Shown here in pieces: positions 1 through 64,000 of a stretch of DNA of 64,000 nucleotides. The stretch is from an uncultured bacterium (GTDB taxonomy: Bacteria; UBP15; UBA6099). Position 1 is the stretch's first letter. Every line of letters starts with the position of its first letter. Below the pieces are notes generated by a model, which did not search any database, was not told the DNA's origin, and was given only the letters and a program-made list of their open reading frames with translations. The translations under genes were made by a program, and so were the position numbers. The stretch covers positions 2,355 through 66,354 of the forward strand of contig CAYPEK010000008.1 in the NCBI GenBank assembly GCA_964409645.1. The letters run 5' to 3'.

Positions 1-2
1 AT

Positions 3-506
3 AATAATGTTGTTCTTGGCGTCGAGGCGGTACTGTCCGATGCGGATTTCACGACTCTGCGTTTCGATTTCCGGGGAGTGGGGCGCAGCCGTGGGACTTA
101 CGGCGACGGGACCGGCGAGCGTGAGGATGTGCTGCGCGCGGTTGAGTTTCTGAAAAGCGACTCGACGACGGGCGTTGTGTTCGTGGTGGGGTATTCGTTC
201 GGGGCGATGGTGAGCCTGCGGGCGGCCGCCGCGGATGCGCGGATTGAGGCTGCGGTCGGCATCGCGCCCCCGACGGTTTTGTATCCGTTCGATTTTATCT
301 CGGGAATGGGAAAGCCGCTGCTGCTGATTGCAGGTTCGCGGGATGAGTTCTGTGCGCCGGATGATTTGAAACAGTATCTTGAGCCGGTCGCGGGACGGAT
401 GGAGATTGTTCCGGGCGCCGATCATTTTTTCATGGGGCAAGAACAGCGGGTGGGGGAGCTTGCGAGGGATTTTCTGACGGCGGCTGCCACCGGCGAAAGC
501 AAGTGA
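3..506 (+). CDS. Alpha/beta hydrolase, 5'-truncated by the window edge
   Basis: Frame is open from base 3 (NNVVLGVEAVLSDADFTTLRFDFRGVGRS). GYSFG nucleophile elbow, GSRDEF Asp and GADHFF His. Confidence 0.85.
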   Translation, partial: NNVVLGVEAVLSDADFTTLRFDFRGVGRSRGTYGDGTGEREDVLRAVEFLKSDSTTGVVFVVGYSFGAMVSLRAAAADARIEAAVGIAPPTVLYPFDFISGMGKPLLLIAGSRDEFCAPDDLKQYLEPVAGRMEIVPGADHFFMGQEQRVGELARDFLTAAATGESK

Positions 507-545
507 CGCGCCGTGCGGCGCGTTAATTATAAGGGGGTACGTGAT

Positions 546-803
546 ATGGCAAAAACGATCGTGGTTGGTGTTCACATTACGAACAGGCTGAAAAAAGCGC
601 AGGCGGTTCAGAAGCTGCTGACTGAGTACGGCTGCAATATCAAAACGCGGATCGGGCTGCACGAGGTGAACGATAATTTCTGTGCGACGAACGGGCTGCT
701 TCTGCTTGAGCTGGCGGGCGATACCAAGAAGTGCGGGGAGCTCGTGAACAAGCTGACGGCCGTCGAGGGCCTCGAAGTCAAAAAGATGGTATTCACGAAA
801 TAA
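546..803 (+). CDS. Small ACT/ferredoxin-fold-like protein (TM1266 / 'iron-only hydrogenase system regulator'-like family)
   Basis: VQKLLTEYGCNIKTRIGLHE motif and ...GLLLLEL...VEGLEVKKMVF; AAGGGG RBS upstream of ATG 546. Confidence 0.55.
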   Translation: MAKTIVVGVHITNRLKKAQAVQKLLTEYGCNIKTRIGLHEVNDNFCATNGLLLLELAGDTKKCGELVNKLTAVEGLEVKKMVFTK

Positions 804-881
804 GAAGCGCGCGCCGTAGGATTGCAGCGGAACACGTGCCGGGCGGTCGTTGAATGATTGTTAAACCGCCAGACTTTTTAA

Positions 882-910
882 TTGACGCTTGTTTTAATAC
901 GGTTTAGAAT
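882..910 (+). promoter_or_regulatory. Sigma70-type promoter for the lipoprotein gene
   Basis: TTGACG (882-887), 17 nt spacer, TAGAAT (905-910), 55 nt upstream of ATG 965. Confidence 0.7.
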
Positions 911-964
911 TCGGTTAGTTATGTATATGAATATGGAAAACTTTAATTTAAGGGGTGTCGGGTC

Positions 965-2710
965 ATGCGAAAAAGAATCAGATCGTTTTTACTGGTTTCC
1001 GCGCTCGGAATTATAACGCTGGTTGTTGCAAACTGCGGCGGCGGCGGGGGTGGCGGCGGCACGACCACGAATACGACTTCGACAAGCAAACAGGTCAGCA
1101 TGACCGTCACATTCAACACCAGTACGGCGCGTGTGGCCGGCAGCAAGGCGGCGGACGCGGCGGTTGCGAGCACAAGCGTAGTTGCTTACAACGCTCACAC
1201 GGGAGCGCAGCTCAATACGGCGAGCGTCGCTACTAATGCGAGCGGCGTGGCGACAATTATTGTCGATCTCGGCACATCGACGTCACTTGACGTGATTGTC
1301 GAGGCGCTGACAGCCGCCAAAGGCACTGTCTCAAATATCAAAGTCGCGTTCGACAACCTGAGCGCGAATGCCGGCGCCGTGGCGGCGAATTACAACACGA
1401 CGCAGGACGCGGACATTTTTATATGGCAGCCTGACGCGGCGCTCGCGGATATCCAGAAGGCGAACGATATCATGGTCGCGCAGGGCGTGGATGTCCTCGA
1501 CACGATAACGACGGCGGCGCAGGCGGGCAACTACCTCGACGCGATGGCGCCGGCGCTTGCTTGCGACACGTCGGACAGCGCGTGCGTCTCGACCGCGCTC
1601 TCGACGCAGCTCGCCTCGACGGATGCGGCTTCGTACGACTCGGCCGTGGTGACGATGGTAACTTCGGCGCAGGAGGATGCGGGATGGACGACGGTGCAGG
1701 CGATTTTCGCGGACGCCGGCGAGTCGGTCACAGCGATCAATACCGATGCCGAAAAGAAGGAGATAGTCGGCGTTCTTGAAAGCGCGATTTCCGCATGGGC
1801 GAAGACATACACAACGACAGCCGAGAAACGCCTTACGATCAAAGAGATCGTGGTTGCGGCGAAGTACGGAAATACATTCACATCGGAAGATGTTTCAAGC
1901 ATAATTGCCAACCTGCGCGCGAGCCTCAATTCGCTGGTGGCCCCTGCGGCGGTGGCATCGACAACGCTGGTTTCGAGCAACGACATGAGCTCGATGATGA
2001 ACGGATACGATATACTTCGCGGCGTGCTGATCAGATCGATGCATGAAAACGCGGGAGCTTCGGCGCAGACGGCGGCAGACTCGATCAACTCGCTGCTCGA
2101 CGTGCTTGCCGCGCTCGGCGCGGGTTCCGAAAGCACAACCTCGATGGGGCAGGTGATGGACAACTGGCTGCCCGTATGGACGGCTCAGACGGCTGCGCTG
2201 ATGACCGCGCTCGGACCGCTCGAAATGGCGGACCACACGAAAACGGACAATCTGATGCAGCTCGCGCACGACCTTCAGGCGCTTCCCGCCGGAGCGACCG
2301 ATGCGCAGGTCGAGGATGTGCTTAACGACTACCTCTCGGCCGCAACGACGGCGAAGGCTATGACGATGTACACAGATCACAAAACGTGTTCGATCTCGAC
2401 TTCCGGCACGTCGGTTGTAGCGAACAACTGCCCGAGCAAGGAAGAGATTTTCGACCTGATCGAGACGCACTATGAAAAATCGCTGCCGAAGCTCCGCGCG
2501 TTCGAACAGGGCATAGAAGACTGGTACAACAGCTCGGACAGCAGCCTCGATAAAATTGTGCTCGGGAATACGTATGCGATAATGCAAAACGTGTACGCGA
2601 GCATGAAGGAGAGCTCGGCGAACAAGGCGGCGATCGGCGCCGCGCTCGATGCGGCCGGTATCCACAAGGAACTCTTCTGGCTCGTGATGAACCTCGAGCC
2701 GTATATGTGA
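965..2710 (+). CDS. Ala/Thr-rich lipoprotein of unknown function (581 aa)
   Basis: Basic N-terminus, hydrophobic core, VAN-C lipobox, then Gly8 and a Thr-rich tether; AAGGGG RBS. Confidence 0.8.
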   Translation: MRKRIRSFLLVSALGIITLVVANCGGGGGGGGTTTNTTSTSKQVSMTVTFNTSTARVAGSKAADAAVASTSVVAYNAHTGAQLNTASVATNASGVATIIVDLGTSTSLDVIVEALTAAKGTVSNIKVAFDNLSANAGAVAANYNTTQDADIFIWQPDAALADIQKANDIMVAQGVDVLDTITTAAQAGNYLDAMAPALACDTSDSACVSTALSTQLASTDAASYDSAVVTMVTSAQEDAGWTTVQAIFADAGESVTAINTDAEKKEIVGVLESAISAWAKTYTTTAEKRLTIKEIVVAAKYGNTFTSEDVSSIIANLRASLNSLVAPAAVASTTLVSSNDMSSMMNGYDILRGVLIRSMHENAGASAQTAADSINSLLDVLAALGAGSESTTSMGQVMDNWLPVWTAQTAALMTALGPLEMADHTKTDNLMQLAHDLQALPAGATDAQVEDVLNDYLSAATTAKAMTMYTDHKTCSISTSGTSVVANNCPSKEEIFDLIETHYEKSLPKLRAFEQGIEDWYNSSDSSLDKIVLGNTYAIMQNVYASMKESSANKAAIGAALDAAGIHKELFWLVMNLEPYM

Positions 2711-2737
2711 TACATGTGAATTGACGAGGAAAAAATA

Positions 2738-3379
2738 TTGCGCTTAAAAGCAACGGCAACATTGGCACTGCTGCTCGCAGCGTTGTGTGCGACGGCGTCA
2801 TTTGCGGAAGACAGAATTCCCACCTACACCGGCTGGTACGGCTTCGAGCAACCGGCGTCCGTATGGGACGGCGGACGGCGATTTGCAATCTTCACCGATC
2901 CGTCGAACCCGCTCAGAGCGAATCAGGAAATGTTTGTTTTGCGCGGCGACGACGTGGTTGGGTTGGTTCTGATAACCGACGTAGGAAGCCTGAACGTGTA
3001 CGGCAATTTCTATTCGCATTTAAGGCGCTACGAATTCGGATCGAAGGACAGGATCGCGATCCCGGAGCCGGACGCGCTGCCGATGCGGTTGCCGAACCGC
3101 AAACTTGGGCAAGTGCTCTTCACCTCGCTCGCACCCGACGGACGCATCTGGGTTGTCGTGGACCGTGGACTTAAAGACGGAATCGACATAGACACGCCTG
3201 TCGATGCGATGCTGGAAAACCGCAAGATCGGAACAGTAAAGATGCTGTTCTGCGGGCGAACTCTTTCCTATGGGTTGCTCGACCGTGAGGCGATCGTGCC
3301 GGCGTACCGGATAGACGAAACGCTGATCCGCTTCGGCGATAAAACGTCGTTGCAGTCGTCCGCGGTGCAGGGAAAGTAA
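2738..3379 (+). CDS. Secreted hypothetical protein with two small beta-rich repeats (FlgT C-terminal-like)
   Basis: TTG start after GAGGAAAA; signal peptide ending ASFA; VVVDRGLKDGI...KIGTVKMLFCGRTLS pattern, loosely echoed in the N-terminal half. Confidence 0.6.
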   Translation: MRLKATATLALLLAALCATASFAEDRIPTYTGWYGFEQPASVWDGGRRFAIFTDPSNPLRANQEMFVLRGDDVVGLVLITDVGSLNVYGNFYSHLRRYEFGSKDRIAIPEPDALPMRLPNRKLGQVLFTSLAPDGRIWVVVDRGLKDGIDIDTPVDAMLENRKIGTVKMLFCGRTLSYGLLDREAIVPAYRIDETLIRFGDKTSLQSSAVQGK

Positions 3380-3424
3380 ACAAGTAATTTAGAAGATTGA
3401 TTAGCAAATAGACTTTGATGACAT

Positions 3425-3460
3425 AAAGGGGCGCTATGCAAAGCGCCCCTTTATTTTTTT
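3425..3460 (+). terminator. Rho-independent terminator
   Basis: AAAGGGGCGCT-atgcaa-AGCGCCCCTTT stem followed by a T-rich tail, between convergent genes. Confidence 0.85.
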
Positions 3461-3476
3461 GTTAATACATTCTTTG

Positions 3477-3510
3477 ACGTGATCGCTTGCTGACATGCTC
3501 GGTTCGGATT
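3477..3510 (-). repeat. REP-like family A copy (degenerate)
   Basis: Reverse complement AATCCGAACCGAGCATGTCAGCAAGCGATCACGT versus consensus AATCCGAGCCGCGCGCGTCAGCAAGCGGTCACGT. Confidence 0.75.
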
Positions 3511-3609
3511 TTAATCACAAAATGTGCGAAAAACGTGGACTCGACGGCGGTCTGCACCCTTTTTTCGTATGAATCTTTTTGTGTATTTGTCTGCTGTCGA
3601 TCACATGTT

Positions 3610-6486
3610 TCAGAAAGGCGGCTTAGCAGGAAATTCGAGGTTCTTCGCCGCATAGAATCTCTTCGTCCACGACGGAAGCTCGGTTTTCTGGAGCATCTCC
3701 CGCCATTCCTCGTCGTTGATTATCTCTTTGTTGACCATGTCGTAATACGAATATACGACGCCTTTTGTCACCTGTCGTCTGCCGTGGAACGGGAGCAGCA
3801 GGTCCCACTCCGTCGGCAGCCCCACCGCCGCGTGCAGATAATCGATCTGAGCCTTGCCGCCGCCTGCTATATCGACTATCTTCGACACCGGGTCCGGGTT
3901 CGAGATTGTAAATTCGTCATTCGCGAGGCTTTTGAAGACGAGGAAGTTGTGCTCCGCCGATCCGCCGACGTGCAGTATCATGTCGTATTCCGCGGGAGTC
4001 AGTTTTTTGCCCTCTATCTGTTTGATAGCCATCTTCCTGAAAGTGAGAATCGAGTCGCGGGTGTCCTTGAGCCGTCGTGTCAGTCCGGCCCGCAGACTGT
4101 CCGTGTCCAACTCGCCATCATCTAAATAATATTTCGACTCCTTATCCAATTTCTTTTTGTCATTCGGCAACAACTCGCCTACGAGGGCTATTTCCATGTC
4201 CACGAGGCCCGCTATGGCCTTGAAAGTCGCCGGGTCCGGCTCGACCGCGCCCAGAGGCGGCTTGTACCATATCGGCTCGAAGCCGCCTTCGCCCGCCTCC
4301 GCCGCGGACCGCTCATTCACCAGCACGGTCGCGTGCCTGAGTGTCGCCCAGCTTGCAAGGCCGGTCTGTAGCCGTTTCGTGCCCCACATCTCCCGGCTCG
4401 CGGAGCCCTCCGGCGCCGCCGTGTCCGCCCATTGCGTGCCGAGCGCTTCGAGCCACGCGTCGTAAATCCCGCGCGAGTCGCCGCTTTTCTTTCCCCATCG
4501 CTTTTCGAGATCGGCGGTCACGGCCGCAAGGTTCGGAAATTCCTTGTACACTCCGCTGTTCTTCAGAATCTCTTTGGCAATCGGGCTGCCGAGCACCGCT
4601 GGAAAATCGAAGGAAGTCGGAAGCATTCTACCAATTTGTTCATTGTCGGGCCAATCTTCATGGTAAACGACCGAGTTGAGCACCTCGTTGTCGAAACCCC
4701 AGCTCAACGGAAAAATCCGGACGCCGCCTATCTGGTGCTTGATATAGTCCGGCTTTACATAATTCTCCGGTGTCCATACAAGGTCGTACCGCGAGGGCGC
4801 GATGAAGTTCAGATATGGTTTGATAAATGCGAAAGCTTCCTGCCGCAGCTCGACCGGCATCCCGCGCAAGGCCTTCATTTCGTCATCGGTGAAATTTATC
4901 GACGACAGATAGCGCAGCGACCTGAAATGCAGCCCCAGCTTTTCGGATTTTGTGTAGTGTCCGCGCGGTTTCAGGTCTTCATACTCGTACCTGACTCCGA
5001 GTACGTCGGACTCCGCGTATCCGTCCGCCGCCATTATTCTTTTCACTTCCGGATTGTTCGATTTCGGATTCGAATTGAGTTCTTTGAGCGTGTCGAATAT
5101 TTTGCAGAGTCTGCCGGTGCAGCGGTCTTTGTTCAAGTAATCCGCCGAGTCGTTTATGAATTTCCGTAGCGCGGGGATCGCCTCGCGCCGCTCAACCACC
5201 TGAAAAATGCCTTCATACGAAGCCGCGAACACTTCCCAGAACACGTCGGTTGTCACCAAGTACGGCCGCGTGGGAACCCGGCTGTCGTACTCGCCGGTGT
5301 AAGATTCGGAGTCGTACAGGTAACACAACTGTTCGTATTCGGTCCGCCTGAATGCGCCGCCGTCACTGTTCAGCAGCTTGAGATCGTCTTTCCCCGTAAC
5401 GAACATCCACGCGTTCGCCACGTCGGCGAGCGGGGTCGGGACCGGCTCATATACAAGGCTTTCCGCGCCGCCCGTGCCGCGCGTCACGCCGATCAGCCCG
5501 CGTCCGTCCGCCGTCCACTCCGGTTTGAGCGCGAAACTTATGTTTTCAGCCGCCTGTTTCCTGCCGTAGTCGGGATGGTAGTATAAATCGACGCCTTTCT
5601 GTCCCACGCGCCAAGCCGAAAAACCGATCCCGTTCGGCGTGAATGATATTGCCGATCCGCAAACCGCGTTGACTTTGCTTTTTCCGGGCGCGGTCCAGTC
5701 GGACCAGTCATATTTAATCATACCGACGCACTTTTTTCCGTCTTCAAAAAACAGTTCGTCTCCGGAGACGTGAAATCCGACCGGGACCGACGATGCGGCC
5801 TTGAACACTTCATGCTCTTCGGACTTGTGTATCTTCTTAAGTTTTGCTCCGGCCGGCGCCGTCACGTCGTAAGGCGCTTTGCCGTACTCGCTCAACGTCC
5901 TGATTCCGTATCCGTGGCCCGGGTACTCGACTCCGAAATAAATCCGCCGCCATGCGCCGCTCTCGTGCTTGCTGGTTTTCTTATCGTCCGCCTGATCCCA
6001 TCTTGTCGTGTACAAACTGAATATTGATGTGCTGACCACGAGATTCTTCAACTTCTCGCCAGTCGAATACAATTTCTTCCAATTGGGTGTTTTCGAAGCC
6101 GCGCCGCGCCATATCGCGCTTTTGCCGCCGGATTTGCCGAGCAGAAAAACGTCTTTGCCGTCAGGATGCCACGCGACCGCGGTGAACGAATCGCCGCCTT
6201 TCGGGGGTGCGAGCTTCACCGCCGCTTTTCCGGTGAATCCCATCAGGGCGATGCCGTGCGAGTTTCCTTTTTTGTACACGACAAGCGCCTCCGGCGCGAC
6301 CGGCGAAACGGCGAGCGCAACCGTTTTCGCGCCCGACTCGATAGGCGCGGTCTTCGCCTTTACCGGTGATCGCGTAACATCCAGTATCTCATAACCCTCG
6401 TATTCGAAACAGAATGCCGTCGTTGTAATAAATAAGGCGGCAAGTGCGGCGAGGAACGATGTCATCAGGGAAATCGGCTTGTTCAT
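3610..6486 (-). CDS. Exported DUF3160-family protein with an N-terminal beta-propeller/TolB-like region
   Basis: Start reassigned to ATG 6486 (GGAGG RBS, signal peptide MNKPISL...TTAFC). DUF3160-like motifs PYLVTTDVFW and KRLQTGLASWATLRHATVL; propeller-like AWHPDGK and EWTADGR. Confidence 0.8.
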   Translation of the reverse strand: MNKPISLMTSFLAALAALFITTTAFCFEYEGYEILDVTRSPVKAKTAPIESGAKTVALAVSPVAPEALVVYKKGNSHGIALMGFTGKAAVKLAPPKGGDSFTAVAWHPDGKDVFLLGKSGGKSAIWRGAASKTPNWKKLYSTGEKLKNLVVSTSIFSLYTTRWDQADDKKTSKHESGAWRRIYFGVEYPGHGYGIRTLSEYGKAPYDVTAPAGAKLKKIHKSEEHEVFKAASSVPVGFHVSGDELFFEDGKKCVGMIKYDWSDWTAPGKSKVNAVCGSAISFTPNGIGFSAWRVGQKGVDLYYHPDYGRKQAAENISFALKPEWTADGRGLIGVTRGTGGAESLVYEPVPTPLADVANAWMFVTGKDDLKLLNSDGGAFRRTEYEQLCYLYDSESYTGEYDSRVPTRPYLVTTDVFWEVFAASYEGIFQVVERREAIPALRKFINDSADYLNKDRCTGRLCKIFDTLKELNSNPKSNNPEVKRIMAADGYAESDVLGVRYEYEDLKPRGHYTKSEKLGLHFRSLRYLSSINFTDDEMKALRGMPVELRQEAFAFIKPYLNFIAPSRYDLVWTPENYVKPDYIKHQIGGVRIFPLSWGFDNEVLNSVVYHEDWPDNEQIGRMLPTSFDFPAVLGSPIAKEILKNSGVYKEFPNLAAVTADLEKRWGKKSGDSRGIYDAWLEALGTQWADTAAPEGSASREMWGTKRLQTGLASWATLRHATVLVNERSAAEAGEGGFEPIWYKPPLGAVEPDPATFKAIAGLVDMEIALVGELLPNDKKKLDKESKYYLDDGELDTDSLRAGLTRRLKDTRDSILTFRKMAIKQIEGKKLTPAEYDMILHVGGSAEHNFLVFKSLANDEFTISNPDPVSKIVDIAGGGKAQIDYLHAAVGLPTEWDLLLPFHGRRQVTKGVVYSYYDMVNKEIINDEEWREMLQKTELPSWTKRFYAAKNLEFPAKPPF

Positions 6487-6627
6487 TTCAGCCTCCGGAA
6501 TAATACAATGAAATGATTTTATATAATGCTGATTCATTAAACAATACGATTGATTTACTATTAATGGATTATATCGACTGCGAGTGTGGCGCGTGTGAAG
6601 CCGAGAGAGGAAGAGCGAGGTTGCTAT

Positions 6628-7056
6628 ATGACGATCAGGCCGATGAGGATGGAAGATTACGACGGAGTAGTGGACGTGTGGCGGCGGGCGGGGCTGGACT
6701 TCAAACCGACGGGCCGCGAGAGCCGCGAGTCGGTCGAAAAGCAGCTCGCGCACTTCCCCGGAACGATGCTTGTCGCCGAAAACGACGGGAGGATCGTCGG
6801 TGTCGCGTTCGGCACACACGACTACCGCAAGGGCTGGATCAACCGGCTATCGGTCGCGCCGGAGGCGCAGGGCGGGGGAGTCGCCAAGCGGTTGGTTGCC
6901 GCCATCGAAAGCGAGCTCGAACGGATCGGCGTTTTCATGCTGTCGGCGACGATCATGAGCGACAACGAAAAGTCTAAATCCCTAGCCGGAAAATCCGGAT
7001 ACACGCACCATGGCAACGTAAGTTACTTCTCGAAAAAACTGCGCGATGACTGGTAA
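6628..7056 (+). CDS. GNAT family N-acetyltransferase
   Basis: MTIRPMRMEDY start; WINRLSVAPEAQGGGVAKRLV acetyl-CoA motif A. Confidence 0.9.
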   Translation: MTIRPMRMEDYDGVVDVWRRAGLDFKPTGRESRESVEKQLAHFPGTMLVAENDGRIVGVAFGTHDYRKGWINRLSVAPEAQGGGVAKRLVAAIESELERIGVFMLSATIMSDNEKSKSLAGKSGYTHHGNVSYFSKKLRDDW

Positions 7057-7068
7057 GCGCCAGTAGTG

Positions 7069-8529
7069 CTACCGGCGGCTGTTCTGGAAGTATGATTCGC
7101 AATTTTTCTGAAGCGGCTCTGAGAATTCTGCTGCAGAGAAGCCGAACCCGTTCCAGTGATACATATCCGTTCTTGTATTATCCGCGCCGACGCCGGGGGC
7201 AAGGAACGTGTCGCCCCGGTGAAATGCGCAGAGGGCGCAGCCGTTGCCGCATAAAACTGTGGCGTCGATGAGCGGCCGTGCGAGCGCCGAGCCGCGCCAG
7301 AGCGCGACGAGTTTCTTATCCGTGACCCGATAAACGTGCGGTCTGGGCGCAATCTCGTTGTCGATGTCGGAAAAATGCTCCTCGATTGAGACGAGTTCCG
7401 GGACACTGTCACCATCGAGATCGCCTGCCGAGACGGAATCGAGAACGCAGCCATTCGACTCCCACAGTTTCTTTCCATTTTTGTATCCGGCAATCGCCGT
7501 TTTTCCACCGGGCCTGCTGACGCCTTTCAACGTCACACCTTTGAAATCGGGCAGTTTATTCATCGGAAACGCAAACTTTTTACCGCCCGCATTTTGAGAA
7601 TTGGCAACCGGAAAGTATGTGCCGCCCGGGACGTGTGTTGCGATACCGTGACACGTGATGTTTCGCGAAATGGCGTCGGCTTCACACACCACGGCGAGCC
7701 CGCGCTTCGTTACGTCGTATTTCTGGTCGAACAGGTTGTTGCCGAGCGAATAAAAAACGGGATTGCCGCCGACTTCGCCCGGTTCGATCACGACATGTGG
7801 ATGGCTGCCGATGATGGCGTCCGCGCCTGCGGTGAACAGTTTCCGCGCGACTTCGTTCATCTTCTCATCCGGCCAGTCGCGAAGCTCGATGCCCCAATGA
7901 ATGAAGACGAAAACCGCATCCGAGAGGGCGGCAGCAAGTCGCACGCGCCGAATTACCGGCTGCCATTCCATGTCGTCGTCAATTACGACATCGCCGCCCG
8001 TGAGATCGAGCGGAACCACCGATATAGTGACACCGTCCGCGGTTTTGAACCACGGCGATTCGTTGAAAACGAGCGAGTCAACGCCGTTCTTAGCGAGAAG
8101 AGCGGCGGTTTTGGATTTGCCGGCGGCGCCGGTGTCTGTCGAATGGTTGTTTTCGAGCGACATCGCGGTGAAGCTGGCCTTGCGGAGGAGCTTTAGCCGT
8201 TCGGGTTTAATGTGGAAACACAAGTTAGCGGGGATTCCGGCGCGGCAGTCGGATTTGCCGCCGGCCGCGCCTTCGAGATTGCCGATGACGGCGTCCGCGC
8301 CGAAGAACAGTTTTTTCATACCGGCCCACGGATTGCTGTCGGGCGATTTGCTTATCTGCGACTCGACCAGCCGGGAAAGAAGGACGTCGCCGACAAAAAC
8401 AATTTTCATTTTTTGCGGCTGCGTTCTTTTCGTCCCCTCGCCCGTAGCGCAGACCACAACCGCCATAAGGACAGCGAAAGCCGCAACGGCGAGCAGCGTT
8501 CTCTTCTTTTGGCTCAACTGTTTGCACAT
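7069..8529 (-). CDS. CapA (PGA_cap) family metallophosphoesterase with C-terminal extension
   Basis: GDVLL, GNLE, LENNH, IHWG, GSHPHV and YSLGN motifs; N-terminal membrane anchor; GDLDGDSVPELV Ca-loop-like motif in the extension. Start could be GTG 8550. Confidence 0.85.
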   Translation of the reverse strand: MCKQLSQKKRTLLAVAAFAVLMAVVVCATGEGTKRTQPQKMKIVFVGDVLLSRLVESQISKSPDSNPWAGMKKLFFGADAVIGNLEGAAGGKSDCRAGIPANLCFHIKPERLKLLRKASFTAMSLENNHSTDTGAAGKSKTAALLAKNGVDSLVFNESPWFKTADGVTISVVPLDLTGGDVVIDDDMEWQPVIRRVRLAAALSDAVFVFIHWGIELRDWPDEKMNEVARKLFTAGADAIIGSHPHVVIEPGEVGGNPVFYSLGNNLFDQKYDVTKRGLAVVCEADAISRNITCHGIATHVPGGTYFPVANSQNAGGKKFAFPMNKLPDFKGVTLKGVSRPGGKTAIAGYKNGKKLWESNGCVLDSVSAGDLDGDSVPELVSIEEHFSDIDNEIAPRPHVYRVTDKKLVALWRGSALARPLIDATVLCGNGCALCAFHRGDTFLAPGVGADNTRTDMYHWNGFGFSAAEFSEPLQKNCESYFQNSRR

Positions 8530-8590
8530 TATATGTTCCAAGAATACCACACCTGCGGGAATGACAAAATGAAGGCTATAAATAAAAGAA

Positions 8591-8628
8591 GGGACAGGCT
8601 CGCGGGGGGAGTGTGCGATACCTGTCCC
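8591..8628. repeat. GGGACAGG...CCTGTCCC palindromic element (family E)
   Basis: 8-bp perfect arms at 8591-8598 and 8621-8628; a related element GGGACTGGCA...TGCCTGTCCC lies at 50583-50619. Confidence 0.55.
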
Positions 8629-8671
8629 TGTCTTTTCAGGCTTAAGGCCTGTTCCACTTACTTCCTTAATA

Positions 8672-11600
8672 TCAATCGCTACAGGTTTTCGTCGAGCAGC
8701 AGGCGGGAATGGGCGCTTTGCTCGAACAGAGCACCGCGCTGCTGACGTCGTAAACGCTGTCGATTTTGGAACCGTAGGAATCCTTCATGGCAAGTATGTC
8801 CGTCAGGTTGATGGTGCCGTCGTTATTGAAGTCCGCCCAAGCGCGGTAGCATGTTTCGCCGGATTTCGCGCCGTAGGCGTTTTTGATCGCCATAATGTCC
8901 TGAAGGTTGACTGAGCTGTCGCAGTTCGGGTTACCTGCGTCGCCGCCGCCGTTTCCTGAGGCACCCGGCAGATCGAGCACGTTCACAGTGATTGAATTGG
9001 CGGTGGACGGAAGGGTGACTGCCTTTTTGAGAGTAACGTAGCAGTAATCGGTCGTTTTGGATGTGCAAGCGACCGGACTCGAACTCACCGGCATTCTGAG
9101 TCTCACAGTGTAAGTGACGCTCGAAGCTCCGATGGGCGCTTTCATGTCCGGTGGTTTGCCGACGTTGTCGGTACTGACTGTCGAAATAACCGTGTCTGGT
9201 GAAGATGTCTGAACCAACTCGATCCTTGTGTCGGTAAGAGCGGTGTATGTATAAGTTGCTTTGGTCTTCATGCAGTCGGTAGTCGAAGCGCATTGCGGAT
9301 CGGCAATCGAGTAGTATCTGATTTCGCCGTTCGTGCCTTTCCCATTCACTTTGACGGTGTTCGGACAGTCGGTGCAGGTGTTCGGTTTGATGTGAATTTT
9401 GCCGCCGGTGGATGAGGGCAGGGTGGAAACTGTTTTAGCCGATTCGCCGGATGTGGCGTTCGCATACGAAACCCACACGTAATAATCGCTTTCGTTGATC
9501 GAAAGGGACGCGAGGTCCGTTCCTGTTTTTATATAGTCCGTGCCGGCCTGCTGTATGACGGATGTGTTGATTTTTTTGAACGTGTCGGTGCATGAAGCTT
9601 CGACGTTGTATTTACAGAGGTAGAGATTGTAGCCTTCGCCGGAGTCATACGCGCTGTCGTCATCGGCCGATGCTACCCAGTTGACTTTCAGGCCGTACTG
9701 GGAGTCGTATTCGTAGGCGGAGACGGCGCCGGGGGATTTGAGTGTCGGCCCTTCCGAACAGGTGAAGCAGTTGGCGAGGTCGGACGCGTTGTATTTATCG
9801 CTGATGTTTCCGGCGAGGTCTTTTGCGGTTATGCAGTAAGAATATTTTTTGGACGAAGTGGTTTCCACTTGGTCCGTGTATTCGGTGTCGATGAGCTCGG
9901 CTGCGTCGTCGAGCAATTCGAAATCGGATGCGGAATCACACTGCGACATGTCGCCCTCGCATCTGTAAACCGAATACGAAATTGTGTCTTTGTCGCTGAC
10001 GGCTGCCCATTTCACGATGTTTCCGCCCTCTTCGGAGCTATAGAAGGAGTTCTCCGTGTCCGCGACCGGTTTCGCTGGCGGCAGAGTGTCCGCCGGGACG
10101 CACTCGACCGGGTCGGGCGTGTCAGGATCGCGGGAGACATTGCCGGCGGCGTCGTATCCGTAAACGCGGTAGCAATATATGGTGCTGTTTGTCAAACTTG
10201 TGTCCGTATAATTAGGAGTTGTCATAGCGTTAAGAGTTGCAACGGGCGTTCCGCCGTCTTTGGGCGAAGTGATTGTCGTTTTCGAGCAGTCGTTGTTAAC
10301 AGCGGGGGCGCGCATGACGTAGTATCCCGATAATTTGAACGGGTCGGGATTGTTGCAGTCGGCGAAAGTTCCTTCGCTATCTTCTCCCGTGCAGATTTTG
10401 TTCCATTCGAGCTTGCACTTGTTGCCTTCAACCGGCGGGGTTGTCTTGATCTCTTTGCCGTCGGACTGGTTTTCGGGCCATCTGGGCGCAAGCGTGTCTG
10501 TGGGGATCATTATCGGGCCGCATTTCAGGTATGTGGTCATAGTGTCGAAATTGCTGCAATTCGGTGAGGTTTTTCCCGGGCACGTGCCGACAGTTGTGCA
10601 GTTGTCGCATGCCTCGACGTAGAGGCACCAAATGTCGCCTTCGTTTTTGAAGCCGGATGTGACAGAGCAGGAGAGAGTTTCCGGCGTGCTTGGGTCGTTC
10701 TTCGTGCAGAGGACGGCGTATCCGTTGGTTGTTGCTGTTTCTTCTTTTGTATCGCAGGAGCCGGGTTTCGCGAGATCGTCGAAACAGCCGTAGAGATTGT
10801 ACGTTGCGGCGTCGATGTCGGAGACAGGTTGCCAAGTAGCATTTATACCGAGTTGGGTCATGTTGTAAGTAATGCTGAGAGTGTCGGGTTTGGAGGGCGA
10901 CTTGAGGTCCTGTGGCGTGCAGGATACGGTCGTCCAGCCCGATTCGTTGTTGCCGACATCGATGGCCTGAATCGAGTAGGAATAAGAGAAGCCGTTTGTG
11001 AGCGCGCTGTCGTTGTCGGTGAACTGTTCTCCGAGAATTATGGCGCCGTTGAGCTGTGAGTTGTCGCGCTTGATGTTGTAACCGTAGAGGCTGGGGTCGG
11101 ACGTGTCCGGAGACCAAGTGCAGAAGCATTTGCTTTCGCTGCCGTCGGGTGTGGAACAGGATGCGCCCGTCGGCGCGGCGGGCGGCATCCAGTCTTCCAC
11201 ACGGCACGGAGCCGTGGTTGCTGACCAGTCTTTCTGAGCGGTTTCGAGGCCGGTTTTGCCGACGCTCGAAAAGAAGAAGTAATGTTTGCTTCCGTCCAGC
11301 GATGCCTGAGGAACGGTGTAAGTGACGGAGTTCGAACTTGTGAGGTTGGTTGTGATGTCGAGATCGGAAAGATATACGGCGGTTGCGGCGTTGTTGGTCG
11401 TGTTGTGATAGACCTTGTATTTCGATACTGAGCTTGCGTCCGGCGATGAGTAGATGTCGATGATGCACTGATTGTTGTCCGGGATGGCGGAGCTCTTGAC
11501 GCACTCGGGCGCATCGCCTGTGCCGTTTGCTTTGCACGTTGTGCTTTTGAACAGCGGCGCCGCAGGGACGGTTACTTCATCGACAACTTTGGCTTCTTTC

Positions 11601-12919
11601 GTATCTTTGATGAGCATGAGTCCGGACGTGAGGTCAACAAGCCAGAACGGGATGCTGCCTGTCACGTCGATCTCGCCCGTGAGTCCGACGATTTTAAGGG
11701 AGTTGGATGTACTGCCGAGAATGGTTTTGTCGCCGGTTTTTGTGGACACCGCATTTTTTGCGATGAACGTGAGCATGTGGTTGTTGGAGCCGATCTTGAG
11801 CTTGGATTCCCCTTCGTTTCCGACCACGATCTTGCATCCGAGGATATCCGATGTATTGGGATTGGAAACGCATTCGCCGTCCCAGAGGACGCTGACGAGG
11901 TTCTTATCCAGTCCGGAGGCCTCAGGAGCGTATGTGATCGCGAAGACATTCGGGAAATAGAGGTCCGCCGGGTTAGGGTCCGTGATATCCGGGTTGAAAA
12001 ACATAAGGAGATACCCTTCGATTGGTCCGCTGCTGGAAGTCGGCGCGGAACCCTTGATGCGGATGTTTGCGCAGACGACATCGTCGTTGGGAAGCGAAGC
12101 GTATCCTTTTCCGGCGCTTGCCGCGAAGCCGAGAATGTCGCTGTTCTCCGAGGAGACTAAAGACTGATTTCCGCTCGTATCCGGAACGCCGCAGGTGTCG
12201 CCCTCCGTGTCATTGATGGAGTAGTCCGCCGTCCCGGCGCAGCCCGGTGTGCCGGTATAATTTTTGGCGCACTGTTCGTACGAACTTGCCATCGAGCAAT
12301 TGTCCGAAGCGGGAGTCTGATAGACGTAACGCCACGAAGTAAGACTTGTGCAGGAAGCGGTTTCCTTGTCGGGGAGCATCGAAACGGAGTTGCCTCTGCT
12401 GTCTGACGCAACGATGTAGTATTTGATGATATCGTCTTTAACCCAAGAGGAATCGACCGGAATATCCGCCTTGAATTTGCCCGTCGATTCGTCGTACTTC
12501 ATCGAAGCCGACATCGGATTATCGACATCGGGGTCTATGTAATAATATACGACAGGATTGGCCGCGCCGGTTTTTTTGCAGGACGAGTCGGGCATTCCGG
12601 GTTGGCCGTTTTCATTCGGGATGCAGGGCGGATTGGGCGAAATATCGGTGTCGGTTTTCATGTACCATTCACTCATGGCGCAGTCGGTTCGGTCGCAGGC
12701 GGCTCCGCAACAGGCTTTCTGTTGCAGATCGCCCTCGATCGTCGCATAAACTGTGAATGTTTCGGCGCCGGCCCTGATGGCGGTGTTGGATATCCCGGAT
12801 ATTTTCGGTGTAAAGGGAATCGTGGGAATTTTAAAAACAAAATTTGGTGCAGCCGTACTTGCAGTTGAAAATACTGATAGTAAGCTGATGAATGCAAGGA
12901 AACCCAGTAGCTTTTTCAT
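8672..12919 (-). CDS. Giant Cys-rich secreted protein (1415 aa) with about 6 FN3-like domains and a C-terminal dockerin-like double Ca-binding loop
   Basis: Signal peptide, GGGAGG RBS. Repeated P-x-x-P linkers (VPAAP, MPPAAP, SPSKP, APRWP, LPPAKP, SPGAV) before W...Y.(I/V)Y(R/K)-type FN3 strands. C-terminal NPNCDSSVNLQD...DFNNDGTINLTD. Confidence 0.8.
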   Translation of the reverse strand: MKKLLGFLAFISLLSVFSTASTAAPNFVFKIPTIPFTPKISGISNTAIRAGAETFTVYATIEGDLQQKACCGAACDRTDCAMSEWYMKTDTDISPNPPCIPNENGQPGMPDSSCKKTGAANPVVYYYIDPDVDNPMSASMKYDESTGKFKADIPVDSSWVKDDIIKYYIVASDSRGNSVSMLPDKETASCTSLTSWRYVYQTPASDNCSMASSYEQCAKNYTGTPGCAGTADYSINDTEGDTCGVPDTSGNQSLVSSENSDILGFAASAGKGYASLPNDDVVCANIRIKGSAPTSSSGPIEGYLLMFFNPDITDPNPADLYFPNVFAITYAPEASGLDKNLVSVLWDGECVSNPNTSDILGCKIVVGNEGESKLKIGSNNHMLTFIAKNAVSTKTGDKTILGSTSNSLKIVGLTGEIDVTGSIPFWLVDLTSGLMLIKDTKEAKVVDEVTVPAAPLFKSTTCKANGTGDAPECVKSSAIPDNNQCIIDIYSSPDASSVSKYKVYHNTTNNAATAVYLSDLDITTNLTSSNSVTYTVPQASLDGSKHYFFFSSVGKTGLETAQKDWSATTAPCRVEDWMPPAAPTGASCSTPDGSESKCFCTWSPDTSDPSLYGYNIKRDNSQLNGAIILGEQFTDNDSALTNGFSYSYSIQAIDVGNNESGWTTVSCTPQDLKSPSKPDTLSITYNMTQLGINATWQPVSDIDAATYNLYGCFDDLAKPGSCDTKEETATTNGYAVLCTKNDPSTPETLSCSVTSGFKNEGDIWCLYVEACDNCTTVGTCPGKTSPNCSNFDTMTTYLKCGPIMIPTDTLAPRWPENQSDGKEIKTTPPVEGNKCKLEWNKICTGEDSEGTFADCNNPDPFKLSGYYVMRAPAVNNDCSKTTITSPKDGGTPVATLNAMTTPNYTDTSLTNSTIYCYRVYGYDAAGNVSRDPDTPDPVECVPADTLPPAKPVADTENSFYSSEEGGNIVKWAAVSDKDTISYSVYRCEGDMSQCDSASDFELLDDAAELIDTEYTDQVETTSSKKYSYCITAKDLAGNISDKYNASDLANCFTCSEGPTLKSPGAVSAYEYDSQYGLKVNWVASADDDSAYDSGEGYNLYLCKYNVEASCTDTFKKINTSVIQQAGTDYIKTGTDLASLSINESDYYVWVSYANATSGESAKTVSTLPSSTGGKIHIKPNTCTDCPNTVKVNGKGTNGEIRYYSIADPQCASTTDCMKTKATYTYTALTDTRIELVQTSSPDTVISTVSTDNVGKPPDMKAPIGASSVTYTVRLRMPVSSSPVACTSKTTDYCYVTLKKAVTLPSTANSITVNVLDLPGASGNGGGDAGNPNCDSSVNLQDIMAIKNAYGAKSGETCYRAWADFNNDGTINLTDILAMKDSYGSKIDSVYDVSSAVLCSSKAPIPACCSTKTCSD

Positions 12920-13076
12920 GAGTCGGCCTCCCTATTTACAGTCCCCTCAGCCTTTGCCGTCAACTTGCCGAGAGGTACCGGATTTCTGCTTTCAAGCTCC
13001 TGTTTACGAATCGGTTTTGATCGATTTGTCCGAAAAAATGATCTTTCGGTATCGGTCAAAATCAAATAAACAAAGG

Positions 13077-13092
13077 TGCAATTTTTTTGCCA
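13077..13092 (-). promoter_or_regulatory. Sigma54 (-24/-12) promoter upstream of the giant secreted protein
   Basis: Minus strand TGGC-AAAAAAA-TTGCA has the exact TGGC-N7-TTGC spacing, about 160 nt upstream of ATG 12919. Confidence 0.65.
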
Positions 13093-13287
13093 CCGCCAAA
13101 AATAATGGAAAATGGAGGTCAAATATGCTTTTAATTAAAAGCATATTTGTTTGTCGGTGACAAATGGCCAGAAGAAGAAGCGAGGAGTGTTGGTTGTTGC
13201 GTTTTTACAACAGGTGTTGCAGTTTTGTCATATCGAAAACGGGATGTCGGCAAAAGCAGAGGTTGAGATATGTTTGTAAAAAGTGTG

Positions 13288-13377
13288 ACGTGACCGCTTG
13301 CTGACGCGCGCGGCTCTGTTAAATAACATTGATTCGTTTGTTTTATCCGAGCCGCGCGCGTCAGCAAGCGGTCACGT
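13288..13377. repeat. Inverted pair of REP-like family A copies (BIME-like)
   Basis: ACGTGACCGCTTGCTGACGCGCGCGGCTC (13288-13316) and ATCCGAGCCGCGCGCGTCAGCAAGCGGTCACGT (13345-13377) share 29-bp perfectly complementary arms. Confidence 0.85.
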
Positions 13378-13519
13378 GGAAGGATGAAAGAGCAATACGA
13401 GTAGTAGGGGGGCAGGGCTTGCGACTTGCGGGTTTGGGAGGATAAAAAGTAAGGCGGAACATGTGAAACCCGCCCTGCATTTTTTCTATTGTCTATTTCT
13501 TACTGTTGTATCTCCGGCA

Positions 13520-16500
13520 TTATTCTTCGAGTTTCGGCTGTCTTCTCTCGCGCATCTTTTCTATCGGCGCTTCGACGAGCGCGTAGAGTGTCGGGATGAA
13601 GATGAGCGTCAGCGTGGTGCCGATTGTCAAACCGCCGATGACGGCTCTTCCAAGCGGCGCGTGCATCTCGGAACCGGTGCCGATGCCGGACGCCATCGGT
13701 ATGAGCGCGAGGATGGTCGCGAATGATGTCATGAGGATGGGCCGCAGTCGCAACCGTCCGGCGGTGATGACGGCGTCTTCGAGCGGGATGCCTTTTTCAC
13801 GCAACTGGTTTATGAAGTCGATCATGATGATTGCGTTTTTGACGACGATGCCGACGAGCATGATGACACCAAGGTAGGCCATCAGGCTGAGGTTAGTGTG
13901 AGTTACATATAAAGCGAGCAGAACCCCGAGCAGTCCGAACGGAACGGTGAATATAATTAGGAGCGGATGGAGCAGGGATTCGAACTGTATTGCCATGACC
14001 ATGTAAACGAGGGCGATTGCGAGGAATAGGGCGAGCAGCATGTCCGCGAATGCTTGCTTGCGTTCTGTTTCCTCGCCTGCGAACTCGACTGAGAAGCCGC
14101 GCGGGATGTCGAGCTCTCTAACGTGTTTCGTTATCTCGTCGTTGACAGTTCCGGGGGCAACATCACCTGTGTATGTGGCTGAGATGGAGACGACACGCTC
14201 CTGATCCGTGCGTTCGATCTGAACGGGGCCGACTTCTTGTTTAAGGGTGGCGAGCCCCCGGAGTGGAACGGGCGGCGCGCCTGACGACGAGATCAGAATA
14301 TTGCCTATGGAGCTCAACTGTTTTCTGTCTTCGGGGCGAAGCCGCACGCGGATGTCGAACTCGTTTCCCGCCCGGCGGAACTGAGAGGCGATTGCGCCCT
14401 CGATGCTCGTGTTGACGATGTCGCCGACCTCGCTCGGGCTGAGTCCGAGCACGCCCGCTTTTTCTCTGTCCGTGATTACATTTATCTCAGGCTTGCCGGG
14501 TGTGCGTGAGACGCGCGGGTTTGTTGCCCCAGGCACATTCGATATGATATTGGAGACTTCCTGTGCGAGCTTGTCGCCTGCGGCAAAGTCGTGTCCCCGT
14601 ATGTCGATTTCGAGACGGCTTTCGGAACCGCCGCCGAGGATGCGTTGCATTATCGAGCCACCCTCCATAACCCATAGCTTGCCGTGAGCGATGGGCATCA
14701 GCTTCTCGCGCAGGTCGTTGGCGACGTCGGTGACGCTTCTTTTTCGCTCGCCGCTGGGAGTCAGAACAATTCTTAAAGAACCAGTGTTCGAGCCACCGCC
14801 ACCGCCCATGTATCCGCCGCCGCTGCCGGCCTGTGTGTACATGTTCACCATTTCGGGCACGCTCTCGATTATGACTTTTTCGAGCCTCGCGAGCTCTTCG
14901 CGGACGACTTCGAGTTTTGTCCCGACCGGTAACTCGATGCTCACGTTGACTTGTCCTTCATCCACGCTCGGAAGATATTCCTTTCCAATGTGTGGTAAGA
15001 GAACATAGGCTCCTCCAGCAAACACGATCACTACTGAAACAATTGTCAGTAGGCGGTGCCTCAGTGTAACGGTCAGGACTCTTCCATAGAATGCATATAT
15101 GCCGCGCTCCTCTGTTGCTGCTTCTTCGTGCCTATGCACCTTGATCTTGAGCAGCCGCGAGCACAACATCGGGACCAGTGTCATCGATACCACTAGTGAC
15201 GCGAGTAGCGAGACGGTTACTGTGACCCCGAGTTCCTTAAAAAATATGCCGCTCATACCTCCGATGAACACTAGCGGCCCAAACACGCACACAGTCGTGA
15301 ATGTCGAAGAAGCGACCGCGGCGGCGACCTCGCGCGCGCCGTTTATGGCCGCCTCGAAGCGGCCTTCGCCTTCCTTGCGATGCCGGTATATGTTCTCGAG
15401 CATGACTATGGCGTCGTCAACTATCATGCCGATGCCGAGCGTGAGCCCGCCGAGAGACATTATGTTTATCGTCAGGCCGGTGAAGTACAGCACTATTATG
15501 GTGGCGATAAGCGAAAAAGGCACCGACAGCGATATGATGAACGTTGAGCGGATGTTTCGTAGAAACAGGAACAGAATGATAATGGCGATTATGCCGCCGC
15601 CGATGCCGTCGCGGCGCAGGGCACCAATCGAGTCTTTGACCATCTGCGAAGTATCCCTCATTATGCCGATCTTCGTTCCGGCCGGAAGCATGTTGGTGAT
15701 TTGTGCGATTTTTTCCCTTACCGCATCTGCAACTTTTACCGTATTTTCTCCTGACTGCTTGCGGACTTCGACTAACACTCCGTTGCGGCCCATCAGTTTG
15801 ACGTCCGACCGTTTTTCCGCGATGCCGTCGAACACATTGGCTACATCCCTGATGTAAACCGGCACACTGCCTTTGTATGCGAGTACGACTTTTTTGATGT
15901 CTTCCACGCTGGAGAACTCGCCGCGGTTGCGGACGAGGAACTCATTGTCTCCGTTCTCGACGTAGCCGCCGGGGATGTCCTGATTTTCATTTTTGATCGC
16001 GCTCGTAACAGAGCTGATCGGGATGCCAAGCGAGGCGAGTTTCGCTGCATCGACGTCAACACGTATTTCTCGCGTGTCGCCTCCAGACGAATCAACAGAT
16101 GCTACTCCGGGAATCTGCTCAAACCTGTATTGAATCTCGTCGTCAACGTAGTCTTTAAGGTCAACGGCGGCCATGCTGCCTGTCACGGTGAGTTGCATCA
16201 CCGGGATCATCGATGTGTCGAATTTGGAAATGATTGGTTCGTCGGCGTCGTCCGGGAGCTGGCGTTTAGCCTGTCCGATTTTGTCGCGGACATCGTTCGC
16301 CGCCTCGTCCATGTTCGTGCCCCACGAAAACTCGATTCGGATGCTCGAAGAGCCTTCCGAGGAGGTGGACGTCACTTTTGTTACATTGCTGATGGTGGAC
16401 GCGGCGCGTTCGAGCGGCTCGGTTATCAGGCGCTCGATCTCCTGCGGGCCCGCCCCGCTGTACGTGGTGCGCACCGAAATTACGTTGCGCTCGATGTTCG

Positions 16501-16612
16501 GCAGAAAGTCGATCTTGAGTCTCGGCAGGACTACCGCTCCGATTACCATCACCGCCAGCACGCCCATAAGCGTGGTGACGGGCCGGCGAACGCACCTTTC
16601 GTAAATGCTCAT
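13520..16612 (-). CDS. RND efflux transporter permease subunit (AcrB/AcrD/AcrF family)
   Basis: 1030 aa; GMIVDDAIVMLEN (TM4 Asp pair), GIVVKNAI (TM10 Lys) and RLRPILMTS (TM11) proton-relay motifs. Confidence 0.95.
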   Translation of the reverse strand: MSIYERCVRRPVTTLMGVLAVMVIGAVVLPRLKIDFLPNIERNVISVRTTYSGAGPQEIERLITEPLERAASTISNVTKVTSTSSEGSSSIRIEFSWGTNMDEAANDVRDKIGQAKRQLPDDADEPIISKFDTSMIPVMQLTVTGSMAAVDLKDYVDDEIQYRFEQIPGVASVDSSGGDTREIRVDVDAAKLASLGIPISSVTSAIKNENQDIPGGYVENGDNEFLVRNRGEFSSVEDIKKVVLAYKGSVPVYIRDVANVFDGIAEKRSDVKLMGRNGVLVEVRKQSGENTVKVADAVREKIAQITNMLPAGTKIGIMRDTSQMVKDSIGALRRDGIGGGIIAIIILFLFLRNIRSTFIISLSVPFSLIATIIVLYFTGLTINIMSLGGLTLGIGMIVDDAIVMLENIYRHRKEGEGRFEAAINGAREVAAAVASSTFTTVCVFGPLVFIGGMSGIFFKELGVTVTVSLLASLVVSMTLVPMLCSRLLKIKVHRHEEAATEERGIYAFYGRVLTVTLRHRLLTIVSVVIVFAGGAYVLLPHIGKEYLPSVDEGQVNVSIELPVGTKLEVVREELARLEKVIIESVPEMVNMYTQAGSGGGYMGGGGGSNTGSLRIVLTPSGERKRSVTDVANDLREKLMPIAHGKLWVMEGGSIMQRILGGGSESRLEIDIRGHDFAAGDKLAQEVSNIISNVPGATNPRVSRTPGKPEINVITDREKAGVLGLSPSEVGDIVNTSIEGAIASQFRRAGNEFDIRVRLRPEDRKQLSSIGNILISSSGAPPVPLRGLATLKQEVGPVQIERTDQERVVSISATYTGDVAPGTVNDEITKHVRELDIPRGFSVEFAGEETERKQAFADMLLALFLAIALVYMVMAIQFESLLHPLLIIFTVPFGLLGVLLALYVTHTNLSLMAYLGVIMLVGIVVKNAIIMIDFINQLREKGIPLEDAVITAGRLRLRPILMTSFATILALIPMASGIGTGSEMHAPLGRAVIGGLTIGTTLTLIFIPTLYALVEAPIEKMRERRQPKLEE

Positions 16613-17862
16613 TTCGCGCCGCCTTTCGGTTGGCGTCCCGTGCCGCCCGCCGCGCTGCCTCCGGGGCCTCTTCCGCTGCCGCCGTTGCTGCTAATACTGC
16701 CGATCGCGACTTTATCGCCCGCGCTCAGGCCGTGCGTTATCTCGATCTCCGCCGAGGTTTCGATGCCGACGCCGACATCGCGCCGCTCGGGGCCGTCTTT
16801 GCCCATCACGTTCACGTACTTGCCGCCCGATGCGGGGTCGGTGTTCAGCGCCGCCTCCGGGATCACGAGCGCCGACGGTTTGCGCGACGCGATCAGGCTC
16901 ACCCGCGCCATCATTCCCGACTTCAGCGCGCCGCCGCTGTTCGGAATAAGTATCTCCACCGCCGCCGTCCTGCTGTTCGCCGCGACGGACGGCGAGATGC
17001 GGAGCACTCTGCCCGCGAACTTGCGGTCCGGCCATGCATCGGTCGCGACATCCGCCGCCGCGCCGGTTCTGATCTTCGGGAGGTCGTCCTCGATCACGTT
17101 GACAACTACTTTCACCGCCGAGTCGTCGATTATCGTGACGATCGAAGTCGAGGGTGACACGTAAGCGCCCGCGTCGATGAAACGCTCGGCGACTATGCCT
17201 GAGAACGGCGCGAGGATTGTCGTGTCGCGCAGCTTTATTTCAATCGCTTTCAGCGCTGCCTTCGATTGCGCGAGCTGCGCTTTCGCAGCGTCTAGCGACG
17301 CCTGCATCTGTTTTTTCGTTGTCTCCGCGTCTTCGAGTTCGTTCTTTGAGATGATTCCTTTTGAATATAGCGCCTTGGCGCGTTCGTTTTCGTTGTGTGC
17401 CTGCTGGAGTTCCGCCTGCGCGCGCGCCACGGACGCCTCCGCTGAAGCGATCGACGCTTTTGACTGCTCCGCCTGCGCTTGCAGGTCGTCGTGATCGATC
17501 ACGCAGATTGGCTGTCCCTTCGTCACGCGGCTGCCGATATCGACGGATATGCTCTTCATCCACCCGGACGTCGTGCTCCGGAGATCGACGGAGTAGGCGG
17601 GCGTGACCTCGCCTACGTATTCCCGGACGAGGGTGATCGGCTTCATCTCCGCGACGGCTGTTTTCGGCGCGCTGCCGCCAGCTGGACCGAAACCGCCGCG
17701 CCCGCCGCCAGCTCCTCGGCCAGCCTGCATGCCCGCCGCCGCGCCGGGCGCTTTGCCTTCAGCGCCTGCGGCGTCTTTGCCGTCTTTTTTGGCGCAGCCG
17801 GTTATCAGAAGCGCCGCCGCCAGAAGTGCTGCGGCGGACTTGGTTGTTATGCTTTTATTCAT
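16609..17862 (-). CDS. RND periplasmic adaptor (membrane fusion protein), lipoprotein
   Basis: LITG-C lipobox; lipoyl halves (VDIGSRVTKGQPI, ILAPFSGIV) around a coiled hairpin; ATGA overlap with the permease. Confidence 0.93.
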   Translation of the reverse strand: MNKSITTKSAAALLAAALLITGCAKKDGKDAAGAEGKAPGAAAGMQAGRGAGGGRGGFGPAGGSAPKTAVAEMKPITLVREYVGEVTPAYSVDLRSTTSGWMKSISVDIGSRVTKGQPICVIDHDDLQAQAEQSKASIASAEASVARAQAELQQAHNENERAKALYSKGIISKNELEDAETTKKQMQASLDAAKAQLAQSKAALKAIEIKLRDTTILAPFSGIVAERFIDAGAYVSPSTSIVTIIDDSAVKVVVNVIEDDLPKIRTGAAADVATDAWPDRKFAGRVLRISPSVAANSRTAAVEILIPNSGGALKSGMMARVSLIASRKPSALVIPEAALNTDPASGGKYVNVMGKDGPERRDVGVGIETSAEIEITHGLSAGDKVAIGSISSNGGSGRGPGGSAAGGTGRQPKGGAK

Positions 17863-18033
17863 GATTTAATCCCTCAAGTTGCGTTAATGTCCGAAAGCCT
17901 CGTCCGGTAAACAGCCGGCTCCGGAATAGCGTTTCCGGCCGCAACGGCGACGGCCGACCCGCTGATTATATAAGTCCCCGGAAACAATTCAAACGTTACA
18001 GGATTTCTGTTTTTTTAGCGTCGTCCGAAAGCA

Positions 18034-18065
18034 AAATCGCTCCCGCCGGTAAACGGGAGCGATTT
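18034..18065. terminator. Rho-independent terminator downstream of the 18100-19320 gene
   Basis: 12-bp perfect stem AAATCGCTCCCG / CGGGAGCGATTT with an 8-nt loop. Confidence 0.75.
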
Positions 18066-18099
18066 GAAATTATCCGAATTATTTGTTAAATGCTTGTTC

Positions 18100-19320
18100 T
18101 TATTTAACGAATTCCGGTGTGCATGAAGTGTGCTTCGGGTCGAGAGCGTAGTCGCGGCAGTACGGGTTGTTTGTCTTCTGGCAGCCGGGCAGTGTCGCCA
18201 TCCGTGCGTCGTACTCTGTCTGCCCGGAACCGGCGAAACCGTCCTTGCGTGAGCCGTCGTTCTTGTAAAGTGTGCAGTTCCAGCGGAGCACGGGTTTCGG
18301 ACCTTCGACGACTGCGGACTGCTCGCATGTCGTGTGGTCGTCGTCGAGCGAGTACTGGTCGCAGTACGGATTATTCGTCGATTTGCAGAGGTTGGATGCC
18401 CCGGCGCGGGCTGCATTCTCGGTGTCGCCTTCCGCCGTGAAACCGTCGCTGCGCGAACCGTCGTTTTTGTTCAGCTTGCAGCTCCATGTAACTTTCGCGT
18501 TCTGGGGGATTGAGCCGAAAGCCACCATTTCATCTCTCGGATTCTCTATCAGTTTTACGTCGCATTTAGTGTGTGCGGGGTCCATTGCGTAGTCGTTGCA
18601 GTACGGATTATTTGTGCCGCGGCAGCCGTTGATTGCGCCCTGCCGCGCTTCGTCGATCGTCGCTCCCGTGCCGGTGAAACCGTCCTTGCGCGATCCGTCG
18701 TTCTTGTTCAGGATGCAGCTCCAGTTGTATGAATAATCGATGTATCTGACTTTCACTTGATCCTGATAGTGATGGCCGCCGCCGTCGGGCATTCCGGGGC
18801 CGCCTTGGCCCGGCATCTGACCCGGTTGACCTTGCTGTGGACCGGTCATGCCGGGATGTGCGCTGTCGGCGAAACCGCCTTTTACCGGCCGCCTGACCGG
18901 GGGAAGCACTACCGCGAGGTCGCTCGATATTTTGTATCCTTTACCCTTCCACGAGTCCATTTCCTTGTCGATTGCTTTCGTGAGGTTGACCTTTGAACTA
19001 ATGGTTACGCTTTTGTATTTCGGGTCGCAGGAGCTTTCCGGCGCTTCGTCATATATCGCTATCGAGACCGCCGTGACGGATTTCTTCGTTCCCGTGGGCA
19101 CTTTTTCCACATTCAGCTCGACGTATGTTTCGTGAGCAGGCGCGTCGCAGCGGCTGTCGAGTGTATATGTAAAGTCTAACGTCTCGCCGTTGTAGTACAT
19201 TGTGTCGAGTGTGTCGATGTCCGTACGTGCCGGTTTCGCGGCGTCTCCTCTCAGAGGCAGCAGGAGCAGTCCCGCGACGGCGACCGCCGTGGTTATTGTG
19301 AGAAGTCTCTTAGTCTTCAT
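18100..19320 (-). CDS. Secreted protein with a Pro/Gly/Gln linker and three 54-aa four-Cys repeats
   Basis: Signal peptide, GGAGG RBS; repeats at 18562-18723, 18325-18486 and 18121-18282, each 162 nt. Confidence 0.8.
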   Translation of the reverse strand: MKTKRLLTITTAVAVAGLLLLPLRGDAAKPARTDIDTLDTMYYNGETLDFTYTLDSRCDAPAHETYVELNVEKVPTGTKKSVTAVSIAIYDEAPESSCDPKYKSVTISSKVNLTKAIDKEMDSWKGKGYKISSDLAVVLPPVRRPVKGGFADSAHPGMTGPQQGQPGQMPGQGGPGMPDGGGHHYQDQVKVRYIDYSYNWSCILNKNDGSRKDGFTGTGATIDEARQGAINGCRGTNNPYCNDYAMDPAHTKCDVKLIENPRDEMVAFGSIPQNAKVTWSCKLNKNDGSRSDGFTAEGDTENAARAGASNLCKSTNNPYCDQYSLDDDHTTCEQSAVVEGPKPVLRWNCTLYKNDGSRKDGFAGSGQTEYDARMATLPGCQKTNNPYCRDYALDPKHTSCTPEFVK

Positions 19321-19522
19321 CTTTTTTCCTCCGCAAAAAAAATCCCGGTAAAGAAATCTTTTACATATAAATTATGCAGCGTTTCCGTAAAAACTAACAC
19401 TATGCCGCCAAAATCGGGGGTGTGATCCGGCTCACGGTTTCGCCGCCGTCGAGATTTAGCTTGCGCGCCCGTTCGAGATAATATAATCTCTTTTTACAAA
19501 CGTATCTGTGAGGTTCTGGCGT

Positions 19523-20542
19523 ATGAAACGGATAATGATATTTGCGGCGGCGCTGATTCTTTGTATGGCGCTTCACGCGGCGGCGGCCGAGGTTTCGCCT
19601 TACGCGGTGCTGAATGTGGACCGCAACGAGAAGTCGGGCGAGGTAAAGCTCACGTTGACTGTTACGGGCGTGAAGCCCGGCGGCACGACGATCACGAAAA
19701 CGGCGCCGGACGGCGTCGCGAAATGGGACAAGTTCGACAAGTGGTACGAGGAGCTTTTCGGGATAACGTATCTTTCGGACGACTACGGGCGGCTGTGGAA
19801 GCAGCTCCATCAGAGGGGCACATCGTTCGCGAAGGAGTTCTTCGATGCGGAAATGCTCGAAGCGGTGAAGGGCGCTAAGCTGCTGGTGGTTGTGGATGCG
19901 GTGCGCCCGTTCCCGGCGGACGTTTTCCGGTTCGGCGACAAGTGGCTGTTCGAGATAGTGCCGATTGTCCACTCGACGAAGGCGGGCCCGAAGGATGTCG
20001 GCGACGACTACAAATATAAGACGGCGCTCGTGCTCGACTGTCAGGGCCCGAAGGACCGGGAAGGGGCGGAGGCTCCGGGCGTGGACGCGGTGATAGGCAA
20101 ACTTCCCGGCGTGCCGCACAAAATGATTCTGAGTCTGACCCCGGAAGTCACGGTGAAGAATCTCGAAGAGAATTCGGCGGATGTCCTTCATATCGCGACT
20201 CATGCGGAGCCGGACGAATTTTTCCCCGGCAGGGTGAAACCGGGCATCAAGGTGGAAAAGCTCGCCAAGCTGAAACTGCGCTACCACACGATACTCTCGA
20301 CGGGCTGCCTCACGGGCAACCCGCTGTTCGCGGGGGCCGCGCTGCACGACGATGTCAGGTTCGTGATCGCGTCGATGTATGTCACGTCGGGCAAGGATGG
20401 AATCAAAGTCGCCGACGTGTTCTACAAAGAGTTGTTTTCCGGCAAGACTCCGTTCGAGTCGTTCTACGAAGTGAAAAAACGGATCACCGGCCCGAAGCCG
20501 GACTTCCCGGATGTTCTCCGGTATGTGATTTATGTTAGGTGA
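19523..20542 (+). CDS. Secreted stand-alone CHAT-like (caspase-HetF) cysteine protease
   Basis: Signal peptide ending ALHAAAA; LHIATHA His motif and LSTGCLTG Cys motif (canonical LSAC); VIASMYVT and FYKELFSG match the CHAT C-terminal half. Confidence 0.7.
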   Translation: MKRIMIFAAALILCMALHAAAAEVSPYAVLNVDRNEKSGEVKLTLTVTGVKPGGTTITKTAPDGVAKWDKFDKWYEELFGITYLSDDYGRLWKQLHQRGTSFAKEFFDAEMLEAVKGAKLLVVVDAVRPFPADVFRFGDKWLFEIVPIVHSTKAGPKDVGDDYKYKTALVLDCQGPKDREGAEAPGVDAVIGKLPGVPHKMILSLTPEVTVKNLEENSADVLHIATHAEPDEFFPGRVKPGIKVEKLAKLKLRYHTILSTGCLTGNPLFAGAALHDDVRFVIASMYVTSGKDGIKVADVFYKELFSGKTPFESFYEVKKRITGPKPDFPDVLRYVIYVR

Positions 20543-20580
20543 CAATCGGCCGGATAAAATCTTTTCAGGAGGCTGACGAA

Positions 20581-21033
20581 ATGCTGAAATACAAACTTCT
20601 GCAACCGGAAATACTCGAAGCACTGGCGAGCGCGGGGCATAACTCGCGGGTGCTGATCGCGGACGGGAACTATCCGTTTTCGACGACGCTCGGACGCCGT
20701 GCGCGCGCGGTGTACCTCAATCTGATGCCGGGCGTTGTGACGACGCCGCAAGTGCTCGAAGCGCTCGTGAGCGCGATCCCGGTTCAGGGCGCGTTCGTGA
20801 TGCAGCCCGCGTCGAGCGGCCCATACGCGCTCCCCGGCGACCCGCCGGTATGGAACGAGTTTCGCGGCATCTTCAAGGACGCCGGAATCGCGGTCGAACT
20901 CGAGCAGCTCGACATCCCCGGCTTCTACGCCGCAGCGGCGGGCGACGACGTGGCGCTCACAATCGCCACCGGCGAGCAGCAGTGGTACGCGAACATCCTT
21001 CTCAGCATCGGTGCTGTGCCGAAAAAACAGTGA
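20581..21033 (+). CDS. RbsD/FucU family sugar mutarotase/pyranase
   Basis: LASAGHNSRVLIADGNYP, FYAAA and IATGEQQWYANILL motifs; AGGAGG RBS. Confidence 0.9.
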   Translation: MLKYKLLQPEILEALASAGHNSRVLIADGNYPFSTTLGRRARAVYLNLMPGVVTTPQVLEALVSAIPVQGAFVMQPASSGPYALPGDPPVWNEFRGIFKDAGIAVELEQLDIPGFYAAAAGDDVALTIATGEQQWYANILLSIGAVPKKQ

Positions 21034-21038
21034 CCAGC

Positions 21039-21307
21039 AGCGAGTAGCGAGGATAGAGGGAAAAGCAAAAGCAAGAATATAGAATATAGCAAAAGACAAA
21101 AAGCAAAAAACGGTAGATAGTAGAATGGTAGATTAGCAGATAGGGAAAAAGACAAATAGCAACATTTGCGTTATGTAGGGCGGGGTCACCGCACCCCGCC
21201 GGTCATTAATATAAGCCGCGCGCGTCAGCAAGCGGCAGAAAAAACCGCACGATGAGGTTGCAAAGATCAAGGTGTCGGAATTCGTAGGGGCACGTTGCAA
21301 CGTGCCC
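21039..21307 (+). repeat. Composite repeat: purine-rich heptamer tract + GTAG-type REP (family B) + family A + family C
   Basis: Heptads AGCGAGT AGCGAGG ATAGAGG GAAAAGC AAAAGCA AGAATAT AGAATAT...; GTAGGGCGGGGTCACCGCACCCCGCC (21175-21200); family A (21214-21235); GTAGGGGCACGTTGCAACGTGCCC (21284-21307). Confidence 0.8.
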
Positions 21308-21361
21308 TTGTTAATAGAAAAATTGACAATTCGCGCGAAGAACAACCGGAGGCGTCGCTGA

Positions 21362-22375
21362 ATGGAGAATCTGAGATTCGGCATCCTGTCCACCGCAAGC
21401 GTAAACGAGTATGCGTTCCTTCCCGAAATCAAGCGGGTGCCGTGCGCGGAACTCGTCGCGGTCGCGTCGCGCGATCTGAAGCGCGCGGCGGCTTACGCCG
21501 CGAAGCACGGCATACCGGAGGCGTTCGGCGATTACGAAACACTGCTCGCCCGGGACGACGTCGATTGCATCTACATCCCGCTGCCGGCTTCCATGCACGC
21601 GGAGTGGACAATCCGCGCGCTCGAAGCGGGCAAGCACGTGCTTTGCGAGAAACCGGCCACGGCGAACGCGGTGGAAGCCCGCGCGGTGGCCGCCAAGGTG
21701 AAGGAGACGGGCAGGATTTACGCGGAAGCGTTCCACTACCGCTACCACCCGCTCGCGGCGAAGATCGAGGAGATCGTCCGCTCCGGCGGGGTGGGGCAGG
21801 TGAAGCACATATTCGCGGTACACGGCGTGCCGTTGCTGGATCGCAAAAAAGTTCAGTTCAGGCCGGAACTTGCGGGCGGCGCGCTCCTCGATATCGGCTG
21901 CTATCCGGTCAACTTTGCCCGCTGGATCGCCGCGTGCGACGACGCGGAGGTGATCTCCGTACGCGCGGATGCGACGCGGTCGGGCGTGGACGGCACAATG
22001 CGCGCCAAGCTGCGTTTCGCGAACGGGATCGAGGCGTCGGTGACGGGCAGCCTCGTTAGGTACATGCCTATGTCGGCGCGTATCCGGGGCACGGAAGGCG
22101 AGCTTTACGTGCTCTCGCCGTTTACACCCGCGATGTACGCCGGGCCGGTCACGCTCGACTTGTACGCGATGATCCACCGGCGCGGGGCGAGAGTGCGCAA
22201 TATACGCGTTGAGACGAAAACGTCGTATTACTGCCAGCTCGAAGCGTTCTGCAACGCGGTACGGGACGGCGTACAGCCGCCGACCGGCGCGGACGAAGCT
22301 GTTGCTAATATGCAATTGATAGATGCGATATACGAAAAGGCGGGCATGAAAGCGGCCGCCGGGGCTACTTCCTGA
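21362..22375 (+). CDS. Gfo/Idh/MocA family oxidoreductase
   Basis: RFGILSTASVN N-terminus, GKHVLCEKP, AFHYRYHP and GGALLDIGCY motifs. Confidence 0.93.
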   Translation: MENLRFGILSTASVNEYAFLPEIKRVPCAELVAVASRDLKRAAAYAAKHGIPEAFGDYETLLARDDVDCIYIPLPASMHAEWTIRALEAGKHVLCEKPATANAVEARAVAAKVKETGRIYAEAFHYRYHPLAAKIEEIVRSGGVGQVKHIFAVHGVPLLDRKKVQFRPELAGGALLDIGCYPVNFARWIAACDDAEVISVRADATRSGVDGTMRAKLRFANGIEASVTGSLVRYMPMSARIRGTEGELYVLSPFTPAMYAGPVTLDLYAMIHRRGARVRNIRVETKTSYYCQLEAFCNAVRDGVQPPTGADEAVANMQLIDAIYEKAGMKAAAGATS

Positions 22376-23417
22376 ACGGCATCGGCATCCTGCCGCCCGG
22401 CCCTTGTTGAGCCGGTGTGACGACTATCGTGACTTTTCCCGAAACCGTTTTGATTTTTATGTCGGTTCCGCCCTTGCCGGACCGGAATATCTTCGCGCCG
22501 TCCTGACCGTCCTCGGTGCGCAGTCGCGCCACGCCGGTGTCGATCTCTCCCGTCGTTGTTTTCACCTCGAACGTAGCGTTGATGTCCTCCGGCACACGGA
22601 TTGTCACGCCTCCGCTCTTTGTCTCGAACGTCATGCTCTGCGCTGTTAGTTTCGATGCCTCGAAATCGATCCGGCCCGAGACGCTCACAGCCTGAACCGT
22701 CTCCGGGCAGCCGGATATCTCGATGTTGCCGGTTGTCGTCTTAGCTGAGACCGGCCCTTTTACGGATTTGACCTTTATTCCGCCCGAGACCGTTTCGGCG
22801 GTCACGGCGCCGTCGTATCTCGCCGCATCGATTGTGCCGCTCACCGTCTTGAGCCGGAGCTGAGTCGATGTCGGCGCGCGCAGTTCGTAATCGACGAACC
22901 CCGCCGGATGTGTGCCGCCGCTTTTAGGCAACTTGGTTGATACCTCGACTCTGTCCGACGGTGCGGAGATCGAGATCCCGACCCGCTGCGCTTCAAGCCG
23001 CGCTTCGTCTAAAGTGCGCCCGAATCCCGTCCGCAGCCCGCGGACCTGAAGCGCGTCCTTGTCTCCGGGCCGAGTGTAAATGCTTCCCGAAATTTCGCTC
23101 AGAATCAGCAGCCCGCCCTCGACATTCCACGAGACTTTCTGCTTGTCGGTATAGGTGTATCGCTGGAACTGAGGCTCGGTCTCCGGCGTGATCTTCACGA
23201 GCGATTTGTCTGCTTCGTCTCCTTTGCCGCCGGGTGGCGGGCCACCCTGTTTTCCGGGTGGGCTCCCGGAAGGCGGGCCGGACCCGGCATCCGCCGCCAC
23301 GGTTGCGCCGGACAACATGGCGACAAACAGCAACAGCAACGCCGCAAACGACAGCGCTTTCGATATTTTTGCGAGATGACTTCCGCGAATATTTTTTATG
23401 TCGAAAATTATTTTCAT
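22365..23417 (-). CDS. DUF4097 beta-strand-repeat (putative adhesin) exported protein
   Basis: Repeated (T/S)(V/T/K)(S/T)G.I units (TVSGTI, TVSGGI, TTTGNI, SVSGRI, TKSGGV, TTTGEI, TVSGKV); N-terminal hydrophobic segment and Pro/Gly linker. Confidence 0.85.
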   Translation of the reverse strand: MKIIFDIKNIRGSHLAKISKALSFAALLLLFVAMLSGATVAADAGSGPPSGSPPGKQGGPPPGGKGDEADKSLVKITPETEPQFQRYTYTDKQKVSWNVEGGLLILSEISGSIYTRPGDKDALQVRGLRTGFGRTLDEARLEAQRVGISISAPSDRVEVSTKLPKSGGTHPAGFVDYELRAPTSTQLRLKTVSGTIDAARYDGAVTAETVSGGIKVKSVKGPVSAKTTTGNIEISGCPETVQAVSVSGRIDFEASKLTAQSMTFETKSGGVTIRVPEDINATFEVKTTTGEIDTGVARLRTEDGQDGAKIFRSGKGGTDIKIKTVSGKVTIVVTPAQQGPGGRMPMPFRK

Positions 23418-23450
23418 TAATTTCTCTTCCGTACTATTACCTTTAGACAG

Positions 23451-26144
23451 CTATTTCTTCTTTTTCTTCCCGTTGGCTGCGGTTTCCTTTTTCGTTTCGA
23501 GCGCGTAGGAGGCGATTTCCCACGGCGAGAGCTTGTCCGGCACGCCGCCGGGCCTCACGCGAACCGCTTTGCCTTTGTCGTCCTCCGTCGCGTTGATCTT
23601 TTTGCACGACACGGTTTTGAGTCCCGCCGCGGAGAGTTTCACGGCCGCGCCGCGCCCGTGCGAGTCGTAGAACCTCGCCACCAGCCGGTCGCTCTTCTCG
23701 GCCTTCTTCAGTGCGACGAGCACCGCCGCAGGGTCCGCGCCGGTCTCGAAAAGTGTCGCGCGCCGCCCCAGCAGCCCGTTGCGTTTCGGAGATGCCACCA
23801 CTTCGACGGGTGTGTTGAACGCAAGCCCGACGGCGGGCAGGTCCGCCGCGCTCCAGTCGCCTTCGTGGGGAAGCACGGAATACGCGAACACGTGGTGGCC
23901 GCGCTCCCAGCAGTCCGCTTCGCGCATGAAATTCAGGAACGGAACGAGGTGGTCGGGAATGTTGATGCCTCGGTGCTCGTCCGGGCAGCCCTCGCTCGAC
24001 CACTCGCGCAGCACGATGCCGTGGTGTTTGTACAGCGCCCATTCGCTGTGCTGGAGGCCGCGCTTGAACAAGTCCGCCGCCTCGCGGGACGCCTTCGAGA
24101 TGTCCGCGTAATTCTTAATCAGATAGCGCAGATAGCCCGGGCCGAGCACGGACACGCTCCGGAACAAGATGAGGCCGAGCGAATCGCGTTCGGCGTCCAT
24201 TCCGGGGTTGCCCCGGTTGATCACCGCCAACCCGCGGCGGCCGTTCGAGATGTCCGCCCATGTCTGGGCGCACCAGTGGCCGGGCTCGCGCGGCTGCGAG
24301 TAGAACGGCGTCTCGAACACCGGTTTGCCGCTCCACGCCGGCGCGAACATCACCTTCACGCGCCGCTCCACGCCCTTGAAGTCTATTTCCGTCTCGAAAT
24401 CGACGCGCGGCGATCCCGCCGTCAGATACACGCGCCGAACGAGAGTCATTTCGTGGTGGCCGCCCCGTGCTTCGAGGCACGCGCGCAGCGGGCCGCTCTC
24501 GGCCACTCGCACTGTTGCGCGGTAGTTTTTCCCCTCCCACGTGCGCCCGGTTTTCATCACTGTCCACAGGTTGCCCGCGTCCTCTTCGACGACGATCTCG
24601 TTGCCCTGCCATTTAGACGTACCAAGCGTTTCGCAGCCCGCTTTTTTGTCGAAGATCGAGACGACGTTTCCCGTCCGGCGGTCGAGCTCGACGCGTACGA
24701 ATTCATTTTCCATCTTCAGGCCGGACACCGAAAGCGGCGGCGTCTTCGCCTTTGCCGGCGTTCCCTGTTTGATGTTGACAACGCCGAATCCGACGGGAGG
24801 CAGATCGACGCCGATCAGCAATTCATCTCCCGCGCGCTGGCAGGCGAGCGTTTCTCCGGCGGGGCCGGTGGCGACGAATTCGGTTGCGGTTTCGGCATCC
24901 TCGCCGGCCATTTCGACCGGCACCGAGATCAGTTCGTGCCGCGCGCGGTTGAGACTGTTGAACGCCACCACCGGCTCGCCCGCGCCTCGGGTGTCCGCGA
25001 GCGCCGCGAGCGCCATGCGCGCCCCGCCTCCGGCCTTGTCGATGTTATTAAACGCTATGTCGTAGCGGTTCATCGTCGCGCGATAAACCTTGTCCGTGCC
25101 GGTGCCGCAGATTATGTCGTGAAAATCGTTTTCGAGAATATTTTCCCACGCGGTGTCGAGTTCCCCGGCGGGATATTCGATCAGTCCGTTCGCCCACGCG
25201 AGCGCCGCCCATTTCTCCGCGTCGAGTATGCCGTACTGCGATTTGCGGCAGGCCTTTTTGACCTTCTCGCGGGATTCGTAGCAGCCGGTAAGCAGCGGGT
25301 TCAGTTCGGTCTTGATTACGGGCAGTTCGTCGAGGTCCGTCCCGCGCAGTTCGTCGAAAAAGCGTTCCGGCAGCGAGAACTCGATGTGCGGGTCCGCGCC
25401 TTTTTCGTTCCATTCGCGCACGAGCGGCATCCACTTCGCGAGCGGCACGCAGAAGTCGGTGCCGAACGGAAACATGAGGAAGTCCGTCTGTACGCGAGGC
25501 GTTTCGTATTCGATGCGGTTAAGCAACTCGTGTTTGAACGTGCGCGGCGTCAGTGTCTCCTCGGGCATCGGCGAGAAGCCGATGTAGTGGCCGGAGAACC
25601 AGTTGCAGAGGACGCGCGAACCGTCAGGCGATTCGAGGAAGAAGTGCTGCGGAGCTTTCGGGTCGCGCCAGTTCTGCACGCCGCGCGCGAACACGAACTG
25701 GTCGAGCCCTGCGCGAACGAGTATCTGTGGGAACTGGGCCGGGTGGCCGAACACGTCGATCTCCCACGCGGTTTTCACCTTGCCGCCCACCTCGTCTTCG
25801 AGGAACCGCTTGCCGTAGATGTACTGGCGTGCGAGCGCCTCGCCGGTGGGGATGTTCTCGTCCGGGGAGCAGAACGTGCCGCCGACGAGCTCGATTCGCC
25901 CTTCGGCAACCCATTTTCTTATTTTGTCGCGCACTTCGGGCTTCGCGATCCAGTACGGCCGCAGCCCGAGCGCCTGATCGATCACATAAGTGAATTCCGG
26001 GTGCTTGTCGAGAAGTTCGACCGCGCGGTCGAGGATGGCGGCCACGTCGGCGTTGTAGCCCGCCTCGGTTTTCCACCACTCGACGTCGTAATGGTAGTGC
26101 GGAACGGCGAAGATTTTTTTAATCCTGCTGTTTTTCGCGGCCAT
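23451..26144 (-). CDS. GH38 alpha-mannosidase
   Basis: HYHYDVEWW Zn motif, WEIDVFGH nucleophile region, NDFHDIICGT middle-domain motif. Start could be ATG 26186. Confidence 0.88.
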   Translation of the reverse strand: MAAKNSRIKKIFAVPHYHYDVEWWKTEAGYNADVAAILDRAVELLDKHPEFTYVIDQALGLRPYWIAKPEVRDKIRKWVAEGRIELVGGTFCSPDENIPTGEALARQYIYGKRFLEDEVGGKVKTAWEIDVFGHPAQFPQILVRAGLDQFVFARGVQNWRDPKAPQHFFLESPDGSRVLCNWFSGHYIGFSPMPEETLTPRTFKHELLNRIEYETPRVQTDFLMFPFGTDFCVPLAKWMPLVREWNEKGADPHIEFSLPERFFDELRGTDLDELPVIKTELNPLLTGCYESREKVKKACRKSQYGILDAEKWAALAWANGLIEYPAGELDTAWENILENDFHDIICGTGTDKVYRATMNRYDIAFNNIDKAGGGARMALAALADTRGAGEPVVAFNSLNRARHELISVPVEMAGEDAETATEFVATGPAGETLACQRAGDELLIGVDLPPVGFGVVNIKQGTPAKAKTPPLSVSGLKMENEFVRVELDRRTGNVVSIFDKKAGCETLGTSKWQGNEIVVEEDAGNLWTVMKTGRTWEGKNYRATVRVAESGPLRACLEARGGHHEMTLVRRVYLTAGSPRVDFETEIDFKGVERRVKVMFAPAWSGKPVFETPFYSQPREPGHWCAQTWADISNGRRGLAVINRGNPGMDAERDSLGLILFRSVSVLGPGYLRYLIKNYADISKASREAADLFKRGLQHSEWALYKHHGIVLREWSSEGCPDEHRGINIPDHLVPFLNFMREADCWERGHHVFAYSVLPHEGDWSAADLPAVGLAFNTPVEVVASPKRNGLLGRRATLFETGADPAAVLVALKKAEKSDRLVARFYDSHGRGAAVKLSAAGLKTVSCKKINATEDDKGKAVRVRPGGVPDKLSPWEIASYALETKKETAANGKKKKK

Positions 26145-26235
26145 CGCGAACCCCTTTCCGCGCCGCACGGCGGCGCCCGGACTCATTGCTAATCTTATTA
26201 TTTTAAATGTATTACGGCAATCTTTAGAAAAGAGT

Positions 26236-26360
26236 GGTGTCGGGCCGTGAATTGGGAATTGAGAAGTATCAGGAAAAAGCTTGTCAGCCTATATATAACT
26301 GAACGGCAAATAAATAACGATACTTTCAAAGTCTCAATTCCCGATTCACGGCCCGACACC
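26236..26360. repeat. 125-bp element with 29-bp terminal inverted repeats (MITE-like)
   Basis: GGTGTCGGGCCGTGAATTGGGAATTGAGA (26236-26264) and TCTCAATTCCCGATTCACGGCCCGACACC (26332-26360), 28/29 complementary, with an AT-rich core. Confidence 0.75.
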
Positions 26361-26432
26361 AAATTCTCCATTTGATGGCGATGCTCGTGTTATGATAGAA
26401 TGACGCACGGGAGACTTGATGCGGAATAAACG

Positions 26433-27857
26433 ATGACGATCTCACACCGAGTGGCAAAAAACACGGCGTTTTTGACGGTTGACAATGCGGTCAGCCGCGT
26501 GCTCGGATTCGTTGTTAAAATCCTGCTCTTCAGGCTCCTCACACTGAACGAATACGGGCTTTTCACATACGCGTTTTCATTCACGCAGTTGTTTTTCGTC
26601 GTGGCCGACATGGGCCTCGAATACTACACGATACGCGAGGTTGCGCGGGACCGCGAAGGAGCGCGCGCGTATGTCGGAAAGATACTGCCGCTCAAGCTGT
26701 TGCTGTTTGTCGTCGCGGTCGCGGTCACCGTCGCGGCGGCGTTCGCGGTGAAGGACGGATCGGCGAGGGCGCTCATCACGATTTTCGCACTGTACACGTT
26801 CGGCAGGACGTTCTTCACTTTTTTCGAGGGCGTGATAAAAGGCTTCGAGAAGATGGGCCCGGCGGCGGCGTTCTCGATACTCGAATCGCTGCTCGTCGTT
26901 CTTTTCGTGGTTGCGCTCATCAGGCGCGGCGACAGCGCGGTCAAAGTCGGCGTCTGGTACTGCATAACACTCACGGCGGCGATGGTTCCCGCGGCCGTTT
27001 ACGCGGTGCGCCTGACGGGTTTGCCGCGGCTCCGGTTCGACACCGGATTCTGGAAGCGGACGCTTGTGACGAGCTGGCCTTTCGCGGCCTCGATCGTCGC
27101 GGTTCTGGTCCACAGCAACGTGGACATCGTGATGGTGAAATTCTTCAAGGGGCCGGATCAGGTTGCGCTCTACAATCCGGGAATTCTTATTCTCACGAGC
27201 ATCGGGATAATCCAGTCGAGCCTTTCGGTGGCGATATACCCCGTGATCTCGCGAATGCACGGCAACGAGCCGGAAGCGCTCGGAGTTACGTACGAGAAGA
27301 CGTTCAAGCTGCTGACGCTCGCCGGGCTGCCGTTCTACACCGGCGCGGCGATTCTGGCGAAGCCGCTTCTGTTGTTGCTGTTCGGCCCGAAAGCGGCGGC
27401 CGGAGCGGACGCGATGACGATTCTCTGCGCCGCTTATTTCTTTATCAACTACGCGAGCTTCTACGCGACATTCGCGGCCGGAATCGACAAGCAGAAATAC
27501 TACGTTCAGATAAACATCATCAGCGTGATCGTGAACATTCTGATCAATCTCGTTTTCATTCCCAAGTGGGGAATCAAGGGCGCGAGCGCGGCCACCGTGC
27601 TGAGCACGGCGTTTCTCACATTATGGGTTCATTTCACGGTGATGAGGCAGTACCGCAAATTTAATGTCGGCGTATTTCTGGCGAAGGTCGCCGCGGTACT
27701 GATCGTCATGTCGGCGGCCGCGTATTGGTTGCGCGGCGTCAACCTCTTTCTTGCGGTCGGCGCGGGCGGAGCCGTTTACGCGGTGGGCATATTGCTTCTC
27801 AAACCGTACTCGAAAGATGACCTCCTGCTCATTAAAAAAGCGTTCCGGAACCGGTGA
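26433..27857 (+). CDS. Wzx-like oligosaccharide flippase (MOP superfamily)
   Basis: About 12-14 hydrophobic segments; RVAKNTAFL, EYGLF.YA, DMGL...IREVAR, DIVMV, VALYN and LIPKWGIKGASAAT motifs. Confidence 0.9.
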   Translation: MTISHRVAKNTAFLTVDNAVSRVLGFVVKILLFRLLTLNEYGLFTYAFSFTQLFFVVADMGLEYYTIREVARDREGARAYVGKILPLKLLLFVVAVAVTVAAAFAVKDGSARALITIFALYTFGRTFFTFFEGVIKGFEKMGPAAAFSILESLLVVLFVVALIRRGDSAVKVGVWYCITLTAAMVPAAVYAVRLTGLPRLRFDTGFWKRTLVTSWPFAASIVAVLVHSNVDIVMVKFFKGPDQVALYNPGILILTSIGIIQSSLSVAIYPVISRMHGNEPEALGVTYEKTFKLLTLAGLPFYTGAAILAKPLLLLLFGPKAAAGADAMTILCAAYFFINYASFYATFAAGIDKQKYYVQINIISVIVNILINLVFIPKWGIKGASAATVLSTAFLTLWVHFTVMRQYRKFNVGVFLAKVAAVLIVMSAAAYWLRGVNLFLAVGAGGAVYAVGILLLKPYSKDDLLLIKKAFRNR

Positions 27858-27884
27858 ATCGGAGGCCGGTGAAGGGCATAAGGT

Positions 27885-27948
27885 AATCAGATCCGCGCGC
27901 GCCAGAGCGCGGCCTTTCTTTCCTTTGTGTCTTGGTGCCTTTGTGGTG
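27885..27948. repeat. Family A variant + family D repeat (same arrangement as 50868-50930)
   Basis: AATCAGATCCGCGCGCGCCAGAGCGCG followed by CCTTTGTGTCTTGGTGCCTTTGTGGTG. Confidence 0.7.
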
Positions 27949-28028
27949 ATTTGTATAAACGAAGTAACACGAAAAGGTGGTATTCGGTCTTTTTCCTTAT
28001 GTTCTCGCTACTCTATCCTCGCTGCTTC

Positions 28029-30056
28029 TCAGACCGGCAGCCAGATGCGCATTGTACCCGGCGTGCGGTTCGCCCATGAGAAATACGGTATGGCTGTGAA
28101 AGGCGCGGATTTGCGGGCGGAGCTGATGTCTCTGTCGGAGTAGAGCGCTCCCTGCGGGACGATGATCTGCGAGTCGCCTTTCAGCACCCCGACGCCGCCG
28201 AGAAGGTCCTTTTTATACTCGAACGTGAGTTTCGCCGATTCCGGCAGCCGGACCGAGAAAATATCCGTGTCCGGGAAGTCGGCCTGCTCGATGCAGAAAA
28301 GGATCGGCCCACGCATCAGCGCGACGTGGCCTTCGTTTTCATAAACGGCGGGGTTCGAGCGCATCATGTGCGCCTCCATCGGGAAGTCGATGGATATCTT
28401 ATCGCCCGCGCGCCACTCACGCGCGAGTGCGAGATACTCGCCGGGTTTCGCCGTGGCGGCGGTCTTCGACCCGTTCACAGCCACTGAAGCGTTCTTGCAC
28501 CAGCCGGGGATGCGGAGCATGACGGAGAATTTTGCGGGTTGCGCGGGAGCAACGGACATCTCGATCCGGCCGTCCCACGGGTAGTCCGTCTTCTGCGATA
28601 TTTTCACTTTCGCGCCGCCGATTTCCGCCTCCGCTTCGTTCGCGCCGTAAAGATTGACGTAGAGGGCGTCCTTCGAGCGGCTGTAGAAATAGCCGGGGAG
28701 TGACGCGAGGAGGCGCGCGACGTTGGGCGGGCAGCAGGCGGTGCCGTCCCAATGTTTCGACGTGCGCCAGTTGAGGCCGGTCTGTCCGTTGGTGATGTTG
28801 ATTCCGTTGTGTTCGAGCGGGTTGGTGTAGAAATAGTTCTTGCCGTCGAGCGCGACGCCGCTGATCAGCCCGTTGTACAGCGTCTGTTCCATGATGTCGG
28901 CGTATTTCGATTCCGCCGTGAGGTTGAGCATGCGCCAGTTCCACATGAACGAGGCGATCGCCGCGCACGTCTCGGCGTATGCGGTGCGGTTCGGCAACTC
29001 GTAGTTTGCGCCGAACGTCTCGCCGTCGTACCGCGCGCCCGCGCCGCCGGAGATGTACATTTTCTTCTGCGTGAAGTTGTCCCACATTCGGACGAGCTCC
29101 TTCATCAGGGAGTCGTCGCCGGTCTCTGCGAACACGTCCGCCGCGCCGCTGCAGAGGTAGAGCTGTCGCACGGCGTGGCCGCTCACTTCGGGCTGCTCGC
29201 GGAACGGTTTGTCGTCCTGAATGTACGCGTTGTGGAGGCAGCCGGAGGTTTTCGAGCCGCGCTGGTCGATGAAGAACGAGGCGGTGTCGAGGTACTTGCG
29301 TGTGCCGGTTGCCCGGTATAGCTCGACGAGTGCCATCTCGACTTCGGGGTGGCCGGGCGCGCCGCCGTTGGCCCTCGGGCTGAACCGGCGCGAAATGTGG
29401 TCCGCCCATTTTTGCGCCACGTCGAGGAACTCGCCGCCGCCGGTTGCGCGGTAGTGCGCGACCGCCGCCTGAACCAGATGGCCGCCGCAGTAGAGTTCGT
29501 GGTTGTACGCGAGGTTTGTCCAGCGGAAATACTTCTGCGCGCCCATGAACGCCGTGTTGAGATAGCCGTCCTTTTGTTGCGAACCGGCAACGAGGCCGAT
29601 GAATTCGTCGAGCGTCTTCTGCAAGTCGGCGTCGGGTTCGCGGGAAATCTGCCACGCGACCGCCTCCGCCCATTTGTACACGTCGGAGTCGTCATAGATG
29701 CGGCCGTGGTGGCCGCCGCAGTTTTTTACGCCGGAGGCGTCGCGGAAGTTGTCGATGCGCTGCGTTCGCTCGCATTCCGCCCACTGGTGGGGGATGGATA
29801 CTTTATGGTTCACGGCGAGTTTGGGCGACCAGAAGGTGTCGCTGAAACGCACCTGATTGACGCCGAGCGGGAACAGTTTCGCGGAGGGGCTCTTTGACGT
29901 GTCGGTTATGAGCGCTGCCGCGTTCGGCGCCGCTCCCGGCTGGGAAGCAGCGGCGTTTTCGCTCGCTCGCGCGCCGTGCCCGCCGATTCCGGCGAGGCCC
30001 GCCGCCGCGGCAAGCTGCGCACCGGTTTTAAGAAAATCGCGTCTTGTGATCTCCAC
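28029..30056 (-). CDS. GH127 beta-L-arabinofuranosidase-like glycoside hydrolase, Tat-exported
   Basis: TRRDFLK Tat motif; DSDVYKW.EA, HELYCGGH, GHAVRQLY, AETCAAI and ACCPPN motifs; GTG start after GAGGAGG. Confidence 0.92.
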   Translation of the reverse strand: MEITRRDFLKTGAQLAAAAGLAGIGGHGARASENAAASQPGAAPNAAALITDTSKSPSAKLFPLGVNQVRFSDTFWSPKLAVNHKVSIPHQWAECERTQRIDNFRDASGVKNCGGHHGRIYDDSDVYKWAEAVAWQISREPDADLQKTLDEFIGLVAGSQQKDGYLNTAFMGAQKYFRWTNLAYNHELYCGGHLVQAAVAHYRATGGGEFLDVAQKWADHISRRFSPRANGGAPGHPEVEMALVELYRATGTRKYLDTASFFIDQRGSKTSGCLHNAYIQDDKPFREQPEVSGHAVRQLYLCSGAADVFAETGDDSLMKELVRMWDNFTQKKMYISGGAGARYDGETFGANYELPNRTAYAETCAAIASFMWNWRMLNLTAESKYADIMEQTLYNGLISGVALDGKNYFYTNPLEHNGINITNGQTGLNWRTSKHWDGTACCPPNVARLLASLPGYFYSRSKDALYVNLYGANEAEAEIGGAKVKISQKTDYPWDGRIEMSVAPAQPAKFSVMLRIPGWCKNASVAVNGSKTAATAKPGEYLALAREWRAGDKISIDFPMEAHMMRSNPAVYENEGHVALMRGPILFCIEQADFPDTDIFSVRLPESAKLTFEYKKDLLGGVGVLKGDSQIIVPQGALYSDRDISSARKSAPFTAIPYFSWANRTPGTMRIWLPV

Positions 30057-30082
30057 GGTAGTTCCTCCTCGATTCGTTTGTG

Positions 30083-31288
30083 TCAGCGGCCGAGCGGGCT
30101 GAGAGAGCGGACTGCGGCGATGAGGTAATCGAGCGCCTCGCGTGTCTGCCGCGGATTGATCGGAAGCGTAACGATACGTTCGCCGACACCGTCCGCGACC
30201 GGGAACATCCCTTTCTCGAAACCACGCTTGCGGAATGCGGTGACCCAGTGCAGCGGGATGTAATGCGCGCCGACTTTCACGCCTTTTTCATAGAGCATCG
30301 CGTGTATGAAATCGACCTTGTTCATTCCGAATTCGGCCTCGTGGATTTCGATCGGATAGAGGTGGAACACGTGCTTGCGGTCCGGCATAACGCGGGGCAG
30401 GGTGAGTCCGGGGACGTCCTTGAGGCCCTCGGTGATGTACGCCGCGTTCTCGATGCGGCGGCGGTTGAGATCGTCGAGCTTGCGAAGCTGGATGATGCCG
30501 ACGGCCGCCTGAATGTCGGTCATGCGGAAGTTGTATCCGCAGTCGTCGAAGTCCTGCCACCAGAAGCGTTTGCCCATCGGCAACTCGGATTCGTCGATGC
30601 TGCAATATTTCGTGCTCTTGCCATAGACTCGCGTGCAGTGCGAGCGGTAGAGGGCGATTTTTTCGAACACGTCGGCGTCGTTGGTGGTTATCATGCCGCC
30701 CTCGCCGAGCGTGGACATGTTTTTCTGTTCGTGGAAGCTGTAGCAGCCCGTGTCGCCCATCGAGCCCGCCTTGCGGCCCTTGTACTCGCCACCGATGGTG
30801 TGGCAGGCGTCCTCGACGATGGCGAAGCCGTGTTCTTTCGAGAGCGAGAGCAGGGCGTCCATGTCGCAGCATTGGCCGTAGAGATGCACCGGCGCGACGG
30901 CCTTCGTGTCCGGCGTTAGCTTTTCGGCAACCTTTTGAGGATCGAGGTTGTACGTCACCGGATCGATGTCGGCGAAATCGACTTCTGCGCCGAGCGTGAC
31001 GGCGGCGGCGGCGGTGGCGATCCACGTCACCGGCGTGGTGATTACGCGCGTGCCCGGTCCGACTCCGAGTGCGAGCATGGAGAGGAAGAGCGACGCGGTG
31101 CCGTTGCTCGTCGCGCGCGCGTATTTCGTTCCCATGTATTCGGCGTATTCCTTCTCGAACTGAATGCACGCATTCCCGCTTGTCGGTGCTTCCTTGTGGA
31201 GGATATCGACAATCGCGGCTTCCTCCTCCGGCCCGTATTCGGTGCCGAACTGTATTTTTAGGTCGTGTTTGATTTCGGGTGATGCCAT
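30083..31288 (-). CDS. DegT/DnrJ/EryC1/StrS PLP-dependent sugar aminotransferase
   Basis: SNGTASL, VHLYGQ, IVEDACH, YSFHEQKN (PLP Lys), GEGGMI and GYNFRM motifs. Confidence 0.92.
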   Translation of the reverse strand: MASPEIKHDLKIQFGTEYGPEEEAAIVDILHKEAPTSGNACIQFEKEYAEYMGTKYARATSNGTASLFLSMLALGVGPGTRVITTPVTWIATAAAAVTLGAEVDFADIDPVTYNLDPQKVAEKLTPDTKAVAPVHLYGQCCDMDALLSLSKEHGFAIVEDACHTIGGEYKGRKAGSMGDTGCYSFHEQKNMSTLGEGGMITTNDADVFEKIALYRSHCTRVYGKSTKYCSIDESELPMGKRFWWQDFDDCGYNFRMTDIQAAVGIIQLRKLDDLNRRRIENAAYITEGLKDVPGLTLPRVMPDRKHVFHLYPIEIHEAEFGMNKVDFIHAMLYEKGVKVGAHYIPLHWVTAFRKRGFEKGMFPVADGVGERIVTLPINPRQTREALDYLIAAVRSLSPLGR

Positions 31289-31508
31289 AGCAGTCTCCTT
31301 TTGGCGATTAATTTATGAGGGAAGCGCGCCGCGGCCGGGAGTCTCGTTCAACAGGCCTTTGATCATAAAACTCCTCCGCGCGTTGCTTCTGTGTGGGGTG
31401 CGCGCGCGCATAAATTCTACACGCAGGCGCGCGCGCGTGTCCATTGAGCGCGCGAAAACACATCGCGCTCGTTGCGTACTCTCGAATTTCGCGGCCGATA
31501 TGCGAAAA

Positions 31509-31826
31509 TCAGAGAATGTTATCCAGTTTCTTTGAGATATTGTCGTACGGCACGTTGCCGGAAACCCTGTCCTTTTCGGAGCCGCCTTTGAACAGAATCA
31601 CGGTCGGGACGCCGCGTATGCCGAACTTGGTCGCCAGTTCGCGCGCCTGATCGATGTCGATCGTGAACACCTTCGCGCGGCCTTCGTAATCTTTCGCTAT
31701 TTTTTCGATTGTCGGGGCCAGCATTTTGCACGGGCCGCACCATGTCGCGCTGAAATCTACGAGAACGGGTATCGGGGACTCCTTTACGTCGGAGTCGAAA
31801 TTCTTCGGGTCTAAAAGGTTGAACAT
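31509..31826 (-). CDS. trxA: Thioredoxin
   Basis: VLVDFSATWCGPCKML and FGIRGVPT motifs; AGGAGG RBS. Confidence 0.95.
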   Translation of the reverse strand: MFNLLDPKNFDSDVKESPIPVLVDFSATWCGPCKMLAPTIEKIAKDYEGRAKVFTIDIDQARELATKFGIRGVPTVILFKGGSEKDRVSGNVPYDNISKKLDNIL

Positions 31827-31979
31827 TTTTCACGCCTCCTGCGGCCGCATGGCCGCTGCAAGGATTGTCGTCTGTACGGACACGGATAGTATATCCCGCG
31901 CGCCGCCGACGGACAATCCGCGGCCTCAAAACTTTTTAACGCCGCAAAGGTTTGATTTCCATCAATGTTTCCCACGCGA

Positions 31980-32096
31980 TCAGCCGCCGATACCCGGATG
32001 AACGCGCGTGATGAAGATTGCGAATGTAAGCAGCATCAGCACGGCGCTGATCCAGAAGCAGTGCTCCTCGGTCGTCATCTGTTCATTTTCCCACAT
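31980..32096 (-). CDS. Putative 38-aa single-pass membrane microprotein (below the ORF-track cutoff)
   Basis: MWENEQMTTEEHCFWISAVLMLLTFAIFITRVHPGIGG*; GGGAGG 8 nt upstream of the ATG; co-oriented upstream of trxA. Confidence 0.55.
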   Translation of the reverse strand: MWENEQMTTEEHCFWISAVLMLLTFAIFITRVHPGIGG

Positions 32097-32174
32097 GTTT
32101 CGGGCCTCCCGCCTTTTTTCTCAATCATAAATGCGGGGTGTGACAAATAAGATTGACAAAGGGGGCAAAACAGT

Positions 32175-32490
32175 AGCGAGGATAGAGTAGCGAGTCGCGA
32201 GGGAAAGGCAGAAGCAAGAATATAGAATACAGGATATAGAATATAGCGAAAGGCAAAAGGCAATATTCAAATTATGCAGGGCGGGGTCGCCGGTCGGCAG
32301 GCCGCACCCCGCCGATCAATAATATATGCCGCGCGCGGCAGCAAGCGGCCACATAGCAAAAGGCAGAAGATTAAGTACGAACCGCGCGTGAGCAAGCGGT
32401 TGCATAATAGAAGGATATATAAGATACATTAAATACAGAAATAAAGTGATCACAAAGGCACAGGAAAAAGCGGCAAAGCCGCTTTTCAAA
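32175..32490 (+). repeat. Second copy of the heptamer + REP B + REP A composite, with extra A, D-fragment and hairpin units
   Basis: Heptads AGCGAGG ATAGAGT AGCGAGT CGCGAGG GAAAGGC AGAAGCA AGAATAT AGAATAC; family B 32276-32313; family A 32328-32354 and 32378-32400; AAAAGCGGC-A-AAGCCGCTTTT-type hairpin near 32467-32486. Confidence 0.75.
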
Positions 32491-32672
32491 AGCGTACTCC
32501 TGCTGTTCGGCCCACCATTCCGTTATTGTTTATTATTTGTTATTCGGCAGCAGGAATGTGACAAAAATCATTTAAAACAGATGCATTTTTGTGGTTGAAG
32601 ATTACAAAAGAGGGTAAAAGGAAAGTGGAGGAAAAGCAAAAAAGGCTAGGACTTCCGGGGGGAGGTGCCGAA

Positions 32673-33008
32673 ATGTACTTCAACTTAGAGGAAAGACAGG
32701 AAGGGAATGCCACCGTAATCAAATTATCGGGTGAGTTGTGTAATGACACGGTCGGCCGGGCTCAGGCTCTTGTTGCGGATGTGGCGAACAAAACTTCACG
32801 TGGAATCGTGTTTGATTTAACATGTCTCGATTTTGTGGACAGCAAAGGCGCCGGGTTCCTGCTTCAAATGAAAAAAATATACAACGGGAACAGGGCGATT
32901 GTGCTGGCGGGCTTGCAGGGGTCGATCAAGTCGGTTCTCACACGGCTTATGATTACCGAGCAGATTAAAACATACAACACGGTTGAGGATGCGGTGAAGA
33001 GAATGTAG
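32673..33008 (+). CDS. STAS-domain anti-sigma factor antagonist
   Basis: VIKLSGEL and VFDLTCLDFVDSKGAGFL (phosphorylatable Ser position); GGAGGTG RBS. Confidence 0.9.
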   Translation: MYFNLEERQEGNATVIKLSGELCNDTVGRAQALVADVANKTSRGIVFDLTCLDFVDSKGAGFLLQMKKIYNGNRAIVLAGLQGSIKSVLTRLMITEQIKTYNTVEDAVKRM

Positions 33009-33079
33009 CAGAACGCGGCAACGACAAGAACACGGTTAAAACGCCGGACAAAAAACCGGTGGCCGGAGAAGAACTACGT

Positions 33080-33108
33080 AAAAAAGCCCTTTAGCAAAGG
33101 GCTTTTTT
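33080..33108. terminator. Rho-independent terminator
   Basis: AAAAAAGCCCTTT-agc-AAAGGGCTTTTTT perfect stem. Confidence 0.85.
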
Positions 33109-33160
33109 GTTTTAGCGGGTGTTTATCCGGGTAAAATAAAAGTGAAAGGGGGTGACGAAG

Positions 33161-33919
33161 ATGAAACGGAAAGCGATCAGGATGATTGAAGCGGCGGTGG
33201 TGGCGGCATGCATGGTCGTATCGGTCGAACCGGCGGTCGGCGCGAAGAACTTCTGGGATACGTATTCGAACAAACTCGTTTACAATTACGCGATTAAATC
33301 GGGGGATGTGTACGCGGAAGGGATGAACCAGAGGCTTGCGCCGCACGAGGTGCTTTCCGTGTCATCGAAGTCGTTCTCCCAGAGTTTCGGAACCCGGGTG
33401 TCGGAGGTGGCGAAGGAACATCGCGCATTCGCGATCGTGTGTATTTTCTCGAGGACTCCGGAGAAATGTTACTTGGACAGTGTGATGAAGACAACGTTCG
33501 ACGAGATAGAATTCCTGCACGCGCCGAACATCTCGCAGAAAATGATAAAGAAATTCGGAAGGTTTTATACCGCATCATTGATGAAACCCAAAGAAATCGA
33601 AGGGAAAGAGGAGCGGGCATCCGGCGTGTCGCGGAAGAAGAATTTCAACCCACGGTTCGGGTTCACGCTTAACGATATGGAACTGTATGCGGCTGCGCCG
33701 TTCTACACATTCCGCGGAATATACGTCGAGCCGATTCTGGGCACGGCGCACGGACCGAGCGTCAGCCTCATGAAGAACGGTGTCAGCTTGGATTTCGACC
33801 GCGAGGGGCTCGCGATCCAGTATAAGACAAAACCGGTGCTCAGCGAACGGGCGAAACTCACGGTGACGATCCGCCCCGAAGGCGAAATAAGAATAGAGAA
33901 TGTTTACATGGTGTGGTGA
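33161..33919 (+). CDS. Exported hypothetical protein, possibly a small outer-membrane beta-barrel
   Basis: Signal peptide ending AVGA; beta-strand-like C-terminal third ending IENVYMVW; GGGGGTG RBS. Confidence 0.65.
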   Translation: MKRKAIRMIEAAVVAACMVVSVEPAVGAKNFWDTYSNKLVYNYAIKSGDVYAEGMNQRLAPHEVLSVSSKSFSQSFGTRVSEVAKEHRAFAIVCIFSRTPEKCYLDSVMKTTFDEIEFLHAPNISQKMIKKFGRFYTASLMKPKEIEGKEERASGVSRKKNFNPRFGFTLNDMELYAAAPFYTFRGIYVEPILGTAHGPSVSLMKNGVSLDFDREGLAIQYKTKPVLSERAKLTVTIRPEGEIRIENVYMVW

Positions 33920-34184
33920 TCGGGGCTCGGGAAAGCCGGTTAACCCGATTGTGACTGACTCTCAGCTACTTTAGAAAAAAGCTGTTCATTATTTTTCCCG
34001 GCGGAAAATTGAGTGTAATCAGGTGCTTATTTTGCTTCGTATCATGTGCTGCGTTTGGCGCGGCGCGGGATTTCGGGAAAAGCGGAAATTTTTACTTTTC
34101 AGCAGATTGCCGGTTCGAAGATTTTTAATCCGCAAGTAAAATATATATAATGTAAATTCAATTACATAAAAACTGGAGTTCATC

Positions 34185-34754
34185 ATGCCGGACAGAGATG
34201 TAAAGACTGTTAAGGATCAGATATTTTTTCAGTACGCGAAGATTATTGCCTGCAGCGCTTTCGGATTTGAGAACGGCAGCATTGCCAAGAAGGAACAGTA
34301 CGGTTTTATAAAGAAGCGATTCAGGATGCTGCAGTCGGGCGAGATTTCGTGGTCCGATATCCTGCGGGAAGACAAACAACTGGTGGACGCTGAAAAGAAG
34401 TGCGTGTACTGTGGCGCGGCGGATGATCTTTCATGGGAGCATATCGTTCCGAAGTCGCTGAAGATCAAGCCGGAATGCGGGGATTGCGACGCGATCCAGA
34501 GTATTCACAATCACGTGTGGGCTTGCAGGCGATGCAACTCATCGAAAGGGAATCGCGGGCTGTACGCGTTTTATCAGTCCATGATGCCGAAAGAGAAGTA
34601 TTACGATTTTCTGCCGGCGCTGGTGGAGAAGAAGTACCTGAAGACGATTTACCAATGCCATGTATGCGCAGGCACGCTGGATTCGCCGGATGCTGACGGC
34701 AACGGGAAGATGGATGTGCTGGATGTGGATTTTGCCGTGGCGAATTTCATCTGA
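34185..34754 (+). CDS. HNH endonuclease with Zn-binding CxxC motifs and a C-terminal EF-hand-like loop
   Basis: CVYCG...EHIVPKS...NHVWACRRCNSSKG; extra CGDC and CHVC; DADGNGKMDVLD near the C-terminus. Confidence 0.85.
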   Translation: MPDRDVKTVKDQIFFQYAKIIACSAFGFENGSIAKKEQYGFIKKRFRMLQSGEISWSDILREDKQLVDAEKKCVYCGAADDLSWEHIVPKSLKIKPECGDCDAIQSIHNHVWACRRCNSSKGNRGLYAFYQSMMPKEKYYDFLPALVEKKYLKTIYQCHVCAGTLDSPDADGNGKMDVLDVDFAVANFI

Positions 34755-34896
34755 GAGCGAAGAAAAAGCAAAACTAAAATCCATTTAAAAGACGCTCTGC
34801 TTTTTTCTGTAGGACGTATAACCGAAATCCCGGCGGGTTCTCTGCGACGCGTGAGTTTCCGGGCTTTGATGTGGGCAGCCTGAAGGAATGTATCGC

Positions 34897-35388
34897 TTAT
34901 ATCCTTTTTTGGAACAGCAATATGTCGAAATCCTCGCCGAATTTGAATCCCGCATCGCGTATGCAGCCGACTTGTTCGAAACCGTTGCTTTTGTGAAAAC
35001 AGATGCTGGGGTCGTTCTTCGATGAAACACTCGCCACGAGGTTGTCCACGCCTACATGCTTTGCCTCGCAGGCCAGACTTTCGAGAAGTGTTTTCCCCAG
35101 CCCTTTGCGGGTACATTCCGGTGCAAGGAAGTATGTCAATTCCGCCGTTCTTTTTATTGCGTCTCCGGGATGGTACTTCTTGAGCAGGCCGAAACCTATA
35201 ACCCCGTTGTTTTCATCCTCCGCGATGAGCGCCGATATGATATCGGGGCCGTTTAGAAGCAAATTGAAGCGCTCTTCAGGCCACATTGCGGACGCATAGG
35301 CGGCGAAACTGTTTTCTATGTAATGCGCGAAAATTCTCATCACTCCGTGTTTGTGCTTCATCTCCAGCTTCACGATTCTGATATTCAT
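34897..35388 (-). CDS. GNAT N-acetyltransferase (phosphinothricin acetyltransferase/YncA-like)
   Basis: HYIENSFAAY, AELTYFLAPECTRKGLGKTLL, NDPSICFHKSNGF and GFKFGEDFD motifs. Confidence 0.88.
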   Translation of the reverse strand: MNIRIVKLEMKHKHGVMRIFAHYIENSFAAYASAMWPEERFNLLLNGPDIISALIAEDENNGVIGFGLLKKYHPGDAIKRTAELTYFLAPECTRKGLGKTLLESLACEAKHVGVDNLVASVSSKNDPSICFHKSNGFEQVGCIRDAGFKFGEDFDILLFQKRI

Positions 35389-35558
35389 TCGCCACCTCCG
35401 CCTTGTCGGATTATTCTACCCGAATGAGGCAGGATTTACATTGTTAACATTGCAAGTGGATGAAAAAGCAGTAGCGAGGGTCGAGAGGAACACGAAGAGC
35501 GGTTCCAAAATCCGGGCGCGATGTATTTCGGCGTAGGGTATTTTGCCCGAATGCCGGG

Positions 35559-36917
35559 TCAGGGCCTCATTTTCGCTTTCAACTTCTCGATCAGTTTTGA
35601 GGGAAGTGATCTGAACAGTTCCTTTATAAGCCCGTATTGAAAAGCCTTGAAAATAATCGTTAAAAAGTTCTTCTTAGTCAGTTTATAATTGTTGGTGCTG
35701 AGGACGGCCATGAAATGCGACTTCAGTATTTCGCTTGCCGGGAACGAATCCGTTTCCGCCACCGGCCGGCAGGCCATTATCTGATCGTCCATGGCGGAGA
35801 TAAAACTTCTTTCGTCTCTGAGACGCCCGTTTTTTTCGAACCACTCGCGGACTTGAGTGCCTTTGTGCGGCACGAGTATGTTCCAGAACATGAAATCGGC
35901 GCCGTTTTCCTTCGCAAATCTCACGGATTCCTTTGTTCTTTCGTAAGAGTCGCCGGGCAGTCCGATCACGAAGCACATTCCGAGCCTCATGCCGCTGTTT
36001 TTTATCAATCGCGCCGACTCGCGGATACGGTCGAGTGTTTCGCCTTTTTTAATGCTTTTAAAAATCTCCGGATTCGCGTGCTCCACGCCGAGGCAAATAC
36101 TCTCGCAGCCGGCTTTTTCGAGCAGGGCGACGATTTCGGCATCTACGTTGTCCGCGCGGATGTTGTCGATGCGCAAAATCCAGTCGCCGCGCATCGAGTT
36201 GTACGCGTCGAGGAATTCCTTGAATCGGTCCATGTCGTGCGCCGTGTTGTCGTCCTGAATCTGGATTATCCTCACGCCGGGATATTTTTGCTTGACGGTT
36301 TCCAGCTCGCCGATGACTTGTCCTATCGGCCGGGGCCGCCATTTTTTGGAGCTTATGCCGGACACTTCGCAGAAGATACAGTTGAAGGGGCACCCTCGGC
36401 TCGTCTGAAGCGGGTACTCGATAATTTTCTCGCGCGACATGCACAGATCGAACGCCGGGAGCGGGATTCTCGACATGTCCGGCAGGGGCGGTTCGACCAC
36501 GACCGGAGAGTCGGGGATAATCCCGCGCTCGCAGATATCGACAATTCCCTCTTCCGACTCGCCCCGGAAAACATAGTGAATCCGGCCGTCTTTTGTCAGT
36601 TCGTCGCTGTAGAGAGAGCTGTGCGGGCCGCCCGCGAGTTTTATCAGTCCGGGGTGCTCGTCGAGTTCGTCGAGCATCCGGTCCGCGAGGCTCCAGTATG
36701 CCGTATTGATCGTTATGCCCGCGATGTCGGGTTTGAACGAGTCGATCACCTCGCCGACCGGAGGAAGCTTTCTGTCGATAATATAGTCGAGGATGCGGAC
36801 GTCGAATCCGGCGGCTGTGAGTTTGCCGGCTATCAGGCCGATGCCGAGATGCGGACGCCCGATCACCATCATGGATTTGAGCGCCGGAGAAATCAGAAGT
36901 ACTTTTTTGTTCGCCAT
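35559..36917 (-). CDS. B12-binding radical SAM protein
   Basis: N-terminal cobalamin-binding domain (PHLGIGLIAG, GGPHSS); SRGCPFNCIFC CxxxCxxC motif; LGVEH and FVIGLPGD. Start reassigned to ATG 36917. Confidence 0.9.
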   Translation of the reverse strand: MANKKVLLISPALKSMMVIGRPHLGIGLIAGKLTAAGFDVRILDYIIDRKLPPVGEVIDSFKPDIAGITINTAYWSLADRMLDELDEHPGLIKLAGGPHSSLYSDELTKDGRIHYVFRGESEEGIVDICERGIIPDSPVVVEPPLPDMSRIPLPAFDLCMSREKIIEYPLQTSRGCPFNCIFCEVSGISSKKWRPRPIGQVIGELETVKQKYPGVRIIQIQDDNTAHDMDRFKEFLDAYNSMRGDWILRIDNIRADNVDAEIVALLEKAGCESICLGVEHANPEIFKSIKKGETLDRIRESARLIKNSGMRLGMCFVIGLPGDSYERTKESVRFAKENGADFMFWNILVPHKGTQVREWFEKNGRLRDERSFISAMDDQIMACRPVAETDSFPASEILKSHFMAVLSTNNYKLTKKNFLTIIFKAFQYGLIKELFRSLPSKLIEKLKAKMRP

Positions 36918-37066
36918 CCTATAAATTCTGCCTGTAACCGGACTAAGTCTATTGGTCCATACGACATTGTAGCCAAAAAAACAGAGGAACGCCATGCAGG
37001 GATTAGAAACAAAAACGACAAAAAGGGCGGACACAGTCGGGATTATTTAAATAATTGATGGATTGC

Positions 37067-37094
37067 TAAAGGAATAATTATAAAAAGCCGATAA
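37067..37094 (+). promoter_or_regulatory. Sigma28 (FliA/SigD) promoter of the flagellin gene
   Basis: TAAA (37067-37070), 16 nt spacer, GCCGATAA (37087-37094, perfect -10 box), about 120 nt upstream of the flagellin start. Confidence 0.8.
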
Positions 37095-37216
37095 AAGTAG
37101 AGGCTTAGTACATAATCGCATTATTGAAGGCTTTTATATGCGTTGAAGCTTTCAAGGTTGTGGGTTGTTTATTTAATATTGGTCAACTTTGAGTCACTGA
37201 AAAGGCGGTGATCTGA

Positions 37217-38512
37217 TTGAGTTTAGTAACAAATGTCAACTCGATGGGCGCGATAAATTTCGCGAGAGTAAACAACAATTTCATGAGCACGGGTTCGGAG
37301 AGGCTGTCCTCGGGACTTCGGATAAACAGCGCGGTGGACGACCCGTCCGGTCTGGCGATAACCGTGTCGATGAAGTCGCGGAGCGGCGGCGATAAGGTGG
37401 CGAACGAGAACGCTCAGGAGGCCATAAACTACCTTCAGGTGCGTGATTCGGCGATGTCCGAGATCGGCGACATGCTTCAGCGGATACGCGACCTCGCTGT
37501 GCGGGCGGCGAACGACGCCACGCTCACATCCGACGATATGCAAAGAATACAAGACGAAGCGGTACAAATAGGCAAAAACATAGACGTAATAAATTCCGAA
37601 ACGAAGTTCAACGGCAAAAGAGTTTTCAATCACAGTCTCGAAATGGTACAGGGATGGGCCGGGCCGTACGGTCTGCCGGGGCACCCCGGACAGGTCAGTT
37701 TCACGCTGGACCTTGCCTCGCTCGCGGCGGCTAACGGCGGAGTAGCTGTAGTCACCAGTGCGTGGTATAACGGAGATAACGATTTTCCGGACCTGAACAT
37801 TATATCACCGTCGGGAGAGGCCTTCGGATACTACCACGACACATACACGGGTATGTACGAGGCATATCTGGGCGGCGGCGGAGCGCAGACAATAGATTCC
37901 TCGGTAATTGATAGCGCGGACCAGATAAACTACAACGGATGGGGTCCGGCGGCCTCGCCGGGCGGCTGGTTTGAAGAGTTTTTCGAGGTGACTAATCCGG
38001 AAGCGGGCCTGTGGACGATTCTTATAGACAATGAATCTCCGTCGGACAGATATTTTGGGATGTATTATAACGGCGAGACGGTCGAAGATCCGACCGTGTA
38101 CGATTCCGCACAGATCGGGCCCGATAATTTAGACTGCTGCGTGGTTCACCTCGACATGTTTCAGGTATCGAGCGTGACGCTTGGAGTATCGACGAGCATG
38201 TCCACCGCAACCGCGGCGGCGGCGGCGATAGACTCGGCGGATGCCGCGATAGACAAACTGAACAATTACCGCGCGAAGACCGGCACTCTGATCAACCAGA
38301 TCGAATACATCATAAACGACAACACAGCGCAGATCATCAATATAGAGGCGAGCAGATCGCGGATCGAAGATTCCGAGATGGCGAGCGAAATAACGAAATA
38401 CACTAAGACCCAGATAATCCAGCAGACGAACACGCAGGCGCTGAACAAATCCGACAGGATGTCGGAGAGCGTCCTGAATCTGATAGAGATGTCCACAGGC
38501 GGCGCGGCGTAA
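37217..38512 (+). CDS. fliC: Flagellin with an inserted non-flagellin central domain
   Basis: ERLSSGLRINSAVDDPSGLAI, LQRIRDLAVRAAN and TKFNGK at the N-terminus; QIGPDN and SRSRIEDSEMASE at the C-terminus; TTG start. Confidence 0.9.
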   Translation: MSLVTNVNSMGAINFARVNNNFMSTGSERLSSGLRINSAVDDPSGLAITVSMKSRSGGDKVANENAQEAINYLQVRDSAMSEIGDMLQRIRDLAVRAANDATLTSDDMQRIQDEAVQIGKNIDVINSETKFNGKRVFNHSLEMVQGWAGPYGLPGHPGQVSFTLDLASLAAANGGVAVVTSAWYNGDNDFPDLNIISPSGEAFGYYHDTYTGMYEAYLGGGGAQTIDSSVIDSADQINYNGWGPAASPGGWFEEFFEVTNPEAGLWTILIDNESPSDRYFGMYYNGETVEDPTVYDSAQIGPDNLDCCVVHLDMFQVSSVTLGVSTSMSTATAAAAAIDSADAAIDKLNNYRAKTGTLINQIEYIINDNTAQIINIEASRSRIEDSEMASEITKYTKTQIIQQTNTQALNKSDRMSESVLNLIEMSTGGAA

Positions 38513-38582
38513 ACAGCCGTAACAAAAAAAACTGCCGCTTACAGTCAAATTTTCAATAACTGAAGTTGAAGATTGCTCGTTC

Positions 38583-40835
38583 TTATTTCCCGCCGGATGA
38601 GCTCAGTGCGACGTATTTTTTATAGGCGCTGAGCGCTTCGTCTTTCTTGCCGAGTTTTTCGTAGCACTCGGCGAGCGCTTTGTATCCCTGAGCATATTTC
38701 GGGTTGAGCGCGACGGCTTTTTTGAAGTCGTTGACGGCGTTCTTGCAGTCGCCTTTTCCGGCGGTGAGGCGGCCGCGAGCCATGTAGGCGGCCTCGTTCT
38801 TTGGGTTGAGCTGGATGGCCTTCGCGATGTCTTTGGCGGCTTGCGCGGCGTCTCCTTTTTTGCGATGCACTTCGGAGAGGGCGACGTAGGCGTCGATGTA
38901 GTCCGGCTTCAGTTCGATTGCTTTGCTGAGGCTTTTTGCCGCGCTGCCGAAGTCCTCGCGTTTCGAGTACGCGACGCCGCGGAAGTAGTAAGCGTCGGCG
39001 TTGTTCGGGTCGCCTTGGACTGCGGTGTCGAGGTCGATGATTGCTTTGTCGAAGTCGCCTTTTTCGAAATGTGCGCGTCCGCGGTAGGTGTAATTGTCGT
39101 AGTTTTCGGGTTTAAGCTCGATTGCCTTGTCGAGGTTTTCAATCGCCTTGTCGAAGTCGCCTTTTTCGAGTTGGATACGCCCGATGTAGTGGAACGGGGT
39201 ATCGGTGTCGGGGTTGTCTTCCGCGGATTTCTGGAAAGATGACATGGCGCCGTCGTAGTCTTTGTTTTTGAATTTGCAGATGCCGATGCTGTCGTAGAAA
39301 GGTTTTGTCGTCGGGTCGAGGCTTTGGACAACGGTGTAGTCCGCTTCGGCGGCGGCGCAGTCGCCTTTTCCGGCGAGGATGGTTGCGCGTGTGATGTAAG
39401 CGATATGGTCGGTGGTGCCGGCGCTGATGGCTTTGTTGAGGTCTTCGAGTGCTTTATCGGTGTCGCCGGTTGCCATGAGCACTGCCGCGCGGGCGGCGGT
39501 GGCTTCGGGGTAGTCCGGTCTGAGTTCAATCGCCTTGTCGTAGTCGGCGAGTGCTTTGTCGTACATGTACCTGAGGAAGTAGTTATTGCCTCGGTCATAG
39601 TAGAGGTAACTGTCGTTGGGGCTGAGCTCGATCGCTTTGTCGAAGTCGGCGGCGGCGGTTTCGAAATCGCCTTTGACTTTGTATGCGAGCCCGCGATAGT
39701 TGTATGTCATGCTCGAGGTCTGATCCATCTCGATGGCTTTATTCAGGTCTTCGATGGCTTTGTCGGTTTCGTTCGAATAGAGGTATGCGTTGCCGCGCAG
39801 AGAATATGCGAGCGCGATGTTGATGCCCAAGTCTATCGCCTGAGTGAGGTCGGCGATGGTGTTGGGGTAGTCGTTTTTCATGCTGTAGATGCTGCCGCGG
39901 CCGAGGTAATCCATGGCTGTGCCGGAGCCGAGGTCGATCACTTTCGTATAGTCGGCGATGGCGCCGTCGTAGTCCATCTTCAGCAGCCGGATTCCGGCGC
40001 GGTCTTCGAGTGCGGGGGTGTACGTTGAGTCGGTTTCTATTGCCTTGTCGAGGTCGGCGAGTTCGTTTGCGTAGTCGCCTTTGTATTTATAGATGCCCGC
40101 CCGGTAGTAGTAATACCTTGCGGTGTACGGGCTGAGGCTGATGGCGGAGGAGTAGTCGGCGAGCGCGTTGTCGTAGTCGCCTTTTGTCGAATAAGAGATT
40201 GCTCGAAGGATATAAACCGTGGCGTCGCTTTTCAGGCTGAGCGCGTAGGTGAAATCGGATATCGCGCTGTCGTCGTCGCCTTTGTAGGCGTAGCAGTTAC
40301 CGCGGTTGATGTATGCGTCGGGGTAGTAGGGCTTCAGGCTGATGGCCTGAGTAAAGTCCGAGATGGCGGCGTCGTAACTCTTCATGTTCATTTCGGAGTT
40401 GCCGCGATTGTAGTAGGTGTCCGCGTTTCCCGGTTCGTATGTGATCGCTCTGGAAAAATAATCTATGGACTGAACGTAGTCGCCTTTTTTGTTGTATGAG
40501 TAACCGAGCCCGAACAGGGCGGACGAGTTGGCGGAGTTGTACGAGAGCGCGGTGTTGAAATCGGAGATGGCGGAATCGTAGTAGTCCATGCGGTTGTAAG
40601 CGAGGCCGCGGTTGGAGTACATGAAAGAGATGTTTTCGTAGGTTTCGCCGGATGAGTAGCTTGTGATCGCCTGAGTGTAGAGGTCGGCGGAGTCCGAGAA
40701 TCGGCCTTCGGTGTAGGCGGTCATGCCGAGGTCGAAGCAGTTTTGTGAGCTGTAGCAGTACTCCGCGAGCGCTGCCCGGCCGGCCGCGAGCGAAATCGCG
40801 ATAGCGAATATTGAGAGTATTTTTCGAAGTTTCAT
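38583..40835 (-). CDS. Exported all-TPR protein (750 aa, about 20 repeats)
   Basis: Signal peptide followed by continuous 34-aa Y..RG..Y...GDYD.AI.D...AI.L.P repeats. Confidence 0.92.
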   Translation of the reverse strand: MKLRKILSIFAIAISLAAGRAALAEYCYSSQNCFDLGMTAYTEGRFSDSADLYTQAITSYSSGETYENISFMYSNRGLAYNRMDYYDSAISDFNTALSYNSANSSALFGLGYSYNKKGDYVQSIDYFSRAITYEPGNADTYYNRGNSEMNMKSYDAAISDFTQAISLKPYYPDAYINRGNCYAYKGDDDSAISDFTYALSLKSDATVYILRAISYSTKGDYDNALADYSSAISLSPYTARYYYYRAGIYKYKGDYANELADLDKAIETDSTYTPALEDRAGIRLLKMDYDGAIADYTKVIDLGSGTAMDYLGRGSIYSMKNDYPNTIADLTQAIDLGINIALAYSLRGNAYLYSNETDKAIEDLNKAIEMDQTSSMTYNYRGLAYKVKGDFETAAADFDKAIELSPNDSYLYYDRGNNYFLRYMYDKALADYDKAIELRPDYPEATAARAAVLMATGDTDKALEDLNKAISAGTTDHIAYITRATILAGKGDCAAAEADYTVVQSLDPTTKPFYDSIGICKFKNKDYDGAMSSFQKSAEDNPDTDTPFHYIGRIQLEKGDFDKAIENLDKAIELKPENYDNYTYRGRAHFEKGDFDKAIIDLDTAVQGDPNNADAYYFRGVAYSKREDFGSAAKSLSKAIELKPDYIDAYVALSEVHRKKGDAAQAAKDIAKAIQLNPKNEAAYMARGRLTAGKGDCKNAVNDFKKAVALNPKYAQGYKALAECYEKLGKKDEALSAYKKYVALSSSGGK

Positions 40836-41166
40836 TTTCGTTCTCCGTTGTGAGCGCGCAAGCGCTTTTCCCAGAAGTTGTCACTGCACAAGATGTTTCT
40901 CTTGGATGGATTATAAGGCGTTTGAAAGCGAAAGTGAATGAGCGTAACTTTTTAGGCCGAAAAACAAACAAGGCAGATGGCGGCGCGGCAGATAGAAAAG
41001 ATAAAACAAGGATATCAAAGCATTTGCCGGAGTGCGCGCGACTTGGCGCTGCTGAGGAAGCCGCCTTTTAGACAAGCAATAGCTAAAAAGCTCTGAGGCT
41101 TGACCCTCAAGATAAAAAGATTAATAAGGTAAATGAGAAAAGCAGGTGAAGAACTGGAGGGGGAAA

Positions 41167-41517
41167 ATGGGAAAAGCAGGGGAGATATTGAAGAATAGAA
41201 TCGAAAATCGGAAGCGGTTGGAAAGCGAAGCGCCCGATCTGTTCAACGGTTTCAACGAGATGATGAAATATTACTATAAGCACGGCGCTCTCGACAGGAA
41301 ATACAAGGAACTGATGGCGGTGACCGCGGCAGTCGCAACGAGATGCATCCCGTGTCTCGCGAATCATGCCAACAACGCCATGTCGGCGGGCGCTACAAGG
41401 CAGGAAATATTCGAAGCGGCGGCAATCGGCGTCGAATTCGGCGGTGGGCCTTCTTTTGTCGCCGTCAGAGATGAACTTCCGGGCTTCCTTGATGAGATCG
41501 AAGCACAGAAGAGTTGA
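41167..41517 (+). CDS. Carboxymuconolactone decarboxylase/AhpD family protein
   Basis: GALDRKYKELMAV...RCIPCLANH...AGATRQEI (CxxC-H); GGAGGGG RBS. Confidence 0.9.
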   Translation: MGKAGEILKNRIENRKRLESEAPDLFNGFNEMMKYYYKHGALDRKYKELMAVTAAVATRCIPCLANHANNAMSAGATRQEIFEAAAIGVEFGGGPSFVAVRDELPGFLDEIEAQKS

Positions 41518-41592
41518 TTTTGATGCTGCTTCAAAATTGAATGAGGCGGGACGCCTGTATGGCATTCGCCGTGATTCGTTTTTTCATTCGTA

Positions 41593-41635
41593 ACGTGACC
41601 GCTTGCTGACGCTCGTGGCTCGGATTCGCTTCGCT
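41593..41635 (-). repeat. REP-like family A copy at the edge of the AT-rich insert
   Basis: Reverse complement AGCGAAGCGAATCCGAGCCACGAGCGTCAGCAAGCGGTCACGT. Confidence 0.8.
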
Positions 41636-41735
41636 TATTAAAAACAGCGCCATTTGACACAGGAATTATGTTGTGTAAATTAAATTAAAACTATGAATTT
41701 AAGTACCCCGGCTTGGCCAAGAGTATCTATAGAAA

Positions 41736-42503
41736 TTATGCTGCGAGTTCATTTCTTATGTCTTCTCTATGACTCCATTGGATAGGTTTAATGTTGTAGC
41801 TTTTGAGCGCGGCAATAACATCTGTTGGGACGCTTTTTTCTGAGTCATTTAAAATCGCGTATGCCATAGAGTCATCCGGTCTGACTTCTTTTGTGTCAAA
41901 CCATGCCCACATGAATGTCTGTGCCATCTCACGACTTGGCCTGTTGATTGCCCTAATGATTCGTTCAGGTTGTTTATTTGGAGTTTTAGGAATTACAAAA
42001 TCAAATAGATGATCATAACCTGTCTTGCCTGTGAATTTCGCTTTTGGTGTGAATCTAATTTCGTGAGTGTTTAACCAAGCCTCAACGTCTTCATAAAATA
42101 ATCTTTTAATAACAGGTTCAGCAAGATAAAACATATCATTAACTGCCAATATGGCTTGGATAAGATTATGTTTTCTAAGGGCGAAGTTATCTGAGGAAGC
42201 TTGAACTTGGAGTGCATTTCTATCATTTTGGACGCCGAAGCCATTCAAAGTTACTTTAAGAAGCTGTTGTCTTTTGGGGCTGTCGAGTTTGCATCCGGAA
42301 TGTAAAAGGTCCGTAATTGTGTATCCATCATCTGTTAATATGAATCCTCCATTTTGTTTATGCGCATAAATTTGTATATAGTCATTATGCCTATCTAAAT
42401 AAGGCGTTGTTATTTCTATCCAATCTTGAACTTCTCTTAAAGAAGTCTTATCTCGGAGCCACTCTATATACTGATCAAGAAGATGTCGAATTTCGTCTAT
42501 CAT
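41736..42503 (-). CDS. DUF1828 + DUF1829 domain protein (C-terminal restriction-endonuclease-like region)
   Basis: [17 protein letters not shown]...LTDDGYT (DUF1828-like); [15 protein letters not shown] (DUF1829-like); ATGA overlap with the upstream gene; AT-rich coding sequence. Confidence 0.8.
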
Positions 42504-42949
42504 GAAAAAAGGCCTCTTTGGATTCTTGGCTGAATTGTTATATTGCAAAAATCCATGAATTGATAAAGTGTTTTTTGTATATCATCCATGTCCGTAAACT
42601 TATCAACGGGAATGGGGTTTGCCCATTTATCTCCAAATCCTTCTCGGTAAATATGGATGTGTGGCACGCTTATTTCTCTGCCATCCGGATTTCTGTGTGG
42701 AGGTCCGCCAAGGTCTAATCTAACAAGCGAAACCACTTGGCGTGCTCTGTTTTGATAAGATACTTTTTGTAAATCAATGCGGCTCCGACCGATATCCAAT
42801 ATAAAATACTCTCTCTTGTCTGTAGATATAAGAGGAACAGATAGAGATTCACCGGGAACAGGAAAAGAATAATTATTATTATCAATACGGTGCTTCTCCA
42901 TAGCAATGAGCATTTCGGCTTCTGCTTGATTAAGATTAACTTCGGTCAC
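42500..42949 (-). CDS. DUF6978-like protein with a His-rich motif
   Basis: [16 protein letters not shown]...[15 protein letters not shown] motif; GTG start; translationally coupled to the DUF1828/1829 gene. Confidence 0.7.
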
Positions 42950-43144
42950 AATAGTTACACTCCGAGATTGCTATAAAGTTATAGGTGTTAGCAAAAACCA
43001 CATAATCAATCCAACTCTATATTACTTTATTATAACATCCCATAATCATCAATTGCTTATTCTGTCATAAATCATGTCCATCCTAAATTGACAATGCAGA
43101 TCATTAAATGCTACTCAAATGTTCATATAATGATGACCAAATAT

Positions 43145-43175
43145 AAAAGGGCGGGTTTTGAGGCCCGCCCTTTTT
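43145..43175. terminator. Bidirectional terminator (duplicate of 44561-44591)
   Basis: AAAAGGGCGGG-ttttgagg-CCCGCCCTTTT. Confidence 0.85.
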
Positions 43176-43196
43176 ATTGTTGCTTTTGCGCTAATC

Positions 43197-43274
43197 TTAT
43201 CTGCCGAAGATTCCGATGCTGCAAACGCTCATGGCGGGGAAGCCGCCGAGGTTGTGCGCCAGCGCGAGGTTGTC
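43197..43274 (-). pseudogene. Detached 3' end (about 25 codons) of a thiolase gene
   Basis: Encodes DNLALAHNLGGFPAMSVCSIGIFGR*, against DKLALTHNLGGFPAMSVCSIGIFGR* in the intact thiolase ending at 44614. Confidence 0.85.
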
Positions 43275-43439
43275 TTGGGCACACGGCTTTTCCGTTTTGC
43301 AGTTCAAACACGCGCTTGATATAATTGATAAATGGCAAGGCCATTCGGGGTGGGGAATGAAATCAATGGACAAATCGCAAAGCACTATACCCGACTCGGA
43401 ACTTCCCGACATGTTAAGATCATCCTGCGAGGACAAAAT

Positions 43440-44540
43440 ATGATAGCTGCGCAGCTTGTGCCTAAGCGGACATTCGGTAATACCGGCGTGAAGATATCTA
43501 AGCTCTGTCTTGGCGGCGGGTCTTTCGGGAACTCCGACGGTCAGGCTTTGCTCGATGAAGCTCTGAAGTATGGCGTGGATTGCTGGGAGGTCGTATCGTT
43601 TACCGGAAAAGTATATGGCGAATATTTCAAAAAACATTCCGATATGCGTGAGAAGATATTTTTGACGGGGAAAGTGCATTTTACGGATCCGGCTGCGATG
43701 GAGAAGCAACTGGATGATATGCTCGTTGAAAACGAAACATCTGTTATCGACTTTCTCGCTGTGCATGTGCTGGACAATACCGAGGTGCTTACAAACGATA
43801 TTCGGAAATGGGTGGAGAAGCTGAAAAAGGAAAAGAAAATTCGTTTTTTCGGGTTCTGTACCCACAAAAATATGGACAGATGCCTTTCCAACGCCGCCGA
43901 TCTTGGTTGGATAGACGGTGTTCATACTGTTTATAGTTACAGGATGCAATGTGTCAAAAGTATGGAAGACGCTTTTCATAAATGTTACGAAAAAGGTGTC
44001 GGGATATTCGCTGTTAAGTCGATGGGGCTGACCGTTCTGAGGAAAACGGAACGGCAACCTGATGAAGAGAAATTAGATGCGGCTTTATCCGGCCACAATA
44101 TAACATTTGAGCAGGCGAAGCTGATGTCGATCTGGCAAAATCCCGCTTTGACATCGATCTGCTCTCTCATGTCGAGCCCGGAGATCGTTCAATCCAATGC
44201 CTCGGCGGCGGTGAATGAGGCTGCGCTCGATGCGGAGGTTCAAAAACTGCTTTCGGATTATGCCGACAGCACTTCAAAGTATTTCTGCCGTCGCTGCGAT
44301 CAGTGCGAAGCGGCAAATGCTGATAAAGTTCCTATCTTTGATATTATGGAATTGCTTATGTATTCAAGAGGATATGCTCGAATGGAAATGATCGCAAAAA
44401 AGTTCATGCAGATACCTGTTGAGGTCAGAAACAGGATGAGTCACAGCGATTATTCGGTTGCTGAAAAGATGTGCCCGCAGAAAATGCCTATAGGGCAGCT
44501 AATGAAGGAAGCCTGTGATGAGTTCACCACCCATTCGTGA
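43440..44540 (+). CDS. Aldo/keto reductase with C-terminal Fe-S-type Cys motifs
   Basis: PKRTFGNTGVKISKLCLG, KIRFFGFCTH and IFAVKSM motifs; FCRRCDQC and KMCPQKMPI. More AT-rich than the flanking genes. Confidence 0.88.
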   Translation: MIAAQLVPKRTFGNTGVKISKLCLGGGSFGNSDGQALLDEALKYGVDCWEVVSFTGKVYGEYFKKHSDMREKIFLTGKVHFTDPAAMEKQLDDMLVENETSVIDFLAVHVLDNTEVLTNDIRKWVEKLKKEKKIRFFGFCTHKNMDRCLSNAADLGWIDGVHTVYSYRMQCVKSMEDAFHKCYEKGVGIFAVKSMGLTVLRKTERQPDEEKLDAALSGHNITFEQAKLMSIWQNPALTSICSLMSSPEIVQSNASAAVNEAALDAEVQKLLSDYADSTSKYFCRRCDQCEAANADKVPIFDIMELLMYSRGYARMEMIAKKFMQIPVEVRNRMSHSDYSVAEKMCPQKMPIGQLMKEACDEFTTHS

Positions 44541-44560
44541 GCGCGTTTTTTGGAGATGAA

Positions 44561-44591
44561 AAAAGGGCGGGTTTTGAGGCCCGCCCTTTTT
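44561..44591. terminator. Bidirectional terminator between the thiolase and aldo/keto reductase genes
   Basis: AAAAGGGCGGG-ttttgagg-CCCGCCCTTTT. Confidence 0.85.
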
Positions 44592-44613
44592 GATTGTTGC
44601 TTTTGCGCTAATC

Positions 44614-45819
44614 TTATCTGCCGAATATTCCGATGCTGCACACGCTCATTGCGGGGAAGCCGCCGAGGTTGTGCGTGAGTGCGAGTTTATCCGGATATTT
44701 GATCTTCCGTTCTTCCGGCACTCTGCCGAGTATCTGCAGGTAGCACTCGTAGATCATGCGGATGCCCGACGCGCCGATGGGGTGGCCGAAGCATTTCAGG
44801 CCGCCGTCCGGCTGGCAGGGCACTTCGCCCTTGAGGTCGTAGAAGCCGGCGTCGATGTCTTCCTTCGCTTTGCCGACGGGAGATATCTGCAGGTCTTCAT
44901 ACGTCGCGAGCTCGGTGATGGAGAAGCAGTCGTGGACTTCCATCATGCCGATTTCTTCGCGCGGGTTTTTGACGCCCGCTTCGGCGTACGCGCGTTTTCC
45001 GGCTTCGCGGGTCGGCATTACGTATGTGCCGTCCCAGTCGGTGTAGAGGAGTTCTTCGCCCGACGTGCAGGCGATCTGGAGCGCCTTGACGCGGATGAAG
45101 TCGTCGCCTTTGAGCTTCTTGGCGATTTCGGGTGTTGTGACAATCGCACAGGCGGCGCCGTCGCTGACGCCGCAGCAGTCGAAGAGTCCGAGCGGCTCGG
45201 CGATGATCGGGGCTTTCATGATCTGCTCGACGGTGGCCGCTTTGCGGAGGTGCGCTTTAGGGTTGAGCGCGCCGTTGGCGTGGCTCTTCGCGGAGATTTT
45301 CGCGAGTGTCGTTTTGCCTTCGTCGCGGGAGAGTCCGTACTTGTCGAAGTAGCGTGTTGCCATCATCGCGAATCCGCCGGGGGCGGTGATGTTGGCGAGA
45401 ATCATTCGGTTGCGGGTGCCCATGGCCTGACCGAAATCGGGAAGGCCGCCGTAGCCGGTGTCTTTGAGTTTTTCGACGCCCATCGCGAGCGCGATATCGA
45501 CTGCGCCGGAAGCGACCGCATAGACGGCGCCGCGGAACGATTCAGTACCGCTGGCGCAGAAGTTTTCGACGCGGCTGCAGGGGATGAACGGGAGTTTGAG
45601 CGCGAGCGAGATCGGGATCGCGGATTTTCCGACGTTGATCTCCTCGAAGCAGACGCCCATCCACGCCGCCTGAATGTCTTTCTTTTCGATGCCGGCGTCC
45701 TTGATGCATTCGGCGAACGCTTCCACCATCAGGTCGTCGGCGCCTTTGTCCCAGTGCTCGCCGAACTTGGTGCAGCCCATTCCGATAACTGCAACTTTAT
45801 CTCTGATACCTTCAGCCAT
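44614..45819 (-). CDS. SCP2/archaeal-type thiolase (acetyl-CoA acetyltransferase)
   Basis: VENFCASG catalytic Cys, EVHDCFS, GHPIGASG and HNLGG motifs. Confidence 0.92.
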   Translation of the reverse strand: MAEGIRDKVAVIGMGCTKFGEHWDKGADDLMVEAFAECIKDAGIEKKDIQAAWMGVCFEEINVGKSAIPISLALKLPFIPCSRVENFCASGTESFRGAVYAVASGAVDIALAMGVEKLKDTGYGGLPDFGQAMGTRNRMILANITAPGGFAMMATRYFDKYGLSRDEGKTTLAKISAKSHANGALNPKAHLRKAATVEQIMKAPIIAEPLGLFDCCGVSDGAACAIVTTPEIAKKLKGDDFIRVKALQIACTSGEELLYTDWDGTYVMPTREAGKRAYAEAGVKNPREEIGMMEVHDCFSITELATYEDLQISPVGKAKEDIDAGFYDLKGEVPCQPDGGLKCFGHPIGASGIRMIYECYLQILGRVPEERKIKYPDKLALTHNLGGFPAMSVCSIGIFGR

Positions 45820-45820
45820 G

Positions 45821-47278
45821 TCAGTTCGCCTCCTTTCCGGGGGCGGGCACAGCTTTCCATGCGTATCCGCAGATTCCGCGCCCTTCGTCCAGATATTTCA
45901 GCCGGAACGATACTTCGACCGGCATTTGAACTTTCATCGACTTGATGTCCACGTCTGTGAAATCGATCCAGAGGCGGCCGCCGCCGTCCATGTCAACGAG
46001 CCCGTAGATTGCGGGCGGGTCGTAGCTGAATGCCAGCATGTCGCCGGTGAACGTGAACAGCTTGCCGGTTTTGCCGGCGAAGCGGTATGGCTCCATCTGG
46101 TCAACTGCCTGACATTTCGGGTTCGCGCAGATGCGCTGTGCGGGGTATTGCGGGGTTCCGCACGCTTTGCACTTGGAGCCGACGAGGCCGAGCACGATGC
46201 GGCGGTCGCGGCCGAGCGTCGAGAGCGCTGTGGGCGCCGGGGCTTCTCCGCGGATTCCGACTTCGAGCGGCTGAATGCCGCGCCACACCATGTATTTCTC
46301 GTAGTTGTTGAGCTCTTTGCGATTCGCGAGGGCCGCTTTGACCGCGCGCCGGGCCGGAAGTTGCGTAATGGCATCCGTGACCTGAAACAGGAGCACATCC
46401 GCGCCGCTGCCGTAGCCGACCACGACGATCTTGTCGCCGGGTTTCGCGTCTTCGAGGGCCGCCGCGAGCATCAGGCCCGCCTGAGCGGCGCCGCAGTCGC
46501 CCACGTTCGCCGACATCGGATCCTGTATCTGCTCGGGAGCGAGACCCATCTTTTTGCCGAATGCGCTCATGTTGGCGCCGAGGCCGATCACGAGTTTCGA
46601 GATCGTGTTGGGCATTACGCCGAGTTTCTGCGCCGCGCCCATGACCGCTTCGGGCAATATTTTCGATACGCCCGCGTCACGCACCCAGCGCTCTTCCCAC
46701 ATGCGGACGAACTTGTCGCCGTTCATGCGGCGCTGATCCGCGAAGTCGTAGGAAACCGAATGCGAGCCGAGGAATTCCGCGATCACGTTTTCGGAGCCGA
46801 AGAGGAAGGCCGCGCCGGCGTCGCCGAAGAGGTGTTCGAGCGCGCCGCCGGGTTTTCCGAGTCTGCATTCCGACATGCAGGCGAGCGATTGTTTCGCGCG
46901 GCCCGCCGCAACCGCGTCGAGCGCGGAGAGCATTGCCGTGGTGCCGGCCTTGAGGCCGCCGGTGACGTCCGATGTGCCGACGTCTCCTTTGAGGTCGAGC
47001 GCGCCGGAGACTATCGACGCGTTCATCCGTTCGATGTAAGGCAGAGTGGTCGAGCCGACGAAGAGCGCGTCGATCTTCCCGGCATCGAGCCCCGCGAGGC
47101 AGTTCATCGCCGCGTTTGCCGCAAGCGTGATGCTGTCCTCGTCGTAATTGCAAACCGAGCGTTCGCCCTTTGCGATGCCGGCCGTGAACGGGGCATACCA
47201 GCCCATGGCCTGAAAGATCGCCTGCCGCTGGAGCCTGTAGCGGGGGATGTACGCTCCGTACGAGGTGATTCCAACCAT
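45821..47278 (-). CDS. HMG-CoA-synthase-like domain fused to DUF35 (Zn-ribbon + OB-fold)
   Basis: MVGITSYGAYIPRYR, ERSV.NYDEDSITLA and GDAGAAF motifs; C-terminal CKACG...CANPKC zinc ribbon and OB-fold; 1-nt gap to the thiolase. Confidence 0.88.
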   Translation of the reverse strand: MVGITSYGAYIPRYRLQRQAIFQAMGWYAPFTAGIAKGERSVCNYDEDSITLAANAAMNCLAGLDAGKIDALFVGSTTLPYIERMNASIVSGALDLKGDVGTSDVTGGLKAGTTAMLSALDAVAAGRAKQSLACMSECRLGKPGGALEHLFGDAGAAFLFGSENVIAEFLGSHSVSYDFADQRRMNGDKFVRMWEERWVRDAGVSKILPEAVMGAAQKLGVMPNTISKLVIGLGANMSAFGKKMGLAPEQIQDPMSANVGDCGAAQAGLMLAAALEDAKPGDKIVVVGYGSGADVLLFQVTDAITQLPARRAVKAALANRKELNNYEKYMVWRGIQPLEVGIRGEAPAPTALSTLGRDRRIVLGLVGSKCKACGTPQYPAQRICANPKCQAVDQMEPYRFAGKTGKLFTFTGDMLAFSYDPPAIYGLVDMDGGGRLWIDFTDVDIKSMKVQMPVEVSFRLKYLDEGRGICGYAWKAVPAPGKEAN

Positions 47279-47497
47279 AGAATCGCTCCTTTCATGAAAT
47301 ATTTATTTTGAATCATTAACAGCAGAGATATTCTGAGAGAGTTATCCCGGCCGGGAGCATTCTACATCGGGGCGTGCGCGGCGTCAATGTGTGATTTTTT
47401 TCACATGGTTGCGCGGCGTGCGGGCCGCGTAATTTTTTGTAACGGTTTTGACGTTTTGTGATAGAATAGGACGTCAAAATTGACTCTGAGGTGGTAC

Positions 47498-49390
47498 ATG
47501 GCTTTAAGACGATATATCTGTTTGGCGATTTGTATGATTGCGTTTGCGACCTGCGTGCGGCAGGCTGTTTCCGCTCCGCACGCGGACAGGCAGGTGACGC
47601 TCGGCGCGACGACGTTCGATTACGGCGCGGGGCCGGAACGGATCGAGCAGTTCTATAAAGACGCGGGCGTCGAGAGCTGGGCGGCGGCCGGCGTGACGAG
47701 CTGGGAAAGCTACATCCGCTGGAAGGGCATCGAACCGCTGCCGGATAATTGGGATTTCACCACGTACGATAAGGAGCTGGAGGTGCTCACGCGCAACAAT
47801 ATTAAGTGGGTGCCGTTCCTGATCGCCGGTCCGAACTATACGACTCCGTGGTGGTTCATGAACTCAGCCGACGCGCTGTTTTACCGCTGCCTCGAACACG
47901 GCACGGACAGCGGCGTGCAGAGCCTGTTCAACCCCGCGCTGCGTCCGCACGTCGAGGAGTTCATCGCGAAGTTCGCCGAGCACTACAAGCCGACGGGCGC
48001 GATCGAGAGCGTTCTGCTCGGCATCACCGGCGACTACGGCGAGGCGATTTATCCGGTGGAGGATGTGGGGCACTGGACGGGCGCGTACCACCAGCACCCG
48101 GGGTTCTGGGCGGGCGACCGCGCGGCGCGCGCGAGTTTCGTCGCGTGGCTGACGGCGAAGTACGGCGACGTCGGCGCGCTGAACAAGGCGTGGGGCGCGG
48201 GCTACGCGTCGTTCGGCGACGTCGCGCCGTTTCTTCCGGAGAATAAACCGAGCGACATTGCATGGCTGGACATGATGGAGTGGTACCGGAATGGGATCGA
48301 GGACTGGGCGGATTTCTGGCTGGCGACGACGCGGAAGAATTTTCCCGATACGCCGATCTATCTTTGCACGGGCGGCCAAGGTGAGATTCGCCACGGGTCG
48401 CGATTCGGCAGACAGGTGAAGATCGCGGCGAAGTACGGCGCAGGCGTGCGGATCACGAATGAGGGGAGCGAATACCCGAGGAATTTCACTCTGACGCGCT
48501 GGGTGGCGTCCGCAAGCAAATTTTATAAAACTTACTATGGGTTCGAGCCGGCGAGCGGCGTGGACGAAAACGGGTTGCTCCGCCGGGTGTACAATGTGAC
48601 GGCGAGCGGCGCGCAGCAGCTTTTCGAGTACAACGGCAACGCGTACCACGGCGGCTGGGTCAACAACTGGCCAGCCATGGTGACGAGGTTTGAAACCGCG
48701 GACTCGATCACGCCGGTCGCGGTGTTTATTCCGGAAACTTATCTCGTTCTGAATCAGGACAGTCTCAACGGTTTTTACACTATGTTGCGTTTCATTCGGG
48801 ATGTGGCCGATTTTAATTTTGTGGACGAAACGATGGCGGCCGACGGCGCGCTTGAGGGATATGAAGTGCTGCTGATGCCGGAGGGGACGATCGTGGGCGA
48901 CGCGGCGGGCGCGGCGATCGAGAAGTGGGCGCGTGGCGGCGGGTTGCTCGTCGGCCCCGAACTCGCCGGGGTGAAACTCGTATCCGGCGCGCCGCTGCTG
49001 CCGGGCTTCACATCGCCGGGGACAAACAGCAAGAAGATTGCTGAAATGGCGAAACCGTACGGGAAGGGGTTCGTGGCGTCGTACTCCGCGGAGCTCGCGC
49101 AGTTGATGAAGGCCATGAGGAAGCAGGATGTGGCGCGGGAGGCGTTCTTCCGCGCGTGCACGGTGGACAAGCGCTACTCCTGCCTGCCGGAGGCGGACGG
49201 GCAGTCGGACGGTGTTTATACTACGCTGACGCGCGATGGGTTGCTGATGCTCAACACGACGGACCTGCCGTTTTCGCGCGAGGTGAAGCTCCACGGGCCG
49301 ACTCTCAAGCGGCTCGGCATCGAAGGCGCTCCGGCGAAGATGAATGTGAGCTTGCCCCCCCAGAGTTTCGAGCTGATTAAATTTAAATGA
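47498..49390 (+). CDS. Exported clan GH-A-like glycoside hydrolase (GH42/GH14-like) with a C-terminal trimerisation-type domain
   Basis: Signal peptide; SYIRWKGIEP..DNWDF, ITGDYGEAIYP, LNKAWGAGYASF and FEPAS motifs; DFNFVDE...LEGYEVLLMP. Confidence 0.7.
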   Translation: MALRRYICLAICMIAFATCVRQAVSAPHADRQVTLGATTFDYGAGPERIEQFYKDAGVESWAAAGVTSWESYIRWKGIEPLPDNWDFTTYDKELEVLTRNNIKWVPFLIAGPNYTTPWWFMNSADALFYRCLEHGTDSGVQSLFNPALRPHVEEFIAKFAEHYKPTGAIESVLLGITGDYGEAIYPVEDVGHWTGAYHQHPGFWAGDRAARASFVAWLTAKYGDVGALNKAWGAGYASFGDVAPFLPENKPSDIAWLDMMEWYRNGIEDWADFWLATTRKNFPDTPIYLCTGGQGEIRHGSRFGRQVKIAAKYGAGVRITNEGSEYPRNFTLTRWVASASKFYKTYYGFEPASGVDENGLLRRVYNVTASGAQQLFEYNGNAYHGGWVNNWPAMVTRFETADSITPVAVFIPETYLVLNQDSLNGFYTMLRFIRDVADFNFVDETMAADGALEGYEVLLMPEGTIVGDAAGAAIEKWARGGGLLVGPELAGVKLVSGAPLLPGFTSPGTNSKKIAEMAKPYGKGFVASYSAELAQLMKAMRKQDVAREAFFRACTVDKRYSCLPEADGQSDGVYTTLTRDGLLMLNTTDLPFSREVKLHGPTLKRLGIEGAPAKMNVSLPPQSFELIKFK

Positions 49391-49424
49391 TTTGCCATAA
49401 AGGCACTAAAACGCATAAAAAGAC

Positions 49425-50480
49425 ATGAATTTTACGGAGGCCGGGATTGTGAACAAAGTCAAACTGCAATACGAAAGTGTAAATGCGCTTGCGGAACTCG
49501 ATTATTTCCGCATCGGCGACGACGGGAAAATTGCGCTGGCGTCGAAAGACCTCGGTCCTATCATCGACATGCACACGCACCTCGGATTCGGCTCCGCGTT
49601 CGCGCCGCCGATCGACCTCTCGAAGCGCACGCATCTGGTCTCGTACAGCTTCCACGAAACCGGACACCGCGTTGACCTCTCCGTCTATTCCGGGATCAAC
49701 CTCACGCGCGAGAACCGCGACGGGATGTTCCGCGACTACATCGAGGCCGGCTTGCTCGGCAGGGGCGCTGTCACCACGTACACCGCCGCGAACCTCATCG
49801 CCGAGATGGACCGCATGGGGCTTGAGCGCGCCGTGTCGCTCGCGATGGACCTCCCCGGCAGCATGCGGGTGTCCGAGTTGCACATCCGCGCCGCGGGCGA
49901 CGGCAGCCGAATCGTCCCGTTCTGCGGGGTCAGTCCACGCTCGCTTTTGTGGGAGCGGCACGTCGAAAAATGCATCGAACTCGGCGCGCGCGGCCTCAAA
50001 TATCACCCGTACATCAACATCATGGCGCCCAGCCACCCCACGGCGATCAAGCTCTTCAAGCGGTGGTCGCGCTCCGGACTGCCCATCCTTTTCCACACCT
50101 CTCACAACGGTGTCGAACCCGCCATTCTCAGGCAGTTCTCCGACATCGAACTCTACAGCGAGCCGCTTCGCCGCCTGCCGGACGCCACGTTTGTGCTCGG
50201 ACACGCCGGAATGGGCTACTACCGCGAGGCGGCCGCAATGGCAAAATCGCATGGCAACACCTACCTCGAAATCGGCGGCCAGCCGCCCGATGTCGTCCGC
50301 GAACTGATCGACCTTGTCGGCCCGGACAAGTTGCTGTATGGCTCCGACTGGCCCGTGTATCCACTCGCCATGCCGCTCGCGAAAGTTTTCATCGCCACCG
50401 AAGGCGACCCGGAAACCCGGCGCAAAATTCTCTACGAAAATGCGAACGCACTCCTGAACCGCACAGCGAAAAAACAGTAG
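49425..50480 (+). CDS. Amidohydrolase_2 family metallohydrolase
   Basis: IDMHTHL, GLKYHP, LFHTS, LGHAG and LYGSDWP motifs. Confidence 0.88.
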   Translation: MNFTEAGIVNKVKLQYESVNALAELDYFRIGDDGKIALASKDLGPIIDMHTHLGFGSAFAPPIDLSKRTHLVSYSFHETGHRVDLSVYSGINLTRENRDGMFRDYIEAGLLGRGAVTTYTAANLIAEMDRMGLERAVSLAMDLPGSMRVSELHIRAAGDGSRIVPFCGVSPRSLLWERHVEKCIELGARGLKYHPYINIMAPSHPTAIKLFKRWSRSGLPILFHTSHNGVEPAILRQFSDIELYSEPLRRLPDATFVLGHAGMGYYREAAAMAKSHGNTYLEIGGQPPDVVRELIDLVGPDKLLYGSDWPVYPLAMPLAKVFIATEGDPETRRKILYENANALLNRTAKKQ

Positions 50481-50508
50481 CCGGCAGCTGGTAGCTGGGG
50501 ACTGGGGA

Positions 50509-50930
50509 AATCCGAGCCGCGCGCGTCAGCAAGCGGTCACGTAGAAGAATAAATTAGCAAACTGGTAAAAGAGCCAAAAGCAGGGACTGGCAACGCGGCT
50601 TTGTCGCGGTGCCTGTCCCCCTTTGAAGCAGCATAAATACAGTCGCAAGAATCGGGATCGTGAACTCAGGAAAAAAGGCAAAAAGCCACTTGATAGTTAT
50701 GTAGCAGGGCGGGGTTGCCGATCATTAATCCGAGCCGCGACCCGGCGTTTTTTAAATAATCACCACAAAGACACCAAGACACAAAGGGAATACGAAAAGC
50801 GGCACAGCCGCTTTTTTGAGATTACGCCACGTGTTTATCCCATGAATGGTTTTATATGAGCGAAGCGAATCCGAGCCGCGCGCGTCAGAGCGCGATTATG
50901 TTTACTTTGTGTCTTGGTGCCTTTGTGGTG
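50509..50930. repeat. Intergenic mosaic of REP-like families A, B, D and E
   Basis: A 50509-50542; E 50583-50619; truncated B+A 50704-50740; D(+) 50761-50787; AAAAGCGGCACAGCCGCTTTT hairpin; A variant 50859-50893; D(-) 50905-50930. Confidence 0.8.
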
Positions 50931-51042
50931 GATTTTATAAAGGCAACCCGGCGTCGCTGAAGAAGTAACAAACATACTTCTCTCTTGTGATAATTCCACA
51001 ATTTGATTATAAGCATAATAATAAGCAGGGGAGGGTGGCCGA

Positions 51043-52068
51043 ATGGAATACAGGATGCTTGGCAGCACAGGATTGAAGATTTCCGAACTCGGATTCGGCG
51101 GGATTCCGATACTGCGTCTCGAAACAGACGAGGCCGTCCGCATCCTGCGGCGCGCGCTCGACCTTGGCATAACGTTCTTCGACACCGCCAATCTTTACAA
51201 GGACAGCGAGACCAAAATGGGACTCGCGTTCTCCGGCGTGCGCGACAGGATTGTCCTCGCGACAAAGACTCTGAATCGGGACGCCGCAGGCGCTGTCAAG
51301 CAACTCGAAAACAGTCTCCGCTGCCTCAAAACGGACCATATCGACCTCTACCAACTGCATCAGGTGATTGATGACGCTGTGCTCGACGCCCTGATGGCTC
51401 CGGACGGCGCATACGGGGCGCTTGTCAAAGCGAAGGAGGCGGGCAAGATCGGCCACATCGGCGTCACCTCGCACAATCTGGATATGTCCGTGAAACTGGC
51501 GAAAACCGGACTGTTTGAGACCGTGCAGTTCCCGTTCAATTTCATCGAGAAGGAACCGGCGGACGAACTCATCGTGGCCGCGCGCGAGCGCGGAATGGGG
51601 ATGATCGCGATGAAACCGTTTGCGGGCGGCGCGATAGACAACGCGGTCCTCGCGTTTAAATTCCTGCGGCAGTACCCGGAAGTGGTCCCGATCCCCGGCT
51701 GTGATTCCGTCGCGTCGGTGGACGAATTGGTGTCGTTCTACGACCGGCCGAACGAGTTGACGGACGGCGACTTGGCGCTGATGGAGGAGTACCGGACGAA
51801 GCTCGGGAGGCGGTTCTGTCGCCGTTGCGAGTACTGCCAGCCGTGTCCGAACGGAGTGGAAATAACTTTGTCGATGGGTTACCCGATACTCGTGTCGCGG
51901 ATGTCAGTGGCGATCGGAACCGCGTGGGCTGCATCCGCGATGGAGTCCACGCTCAACTGCACCGAATGCGGCGAATGCATCGAGCGCTGTCCCTACGACC
52001 TCCCCATCCCGGACGTTCTCAAGGAAAACTACGCCCTGTACAAAAAGCATATCGAAGAACTGAAGTAG
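51043..52068 (+). CDS. Aldo/keto reductase with 4Fe-4S dicluster domain
   Basis: GITFFDTANLY, DLYQLH, GHIGVTSH and AMKPFAGG motifs; CRRCEYCQPCP and CTECGECIERCP. Confidence 0.92.
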   Translation: MEYRMLGSTGLKISELGFGGIPILRLETDEAVRILRRALDLGITFFDTANLYKDSETKMGLAFSGVRDRIVLATKTLNRDAAGAVKQLENSLRCLKTDHIDLYQLHQVIDDAVLDALMAPDGAYGALVKAKEAGKIGHIGVTSHNLDMSVKLAKTGLFETVQFPFNFIEKEPADELIVAARERGMGMIAMKPFAGGAIDNAVLAFKFLRQYPEVVPIPGCDSVASVDELVSFYDRPNELTDGDLALMEEYRTKLGRRFCRRCEYCQPCPNGVEITLSMGYPILVSRMSVAIGTAWAASAMESTLNCTECGECIERCPYDLPIPDVLKENYALYKKHIEELK

Positions 52069-52095
52069 TAATTTCTAAAAAACACAGTTGCGAAA

Positions 52096-54603
52096 TTACT
52101 TTTTCGGTTTGATAGAGTCGAGTCGTTTTTGGGCGGCGAATATGCGCGCGAGCAGTGCGGGGTCGTCCGTGAACGTCGCCGCCTTGAATAGTTCGAGGCG
52201 GTATGAGTCGATTGTTTCTTTTTTGATATTTTTTCCCTTGATCTCGAACTCGACGGAGCGGACAAGTGCGCGGGAGTCGTAAGGATTTGACTTGAGATAA
52301 ATCGACGTCGCATTACTCACTTTGCGGCCGAAATCTTTCCGGTTTTCTGGGCAAGCGTCGATTTTTTCGAAGACGGTTCTCATGGTGGGAATGTCGTACG
52401 TTGCATAATCATCCGATTCTTCATCGTTGTAATCATACATCGAGTCTTCGTCTTCCGAATCGTCATCATCTCTCGGCTTGAGAATTCTGAGATAGTTGTC
52501 GCAGGCGGCGTTGGTGTCGCCTTTTTTCTCGAATGCTTTCGCGCGCAGTTCCGGGTCAATCGAGCTGCTTGAAAGCACCGAGTCGTAGTCGCCTGTGATA
52601 TAGGAAATATTGTTCTGGCTGCTGGATGTATCCACGTCGGTTCGGCTGCTCACGTAGTCGAGGATTTGGGAGGCTTCCTTGAATTTCCGGTAGTAGGCCT
52701 CCATGCCTATGTATTTGGATGTATCCATCCATTCCACGCCGGATACCGAGGCGGCTTTTTTGATTCGTGAGGCGGCTTCTTTCTCGATTGCCGGGACGTC
52801 ATACTTGGTGGCGAACGAGGGCCGCGAGTCGGGGAAGGCGCTGAAAAGCGACAGGGCGTAGGAGGGGTCTTCCGGTGCGAGGCGCGCCGCGCGTTCGAGG
52901 CGTTTCATCTGCTCTGGCGGGTTGCCCCCGTTGCGCGGTGAATACATCGCGTACGAGAGCATGTACTGGAACAGTCCGAGGCTGACGCGCTGAGCTTTCC
53001 TGCGCTCGGAGGCGCTCATGTAGGCTGCCTCGCGCCCTCGCGGCAGGATCACCGCCATCTGGTTGTCTCTCTTGCGCCACTCTTTTTCGAATATGCTCAC
53101 GGGGTGGTCCACCCAGACGTCATACGTCGCGACGTCGTAGGCAATGAGCGTGTCGAGGGCGCTGTCGTAACCGAAAATCACGAACACGTGTTGCGGAATG
53201 AAGACGAGTACGGGCACTTTCCGCCGGATGTAGTGTTTTATGTCGGAGACTTTCGCGTTTGTTCTGATGTAGAAATTGAGATCGTTGTTTTCGGCGTAGT
53301 AGAACATGTCGATCATGTCGGTGCCGAAGAATGTGTATGTGATGTTGGTGCCGATCTGCTTCGCGGTTGTGTGTTTGTTCCAATAGTTGAAGACGAGGGC
53401 GAGCGAGTTGGGGGCGCAGTAGGCGGACCGGTATTCGGTGCGCGCCTCGACAGAGGGAATGGTCACTCTTTTGCCCTTGCGCGAGTTGTCGCCGAGCCGG
53501 TCCATGAACAGCTTTGCATTGCGCGCGAATTCTTTGTTGGCGGTGTATTTCGTGAGCACGTTCTTGAACGCGGCTTCCGCGTCGTCGTCGTAGCCGATCT
53601 TGTGGAGCAGCAGGCCGATTCGGAACTGGAGGTATGATGCGCTGTAGCGGCTCGGATAGAGATTCAGGCTTTTTTCGTAGAGTAGGAGGGCGGGGCGGAT
53701 GTCCGCGCGGCGCTCGGCGGCTTTGCCGAGTATCAGGAAGTCGTAGCTGATGATGCCGGTGTAAACGACGGCGGTGAGCGCGAGCATGAGAGAGAGGTAG
53801 CCGACGAGCAACACTTTGCCGACGTAGGCGCGCAGTCCGGAGGCCGAGTACAGGATCAGCGCGCCGATCACCGAGAATATAGCGAAAATGAACGGGAACA
53901 GCGCTCCGGCGGCCGGGGCTGCGCTGTGCGGCGAAACTCCGTAAGACTGGAACGAGATCATGTCAACGAAGAACTGCCACATGAACATGAGGAAGGCTGA
54001 AGTGAGGATGAGGCCCGCCATCAGTTTGAACGGCATCTTCAGGTCTTCCTCGCGGATGAGGCCGCCCGCGATGCCGCCGATTACGGCGCCGACGAACGTC
54101 ATCGAAAGAATCATTATCATCATGAATTCGTCCGCGGAGAATGCGTGCGGGTTGATGGGGAGCAGCGTGCTGAGAACCGAGTCGGACAGGAGGTTGTAGA
54201 GGATGCCGAAGAGCGCGCCTGTCGGATATCCGAGAGCGAGCCCGGCAAGGACTCCGAAAATTATCCGCTTGATACCGCCCCTGAATTTGGGCTCGCCCGC
54301 GGCCTTGTTTTCTTCCTGCAGCCGCGCGAATCCTTTGTAAACGAACGCAAAGCAAAAAAGGCCGAAAAGCAAGTTAAAGCAGACGAAGATGAGGGCGATG
54401 TAATACCATCTGGTGTTGATGAACCAGACGGCGGCGGCCATGGCGATTATCAGCAGGGCCGACAGCGCGGCGAAGAAACCGCCCGCCTTCCGCCTTCCGA
54501 GCCGGTAGAGTGCAAGCGAACAAACCGCCGAGCCGCCGGGCGCGGAGAGGAAAAGCGATGCGATCAGAATCACCGCCGGATGCGGGACTGTGCTCCGTTT
54601 CAT
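52096..54603 (-). CDS. Multi-TM + TPR + C39-like cysteine peptidase (predicted active)
   Basis: About 7-8 N-terminal TM segments, then TPR; YCAPNSLALVFNYW (Cys 53416-53418), PQHVFVIFGYD (His 53188-53190), LIAYD (Asp 53134-53136); acidic patch and C-terminal TPR-like helices. Confidence 0.8.
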   Translation of the reverse strand: MKRSTVPHPAVILIASLFLSAPGGSAVCSLALYRLGRRKAGGFFAALSALLIIAMAAAVWFINTRWYYIALIFVCFNLLFGLFCFAFVYKGFARLQEENKAAGEPKFRGGIKRIIFGVLAGLALGYPTGALFGILYNLLSDSVLSTLLPINPHAFSADEFMMIMILSMTFVGAVIGGIAGGLIREEDLKMPFKLMAGLILTSAFLMFMWQFFVDMISFQSYGVSPHSAAPAAGALFPFIFAIFSVIGALILYSASGLRAYVGKVLLVGYLSLMLALTAVVYTGIISYDFLILGKAAERRADIRPALLLYEKSLNLYPSRYSASYLQFRIGLLLHKIGYDDDAEAAFKNVLTKYTANKEFARNAKLFMDRLGDNSRKGKRVTIPSVEARTEYRSAYCAPNSLALVFNYWNKHTTAKQIGTNITYTFFGTDMIDMFYYAENNDLNFYIRTNAKVSDIKHYIRRKVPVLVFIPQHVFVIFGYDSALDTLIAYDVATYDVWVDHPVSIFEKEWRKRDNQMAVILPRGREAAYMSASERRKAQRVSLGLFQYMLSYAMYSPRNGGNPPEQMKRLERAARLAPEDPSYALSLFSAFPDSRPSFATKYDVPAIEKEAASRIKKAASVSGVEWMDTSKYIGMEAYYRKFKEASQILDYVSSRTDVDTSSSQNNISYITGDYDSVLSSSSIDPELRAKAFEKKGDTNAACDNYLRILKPRDDDDSEDEDSMYDYNDEESDDYATYDIPTMRTVFEKIDACPENRKDFGRKVSNATSIYLKSNPYDSRALVRSVEFEIKGKNIKKETIDSYRLELFKAATFTDDPALLARIFAAQKRLDSIKPKK

Positions 54604-57422
54604 TCCGCCCTCCGTTTGCCCGCCGTGCCGGTTTTGCGCATCAGCGACTCAGCTTCGCGCGCCACCGGGCCGTCGTAGTCGATTTTACGCGCCCACGTGA
54701 TCTGCCGCTCCGCGTCCTCGCGGCGGCCGAGTTTAAGGTCCGCCTTCGCCAGCCACAGATGGTATCTCGGATTCAGTCCGTAATATTCGATCGCGCGTTT
54801 GAAGTCGCGCGCCGCGGCTTTCGTGCGGCCTTTCGACATCTCGACGCGGCCTTTGGCGTAGTAATATTCGTCCGACGTTTTTGTACGGGTGAACACGCCT
54901 TTCGCCTCGGTGTATCCCCTCTCGGCGGCTTTGTAATCGCCGACCTCCGCCGCGCAGACGGCTTCCCGCAGCAGGTCCGCGTCCGGCACTTTACGGTCGA
55001 GTAGGCCGTGATCCGCGGAACCCGAGTTAAGTATGTGGTACTGCGTGAGCGAATTCATGAAATCTCCGGTGTTGAAGTAGTACGACGCGAGCCACTTCCT
55101 CGCCATTGTGTTTTCCGGTTCGAGATAGGCTATTTCCTTATACGCTTCGAGCAGCATTTTTCTGCCGGCCGCTGTTTTGTTGTAGATCGCGCCCGTGATT
55201 ATTTTGTAATGCGACGGGTCGAGCGATTTGCTTTTCAGCGCCGCCGCCAGCGCGTTCCTGTACGCCGCAGCTTTTTCCGCCGCGCCCGGCGACGCGAGGA
55301 AAAGGCTGTACTCGTCACGGCCGGAGTATCTGTCGATATCAGCCGCCCATCCGGCCGAAAATCTTTCCGTGTCTATCTTCGCAAGCGTTATTCCCGCCAT
55401 GTATCTTGCGTATCGGTTGGCGTACGTGCCGTCGGAGGCGAAGTAGTATCTGAGCGCCTGAACGTAATCGTCATAGTTAAAATAGTGGTCGCCGAGTGCG
55501 GACAGCGTGCGCGCCTTGGTTTCCGCGTCGATTTTCACAGGGTCCAGACCGAGCGAATCCAGTTTCGCATTGGCATCTTTTTCCGGAAGAATGATTAGCA
55601 GTTCGCGGCCGCCTCCGGCCCAGCGTTTGCCGAGTTCGCGGTATGTCATTTCGGATATGATCTCGCCGCGCAGTTCGTGCCGGCGCTTGTCAACGTCTTT
55701 CTTCAGCGCCGCAGCGCTCAACTCCTTATTCTGGTAAACAATATTTTTTATTTCACCCTCGGTTAGTGTCTTCTTGTCCTTTTTGCCTTCCCTGCTGAAG
55801 TTGTACAGGATGAACATGCCCCGCCGGTCGTCGTATCCGGCGACGTTCATGTATCTCACTTTTCCGGTTTCATTTCTGCGCGCGCTGTATGACGAATCGT
55901 ATTCGTCGTCGTCTTCATCATCGTAATTATCGTCATCCTCGTCGTCGTCGAACAGGCCTGCAGATGTTGTTTTCAGCGGGAGTTCCTTAAGGCCTATCGT
56001 GGCGGTTATGCCGGAGCTGATGAGCTTCTTCAGAAGCTTTTCGTTTCCGCTGGTTGCGACTACGCGGTAACCGAGGAATCCGATGTTGGCGGCGGCGGCG
56101 GCGCAGTTGTCGATCGACGCCAGATTTATCACGCGCTTTTCCTTCGAGAGCTTCAGCAGCCGCTGCTTGAGCGTTTTTTCGTCTGTTCCCTTCTCGATGT
56201 GTTGAACCGCCGTCACGAGGGAGAGCCAATTAGCGTTCAGGTAATCTTCCCTGAGAACGGGCAGCAGGTCTTTCGTGTATTCTGTTTTCCCTTTTCCGGT
56301 CCGCATCCTTGAAAGAATGTATCGCGCGTTCAGGACAGCTTCCCGCGTCCGGAGCGTGTATTTTGCGTCAGCGATGCGTGCGTAATCCTTTTCCGCGCCG
56401 TCGATGTCGCCCGTCCGGTAGCGTTGCGAAGCGCGCGCGGCGAGCACATCGAGCGATTCAGGCGAATCGGCGAATCGCTGAATTATCAGCGTGTTCCAGA
56501 ACGCCGCTTTGCGGAGCCCGGCCGTGTCGTCTTTCGCTCCGTATTTTTCCGCTTCGAGATTGCAGATCGGCAGGTAGTCCTGAGATATCAGAGTTACGTT
56601 CCAGAAGACGAGCAGACTCGGCGCCAGAACCAGCAGGAGACGCTTGAAGAAGCCTTTCACCGTCTCTTCGTTAGCCATGAAAAGCGCAAACACCGCGGCG
56701 GGTCCGGCGAGTAACGTAAGGCCGATAATGTCCGAGGCGATGTTCGAGCCGAAATCCACTGTCGAGAATTTCGCCAGCCACACGCCGATCGTTATCATCG
56801 CGGGTATGGCTGCCAGCGGGCTGAGGTATAAGTAATATATGTTGGTGATCCGCAGTGATCCTTTTTTACGGCTCCAGTACAACCCGACGATGAAGGCCGG
56901 GGCGAACGCCCACAGTCCTTGGAGGACGGCCGAGTACATCCCATTCATTTTCAGAACGGCTTCGAAATCGCGTGAGTAATAAGACGCGATCATAATCGGG
57001 ATCGTCTGGCAGTAGATCAGCAGTCCGATGAAGAAGGCGTCGAACAAGCTGTTTTTCCACGGCGCTTTTTCGGCGGCGGGAGTCCAGAAAACAAACCGGG
57101 GCTGCCCGCTGAGCACGCCCGACTGGATTTTGTGGATCAGCAGCCCGGCGGCGATGTTTGCCGCGATGTGAAATATGATCGCCCACCACATCGGAAGTGG
57201 CAGCAGAACATAGACAACCGTATAGAGCGCGAGGCCGATCAGCGACACGGCGAACGATAGCGCCGCGAGTCCTTTGCGCCGCGCCATGTAGAACAGCACA
57301 CCGCACACATACAGCGTCGCGCCGAACGACATCAGTACGGAAATAAACAGAACCTGCGCTAGCGTCAGCCTGTAGGATTTGCCGTAAGAAGCCGTTTCTG
57401 TGTCTGCAATCTGTCCGCTCAA
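54600..57422 (-). CDS. Multi-TM + TPR + degenerate C39-like domain (predicted inactive paralog)
   Basis: N-terminus alignable to 52096-54603; RYMNVAGYDDRRGMFILYN and KRWAGGGRELLIILP echo the C39 strands without the catalytic residues; Asp/Glu tract; C-terminal TPRs; TTG start; ATGA overlap. Confidence 0.75.
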   Translation of the reverse strand: MSGQIADTETASYGKSYRLTLAQVLFISVLMSFGATLYVCGVLFYMARRKGLAALSFAVSLIGLALYTVVYVLLPLPMWWAIIFHIAANIAAGLLIHKIQSGVLSGQPRFVFWTPAAEKAPWKNSLFDAFFIGLLIYCQTIPIMIASYYSRDFEAVLKMNGMYSAVLQGLWAFAPAFIVGLYWSRKKGSLRITNIYYLYLSPLAAIPAMITIGVWLAKFSTVDFGSNIASDIIGLTLLAGPAAVFALFMANEETVKGFFKRLLLVLAPSLLVFWNVTLISQDYLPICNLEAEKYGAKDDTAGLRKAAFWNTLIIQRFADSPESLDVLAARASQRYRTGDIDGAEKDYARIADAKYTLRTREAVLNARYILSRMRTGKGKTEYTKDLLPVLREDYLNANWLSLVTAVQHIEKGTDEKTLKQRLLKLSKEKRVINLASIDNCAAAAANIGFLGYRVVATSGNEKLLKKLISSGITATIGLKELPLKTTSAGLFDDDEDDDNYDDEDDDEYDSSYSARRNETGKVRYMNVAGYDDRRGMFILYNFSREGKKDKKTLTEGEIKNIVYQNKELSAAALKKDVDKRRHELRGEIISEMTYRELGKRWAGGGRELLIILPEKDANAKLDSLGLDPVKIDAETKARTLSALGDHYFNYDDYVQALRYYFASDGTYANRYARYMAGITLAKIDTERFSAGWAADIDRYSGRDEYSLFLASPGAAEKAAAYRNALAAALKSKSLDPSHYKIITGAIYNKTAAGRKMLLEAYKEIAYLEPENTMARKWLASYYFNTGDFMNSLTQYHILNSGSADHGLLDRKVPDADLLREAVCAAEVGDYKAAERGYTEAKGVFTRTKTSDEYYYAKGRVEMSKGRTKAAARDFKRAIEYYGLNPRYHLWLAKADLKLGRREDAERQITWARKIDYDGPVAREAESLMRKTGTAGKRRAE

Positions 57423-57586
57423 GTTGTTTTTCTCAAGGGCTCTCTATTTGAAAGATAATCAATTATATCCAATCGCCGGAGGGGTTGCAATTGAGCTAAA
57501 TCAAATTATTTCGCGTCCCGTGGGTCCGTCGGCTTATAATATAAGGATATAAAAACAGAGTGGCTGAGGAAATCAGGAGGCAGCGG

Positions 57587-58411
57587 ATGAAAAAGGCGGT
57601 GATTTTTGCGGCGGCGGTTCTTGCGGCGGTTTTGGTTTGCGCGGGTGCGTGCGCGGAGGATGTGCCGAAATCGTGGCCTGTGCTTTATCTGTTCGCGCAT
57701 CAGGACGACGAGCTCGGAGCGGTCGCGAAGATCGCGACGGACGTGCGCGCGGGCAGAAATGTGTTCGTTGTGTGGGTGACGGACGGCGCGGGCACGGCGG
57801 CGAAGGATGTCCGCGAGAAGGAATCGCGAGCGGCGATGGCGCTGATCGGCGTCCCGGACGGCAATCTTTTCTTTCTCGGCTATCCGGACAGGTATTCCGT
57901 CAAGCACATCGAGGAGGCCTACAAACAGGTTCTCGATATCGTGAACGCAAACGGTGTTGCGGAGATAACGACGGATGCCTACGAGGGCGGCAGCGTAGAT
58001 CACGATGTAACCTCGCTGATCGGCGCTTACGTTTCAAAGAATTCGAAGCCGCGGCCGGCCCATTACGAAATCCCGCTCTACAACATGTATAAAAACGTTT
58101 ACAGACTCGGAAAATTTCTGCCGTTCCCCGGCGCGGAGACGCTCTCGACGCCGGTGGATGCCGGGATGGCCGACCTTAAAGTGAAGGTGCTCGAAATGTA
58201 TCCGAGTCAGGCGGCGATTGTGAACACGATGAAGGCGATGTCGAGCCGGAAGGAACTGATGAAGAACGGCGAACTGTATCGCGTTTCGCCCGCCTACGAC
58301 TATATGAAACGCCCGTCGGATGAGACGCTCAATTACGAGACTAACACTCGCAATCCGATCACGTTCAAGGACTGGCAGGACGCGGTTTCGGCGTTTACAA
58401 AAAAGTATTGA
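57587..58411 (+). CDS. Exported PIG-L/LmbE family deacetylase
   Basis: Signal peptide; AHQDDE, VTDG, REKES..AM and VDHD motifs. Confidence 0.88.
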   Translation: MKKAVIFAAAVLAAVLVCAGACAEDVPKSWPVLYLFAHQDDELGAVAKIATDVRAGRNVFVVWVTDGAGTAAKDVREKESRAAMALIGVPDGNLFFLGYPDRYSVKHIEEAYKQVLDIVNANGVAEITTDAYEGGSVDHDVTSLIGAYVSKNSKPRPAHYEIPLYNMYKNVYRLGKFLPFPGAETLSTPVDAGMADLKVKVLEMYPSQAAIVNTMKAMSSRKELMKNGELYRVSPAYDYMKRPSDETLNYETNTRNPITFKDWQDAVSAFTKKY

Positions 58412-60489
58412 TGGGATTTTCGATGAAAAGATATGTCGGTTTTTTGATAATCCTTTTGCTGCTCTGCGGCGCGGCGCACGCGGCGGCGGTCGAGGACGGC
58501 CGCTATTCGGCGGAGTTGCTTCCCGACAAATCGGTGTCGCTGAGAGCGGACGGCCGCGAGTTGTTCCGGCTGAGCGGTGTTGATTCGATGTCGTTCAACG
58601 CGGACGTGACGATGCAGTTCGGGTTCTTCAAGTTCAAAAAGAAGGGTATTAAGGCCGCGCCGATGGAGTTCGCGGCGGGCAATGAAGGGATCGATCTCGT
58701 TCTCGGCGGCAAACGTGTCGGCGCGGTTACGCTGAAGACGACGACGATGGGCAGCATGCGCGTAACGATTGCTTACGACGGACCGACACAAGATGGCGAG
58801 GGCGCGCTGAGGCTGCGTTTCGCGTGCGCGCCGGACGACCGCTTCTGGGGCTTCGGCGAGCAGTATAATTATGTTGACATGCGGGGACAGACGGTCCCGA
58901 TATGGGTGCAGGAGGAGGGCGTCGGCAGAACCAAGACCAATAGCTATCCGCCGAGGGGCGGTTTTACGGACTCCTATTTCCCGATGCCGTATTTCATGGA
59001 CCCTGTGAAGGGGAAGGGGCTGCTTGTCGAGAACAAGGAGTATGCGGTGTTCAACCTTTGCACGAAGCGGCAGGATGCGTGGGACGTCGAGGTGTGGAAC
59101 AAGCGGCGCGTGTCGCTGCTGACCTTTCCGGGGCCGAAGCCGATTGATGTCATCGAGCAACTCACCGCCGAGGTAGGCAGGCCGAAAATGCCGCCCGCGG
59201 ATTGGGTGTTCGAGGGTGTGTGGCTCGGCGCGCAGCGCGGTTGGGATGTTGTGGATCAGCGCGTGGACACCGCGCTGAAGGCGGGCATCCCGGTGTCGGC
59301 GGTGTGGGTGCAGGACTGGGTAGGCGAGCGCCATTTCGGGGTCGGCAATTACGGCGTGAAGTACCATTGGGCGTGGGACAGCGAGCTTTATCCGGATATG
59401 CGCAAGCGCATCCGCACACTCGAAAACAGGGGTGTCCGATTCCTCGGATATTTCAACCCGTTTATTGCCGAGGACTACGATCAGTTTGGCGAAGCGAAAC
59501 AGAAAGGCTACCTTGTCAAGAAGAAAAACGGCGAGCCGTATGTGTTCCAGATTATCACGTTCAAGGGCGGCCTGCTGGACGTGACGAACCCGGATGCGGT
59601 GGCGTGGTTTAAGACTTTCGCACGGACGGCGGTGGAGATGGGGATGTACGGCTGGATGTGCGATTTCGGAGAGTGGCTGCCGTACGACGCGGTAATGTAT
59701 GACGGCATAACCGGCGCCGCCGCGCACAACACTTACGCGACGACGTGGCACAGGATAAACCGCGAGGTGCTCGAAGAGCGATACGTGGGCGGCGAATATG
59801 CGTTGCTGACCCGCTCCGGATATACGCGCGAGCAGGGCGTCGCGCAGATCGTCTGGGCGGGCGATCAGGAGCAGGACTGGAAGGACGAGGACGGGCTGCC
59901 GACGGTTGTGACGGCGGCGCTGACGATCGGACTCGCGGGCGTGCCTTATTTCACGACGGACATTGCCGGATTCTCAGGCGGCCCAAGCACGAAGGAATTG
60001 TTCATGCGCTGGACGGAGTTAGGGGCGTTCATGCCGGTGATGCGCACGCATGACGGTTTGAAGAAATTCGAGAATCACCGTTTCGACTCCGATGCCGAAA
60101 CACTCGCGCATTTCACTAAGATGGCGAAAATCCACGCCGCGCTGCTGCCGTATCTTAAGAAGCTGTCTGCGGATGCCGTGCGGTACGGACTGCCGATGAT
60201 CCGTCATACGGTGCTTGTCGATTCGGAATGGGAGGGTGCGCTCGAAGCGAACCGGCAGTGGATGCTCGGGCCGGATGTGCTGTTCGCGCCGGTGGTGAAG
60301 GAGGGTGCGGTGAATGTCGAGGTGTCGTTTCCGGAGGGCGAGTGGGAGCACCTGCTTACGGGCGAGAGATTCAAAGGTCGCCAAAAGGCAACCGTTTCCG
60401 CGCCGATAGGGACGCCCGCGGTTTTCGTCCGAGTGGGCAAGCTCGATGCGATTGCCCAAAAAACGCGGGAAATCTACAACGCTAAATAA
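58411..60489 (+). CDS. Exported GH31 alpha-glycosidase, YihQ-like clade
   Basis: TGATG coupling to PIG-L; GFGEQY, WVQDW, GWMCDFGE (nucleophile), WAGDQ (acid/base) and MRTHDG motifs. Confidence 0.88.
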   Translation: MGFSMKRYVGFLIILLLLCGAAHAAAVEDGRYSAELLPDKSVSLRADGRELFRLSGVDSMSFNADVTMQFGFFKFKKKGIKAAPMEFAAGNEGIDLVLGGKRVGAVTLKTTTMGSMRVTIAYDGPTQDGEGALRLRFACAPDDRFWGFGEQYNYVDMRGQTVPIWVQEEGVGRTKTNSYPPRGGFTDSYFPMPYFMDPVKGKGLLVENKEYAVFNLCTKRQDAWDVEVWNKRRVSLLTFPGPKPIDVIEQLTAEVGRPKMPPADWVFEGVWLGAQRGWDVVDQRVDTALKAGIPVSAVWVQDWVGERHFGVGNYGVKYHWAWDSELYPDMRKRIRTLENRGVRFLGYFNPFIAEDYDQFGEAKQKGYLVKKKNGEPYVFQIITFKGGLLDVTNPDAVAWFKTFARTAVEMGMYGWMCDFGEWLPYDAVMYDGITGAAAHNTYATTWHRINREVLEERYVGGEYALLTRSGYTREQGVAQIVWAGDQEQDWKDEDGLPTVVTAALTIGLAGVPYFTTDIAGFSGGPSTKELFMRWTELGAFMPVMRTHDGLKKFENHRFDSDAETLAHFTKMAKIHAALLPYLKKLSADAVRYGLPMIRHTVLVDSEWEGALEANRQWMLGPDVLFAPVVKEGAVNVEVSFPEGEWEHLLTGERFKGRQKATVSAPIGTPAVFVRVGKLDAIAQKTREIYNAK

Positions 60490-60718
60490 ATGATTTGCTT
60501 TTCTCCGTGTCTCCGTGCTCTCTGTGTTTATTATTAATCTGCCGACTCTTACCGATAGACAGACAGAATTACCACAAATATAATTACTGCCACTGCGTTC
60601 GTTTGCTCGCTTTAGACCGGATTTTTCAAAAGAAAAATCCGGGAAATCGAAGAAAGGGCGATCTACTGCGTTGAATCATCAAGAGCGAATGTGCCACTTG
60701 TTTGATGGTGCGACACAC

Positions 60719-60756
60719 GGCGGGGTGCGGCCAGCCGAGCGGCGACCCCACCCTAC
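60719..60756 (-). repeat. GTAG-type REP family B copy
   Basis: Reverse complement GTAGGGTGGGGTCGCCGCTCGGCTGGCCGCACCCCGCC. Confidence 0.75.
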
Positions 60757-60867
60757 AAAAAAGCGTTCTCACTCGATTCGCCTTGTATCTCATCTCTTTT
60801 TTCGATTTCTACCTGCACTGGTTAATAATGCAGATTAGGTAATATAAAACACATTTCGGAGGGCGGG

Positions 60868-62676
60868 ATGCTTCTAAAATCGATTGACTGGACGATTATC
60901 GGTGCCTACTTCGTTGTCATGCTGATCATCGGAATCTACGCGACCCGAAGGGCGAGCAAGAGCGCCACAGACTTCTTTCTTTCGGGGAGAACGATGCCGT
61001 GGTGGCTGCTCGGATTCTCGATGGTTGCCACGACTTTCTCGACAGACACGCCGAATCTCGTGACGGACATCGTCCGCCAGAACGGCGTCTCAGGCAACTG
61101 GGTTTGGTGGGCGTTTCTTCTGACCGGCATGCTTACAGTTTTCGTTTACGCGAAGCTGTGGCGGCGCTCGAACGTGGTGACGGACGTCGAATTCTACGAA
61201 ATCCGCTACAGCGGCAAACCGGCAGCGTTTCTGCGCGGGTTCCGCGCCATATACCTCGGAGTTTTCTTCAACATAATGATAATGGCGACGGTTTCGCTGG
61301 CTGCCATCAAGATAGGCGGCGTGATGCTCAACCTGAACCCGGTGCAATCGATCCTGATCGCTTCGGTCATCACCGCGCTGTACAGCGCGCTCGGCGGTCT
61401 GCTCGGTGTTCTGCTGACGGATTTTGTTCAGTTTCTCATCGCGATGGCCGGCGCGATCGGCGCGGCGTACGTCGCGGTGCACCACCCGCAGATCGGCAGC
61501 CTGCACACACTGCTCACGCACCCCGCGGTCGTGGGCAAACTCAGCCTCTTCCCGGCGTTCGACATGAGCACGAAGGAAAGCGCGGGTCTGCTGATCTCGG
61601 TGCTGATTATCCCGATCGCCGTGCAGTGGTGGAGCGTGTGGTATCCCGGCGCGGAACCGGGCGGCGGCGGCTATCTCGTCCAGCGCATGCTCGCCGCGAA
61701 GAGCGAACGCGACGCGACCGGCGCGACTCTGTTTTTCAATATCATGCACTACGGGCTGCGCCCGTGGCCGTGGATCATCGTCGCGCTTTGCTCGATCATC
61801 GTGTTCCCGGACCTCGCTTCGATTCAGCACGCGTTCCCGAATGTCAATCCGCACATCGTCAGGAACGACCTTGCGTATCCGGCGATGCTCTCGTTCCTCC
61901 CGGCGGGCATGCTCGGCATTGTCGTCGCATCGCTCATCGCCGCGTATATGTCAACGATCTCGACGCACCTCAATTGGGGCTCGTCGTACATAGTCAACGA
62001 TTTCTACAAACGGTTCGTCAACCCGCAAGCGTCTGAAAAAACACTCGTCACGGTCGGCCGCATATCGACCGTGCTCATGATGGCGTGCGCGGCGGTTGTC
62101 GCCCTCTGGCTGCAGAACGCGTTTCAGGCGTTTCAGATTCTGCTCCAGATCGGCGCGGGCACCGGGCTGCTTTTTATCCTCAGGTGGTTCTGGTGGCGCA
62201 TCAACGCCGCGAGCGAGATCACCGCGATGATCGTTTCATTCCTCCTCGCGCTCTACTTCCAGTTCTGGCACGCGAAGCTGATGCCGGGTGTGCCGCTCGA
62301 AGACTGGCAGAAACTGATCATCGGCGTTGCGATCACGACGGTATGCTGGGTGATCGTGACGATGATCGTGAAGCCGACGGACAAGAAAACGCTCCGCAGC
62401 TTCTGCAATCTCGTCAACCCGGGCGGGCCCGGCTGGAAGAAAGTTTTCGACGAAGCCGAAGCCGACAAAGAACCGATCAAACCCGCAGCGAAAGGCAGCA
62501 ATCTGCCGCTTGGAATTCTCTGCATGCTGGTCGGCACAGTCGCCGTTTACTCGGCGCTGTTCGCCGTCGGGTTCTGGATATACTCGAATACTGTTCCGGC
62601 AATCATCCTGTCGGTGATCGCAGTCGCGTCTGGCATATTCCTTATCTCGTTCTGGGATAAGGTCAACGAACAATAA
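60868..62676 (+). CDS. Sodium:solute symporter (SSS) family transporter
   Basis: DFFLSGRTMPWWLLGFSMVATTFS, YLVQRMLAAKSE and AAYMSTISTHLNWGSSY motifs; about 14 TM segments. Confidence 0.93.
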   Translation: MLLKSIDWTIIGAYFVVMLIIGIYATRRASKSATDFFLSGRTMPWWLLGFSMVATTFSTDTPNLVTDIVRQNGVSGNWVWWAFLLTGMLTVFVYAKLWRRSNVVTDVEFYEIRYSGKPAAFLRGFRAIYLGVFFNIMIMATVSLAAIKIGGVMLNLNPVQSILIASVITALYSALGGLLGVLLTDFVQFLIAMAGAIGAAYVAVHHPQIGSLHTLLTHPAVVGKLSLFPAFDMSTKESAGLLISVLIIPIAVQWWSVWYPGAEPGGGGYLVQRMLAAKSERDATGATLFFNIMHYGLRPWPWIIVALCSIIVFPDLASIQHAFPNVNPHIVRNDLAYPAMLSFLPAGMLGIVVASLIAAYMSTISTHLNWGSSYIVNDFYKRFVNPQASEKTLVTVGRISTVLMMACAAVVALWLQNAFQAFQILLQIGAGTGLLFILRWFWWRINAASEITAMIVSFLLALYFQFWHAKLMPGVPLEDWQKLIIGVAITTVCWVIVTMIVKPTDKKTLRSFCNLVNPGGPGWKKVFDEAEADKEPIKPAAKGSNLPLGILCMLVGTVAVYSALFAVGFWIYSNTVPAIILSVIAVASGIFLISFWDKVNEQ

Positions 62677-62694
62677 AGATGGTTTCGACATACC

Positions 62695-62718
62695 GTAGGG
62701 GCACGTTGCACGTGCCCC
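62695..62718 (+). repeat. GTAG-type REP family C copy
   Basis: GTAGGGGCACGTTGCACGTGCCCC versus GTAGGGGCACGTTGCAACGTGCCC at 21284. Confidence 0.75.
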
Positions 62719-62749
62719 CGCCGGCGATATTTGATTAGCGAAGCATATA

Positions 62750-63814
62750 ATGCCGAACGGCAACACAATAAAAACCGCGCACGAGTTTCACTTTAAGGAC
62801 TCGAAGGATATGTCGTACGTCCCTGACGGGAGTGTGCATCTCGTTGTCACTTCTCCGCCGTATCCGATGGTGTCAATGTGGGACGAGATGTTTTCGCGCG
62901 ACCCGGCGGTGGAAAGTGCGCTTGCGGGCGGGGACGGCGCCGCCGCGTTCGACCTGATGCACGCGCGGCTCGAACCGGTCTGGCGCGAGTGCTTCCGGGT
63001 GCTCTGCGTGGGCGGAATCGCGTGCATCAACATCGGCGATGCCGTCCGGACGATCGGCGGCTCGTTCAAGCTCTTCAATTCGCATTCGCGGATAGTGCGC
63101 GACTGTCTCGCGATCGGGTTTCAGGCGCTGCCCGCGATAATATGGCGAAAGCAGACGAACGCGCCGAACAAGTTCATGGGTTCCGGCATGCTGCCGCCGG
63201 GCGCGTACGTCACGCTCGAACACGAATACGTCCTGATCTTCCGCAAAGGCGACAAGAGGGCGTTCGGCGCGCGGGAGAAGGCAAACCGGCGCGAATCCGC
63301 GTTCTTCTGGGAGGAGCGGAACACCTGGTTTTCGGACGTGTGGTTCGACATCAAGGGCGCACGCCAGACGCTCGCGGGCGGAGAAGCGCGCGAGCGGAGC
63401 GCGGCATTCCCGTTTGAGTTACCGTACAGGCTCGTCAACATGTTTTCGGTGAAAGGCGATACCGTGCTCGACCCGTTTTCGGGAGCCGGGACGACGTCGC
63501 TGGCGGCGATGTCGTCGCAGCGGAACAGCATCGGGGTGGAGATCGATCCGTCGTTGCGCGAGGTTGTTGAAGAGCAAGTCAAAGAAGTTGTGCGACTCGC
63601 GAACGGCCGTATCTGGGAGCGGCTTGCCGCGCACGACGAGTTTGTCGAAAAACGGAAGCAGCAGGGGAAGCAGCCGTCGAAAACGAACGTATTTCACGGC
63701 GTCCCGTGCATGAGCGCGCAGGAGACGGGCCTTGCCGTCTTCAAATTAATGAGAATTGAAAAAGACAGCACCGATAGGTACGTAGTCACATACGACCCGA
63801 CTTCGTGGAAGTGA
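62750..63814 (+). CDS. Site-specific DNA methyltransferase (N4-C/N6-A, beta class)
   Basis: Motif IV VTSPPY precedes motif I VLDPFSGAGT; IIWRK and HEYVLIFRK motifs. Confidence 0.92.
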   Translation: MPNGNTIKTAHEFHFKDSKDMSYVPDGSVHLVVTSPPYPMVSMWDEMFSRDPAVESALAGGDGAAAFDLMHARLEPVWRECFRVLCVGGIACINIGDAVRTIGGSFKLFNSHSRIVRDCLAIGFQALPAIIWRKQTNAPNKFMGSGMLPPGAYVTLEHEYVLIFRKGDKRAFGAREKANRRESAFFWEERNTWFSDVWFDIKGARQTLAGGEARERSAAFPFELPYRLVNMFSVKGDTVLDPFSGAGTTSLAAMSSQRNSIGVEIDPSLREVVEEQVKEVVRLANGRIWERLAAHDEFVEKRKQQGKQPSKTNVFHGVPCMSAQETGLAVFKLMRIEKDSTDRYVVTYDPTSWK

Positions 63815-64000
63815 TTCCTTATTAAAATATATTGGAACAACGATAGTTCCGATTTCAGAACACGCGGGCGCCGGAGATGAATGTGGCGGCGCAATTGAAG
63901 GCAGTTGTTGATCTATCCTGAGTTTGTGCCTCACTCCCAACGAGACAAGTCATATTACTTATTTTCTGATTTTATTTCTGTTTGTTTCTTAGAATGGAAT

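Follow-up and report, generated by a model that had tools for sequence, protein, structure and literature searches.

Two coupled genes in an uncultured bacterium match the candidate defense cassette PDC-M24, whose first gene is repeatedly lost among relatives

What are two short, AT-rich, overlapping genes doing between metabolic genes of an uncultured bacterium (GTDB lineage UBP15, UBA6099), and which of their products, if either, is the active one? The pair, referred to here as A and B in order of translation, lies in a stretch of 64,000 nucleotides (the window; contig CAYPEK010000008.1 of assembly GCA_964409645.1, positions 2,355 to 66,354). A preliminary description, prepared from the letters of the DNA, had proposed a horizontally acquired defense module composed of a sensor or small enzyme and a nuclease effector, left its correspondence to a named system in doubt, and suggested a PADLOC search. 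We analyzed the locus, its relatives and the predicted structures of both proteins, and arrived at the same general class of candidate system with, tentatively, a different distribution of roles.

Two Intact Genes in a Foreign Islet

Both A and B are intact, co-oriented open reading frames on the minus strand that retain all conserved residues of their families (Table 1). The 270-aa frame with a TTG start listed for B is too long, because the homologs begin with MI(D/Q)EI, which corresponds to the ATG start. The junction of the genes by ATGA, recognized in the preliminary description, was read at 42503-42500, and an overlap of this kind is predicted to couple their translation. A GGAG motif is located 10 nt ahead of the GTG start of A, and a simple sigma-70 scan of the minus strand at 42950-43144 yielded no promoter-like site, so that the promoter of A is only presumed.

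Table 1. Features of the PDC-M24 locus, in positions of the window
Feature	Position	Strand	Remarks
Gene A (PDC-M24A)	42500..42949	minus	GTG start, 149 aa, DUF6978
Gene B (PDC-M24B)	41736..42503	minus	ATG start, 255 aa, DUF1828+DUF1829
ATGA overlap, stop of A / start of B	42500..42503	minus	read directly in sequence
AT-rich leader, presumed promoter region upstream of A	42950..43144	minus	GC ~0.33
Bidirectional terminator hairpin, right islet boundary	43145..43174	both	within duplicated thiolase 3' end + terminator
REP-type repeat copy, left islet boundary	~41575..41644		repeat copies elsewhere in genome
Weak terminator-like hairpin	41647..41660	minus	76 nt past B stop; 5-bp stem then T-run; consensus match only

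The genes form an islet of about 1.5 kb that differs sharply in composition from its surroundings, as had been noted at the outset: the GC content is 0.33-0.41 over 41600-43250 versus 0.53-0.65 in the flanks, and GC3 is 0.31 in A and 0.32 in B versus 0.68-0.82 in the neighboring genes. The two boundaries initially described hold up as well. The REP element on the left recurs at least 12 more times in this genome, at 84-92% identity, and the hairpin on the thiolase side is real, bidirectional and part of a direct repeat of 130 nt (43145-43274 and 44562-44691). The neighbors of the islet are CMD, AKR and thiolase genes; metabolic genes are found on both sides, and no defense island surrounds the pair within the 64-kb window.

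Several observations speak to the origin of the islet. In four genomes of the same family that keep the thiolase and HMGS-like genes, the A/B module was not found at the corresponding site, and homologs with 60-70% identity are scattered through many phyla. Together with the foreign composition, these findings support the horizontal acquisition that had been suggested. A sister contig (L237) carries a diverged allele of the pair (92% identity) at the same site, next to a flank that is 99% identical. In L237, a single copy of the terminator element links the thiolase gene straight to the module; the leader (42950-43144) is 91.6% conserved along with the module, and the similarity stops at 41618, within the REP copy. 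Comparison of the two alleles gave dN/dS values of 0.24 for A and 0.07 for B. Judging from these values, the intact reading frames and the conserved residues, the copy in the window looks functional. A search of its own genome (95% complete) with the HsdR_N and HsdS profiles produced no match, while the positive controls did match, in 8 of 14 genomes. The cassette almost certainly landed immediately past the thiolase terminator and stands alone, in a genome with no detected HsdR or HsdS.

The Pair Belongs to the Candidate Family PDC-M24

The PADLOC search answered the question of a named counterpart. A matches PDLC04538 (PDC-M24A; E 2.6e-58, residues 5-148 of 149) along with four more PDC-M24A models, and B matches PDLC04539 (PDC-M24B; E 3.5e-105, residues 4-255 of 255), with the order A>>B and the strand in agreement. 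DUF6978 is the sole Pfam domain matched by A (E 1.7e-46), and B comprises DUF1828 (E 2.8e-28) and DUF1829 (E 5.6e-31, residues 159-246); B also matches phrog_5059 (E 4e-74), and neither protein matched any NCBIfam model. PDC-M24 is cassette CAS_00098 (FAM_00129>>FAM_00065) of PADLOC-DB v2 (Payne et al. 2024, bioRxiv 10.1101/2024.01.29.577857), one of 145 "guilt-by-embedding" candidates that the authors of that work call untested, and its definition drew on copies lying inside BREX, DISARM or type I restriction systems (bioRxiv 10.1101/2024.01.29.577857). The window copy resembles the family in its near end-to-end profile matches, gene order, strand and overlap, but differs in that it is not embedded in any such system; embedding is how PDC-M24 was found and is not needed for the PADLOC call.

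By these profile matches, the pair is of a known, already catalogued kind, which corrects the earlier doubt, and it is nearly certain that A and B constitute an intact, horizontally acquired, stand-alone copy of this candidate defense cassette. A literature search on the name PDC-M24 found no paper. Just two exact peptide patterns recovered PDC-M24 from at least 581 species in many phyla, which places it among the most widespread of the untested candidate defense families.

Relatives Reside in Restriction Operons and Prophages

The association of A with B is tight. Both domains were found in the identical 10 of 401 sampled genomes, and the pairing recurs in two sets of loci drawn from different collections. 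Among the 80 loci selected for B, 72 have A directly upstream with an overlapping junction; among the 80 selected for A, a full-length B is present in 64, the alignment of B extends to residue 244 of 255 in two, and a contig end cuts the locus in 13. A domain-fusion check of A homologs longer than usual revealed DUF6978 alone or DUF6978 combined with DUF1828, and such fusions hint that A and B may interact.

Type I restriction-modification operons house the pair in 46 of 80 loci, on the strand of the host operon and typically in the order hsdM..hsdS..A-B..hsdR. The hsdR gene often begins at the stop codon of B, with an overlap in at least nine loci and in the nearest non-strain relative (L241). 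In about 40% of the loci, restriction genes are absent from the available flank. Plasmids and prophages from Staphylococcus, Streptococcus and lactobacilli carry the pair as well; in the prophages Lj965 and Javan642, it lies on the strand of the repressor, in the order repressor-A-B-integrase. The defense association put forward in the preliminary description is therefore upheld in part: the type I operons and the lysogeny modules of prophages agree with it, whereas the window itself contains no defense island.

The recurrent position between hsdS and hsdR, the overlap of hsdR with B, and the fact that prrC fills the equivalent slot of the prr locus would all suit a PrrC-like guard, that is, a pair held latent on the type I complex and released by a phage anti-restriction protein, of which the window copy would be a partnerless orphan. 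We consider this very unlikely as an account of the family, given the loci whose available flank is free of restriction genes, the copies in lysogeny modules, the lack of PrrC or RloC homology in either protein, and the window copy, which is intact and under purifying selection in a genome with no HsdR_N or HsdS match.

Protein A Has a Predicted Fold with No Known Relative, and Protein B a Nuclease Fold

The AlphaFold model of A (pLDDT 93, pTM 0.86) comprises helices 8-16 and 124-134 and nine short strands. Foldseek comparison with the PDB and BFVD gave nothing better than E 0.04, and searches of the PDB by sequence (single sequence and profile) retrieved nothing for A or for B; by its model, A is a confidently predicted fold with no known structural relative. 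The His-rich motif pointed out in the preliminary description, RLD..PHRNPDG..PHIH, is indeed present and contains the best-conserved residues of the family. Across 87 diverse homologs, N87, P88 and H99 never vary, and at least 90% keep H85, D89, H97 and Y101; the conserved site as a whole includes K19, R68, R77, H85, N87, P88, D89, H97, H99 and Y101. Although the motif contains HxN..HxH, an HNH/His-Me or HIT fold is unsupported, because no Foldseek match in the PDB or BFVD was better than E 0.04. Weak matches to Ntox24 were obtained for 6 of the 87 family members (best E 0.0031), and no true Ntox24 sequences were found in the 401 genomes.

B consists of DUF1828 (residues 33-121), a long helix (107-146) and DUF1829 (159-246). 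Its predicted model (pLDDT 87.9) matched VC1899 (E 6.4e-4, probability 1.0), Card1, NucS, XisH (TM-score 0.61, normalized to the target), R2 RLE, Kpn2I, MspJI and McrC in Foldseek, with modest E-values (6e-4 to 0.16) and probabilities of up to 1.0. The order of secondary structure elements in residues 107-242 fits the alpha-beta-beta-beta-alpha-beta core of PD-(D/E)xK nucleases, and DUF1829 (PF08862) is placed in Pfam clan CL0236 PDDEXK (supplement of PMC13092281). In the model, then, the DUF1829 domain is a PD-(D/E)xK-type nuclease fold in which the canonical catalytic triad is not evident. D164, D168, K173, E138 and D139 show little or no variation, and the position expected for the third-strand (D/E)xK reads E/Q180-R181-I/V182, with E at position 180 in 31 sequences and Q in 25. 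The nuclease fold suggested in the preliminary description is supported; the F.G.TG..H.FDF stretch on which that suggestion drew is present (157-169) but marks the start of DUF1829 rather than the end of the protein. The matches to Card1 and VC1899 prompted us to consider DUF1828 as CARF-like, an assignment that was rejected: in the model, four consecutive strands follow a helix, in a meander order that is not Rossmann-like.

B is the more conserved partner, with 64-69% identity versus 50-64% for A in the same loci. The pI of the two proteins does not discriminate their roles.

Relatives Repeatedly Lose the Core of A but Keep B

The most informative variation among the relatives is the loss of A. 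In at least eight independent lineages, partly kin to each other and several of them Latescibacterota, the core of A has been removed by deletions that keep B translated. The outcomes include in-frame fusions of the N-terminus of A to B (L035, L073/L089 and L086), a 53-aa mini-ORF that retains the ATGA coupling (L091), and a fusion of PDC-M02B to the tail of A (L095). All 27 conserved residues of B that were checked are kept in 10 of 12 A-less loci, and the dN/dS of B between species sharing an A deletion is 0.12 and 0.09, no different from the value of 0.095 between intact pairs. The reverse case, A intact and B broken, was encountered in one of 67 assessable loci, where an IS3 element is inserted in B. 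The repeated loss of the A core with B translated and constrained may be a new result. As B is constrained in the A-less loci, it needs no activation by A, and dN/dS values of about 0.1 exclude both a B that is inert without A and an A that is the essential antitoxin of B.

These loci bear directly on the roles proposed in the preliminary description, spelled out here as a scheme in which A would be a sensor, an activator or a small enzyme making a signal, and B a nuclease effector that needs A. The nuclease fold of B, with its invariant acidic and basic residues (D164, D168, K173, E138 and D139), the faster evolution of A, as is usual for sensors, and the top full-length hits of the fold search, the signal-activated nucleases Card1 and VC1899, are all as expected under this scheme. 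However, B should then decay where A is missing, and instead it keeps its conserved residues and its constraint; the strand order of DUF1828 is not that of CARF or Rossmann-like domains, and A bears no resemblance to a known cyclase or signal synthase in Foldseek searches of the PDB and BFVD. We therefore regard this distribution of roles as quite unlikely.

The persistence of B under purifying selection where A is gone, along with its higher conservation, would be accounted for if B is an autonomous nuclease, for example, one similar to type IV restriction enzymes or of the Abi type, with DUF1828 as a reader or oligomerization domain ahead of the PD-(D/E)xK domain, and A is an optional, faster-evolving and often shed accessory that tunes specificity or regulation. 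The Foldseek matches to MspJI, McrC, Kpn2I and NucS are compatible with such an activity, and so is the location of B next to hsdR in restriction operons, given that type IV enzymes adjoin hsd genes, for example, in the immigration-control region of Escherichia coli. Still, A and B are nearly always found together and translationally coupled, an invariant, catalytic-looking site would be unusual in an optional accessory, and the canonical (D/E)xK is not conserved in B, where E or Q at position 180 is followed by R and I/V; on balance, an autonomous B is unlikely.

It is also very improbable that the pair lacks any anti-phage role, whether as a plain addiction or stabilization module, including one with A as antitoxin and B as toxin, or as a passenger decaying on mobile DNA. 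The genes are bicistronic, overlapping and mobile, occurring on prophages and plasmids, and the islet in the window is flanked by metabolic genes with no defense neighbors, all of which would be expected of such a module. But the A-less loci with an intact, constrained B contradict the idea that A is an essential antitoxin, the intact reading frames and the dN/dS values of 0.07-0.24 contradict decay, and a role in defense is indicated by how strongly the family is embedded in restriction operons and lysogeny modules.

A Tentative Model with A as the Effector

The reading that we favor, with a probability of roughly 0.45, is that A and B form a toxin-partner pair of the abortive-infection type, in which B controls A, an effector that is harmful under certain conditions. 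A, a small protein with an invariant His/Asn/Asp site, would be the harmful component; B would bind and control A, would probably bind nucleic acid through its C-terminal domain, which has a nuclease fold and a basic pI, and would be of selective value independently of A. The trigger that frees or arms A would be infection or, in the restriction-embedded copies, interference with the restriction enzyme. We infer the identity of the effector, and with it any toxicity and any phage protection, from the patterns described above.

In favor of this assignment are the asymmetry of loss, with the core of A removed at least eight times and B broken with A present once, the constraint on B in the A-less loci, the invariant, catalytic-looking site of A, and the validated HipAD system described below, in which the only other partner known for a DUF1829 protein is a kinase toxin of the HipA type. 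Apart from these arguments, the pair shows generic traits of type II toxin-antitoxin systems, namely, a bicistronic, overlapping arrangement on mobile DNA. Other observations go against it. B is more conserved than A, both in identity within the same loci and in dN/dS (0.07 versus 0.24), whereas the better conserved member of a toxin-antitoxin pair is usually the toxin; the many invariant acidic and basic residues in the nuclease fold of B would suit an effector; in the locus with IS3 in B, A is intact; and the lineages with a deleted A core are partly related, with the two sets of loci taken from different collections.

A broader conjecture, which we consider rather doubtful, would have DUF6978 as a toxin or enzyme with a fold unseen among solved structures, possibly a very distant TumE-like RNase with a His site, and DUF1828-DUF1829 as a promiscuous nuclease-fold controller of unrelated effectors (DUF6978 here and the HipA kinase in HipAD) that keeps a function when the effector disappears and, in copies located within restriction operons, makes the effector responsive to the state of the type I enzyme. 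If true, the pair would represent a widespread second line of defense of the PrrC type. An intact cassette under selection in a genome with no detected HsdR or HsdS, a diverged sister allele at the same site and the repeated loss of the A core with B kept translated and constrained provide starting points for experiments. These findings remove two simple models and predict for each gene, expressed singly, whether it should harm the cell.

Comparison with Known Systems

Among validated systems, HipAD (DS-6) combines a HipA-like kinase with a DUF3037-DUF1829 protein (DefensePredictor, Science 2026, PMC13092281). The HipA-type kinase is the toxin, and its catalytic residue is required for defense; for the DUF1829 protein, the authors propose a partner role in which it would bind both DNA and the effector (PMC13092281). 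The PDC-M24 pair is similar in having two genes, the second of which encodes a DUF1829 protein, and in HipAD it is the first protein that is the active effector. The differences lie in the remaining domains: A is a DUF6978 protein that matches no kinase, and the N-terminal domain of B is DUF1828, not DUF3037.

TumE, the toxin of the TumE-TumA toxin-antitoxin superfamily, is a small alpha+beta protein with two helices on a seven-stranded antiparallel sheet and no relative in the PDB (Durairaj et al. 2023, PMC10584680). The order of secondary structure elements in A is similar to that in TumE (DUF6516/PF20126), and R.D..PH..PH.H of A corresponds to R(W/Y)DNAPHH..FPHHKH of TumE, the very segments that hhalign aligns. 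However, against a TumE comparison set of 27 sequences, hhalign gave E 0.06 and 0.3 with a probability below 1%, hmmsearch between A and TumE gave nothing significant in either direction, and the TumE profile matched none of the 87 A-family members. In PADLOC, TumE is PDC-M44B and not PDC-M24A, and the partner proteins are unrelated. Membership of A in the TumE family was accordingly rejected on profile statistics, and we retain a weak resemblance.

B shares the fold of its C-terminal DUF1829 domain with the PD-(D/E)xK superfamily; it departs from the characterized members in its modest Foldseek E-values, the lack of a sequence-level match to solved structures, and a canonical triad that is not evident.

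In the prr locus, the PrrC anticodon nuclease is embedded in the type Ic EcoprrI operon, between hsdS and hsdR. PDC-M24 has no sequence or domain similarity to PrrC, consists of two proteins rather than one, and is represented in the window by a copy with no restriction system nearby. The likeness is one of position: most relatives hold A-B in the equivalent slot, co-oriented between hsdS and hsdR.

A foreign two-gene islet belonging to the candidate system PDC-M24

The module consists of two minus-strand genes, A (encoding a DUF6978 protein) and B (encoding a DUF1828+DUF1829 protein). Direct reading of the minus strand at 42509-42500 gives TTTTTCATGA, and the stop codon of A therefore overlaps the start codon of B as ATGA. 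GC content is 0.33-0.41 over ~41600-43250 versus 0.53-0.65 in both flanks, and third-position GC is 0.31 in A and 0.32 in B versus 0.68-0.82 in the surrounding genes. The preliminary description had recognized the coupled genes, their domains, the AT-rich composition, and a REP copy and duplicated terminator as boundaries, and each of these features was recovered here by direct sequence reading, Pfam assignment, composition and repeat analysis (Table). Thus, the feature is real, foreign and intact.

Table. Coordinates of the module, its boundaries and the remnants of gene A in related loci
Feature	Sequence	Position	Strand	Description
ORF pair A + B	window	41736-42949	minus	overlapping by ATGA
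Gene A	window	42949..42500	minus	GTG start; 149 aa; Pfam DUF6978
Gene B	window	42503..41736	minus	ATG start; 255 aa; Pfam DUF1828+DUF1829
REP-type repeat	window	~41575-41644		left boundary; at least 12 further copies in the same genome
Terminator hairpin	window	43145-43174		right boundary; strong, bidirectional; inside 130-nt direct repeat
130-nt direct repeat	window	43145-43274 and 44562-44691		holds the terminator hairpin 43145-43174
A-B fusions	L035, L073/L089, L086			in frame; first 21-33 residues of A joined to B
Mini-ORF	L091			53 aa; A N-terminus plus last 10 residues; ATGA coupling preserved
Chimeric ORF	L095	9471-10004		N-terminal 129 residues of PDC-M02B in frame with last ~25 residues of PDC-M24A; overlaps B start
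Frameshifted A	L036

The preliminary description had suspected a defense module and pointed to PADLOC for comparison. In PADLOC-DB v2, both proteins match, almost end to end, the models of the candidate phage-defense system PDC-M24 (A, PDLC04538, E 2.6e-58; B, PDLC04539, E 3.5e-105), and neither matches any other PADLOC system. The PDC systems derive from a collection of cassettes that lie inside BREX, DISARM and type I restriction systems, from which 145 untested candidates were entered into PADLOC; in the supplementary table of that study, cassette CAS_00098 (FAM_00129>>FAM_00065) is PDC-M24 (Payne et al., bioRxiv 10.1101/2024.01.29.577857). A literature search recovered no paper under the name PDC-M24 and, for DUF6978, DUF1828 and DUF1829, only passing mentions, with the exception of DUF1829 in DS-6/HipAD (DefensePredictor). 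The window pair is a further member of a catalogued candidate family, so its novelty is limited; the additions to what was known are its stand-alone state, allele replacement at one fixed position, and the retention of B through repeated losses of the A core.

A stand-alone locus with exchanged alleles

The module is neighbored by a CMD-family gene, an aldo/keto-reductase-like (AKR) gene and a thiolase gene, and a PADLOC scan of the 21 surrounding proteins yielded scattered weak single hits and no defense island. Elsewhere in the window, a solo HNH protein (34185-34754) weakly matches the Septu PtuB and PDC-M01B models (E ~6e-7) as well as Pfam HNH_5, with no partner gene seen adjoining it. 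Four genomes of the same family keep the thiolase (83-90% amino acid identity) and HMGS-like genes, behind which the module is absent, and two other family members carry a diverged pair of their own elsewhere in the genome. Window positions 40107-43575 recur with 100% identity in a metagenome contig (L121). In a contig of a sister strain (L237), the 3' end of the thiolase gene is 99.1% identical to that in the window and abuts the module, with no AKR gene between, whereas the module itself is 91.6% identical (dS ~0.21-0.24). Nearly identical hosts thus have different alleles of the cassette in the slot that follows the thiolase terminator, a pattern expected of accessory DNA that can be exchanged. 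The AKR-like gene (43332-44540) and the flanking 130-nt repeats (window 43145-44691) are missing in L237 176-2146; the gene therefore represents an insertion/deletion polymorphism through the 130-nt repeat, which is separate from the arrival of the module. When the window and L237 alleles are compared, A has a dN/dS of 0.24 and B one of 0.067, and hence both genes are under purifying selection, with A evolving faster. The window pair is probably functional.

Distribution and genomic neighborhoods

Homologs number in the thousands, at 60-70% identity in very different phyla, and two exact peptide patterns from B retrieved at least 581 species from a one-genome-per-species collection. Among the best 80 loci selected by B, 72 have A directly upstream, its end coinciding with the start of B. 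Of 80 metagenomic loci selected by A, 64 encode a full-length B and 2 a B that aligns as far as residue 244 of 255; in 13 a contig end truncates B, and in 1 an IS3-family transposase disrupts it. Of 401 sampled genomes, 10 contain DUF1829 and 11 DUF6978; all 10 with DUF1829 also contain DUF6978, with A and B adjacent wherever they are on one contig, and the eleventh encodes a divergent A-like and B-like pair. One related locus (L120; G281:C1:503833-507171) has a second, degenerate pair, A-like (two in-frame stops) and B-like, immediately following an ABC-ATPase-like gene; the same genome has a further PDC-M24 copy, whose A contains an in-frame TAG.

In line with the defense association suspected initially, type I restriction genes are present in the available flank of 46 of 80 loci, the usual order being hsdM..hsdS..A-B..hsdR on one strand. 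In at least nine loci, hsdR begins at the B stop codon, and the closest relative from outside the strain, L241, whose B is 78% identical, also has the restriction-operon arrangement. At 25-35% identity, B homologs were recovered from 11 plasmids and 18 phage records as well. The pairs of Lactobacillus prophage Lj965 and of Streptococcus phage Javan642 are each flanked by the repressor gene, with which they share a strand, and the integrase gene, and both proteins match the PDC-M24 models; the Lj965 pair adjoins an annotated superinfection-exclusion gene. Such sites in restriction operons and phages are classic locations of defense genes. A function as a PrrC-like guard of type I restriction, to which the operon setting would correspond, is nevertheless improbable and cannot be obligatory, because the window genome (95% complete) carries one copy of the pair and has no HsdR or HsdS detectable by the searches that matched 8 of 14 control genomes. 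In a type I restriction operon of Thermodesulfobacteriota (L096), a 740-aa protein (7040-9262) is encoded between hsdS and PDC-M24A; Pfam and PADLOC searches returned no match for it, its C-terminal part appears by eye to contain a Glu/Lys-rich coiled-coil-like stretch followed by hydrophobic segments, and a 52%-identical relative is found in another locus (L068).

Predicted structures of the two proteins

The AlphaFold model of A (pLDDT 93, pTM 0.86; alignment of 87 diverse homologs) comprises short strands forming a sheet, with one helix at the N terminus and another at the C terminus. Foldseek searches of the PDB (best E 0.37) and of BFVD (best hit an uncharacterised siphovirus protein, E 0.04) found no structural relatives, and sequence profiles found no solved relative. 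Among the 87 homologs, K19, N87, P88 and H99 are invariant, and conservation is at least 90% for H85, D89, H97, Y101, R68 and R77; the set looks like a catalytic or metal-binding site. We compared A, using hhalign and hmmsearch, with 27 sequences from the 401 genomes representing TumE, a DUF6516 translation-targeting toxin (Durairaj et al. 2023, PMC10584680) for which PF20126 was confirmed as the model. A local hhalign alignment placed K.sYQ..RLD..PH..PHlH of A opposite YSYH..RwDN.PH..PHHKH of TumE (E 0.06 and 0.3, probability <1%). HMM searches between the two were not significant, the TumE Pfam model matched none of the 87 A-family members, and TumE is a separate PADLOC candidate, PDC-M44B; membership of A in the TumE family was accordingly rejected, and the sequence resemblance is a lead. 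Ntox24 (PF15529), a polymorphic-toxin domain, gave weak hits in 6 of the 87 A-family members (P0243-P0391; best E 0.0031), all below the gathering score. TumE itself shows an unusual expansion in one 6.5-Mb genome (G286), with 13 separate PF20126 matches.

For B, the AlphaFold model (pLDDT 87.9; 58 input sequences, including a ~40%-identity subfamily) had VC1899 and Card1 as top Foldseek hits (E 6e-4 to 1e-3, probability ~1.0), with further hits to R2 restriction-like endonuclease domains, NucS, Cdn1, Kpn2I, Lassa L endonuclease, XisH (TM-score 0.61 on target), MspJI, McrC and XPF. The hits to this model agree on a PD-(D/E)xK fold, and Pfam places DUF1829 in the PDDEXK clan (as listed in the supplement of PMC13092281). 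D164, H165, D168, K173, R181, N187, E138 and D139 are invariant or nearly so, and the expected third-strand position is E/Q-R-I/V; a classical triad is not evident among the conserved residues of the B alignment. The nuclease fold suspected in the preliminary description is thus upheld as a prediction, and nuclease activity of B is plausible. The C-domain has a basic pI of 9.3, a value consistent with nucleic acid binding. B as an autonomous nuclease with A as an accessory appears rather unlikely.

Repeated loss of A and retention of B

Intact A is absent from 12 of the 80 B-selected loci, several of these 12 being related Latescibacterota, and the remnants include fusions, a mini-ORF, a chimeric ORF and a frameshifted gene (Table). 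PDC-M02B, which contributes to the chimeric ORF, is another PADLOC candidate, normally ~380 aa. Because B lacks its own ribosome-binding site, the A deletions found are those that keep B translated. In the A-less loci, B is full length, all 27 conserved residues checked are kept in 10 of the 12, and dN/dS of B between species with a common deletion is 0.12 and 0.09, the same level as between intact pairs (0.095). Intact A with broken B occurs in 1 of 67 assessable A-selected loci, the A-loss and B-loss sets coming from different collections, each ranked by how well its selecting protein scored. In this sole such case seen (L141), an IS3-family transposase (4638-5549) interrupts PDC-M24B near residue 54, and the PDC-M24A upstream of it is intact.

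An intact, constrained B in loci lacking A led us to reject B both as a constitutive toxin needing A as its antitoxin and as an inert effector needing A for activation. Addiction with A as antitoxin is contradicted by the same loci, and a plain addiction module or passenger is very unlikely overall. The roles assigned in the preliminary description, a sensor or small enzyme plus a nuclease effector, were not supported and are unlikely.

A candidate toxin-partner module and its relation to HipAD/DS-6

The observations of A loss with B retention, the catalytic-looking site of A, and the precedent of HipAD/DS-6 lead us to favor, tentatively (probability about 0.45), a toxin-partner abortive-infection module. 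A would be a conditionally harmful effector and B its conserved controlling partner, with a putative nucleic-acid-binding nuclease-fold domain, and B may also have a function of its own. Against this toxin-partner model stand the higher conservation of B than of A, the enzyme-like character of B, and one locus in which an IS insertion in B is tolerated although A is intact. Among systems containing a DUF1829 protein, HipAD/DS-6 alone has been validated; there the partner is a HipA-type kinase toxin, and defense requires the catalytic residue of that kinase (PMC13092281). PDC-M24, like HipAD/DS-6, includes a DUF1829 protein, but the partner is a DUF6978 protein rather than a HipA-type kinase.

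Follow-up and report, generated by a model that had tools for sequence, protein, structure and literature searches.

Organization of the locus and domains of the fusion protein

The window, a stretch of 64,000 nucleotides from an uncultured bacterium (UBP15; UBA6099), contains a gene for a protein with HMG-CoA synthase (HMGS)-like and DUF35 domains (P0001) and a gene for a thiolase (P0002), and both open reading frames were confirmed on the minus strand where the first-pass annotation had placed them (Table 1). The thiolase gene starts 1 nt downstream of the stop codon of the fusion gene (AAC-TGA-C-ATG), and GGAGG lies within the end of the upstream gene, so that the two genes are expected to be translationally coupled. 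A sigma-70-like promoter match is located approximately 80 nt upstream of the fusion gene start, and the strong hairpin beyond the thiolase gene is probably a bidirectional terminator common to the pair and a convergent aldo/keto reductase gene. As the flanking genes, the aldo/keto reductase gene on one side and a divergent gene for a GH42-like protein on the other, are located on the opposite strand and are unrelated to the pair, the pair was regarded as a self-contained two-gene operon. Genes for an amidohydrolase and a DUF1828/1829 protein also lie nearby. No PKS/NRPS gene was present beside the pair among the neighbouring genes inspected, and no beta-oxidation gene neighbours the pair either here or in the same-family genome G003.

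Table 1. Features of the thiolase locus in the window and domains of P0001
Feature	Position	Strand	Basis or remark
Fusion gene (P0001), 485 aa	45821..47278	minus	ORF check and Pfam/NCBIfam
Thiolase gene (P0002), 401 aa, SCP2/archaeal-type	44614..45819	minus	ORF check and NCBIfam
Junction: GGAGG in 3' end of fusion gene, TGA, 1 nt, thiolase ATG	45817..45835	minus	
Sigma-70-like promoter match, TTGACG-17-TAGAAT	47359..47387	minus	match to consensus only
GC-rich hairpin between A and T runs	44560..44591	strand-neutral	22 nt past thiolase stop
HMGS-like thiolase-fold domain, P0001	residues 1-334		NF003274, TIGR00748
Linker, low-confidence, P0001	residues 335-362		AF2; disordered at about 335-354
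DUF35 4-Cys zinc ribbon, P0001	residues 365-391		Pfam/NCBIfam
DUF35 OB fold, P0001	residues 400-459		Pfam/NCBIfam

The HMGS-like and DUF35 domains are carried on a single polypeptide encoded by one continuous ORF. P0001 scored 201.6 bits against NF003274 and 153.5 bits against TIGR00748, under the respective cut-offs of 244 and 353. The four zinc cysteines of the DUF35 module (C370, C373, C384 and C389), which had been described as kept, are indeed all present and are invariant among the 120 closest relatives. P0001 alone was modelled as a single chain with AlphaFold2 from an alignment of 32 relatives (mean pLDDT 82, pTM 0.86). The top Foldseek matches of this model were the PhlA-type structures 9skh, 5mg5 and 5m3k (ranks 1-3), archaeal HMGS and MucA (9vbo), with target-normalised TM-scores of 0.83-0.89; superposition on archaeal HMGS 6et9_I gave an rmsd of 2.3 Å (TM 0.89, normalised to the target). 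In HMMER, the HMGS-like domain matched PhlA at 1.4e-36. Members of the family are variously annotated as 'hydroxymethylglutaryl-CoA synthase', 'ACP synthase III C-terminal domain protein' or 'OB-fold protein'.

Loss of the catalytic tetrad in P0001 and intact motifs in P0002

The catalytic tetrad of archaeal HMGS is E82/C114/H238/N270 (PMC12960953), and the numbering of 6esq_I in our HMMER alignment agrees with the published tetrad, as the Cys of 'efaCkagt' falls at position 114. P0001 was aligned with PhlA (5m3k), the PhlA-like protein 9skh and archaeal HMGS 6esq_I, and Leu109 occupied the position of the nucleophile Cys114 in all three alignments, in agreement with the Cys-to-Leu replacement for which a comparison with archaeal HMGS and PhlA had been proposed as a check. 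The 6esq_I alignment further placed Gly232 of P0001 at His238, Thr77 (GSTT) at the catalytic Glu82 (GSES) and Asp261 at Asn270. As Glu82 and Asn270 are replaced as well, the loss extends to the whole E-C-H-N tetrad, beyond the Cys and His already recognized as missing in the first-pass annotation. The same replacement (E82/C114/H238/N270 to T77/L109/G232/D261) was obtained with MAFFT when a live bacterial HMGS that is not fused was aligned as control (L116:3229-4275, reading GSES, EFACKAGT, FHMPNG and GNT). Also in this alignment were the muc-like dead HMGS encoded on a Priestia plasmid (L113), a dead form without the fusion (L117), and the fused proteins of Variovorax, Azoarcus, Streptomyces, Rhodococcus and Natrinema; none of the fused proteins in it retained the tetrad. 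Among the 120 closest relatives, the Cys column contains Leu, Thr, Ile or Val in 111, with Cys outside the five commonest residues, while Thr77 is shared by 109 and Asp261 by 89.

The Glu of the 'DED' motif had been described as kept. This residue, Glu47, is conserved, yet it is distinct from the catalytic Glu, whose position is occupied by Thr77. No substitute Cys was found at the nucleophile position: C262 (VGDCG) is replaced by Thr in 82 of the 120 relatives, and Cys134 and Cys138, which are semi-conserved (79/120 and 72/120, respectively), are both located away from the nucleophile elbow. The former His loop of P0001 carries a clade-specific two-residue deletion; beyond this deletion P0001 showed no unusual feature, and its zinc site is intact. 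Identification of P0001 as a genuine archaeal-type HMGS was rejected on the grounds that its scores are below the curated cut-offs, Glu, Cys, His and Asn are all replaced, and the search of the genome for HMG-CoA reductase was negative.

In comparisons with the orthologues of the same-family genomes G003 and G007, approximate dN/dS values of 0.11-0.13 were obtained for the dead domain, compared with 0.08-0.10 in DUF35 and 0.05-0.07 in the thiolase; these values are rough due to the saturation of dS. A ratio of 0.11-0.13 indicates that the dead domain is under purifying selection and thus clearly maintained. An archaeal quadruple mutant, E82C/C114G/H238Q/N270D, is inactive (PMC12960953), its residues apparently having been copied from MucA/PhlA. 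The corresponding residues in P0001 are T/L/G/D versus C/G/Q/D in the mutant, which hints at loss histories separate from those of PhlA and MucA.

P0002 scored 637 bits against NF004810 (PRK06157; cut-off 403) and contains the N- and C-terminal thiolase domains. Its motifs are intact, as the first-pass annotation had stated for the Cys and His motifs: the nucleophile Cys88 (CAS), HDCF at residues 296-299 and GHP at residues 345-347. Cys88 was invariant, in CxS context, in the thiolase alignment, and the P0002 motifs align with those of the thiolase adjoining the live HMGS L116, while the muc-like control thiolase of L113 reads 'LYD-MG' instead of HDCF. P0002 matched the archaeal thiolase 6esq_A with 192 bits and BbsB with 142 bits, whereas PhlC-type chains reached only 59-66 bits. 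A DUF35-associated retro-aldolase of the Ltp2/Sal type was also considered for P0002 and rejected, as that type is without the nucleophilic Cys and P0002 keeps Cys88.

Distribution of the family and its gene context

A protein search with the fusion generated 3,107 matching protein clusters out of 8,000 candidates scored, and a one-genome-per-species collection contained at least 549 confirmed loci. Carriers among the matches listed include Syntrophales, Desulfobacterales, Dehalococcoidia, Bacillota, Actinomycetota and Planctomycetes MAGs, as well as the cultured Desulfosarcina alkanivorans PL12 with two loci, L046 and L066. Plasmid records added Variovorax, Azoarcus, sphingomonads, Rhodococcus, Mycobacterium and haloarchaea; no Pseudomonas homologue was present among the plasmid-record matches. 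The thiolase system is thus very widespread, and it is common in anaerobic degraders. In nearly all loci with sufficient downstream DNA, the fusion (46-54% identity) is followed by an orthologue of the thiolase (58-72%). Beta-oxidation classes (acyl-CoA dehydrogenase, hydratase, SDR, CoA ligase/transferase) were counted in 58 loci with at least eight ORFs; at least one class was present in 48 of these loci, at least two in 38, and at least three in 25. The annotated cassettes of Variovorax, Azoarcus and Rhodococcus concur with this context, the gene order in Variovorax being SDR - MaoC - fusion - thiolase - acyl-CoA dehydrogenase - CoA transferase. A longer fusion ORF (708-988 aa) with an added SDR domain was found in 15 of 80 loci. 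The one long form that was scanned with Pfam, in locus L074 (910 aa), has the arrangement dead HMGS-DUF35-SDR-SCP2; the protein encoded ahead of it is an MFE-2 hydratase-SDR-SCP2 protein of 703 aa. These fusions to the two preceding beta-oxidation activities are the strongest sign of a family role in acyl-CoA breakdown.

The host genome carries a single copy of the fusion, and the fusion gene is present in five of seven same-family genomes. Synteny with G003 is limited to the two genes (83% identity for the thiolase and 71% for the fusion), the flanks being unrelated. The host genome contains two further DUF35 genes, one of which adjoins another thiolase, and its genes for acyl-CoA dehydrogenases and enoyl-CoA hydratases are numerous and dispersed; ETF and CoA-transferase genes are present as well. 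Neither an HMG-CoA reductase gene nor a second HMGS-like gene was found in the host genome, which is 95% complete, and a role in the mevalonate pathway was dropped for this reason. P0001 is not an HMGS, and its presence should not be read as a sign that this uncultured lineage has a mevalonate pathway. Since beta-oxidation genes do not neighbour the pair here or in G003, the catabolic role proposed below is carried over from distant relatives with 47-54% identity.

Proposed function and relationship to known complexes

A complex of the same design, PfACAT/HMGS-DUF35 of P. fluorescens, has been characterized (Nat Commun 2026;17:2196, PMC12960953). Its HMGS-DUF35 protein is fused and without E-C-H-N, and its ACAT retains Cys, HDxF and GHx. 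The complex produces neither HMG-CoA nor acetoacetyl-CoA from acetyl-CoA; it cleaves acetoacetyl-CoA thiolytically, and the H294Y mutation in HDxF nearly abolishes the cleavage (PMC12960953). In the same study, 1,030 bacterial loci in which HMGS, ACAT and DUF35 genes lie together were mined, 1,001 of them without secondary-metabolism (PKS/NRPS) genes, and the fused type was read as an evolutionary intermediate with no pathway assigned (PMC12960953). P0001 and P0002 show all features that mark the Pseudomonas type at the sequence level, namely the fusion, the loss of the tetrad, the thiolase motifs and the absence of PKS/NRPS neighbours. Judged by these features, the pair is a further member of an already published, very common bacterial family. 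Neither another characterized member of the fused family nor work on this family in anaerobes was found in a literature search.

The pair is probably a degradative 3-oxoacyl-CoA thiolase with a non-catalytic scaffold, of the PfACAT/HMGS-DUF35 type. This was one of two functions suggested in the first-pass annotation, and it is the one favoured by the evidence, including the assayed Pseudomonas type and the beta-oxidation context of the relatives. The products of the two coupled genes would assemble into one thiolase complex, in which the thiolase would be the sole catalytic subunit and the fused partner would perform no condensing chemistry. By homology, a 3-oxoacyl-CoA would be attacked at its 3-oxo carbon by Cys88; acid/base chemistry would come from the HDCF loop (His296 and Cys298), His346 would stabilise the enolate, and CoA would release acetyl-CoA together with a shortened acyl-CoA. 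The dead HMGS-like domain most likely forms the dimeric core and one wall of a shared CoA-binding chamber, and the DUF35 zinc-ribbon/OB module may clamp the thiolase, by analogy with the solved archaeal, PhlACB and MucABC complexes. Candidate substrates are acetoacetyl-CoA and 3-oxoacyl-CoAs that are longer or branched.

Thiolases are reversible enzymes, so that the sequence is compatible with either direction of the reaction. A biosynthetic complex would use Claisen condensation to form acetoacetyl-CoA or elongate an acyl-CoA, for a storage polymer, for butyrate-type fermentation, or for ACP-independent synthesis of fatty acids of the kind carried out by the archaeal DUF35-mediated synthase. 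Such a complex is consistent with this reversibility, with the nearest solved thiolase being the archaeal biosynthetic 6esq_A (192 bits), and with the stand-alone pair of this phylum, which gives no catabolic context. There is also a precedent for synthesis in an archaeal DUF35 protein that brings a ketothiolase together with a reductase and a dehydratase (bioRxiv 10.1101/2024.07.05.601840). However, the pair has lost the exergonic HMGS reaction by which condensation is driven in archaea, acetoacetyl-CoA was not formed from acetyl-CoA by the Pseudomonas complex (PMC12960953), and the neighbours of the relatives (acyl-CoA dehydrogenases, ETF, CoA ligases/transferases) are marks of breakdown. 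We consequently consider synthesis unlikely and infer breakdown as the direction of the reaction.

The other function first suggested was a PhlABC-like acyltransferase, that is, a Friedel-Crafts C-acyltransferase like PhlACB or MucABC which would transfer the acetyl group of acetyl-CoA to a phenolic or tetramate acceptor. PhlA is among the best matches to the dead domain in both sequence (1.4e-36) and fold (Foldseek ranks 1-3), and PhlACB has an equal three-part make-up including a non-catalytic HMGS-like subunit. The thiolase subunit nevertheless makes this function very improbable, since P0002 keeps HDCF, which is missing from PhlC/MucB-type subunits (PMC12960953), and scores only 59-66 bits against PhlC-type chains compared with 192 bits against the archaeal thiolase. 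In addition, no PKS/NRPS gene was found nearby, and acetoacetyl-CoA thiolysis, which the fused Pseudomonas type performs, is missing in PhlACB and MucABC (PMC12960953). It is scarcely credible that the HMGS-like domain still condenses via another nucleophile such as Cys262, Cys134 or Cys138. Cys262 adjoins the residue aligned with Asn270, and the other two are semi-conserved; against this, no residue of the tetrad is left, most relatives have Thr in place of Cys262, the archaeal quadruple tetrad mutant is inactive and the Pseudomonas complex yields no HMG-CoA (PMC12960953), and HMG-CoA reductase was not found in the genome.

Within the degradative reading, a more specific and rather doubtful possibility is that the dead HMGS::DUF35 protein serves as the scaffold of a bacterial beta-oxidation metabolon, docking MFE-2-type hydratase/dehydrogenase and a lipid-binding SCP2 domain onto the SCP2-type thiolase. 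If so, the metabolon would mirror, on the catabolic side, the DUF35-mediated fatty-acid synthase of archaea, and the approximately 910-aa deadHMGS-DUF35-SDR-SCP2 proteins of Desulfobacterales would join covalently what other carriers, this one among them, assemble non-covalently. At the family level, the beta-oxidation neighbourhoods and domain fusions speak against the published suggestion of an idle evolutionary intermediate. The practical value of these results lies in the annotation of family members.

The archaeal thiolase/HMGS/DUF35 complex (6ESQ) shares with the present pair its three modules, an HDCF-type thiolase (192 bits) and an HMGS-like fold (2.3 Å, TM 0.89), but its HMGS is active and its DUF35 is a separate protein, whereas here the HMGS-like domain is dead and fused to DUF35; it feeds the mevalonate pathway, which is apparently missing from this genome. 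PhlACB of P. protegens (5M3K/5MG5) and MucABC of S. macacae (9VBO/9VBT) likewise combine a tetrad-less HMGS-like subunit, DUF35 and a thiolase-fold catalytic subunit. They differ in that their thiolase subunit is without HDxF and has a remodelled acceptor pocket, and in that they are encoded by three separate genes within secondary-metabolite clusters. The benzoylsuccinyl-CoA thiolase BbsAB of G. metallireducens (7PXP), which acts in a modified beta-oxidation, resembles the pair in its SCP2-type HDxF thiolase (142 bits) that needs a DUF35 zinc-finger partner, though this partner, BbsA, is without the HMGS-like domain of P0001. Compared by published features, PfACAT/HMGS-DUF35 shares the HMGS::DUF35 fusion, the loss of the tetrad, the adjacent thiolase with Cys, HDxF and GHx, and the PKS/NRPS-free context; it comes from another phylum, and for the present pair the neighbourhoods of relatives indicate beta-oxidation.

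Catalytic residues in fused and unfused HMGS-like proteins

Loss of the catalytic tetrad of archaeal HMG-CoA synthase (HMGS), E-C-H-N, does not go hand in hand with fusion to DUF35, because unfused versions of both kinds are present in two genomes sampled as relatives of the window's genome. The HMGS of L116 is live and retains all four residues, while the HMGS-like gene of L117 is dead though unfused (T/T/Q/D in place of the tetrad); each adjoins a gene for an HDCF thiolase.

The residue immediately C-terminal to the lost catalytic His position was Cys in 94 of the 120 closest aligned relatives of P0001, the window's dead HMGS-DUF35 fusion (consensus YPCPREH). P0001 and its clade relatives P0003 to P0010 carry a two-residue deletion at the former His loop, and Leu or Ile replaces this Cys.

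Coordinates of the loci and features compared
Feature	Location	Remark
L116 pair, live HMGS and HDCF thiolase	L116:3229-5478
L117 pair, dead unfused HMGS-like gene and HDCF thiolase	L117:913-3113
Former-His region, clade deletion	P0001 residues 231-237; window about 46570-46590	(-) strand
L114 thiolase and fused dead HMGS-like::DUF35	plasmid CP031304, 3823-6428	Natrinema thermotolerans
Direct repeat, 130 nt	window 43145-43274 and 44562-44691
Aldo/keto reductase gene	window 43332-44540	flanked on both sides by repeat copies
L113 muc-like trio	plasmid CP109765, 4992-7770	Priestia megaterium
L074 long-fusion locus	7806-13960

Distribution of the fused form and the repeat in the window

The fused dead form extends beyond bacteria, since haloarchaeal megaplasmids, L114 among them, carry a thiolase gene and, directly after it in gene order, a gene for a dead HMGS-like::DUF35 fusion with 25-28% identity to P0001. 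Within the window, the direct repeat (85% identity between copies) consists of the final codons of the thiolase gene and the terminator hairpin. As its copies bracket the aldo/keto reductase gene, insertion of this gene or duplication of the repeat site is suggested.

Likeness to known acyltransferase and beta-oxidation systems

The L113 trio comprises a dead HMGS-like gene, a thiolase gene without HDxF, and a zinc-ribbon protein gene. Condensation-domain and NRPS genes begin some 0.7 kb downstream of this muc-like trio, which makes L113, from a relative of Bacillus, a candidate cluster for Friedel-Crafts acyltransfer.

Fifteen loci (L074, L073, L038, L044, L055 and 10 others) have a dead HMGS-DUF35 ORF extended to 708-988 aa with an added SDR domain; the hosts are Desulfobacterales and Syntrophales MAGs. 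The L074 fusion (about 910 aa), the one scanned with Pfam, reads dead HMGS-DUF35-SDR-SCP2. At L074 a gene for an MFE-2 hydratase-SDR-SCP2 protein of about 703 aa precedes the long fusion gene, which is followed by the thiolase gene; such sets often lie behind a TetR gene. The long-fusion set resembles a peroxisome-like MFE-2/SCPx beta-oxidation set on a dead-HMGS scaffold.

Follow-up and report, generated by a model that had tools for sequence, protein, structure and literature searches.

Peptidases of the Pfam family Peptidase_C39_2 (PF13529) carry their catalytic Cys at the N-terminus of a helix and the His and Asp on neighbouring strands; acyltransferases and cell-wall amidases belong to the same papain-like clan as C39 and C39_2. 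The PCAT exporters combine a C39-type peptidase (Peptidase_C39 proper, PF03412) with an ABC transporter on a polytopic membrane protein, while the PA2778 family cysteine peptidases (NCBIfam NF033920; ~255 profile positions) have a C39-like domain followed by TPRs. In the LbcA-CtpA system of Pseudomonas aeruginosa and the NlpI-Prc system of E. coli envelope substrates are brought to a periplasmic protease by a TPR module; these proteases are serine peptidases (S41), and their adaptors are distinct lipoproteins with no relationship to the enzyme. Finally, a dead paralog that is retained under selection beside the active enzyme is known from trypanosomatids, where AdoMetDC, a soluble enzyme without a membrane domain, is accompanied by prozyme (PMC5201418).

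We report that a two-gene operon in the window (the whole stretch of 64,000 nucleotides that was analysed) appears to be translationally coupled and encodes two ancient paralogs with one architecture, B940 and A835. Our preferred reading, to which we assign a probability of roughly 0.55, is that the pair forms a heteromeric cysteine peptidase facing the periplasm, in which the paralogous partner is non-catalytic. The genes and their candidate control signals are as follows.

57462..57490, minus strand: candidate sigma-70-like promoter (TTGCAA-17-TATAAT, 10/12), ~40 nt upstream of the B940 start
54600..57422, minus strand: B940, upstream gene, 940 aa, polytopic membrane protein, predicted catalytically dead paralog, TTG start
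54600..54613, minus strand: coupling signals, GGAGG at 54613-54609, a 5-nt spacer and ATGA at 54603-54600
52096..54603, minus strand: A835, downstream gene, 835 aa, polytopic membrane protein with an intact C39-like cysteine peptidase domain

The overlap of two large genes at ATGA, noticed in an earlier note on this DNA, was confirmed from the codon positions, with both open reading frames in place, the ATG of A835 at 54603-54601 and the TGA of B940 at 54602-54600; a 4-base overlap of the B and A genes is also present in 16 of 52 related loci. The TTG start of B940 is backed by a full-length alignment to the homolog in locus L001 and by an identical start in the strain variant P0101. The promoter candidate is a consensus match only, the number of such sites in the region being no higher than the shuffled expectation.

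The two proteins can be divided into corresponding parts.

56577..57422, minus strand: B940 TM domain, residues 1-282, ~8 helices, without Pfam or PDB relative
56283..56552, minus strand: B940 first TPR-like module, residues 291-380, matching its A835 counterpart (hhalign 94%)
55563..56282, minus strand: B940 degenerate C39-like domain, residues 381-620, aligned to the A835 C39 domain by hhalign
55896..55955, minus strand: B940 acidic low-complexity insert, residues 490-509, just before the former His strand, lineage-specific
54603..55562, minus strand: B940 TPR/helical-repeat tail, residues 621-940
53758..54603, minus strand: A835 TM domain, residues 1-282, 8 helices
53479..53751, minus strand: A835 first TPR module, residues 285-375
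53029..53469, minus strand: A835 Peptidase_C39_2 domain, residues 379-525, from the Pfam match and invariant residues
53416-53418, 53188-53190 and 53134-53136, minus strand: A835 catalytic codons of Cys396, His472 and Asp490
53164-53166, minus strand: A835 Asp480 codon, invariant too
52099..53028, minus strand: A835 helical-repeat tail, residues 526-835, including a disordered acidic tract
52411-52470, minus strand: the acidic tract in this tail, residues 712-731

Pairwise BLASTP between A835 and B940 did not detect any similarity (best E 0.24). When the A and B family profiles were aligned using hhalign, 742 colinear columns were obtained (99.9%, E 2e-33), and each domain was matched to its counterpart, i.e. 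the TM domains at 98% (E 3e-13), the first TPR modules at 94%, the C39 domains at 98.1% (E 1.3e-13) and the tails at 80%; off-diagonal controls were ~0 except for TPR cross-matches. These profile alignments support that A835 and B940 are full-length paralogs sharing the architecture ascribed to both in the earlier note (8 TM helices, TPR, C39-like domain and TPR-like tail), and they also recovered its N-terminal alignment and its alignment of the W....ILP strand. An Asp/Glu tract, which had been counted as a common architectural element, has to be removed from this list since it is located in the C39-like domain in B940 and in the tail in A835; comparable tracts were found in 1/49 B-type and 3/61 A-type relatives.

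A835 is a predicted competent Cys-His-Asp peptidase, as judged from sequence profiles and a structural model. Residues 392-490 match PF13529 with 30 bits (E 8.9e-07; gathering cut-off 24), the same Pfam model is matched by 32 of 38 A-type relatives, and C396, H472, D480 and D490 are invariant in the family alignment columns of all 61 A-type relatives. In the AlphaFold2 model of A835 (pLDDT 89.6, pTM 0.81; 8 membrane helices) Cys396 is predicted at the N-terminal end of the helix 396-407, while His472 starts the strand 472-480 and Asp490 follows just after the strand 485-489, which would give a papain-like arrangement compatible with catalysis; a single-sequence model (pLDDT 42) was of no use. 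The papain-like triad proposed earlier for A835 is hence in keeping with its invariance, with the Pfam match and with the modelled positions. What sets A835 apart from other PF13529 peptidases is that its domain is placed between TPR modules, is fused to an unclassified 8-helix membrane domain and is always accompanied by a dead paralog, which itself does not match PF13529.

Peptidase rather than transferase chemistry would be our expectation for A835, and the alternative is that it is a papain-fold transferase or amidase with B940 as its non-catalytic partner, e.g. a peptidoglycan (iso)peptidase, or a transpeptidase/sorting enzyme that joins a protein to some component of the envelope. Such activities have precedent among the acyltransferases and amidases of the clan. 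The usual oxyanion Gln, six residues before the Cys, is Glu in 46 of the 61 A-type relatives, so that the chemistry may be atypical, and a large membrane domain beside a Cys enzyme recalls, by analogy, exosortase-type logic. In addition, the sole match of the C39-domain profile among PDB sequences was the pseudomurein endoisopeptidase PeiR; its alignment includes the catalytic Cys but is weak and not significant (E 0.085). Moreover, A835 and B940 gave no Pfam or NCBIfam sortase, exosortase or NlpC/P60 match, and no protein family with a common sorting signal was found nearby. We consider this alternative unlikely.

Both proteins have ~8 hydrophobic helices within their first ~285 residues. A search of PDB sequences with the A835 TM-domain profile gave no relative, Foldseek with the A835 model returned mainly TPR proteins and no informative match for the membrane domain, and whole-protein PDB sequence searches with A835 and B940 gave TPR matches alone; the 8-helix membrane domain may represent a new fold family. 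Alternate loops are K/R-rich in both families (in the A family 2.7, 3.7, 2.0 and 2.6 K/R compared to 0.4, 0.5 and 0.7 in the loops between), and following the positive-inside rule the K/R-rich loops 1-2, 3-4, 5-6 and 7-8 of A835 are predicted to be cytoplasmic. This simple charge count, as distinct from a trained predictor, predicts that the soluble domains of both proteins face the periplasm, a topology that requires either that the short N-terminus (MKR...) is translocated or that helix 1 is re-entrant.

The predicted topology bears on whether the pair could be a PCAT-like exporter lacking an ATPase, with the membrane domains as conduit and a cytoplasmic C39 domain that trims a leader peptide. 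The peptidase domain is C39-related and part of a polytopic membrane protein, PCAT1 is among the Foldseek matches (8vp5_B, rank 29, E 2.3e-3; a weak structural match), and in Fibrobacteria loci an ABC-2 transporter is encoded ~1 kb downstream. The charge rule, however, places the peptidase outside, the membrane domain precedes the peptidase, opposite to the order in PCATs, and A835 scores below the cut-off of PF03412 (12.4 bits, E 0.14; cut-off 22), which is matched by just 3 of 38 A-type relatives at E < 0.01. Furthermore, no ABC ATPase was found, i.e. no ABC_tran or ABC_membrane match in A835, B940 or the flanking genes in the window, no small double-glycine leader-peptide gene is conserved with the pair (63 loci, ORFs of at least 90 aa), and the ABC-2 genes represent lineage-specific synteny. 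An exporter of this kind is very improbable, and the view that the pair is not a standard PCAT, put forward before on the basis of the missing ABC ATPase domain and leader-peptide substrate, also fits the predicted location of the peptidase outside the cytoplasm. For NF033920 the matches were weak and partial (A835 residues 393-599, 27.1 bits; B940 TPR tail, 16.8 bits; cut-off 150), and PA2778-type proteins have neither the 8-TM domain nor the dead paralog that are present here. No match to the anti-phage defence models in PADLOC-DB was detected for A835 or B940.

In B940, the profile alignment places Leu395, Arg523 and Asn541 at the Cys, His and Asp positions (codon positions verified). The earlier note had suggested Ala, Arg and Asn; the latter two agree, while the Ala was wrong because its manual alignment was offset by two residues, and it is Leu395 that faces Cys396 of A835. 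Among 49 B-type relatives the Cys position is occupied by Leu in 42, Met in 5, Thr in 1, Phe in 1 and Cys in none. The His and Asp positions are degenerate as well, so neither B940 nor its family has a papain-like triad, while the GYD motif is retained and Trp399 does not vary. Two inserts of ~40 residues each are present in the C39-like domain. B940 did not match the Pfam C39 models even at E <= 1, and Pfam C39 or peptidase models were matched by 0 of 28 B-type family members; its C39 homology is visible solely via the A-family profile, and a papain-like fold of B940 is accordingly a prediction from profile homology. In the tail, residues 855-908 match Pfam TPR_16/TPR_19 below their cut-offs, and TPR models are matched by 22 of 28 B-type relatives.

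The loss of catalytic residues, the low-complexity inserts and the lack of any peptidase-model match might suggest that B940 is a duplicate in decay, on its way to becoming a pseudogene, whose resemblance to A835 is a functionless leftover. Against this, the 940-codon frame is intact, orthologs with the same Leu substitution and the invariant Trp399 are present in 49 loci across phyla, and dN/dS relative to the strain variant is 0.23 for B940 and 0.08 for its membrane domain (A835, 0.09). Both genes are thus under purifying selection, and the residue conservation across the family together with dN/dS in practice refutes decay.

To identify relatives, genome and metagenome contigs were scanned with the family alignment, which gave 63 loci; scans with A835 as a single protein gave nothing, and a protein homologue search with B940 returned only B940 itself. 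Exact look-ups of the A835 and B940 sequences gave no contig either, while one was obtained with a strain variant. The A835 family comprises 99 cluster representatives among 1.84 billion proteins. In ~55 of the 63 loci, from at least five phyla, a B-type gene is located directly upstream of the A-type gene on the same strand, and for nearly all of the others the contig ends before the upstream gene would start. One exception, L025, has an A-type gene without a B-type neighbour; this copy lacks part of its N-terminus, and its contig is perhaps a chimera. Carriers belong to Desulfobacterota, Fibrobacterota, Acidobacteriota, Planctomycetia and several candidate phyla, all of them diderm except for a few MAGs whose labels are probably in error. 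The pairwise divergences of A and B correlate (mirror-tree r = 0.98, 47 loci). The two-gene arrangement and the division into active and inactive members, for which the earlier note had suggested a search, are hence both conserved, with B followed by A across phyla, co-inheritance, invariant catalytic residues in 61/61 A-type relatives and a Cys in 0/49 B-type relatives. Taken together, these family alignments support that the active/dead pattern is ancient and family-wide and not an accident of this genome.

Beyond the pair itself, no third gene family common to it across phyla was detected (63 loci, ORFs of at least 90 aa), and the neighbourhoods differ between phyla, giving no functional clue and no substrate candidate. 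Fibrobacteria neighbours (MnmG, a sugar transferase/deacetylase and the ABC-2 transporter) were rejected as parts of the system, being lineage-specific. Strain L064 has two additional genes following the pair, which were likewise rejected, as they have no relatives in the window or in any other locus. Long upstream "ORFs" in Acidobacteriota and Binatia loci, considered as N-terminal extensions of B, have no Pfam content and are probably over-extended high-GC frames. As a separate observation, A835 relatives of the Desulfobacterota type appear to be selenoproteins with a CxU motif.

Conservation of the pair also bears on whether the two proteins work together. They could be co-transcribed and functionally separate, each forming its own homo-oligomer; A835 would then act on its own as a membrane-anchored peptidase, and B940 would have been recruited for an unrelated task other than proteolysis, as a TPR-based scaffold or sensor. 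The B proteins diverge more quickly than the A proteins (mean pairwise identity 22% vs 31%, and the higher dN/dS above), which together with the two large inserts in its former peptidase domain is consistent with a changed function. On the other hand, adjacency is strict, with the same order and strand across phyla and frequent 4-base overlaps, a B-type gene is present in every locus with enough upstream DNA (the doubtful L025 aside), no conserved third partner was detected, and constraint on the membrane domain is equally strong in B and A. These data make separate functions rather unlikely.

The heteromer that we favour would rest on translational coupling, strict co-occurrence, co-evolution and analogy. 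B940 has been kept under selection although its nucleophile was lost before the known lineages split, and A835 and B940 may assemble in the inner membrane with their soluble parts in the periplasm. As the non-catalytic subunit, B940 could use its TPRs and the remodelled former active-site groove to recruit and position the substrate, or alternatively hold A835 in an active or inactive state, while the bond cut by A835 would be a peptide (or isopeptide) linkage within a protein or polymer of the envelope. LbcA-CtpA and NlpI-Prc serve as a working analogy for TPR-mediated presentation of envelope substrates, and LbcA (7rqf) is among the Foldseek matches of the TPR part of A835; here, in contrast, enzyme and TPRs form one polypeptide, and its partner is a paralog of the enzyme. 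Although AdoMetDC/prozyme has another fold and occurs in other organisms, its selection-retained dead paralog makes activation or regulation by heterodimerisation a reasonable model. A membrane part of 8+8 helices far exceeds what anchoring needs and probably does more, e.g. sensing or conduction. A receptor role for the pair finds no specific support.

More tentatively, and as a possibility to which we give limited weight, all features could be read jointly as an unrecognised diderm envelope machine, a 16-helix heterodimer with a new membrane fold. It would connect an event in the membrane or the cytoplasm, be it a signal, a transported substrate or a lipid-linked intermediate, with regulated periplasmic proteolysis or transpeptidation, with the pseudo-peptidase subunit as its obligatory allosteric or substrate-selecting partner. 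Gating of the machine in Desulfobacterota would additionally involve a selenocysteine CxU redox switch, located in the active subunit's tail.

Relatives carry just the names "C39 family peptidase" or "hypothetical protein" in public records, and the literature searched gave no account of the pair, in line with the earlier note, which did not recognise a described system. C39-like peptidases and TPRs are known domains, and their combination with an 8-helix membrane domain was not found in the literature and family libraries searched. Here, a whole protein has been doubled into an obligate active/dead gene pair that is kept as a unit across phyla, and to our knowledge enzyme/pseudoenzyme pairs of the bacterial envelope are few. 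The pair is directly testable, as it is carried by the cultured strains Desulfogranum japonicum DSM 18378 and Desulfopila sp. IMCC35008. The selenocysteine variants, if confirmed, would be a new selenoprotein family, and identification of the substrate could uncover a novel step in how envelope proteins are processed or turned over.

Two long ORFs are arranged head-to-tail on the minus strand of the window:

54600-57422, minus: B940, the upstream gene, TTG start, 940 aa, the catalytically dead paralog
52096-54603, minus: A835, the downstream gene, ATG start, 835 aa, with an intact C39-like peptidase domain

The A835 ATG overlaps the B940 TGA (ATGA) and is preceded 5 nt upstream by GGAGG, an arrangement typical of translationally coupled genes. 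Two observations back the B940 start: the closest homolog aligns with it from residue 1, and the gene called in a strain variant begins at the identical position. A candidate sigma-70-like site (TTGCAA-17-TATAAT; consensus match only) is located ≈40 nt upstream of B940. Since the flanking genes, an aldo-keto reductase with an Fe-S domain on one side and a PIG-L deacetylase, a GH31 glycosidase and a sodium:solute symporter on the other, are unrelated and on the opposite strand, B940 and A835 constitute a two-gene unit of their own.

Other features of the window were:

37217-38512, plus: flagellin
38583-40835, minus: 750-aa protein adjoining flagellin and consisting almost entirely of canonical TPR repeats; it matches both the A and B family HMMs, via its TPRs only
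41736-42548, minus: DUF1828/DUF1829 protein, coinciding with a low-GC stretch (42001-44000, GC 0.41 vs ≈0.56 elsewhere) that may be a small acquired island
62750-63814, plus: N6/N4 DNA methylase (PF01555), at the window edge

Residues 392-490 of A835 match Pfam Peptidase_C39_2 with 30 bits (curated cut-off 24) and by this curated sequence criterion A835 is a member of that family; B940 is not. Neither protein qualifies for Peptidase_C39 proper (A835, 12.4 bits; cut-off 22), the NCBIfam PA2778 family (A835, 27 bits, far under the cut-off of 150) or any PADLOC model. Relatives of A835 are few, only 99 among 1.84 billion cluster representatives, approximately 50 of them full-length (760-870 aa). 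Public records name relatives "hypothetical protein" or "C39 family peptidase". Cys396, His472, Asp480 and Asp490 are invariant in the 38-sequence alignment and again in 61 genome-extracted sequences. The AlphaFold2 model of A835, made from the alignment of relatives, is confident (pLDDT 89.6, pTM 0.81) and comprises:

Residues 9-282: eight long membrane helices
Residues 285-371: TPR module
Alpha/beta domain: a helix with Cys396 at its N-terminal end, a strand starting at His472 and, directly behind the next strand, Asp490
Residues 531-829: helical-repeat tail, broken by a disordered acidic stretch

In the model the placement of Cys396, His472 and Asp490 is a papain-like arrangement; that the chemistry is that of a transferase or an amidase, and not proteolysis, we regard as quite unlikely. 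The 8-TM domain has no Pfam match and no sequence relative in the PDB.

A835 and B940 do not match each other significantly in BLASTP (best E 0.24), and the Pfam matches of B940 are to TPR models only, with no C39 model among them. Upstream ORFs were extracted from related loci to build a B-family alignment, and comparison of the families using hhalign revealed colinearity over 742 columns (99.9%, E 2e-33). Because TM segments and TPRs can inflate profile scores, the comparison was repeated per domain with all cross-combinations of segments. Corresponding segments matched (TM, 98%, E 3e-13; first TPR, 94%, E 1.5e-07; C39, 98.1%, E 1.3e-13, 133 columns; tail, 80%, E 1.4e-05), and non-TPR off-diagonal pairs gave ≈0% (not significant). 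Judged by these comparisons, the relationship is detectable only at the profile level.

In the C39 alignment Cys396, His472 and Asp490 of A835 correspond to Leu395, Arg523 and Asn541 of B940; the earlier note had placed Ala opposite the catalytic Cys, which the profile alignment replaces with Leu395. Among 49 B-type sequences the Cys position is Leu in 42, Met in five, Thr in one and Phe in one, and never Cys, while the His position is a mix of Ser, His, Thr and Arg and the Asp position of Asp, Ser, Ala and Asn. All of these sequences keep Trp399, and the GYD motif and the closing W....ILP strand are likewise conserved. The Pfam C39 model matches 0/28 B-type vs 32/38 A-type proteins. Together with the per-domain comparisons and the catalytic-column counts this bears out the active/dead paralog picture first proposed in that note. 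Its suggestion that a long Asp/Glu tract belongs to the common architecture did not hold: the low-complexity inserts (B940, 55896-55955; A835, 52411-52470; minus strand) occupy non-homologous positions and are lineage-specific, both being present in the strain variant L064 and comparable tracts occurring in only 1/49 B-type and 3/61 A-type sequences.

Scanning the A-family alignment against one genome per GTDB species identified 63 loci, most from Desulfobacterota and Fibrobacterota (including Chitinispirillaceae and Chitinivibrionales) and the remainder from Acidobacteriota, Planctomycetia, Binatia, Vulcanimicrobiota and unclassified MAGs; cultured carriers of the pair are Desulfogranum japonicum DSM 18378 and Desulfopila sp. 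IMCC35008. Where a locus includes sufficient upstream sequence, a multi-TM B-family ORF of 840-930 aa nearly always sits directly upstream on the same strand, with a 4-base overlap in 16 loci. Loci lacking a B match are contigs that end too early, save for one clear exception, L025, which has ftsW ahead of a truncated A-type copy. Clustering of flanking ORFs (≥90 aa) showed A (59 loci) and B (55 loci) to be the only families common to several phyla; no third family of this size is conserved with the pair across phyla, and the next-largest clusters reflect Fibrobacteria-specific synteny.

In the Fibrobacteria loci (L024, L031, L036 and others; e.g. L024:1020-16542) this synteny includes mnmG, a divergent sugar-transferase/polysaccharide-deacetylase fusion, and a conserved 231-aa protein (no Pfam match) immediately 3' of the A-type gene, followed by an ABC-2 transporter (ATPase and permease); none of these neighbours is common to other phyla. 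The MAG labels of four loci look wrong, likely due to mis-binning or chimeric contigs: the tail of L025, labelled "Solirubrobacteraceae", is almost the same as that of L005 (Syntrophobacteraceae); L032, labelled "Bifidobacteriales", shares upstream mnmG with the Fibrobacteria loci; and L037 and L041 are grouped with L032 only by the common label and a similar match pattern.

Pairwise identities of A and B correlate (r = 0.98, 47 loci), with B diverging faster (mean identity 22% vs 31%). Comparison with L064, which comes from a public read-set assembly, gives dN/dS ratios of 0.09 (A), 0.23 (B) and 0.08 (B membrane domain). On these ratios B940 is kept by selection and is not decaying; that it is a decaying duplicate is refuted by the residue pattern of the 49 B-family sequences and by dN/dS, and we give this reading virtually no weight. 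In L064 (≈94-96% protein identity) the A-type gene is separated from the aldo-keto reductase gene by two additional genes (L064:8737-11243), encoding a 293-aa coiled-coil protein and a 539-aa protein, both with hydrophobic, signal-like N-termini; they have no Pfam match and are absent from the window and every other locus.

In 14 loci, mostly Desulfobacterota (L005, L006, L010, L011, L013-L020, L023 and L025; e.g. L011:10143-10205), an in-frame TGA breaks the A-type ORF and is followed by 117-137 further conserved in-frame residues. The TGA is embedded in a conserved motif (...VDGC[T/L]-TGA-HYRRxPVGP), two homologs (L004 and L012) have Cys exactly at its position (CIC and CTC), and a hairpin with a GGUC loop begins 13 nt past it, with 6/7 pairs kept through compensatory changes. 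These features fit a CxU redox motif containing selenocysteine, accompanied by a bacterial SECIS element, and such A-type proteins are probably selenoproteins. A835 itself is without this insert.

In both families loops 1-2, 3-4, 5-6 and 7-8 are Lys/Arg-rich and Asp/Glu-poor and the alternate loops are the opposite (A835 itself has ≈16 K/R on one side vs three on the opposite side). Under the positive-inside rule the soluble region (TPR, peptidase and tail) is predicted on the outer side, which in these diderm phyla would be the periplasm. The short basic N-terminus is not explained by this topology; helix 1 may be re-entrant. In PCAT bacteriocin exporters, which fuse Peptidase_C39 to an ABC transporter, the C39 domain lies in the cytoplasm, ahead of the membrane domain in the chain. 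An outward-facing peptidase, if correctly predicted, would set the present system sharply apart, and neither the two proteins nor their neighbours in the window include an ABC component; that the pair is an ATPase-less PCAT-like exporter is highly improbable.

Strict pairing, coupling, co-evolution, the lack of a third conserved partner and, in the dead copy, a membrane domain under equal constraint make an A/B heteromer the most economical reading. B940 and A835 might instead function independently of each other, which against this evidence appears unlikely. We put the probability of the heteromer model at roughly 0.55: A would be the catalytic subunit, and B a non-catalytic subunit whose TPRs and remodelled groove would select or present the substrate, putatively an envelope protein or peptide-linked polymer, or control A. 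Its logic is that of known enzyme/pseudoenzyme pairs (e.g. PMC5201418) and of TPR adaptor/protease pairs such as LbcA-CtpA; LbcA is among the structural neighbours of the TPR part. Our full-text literature search found no paper on the pair; its catalytic and repeat domains are known, and what is new is the widely conserved two-paralog membrane architecture.
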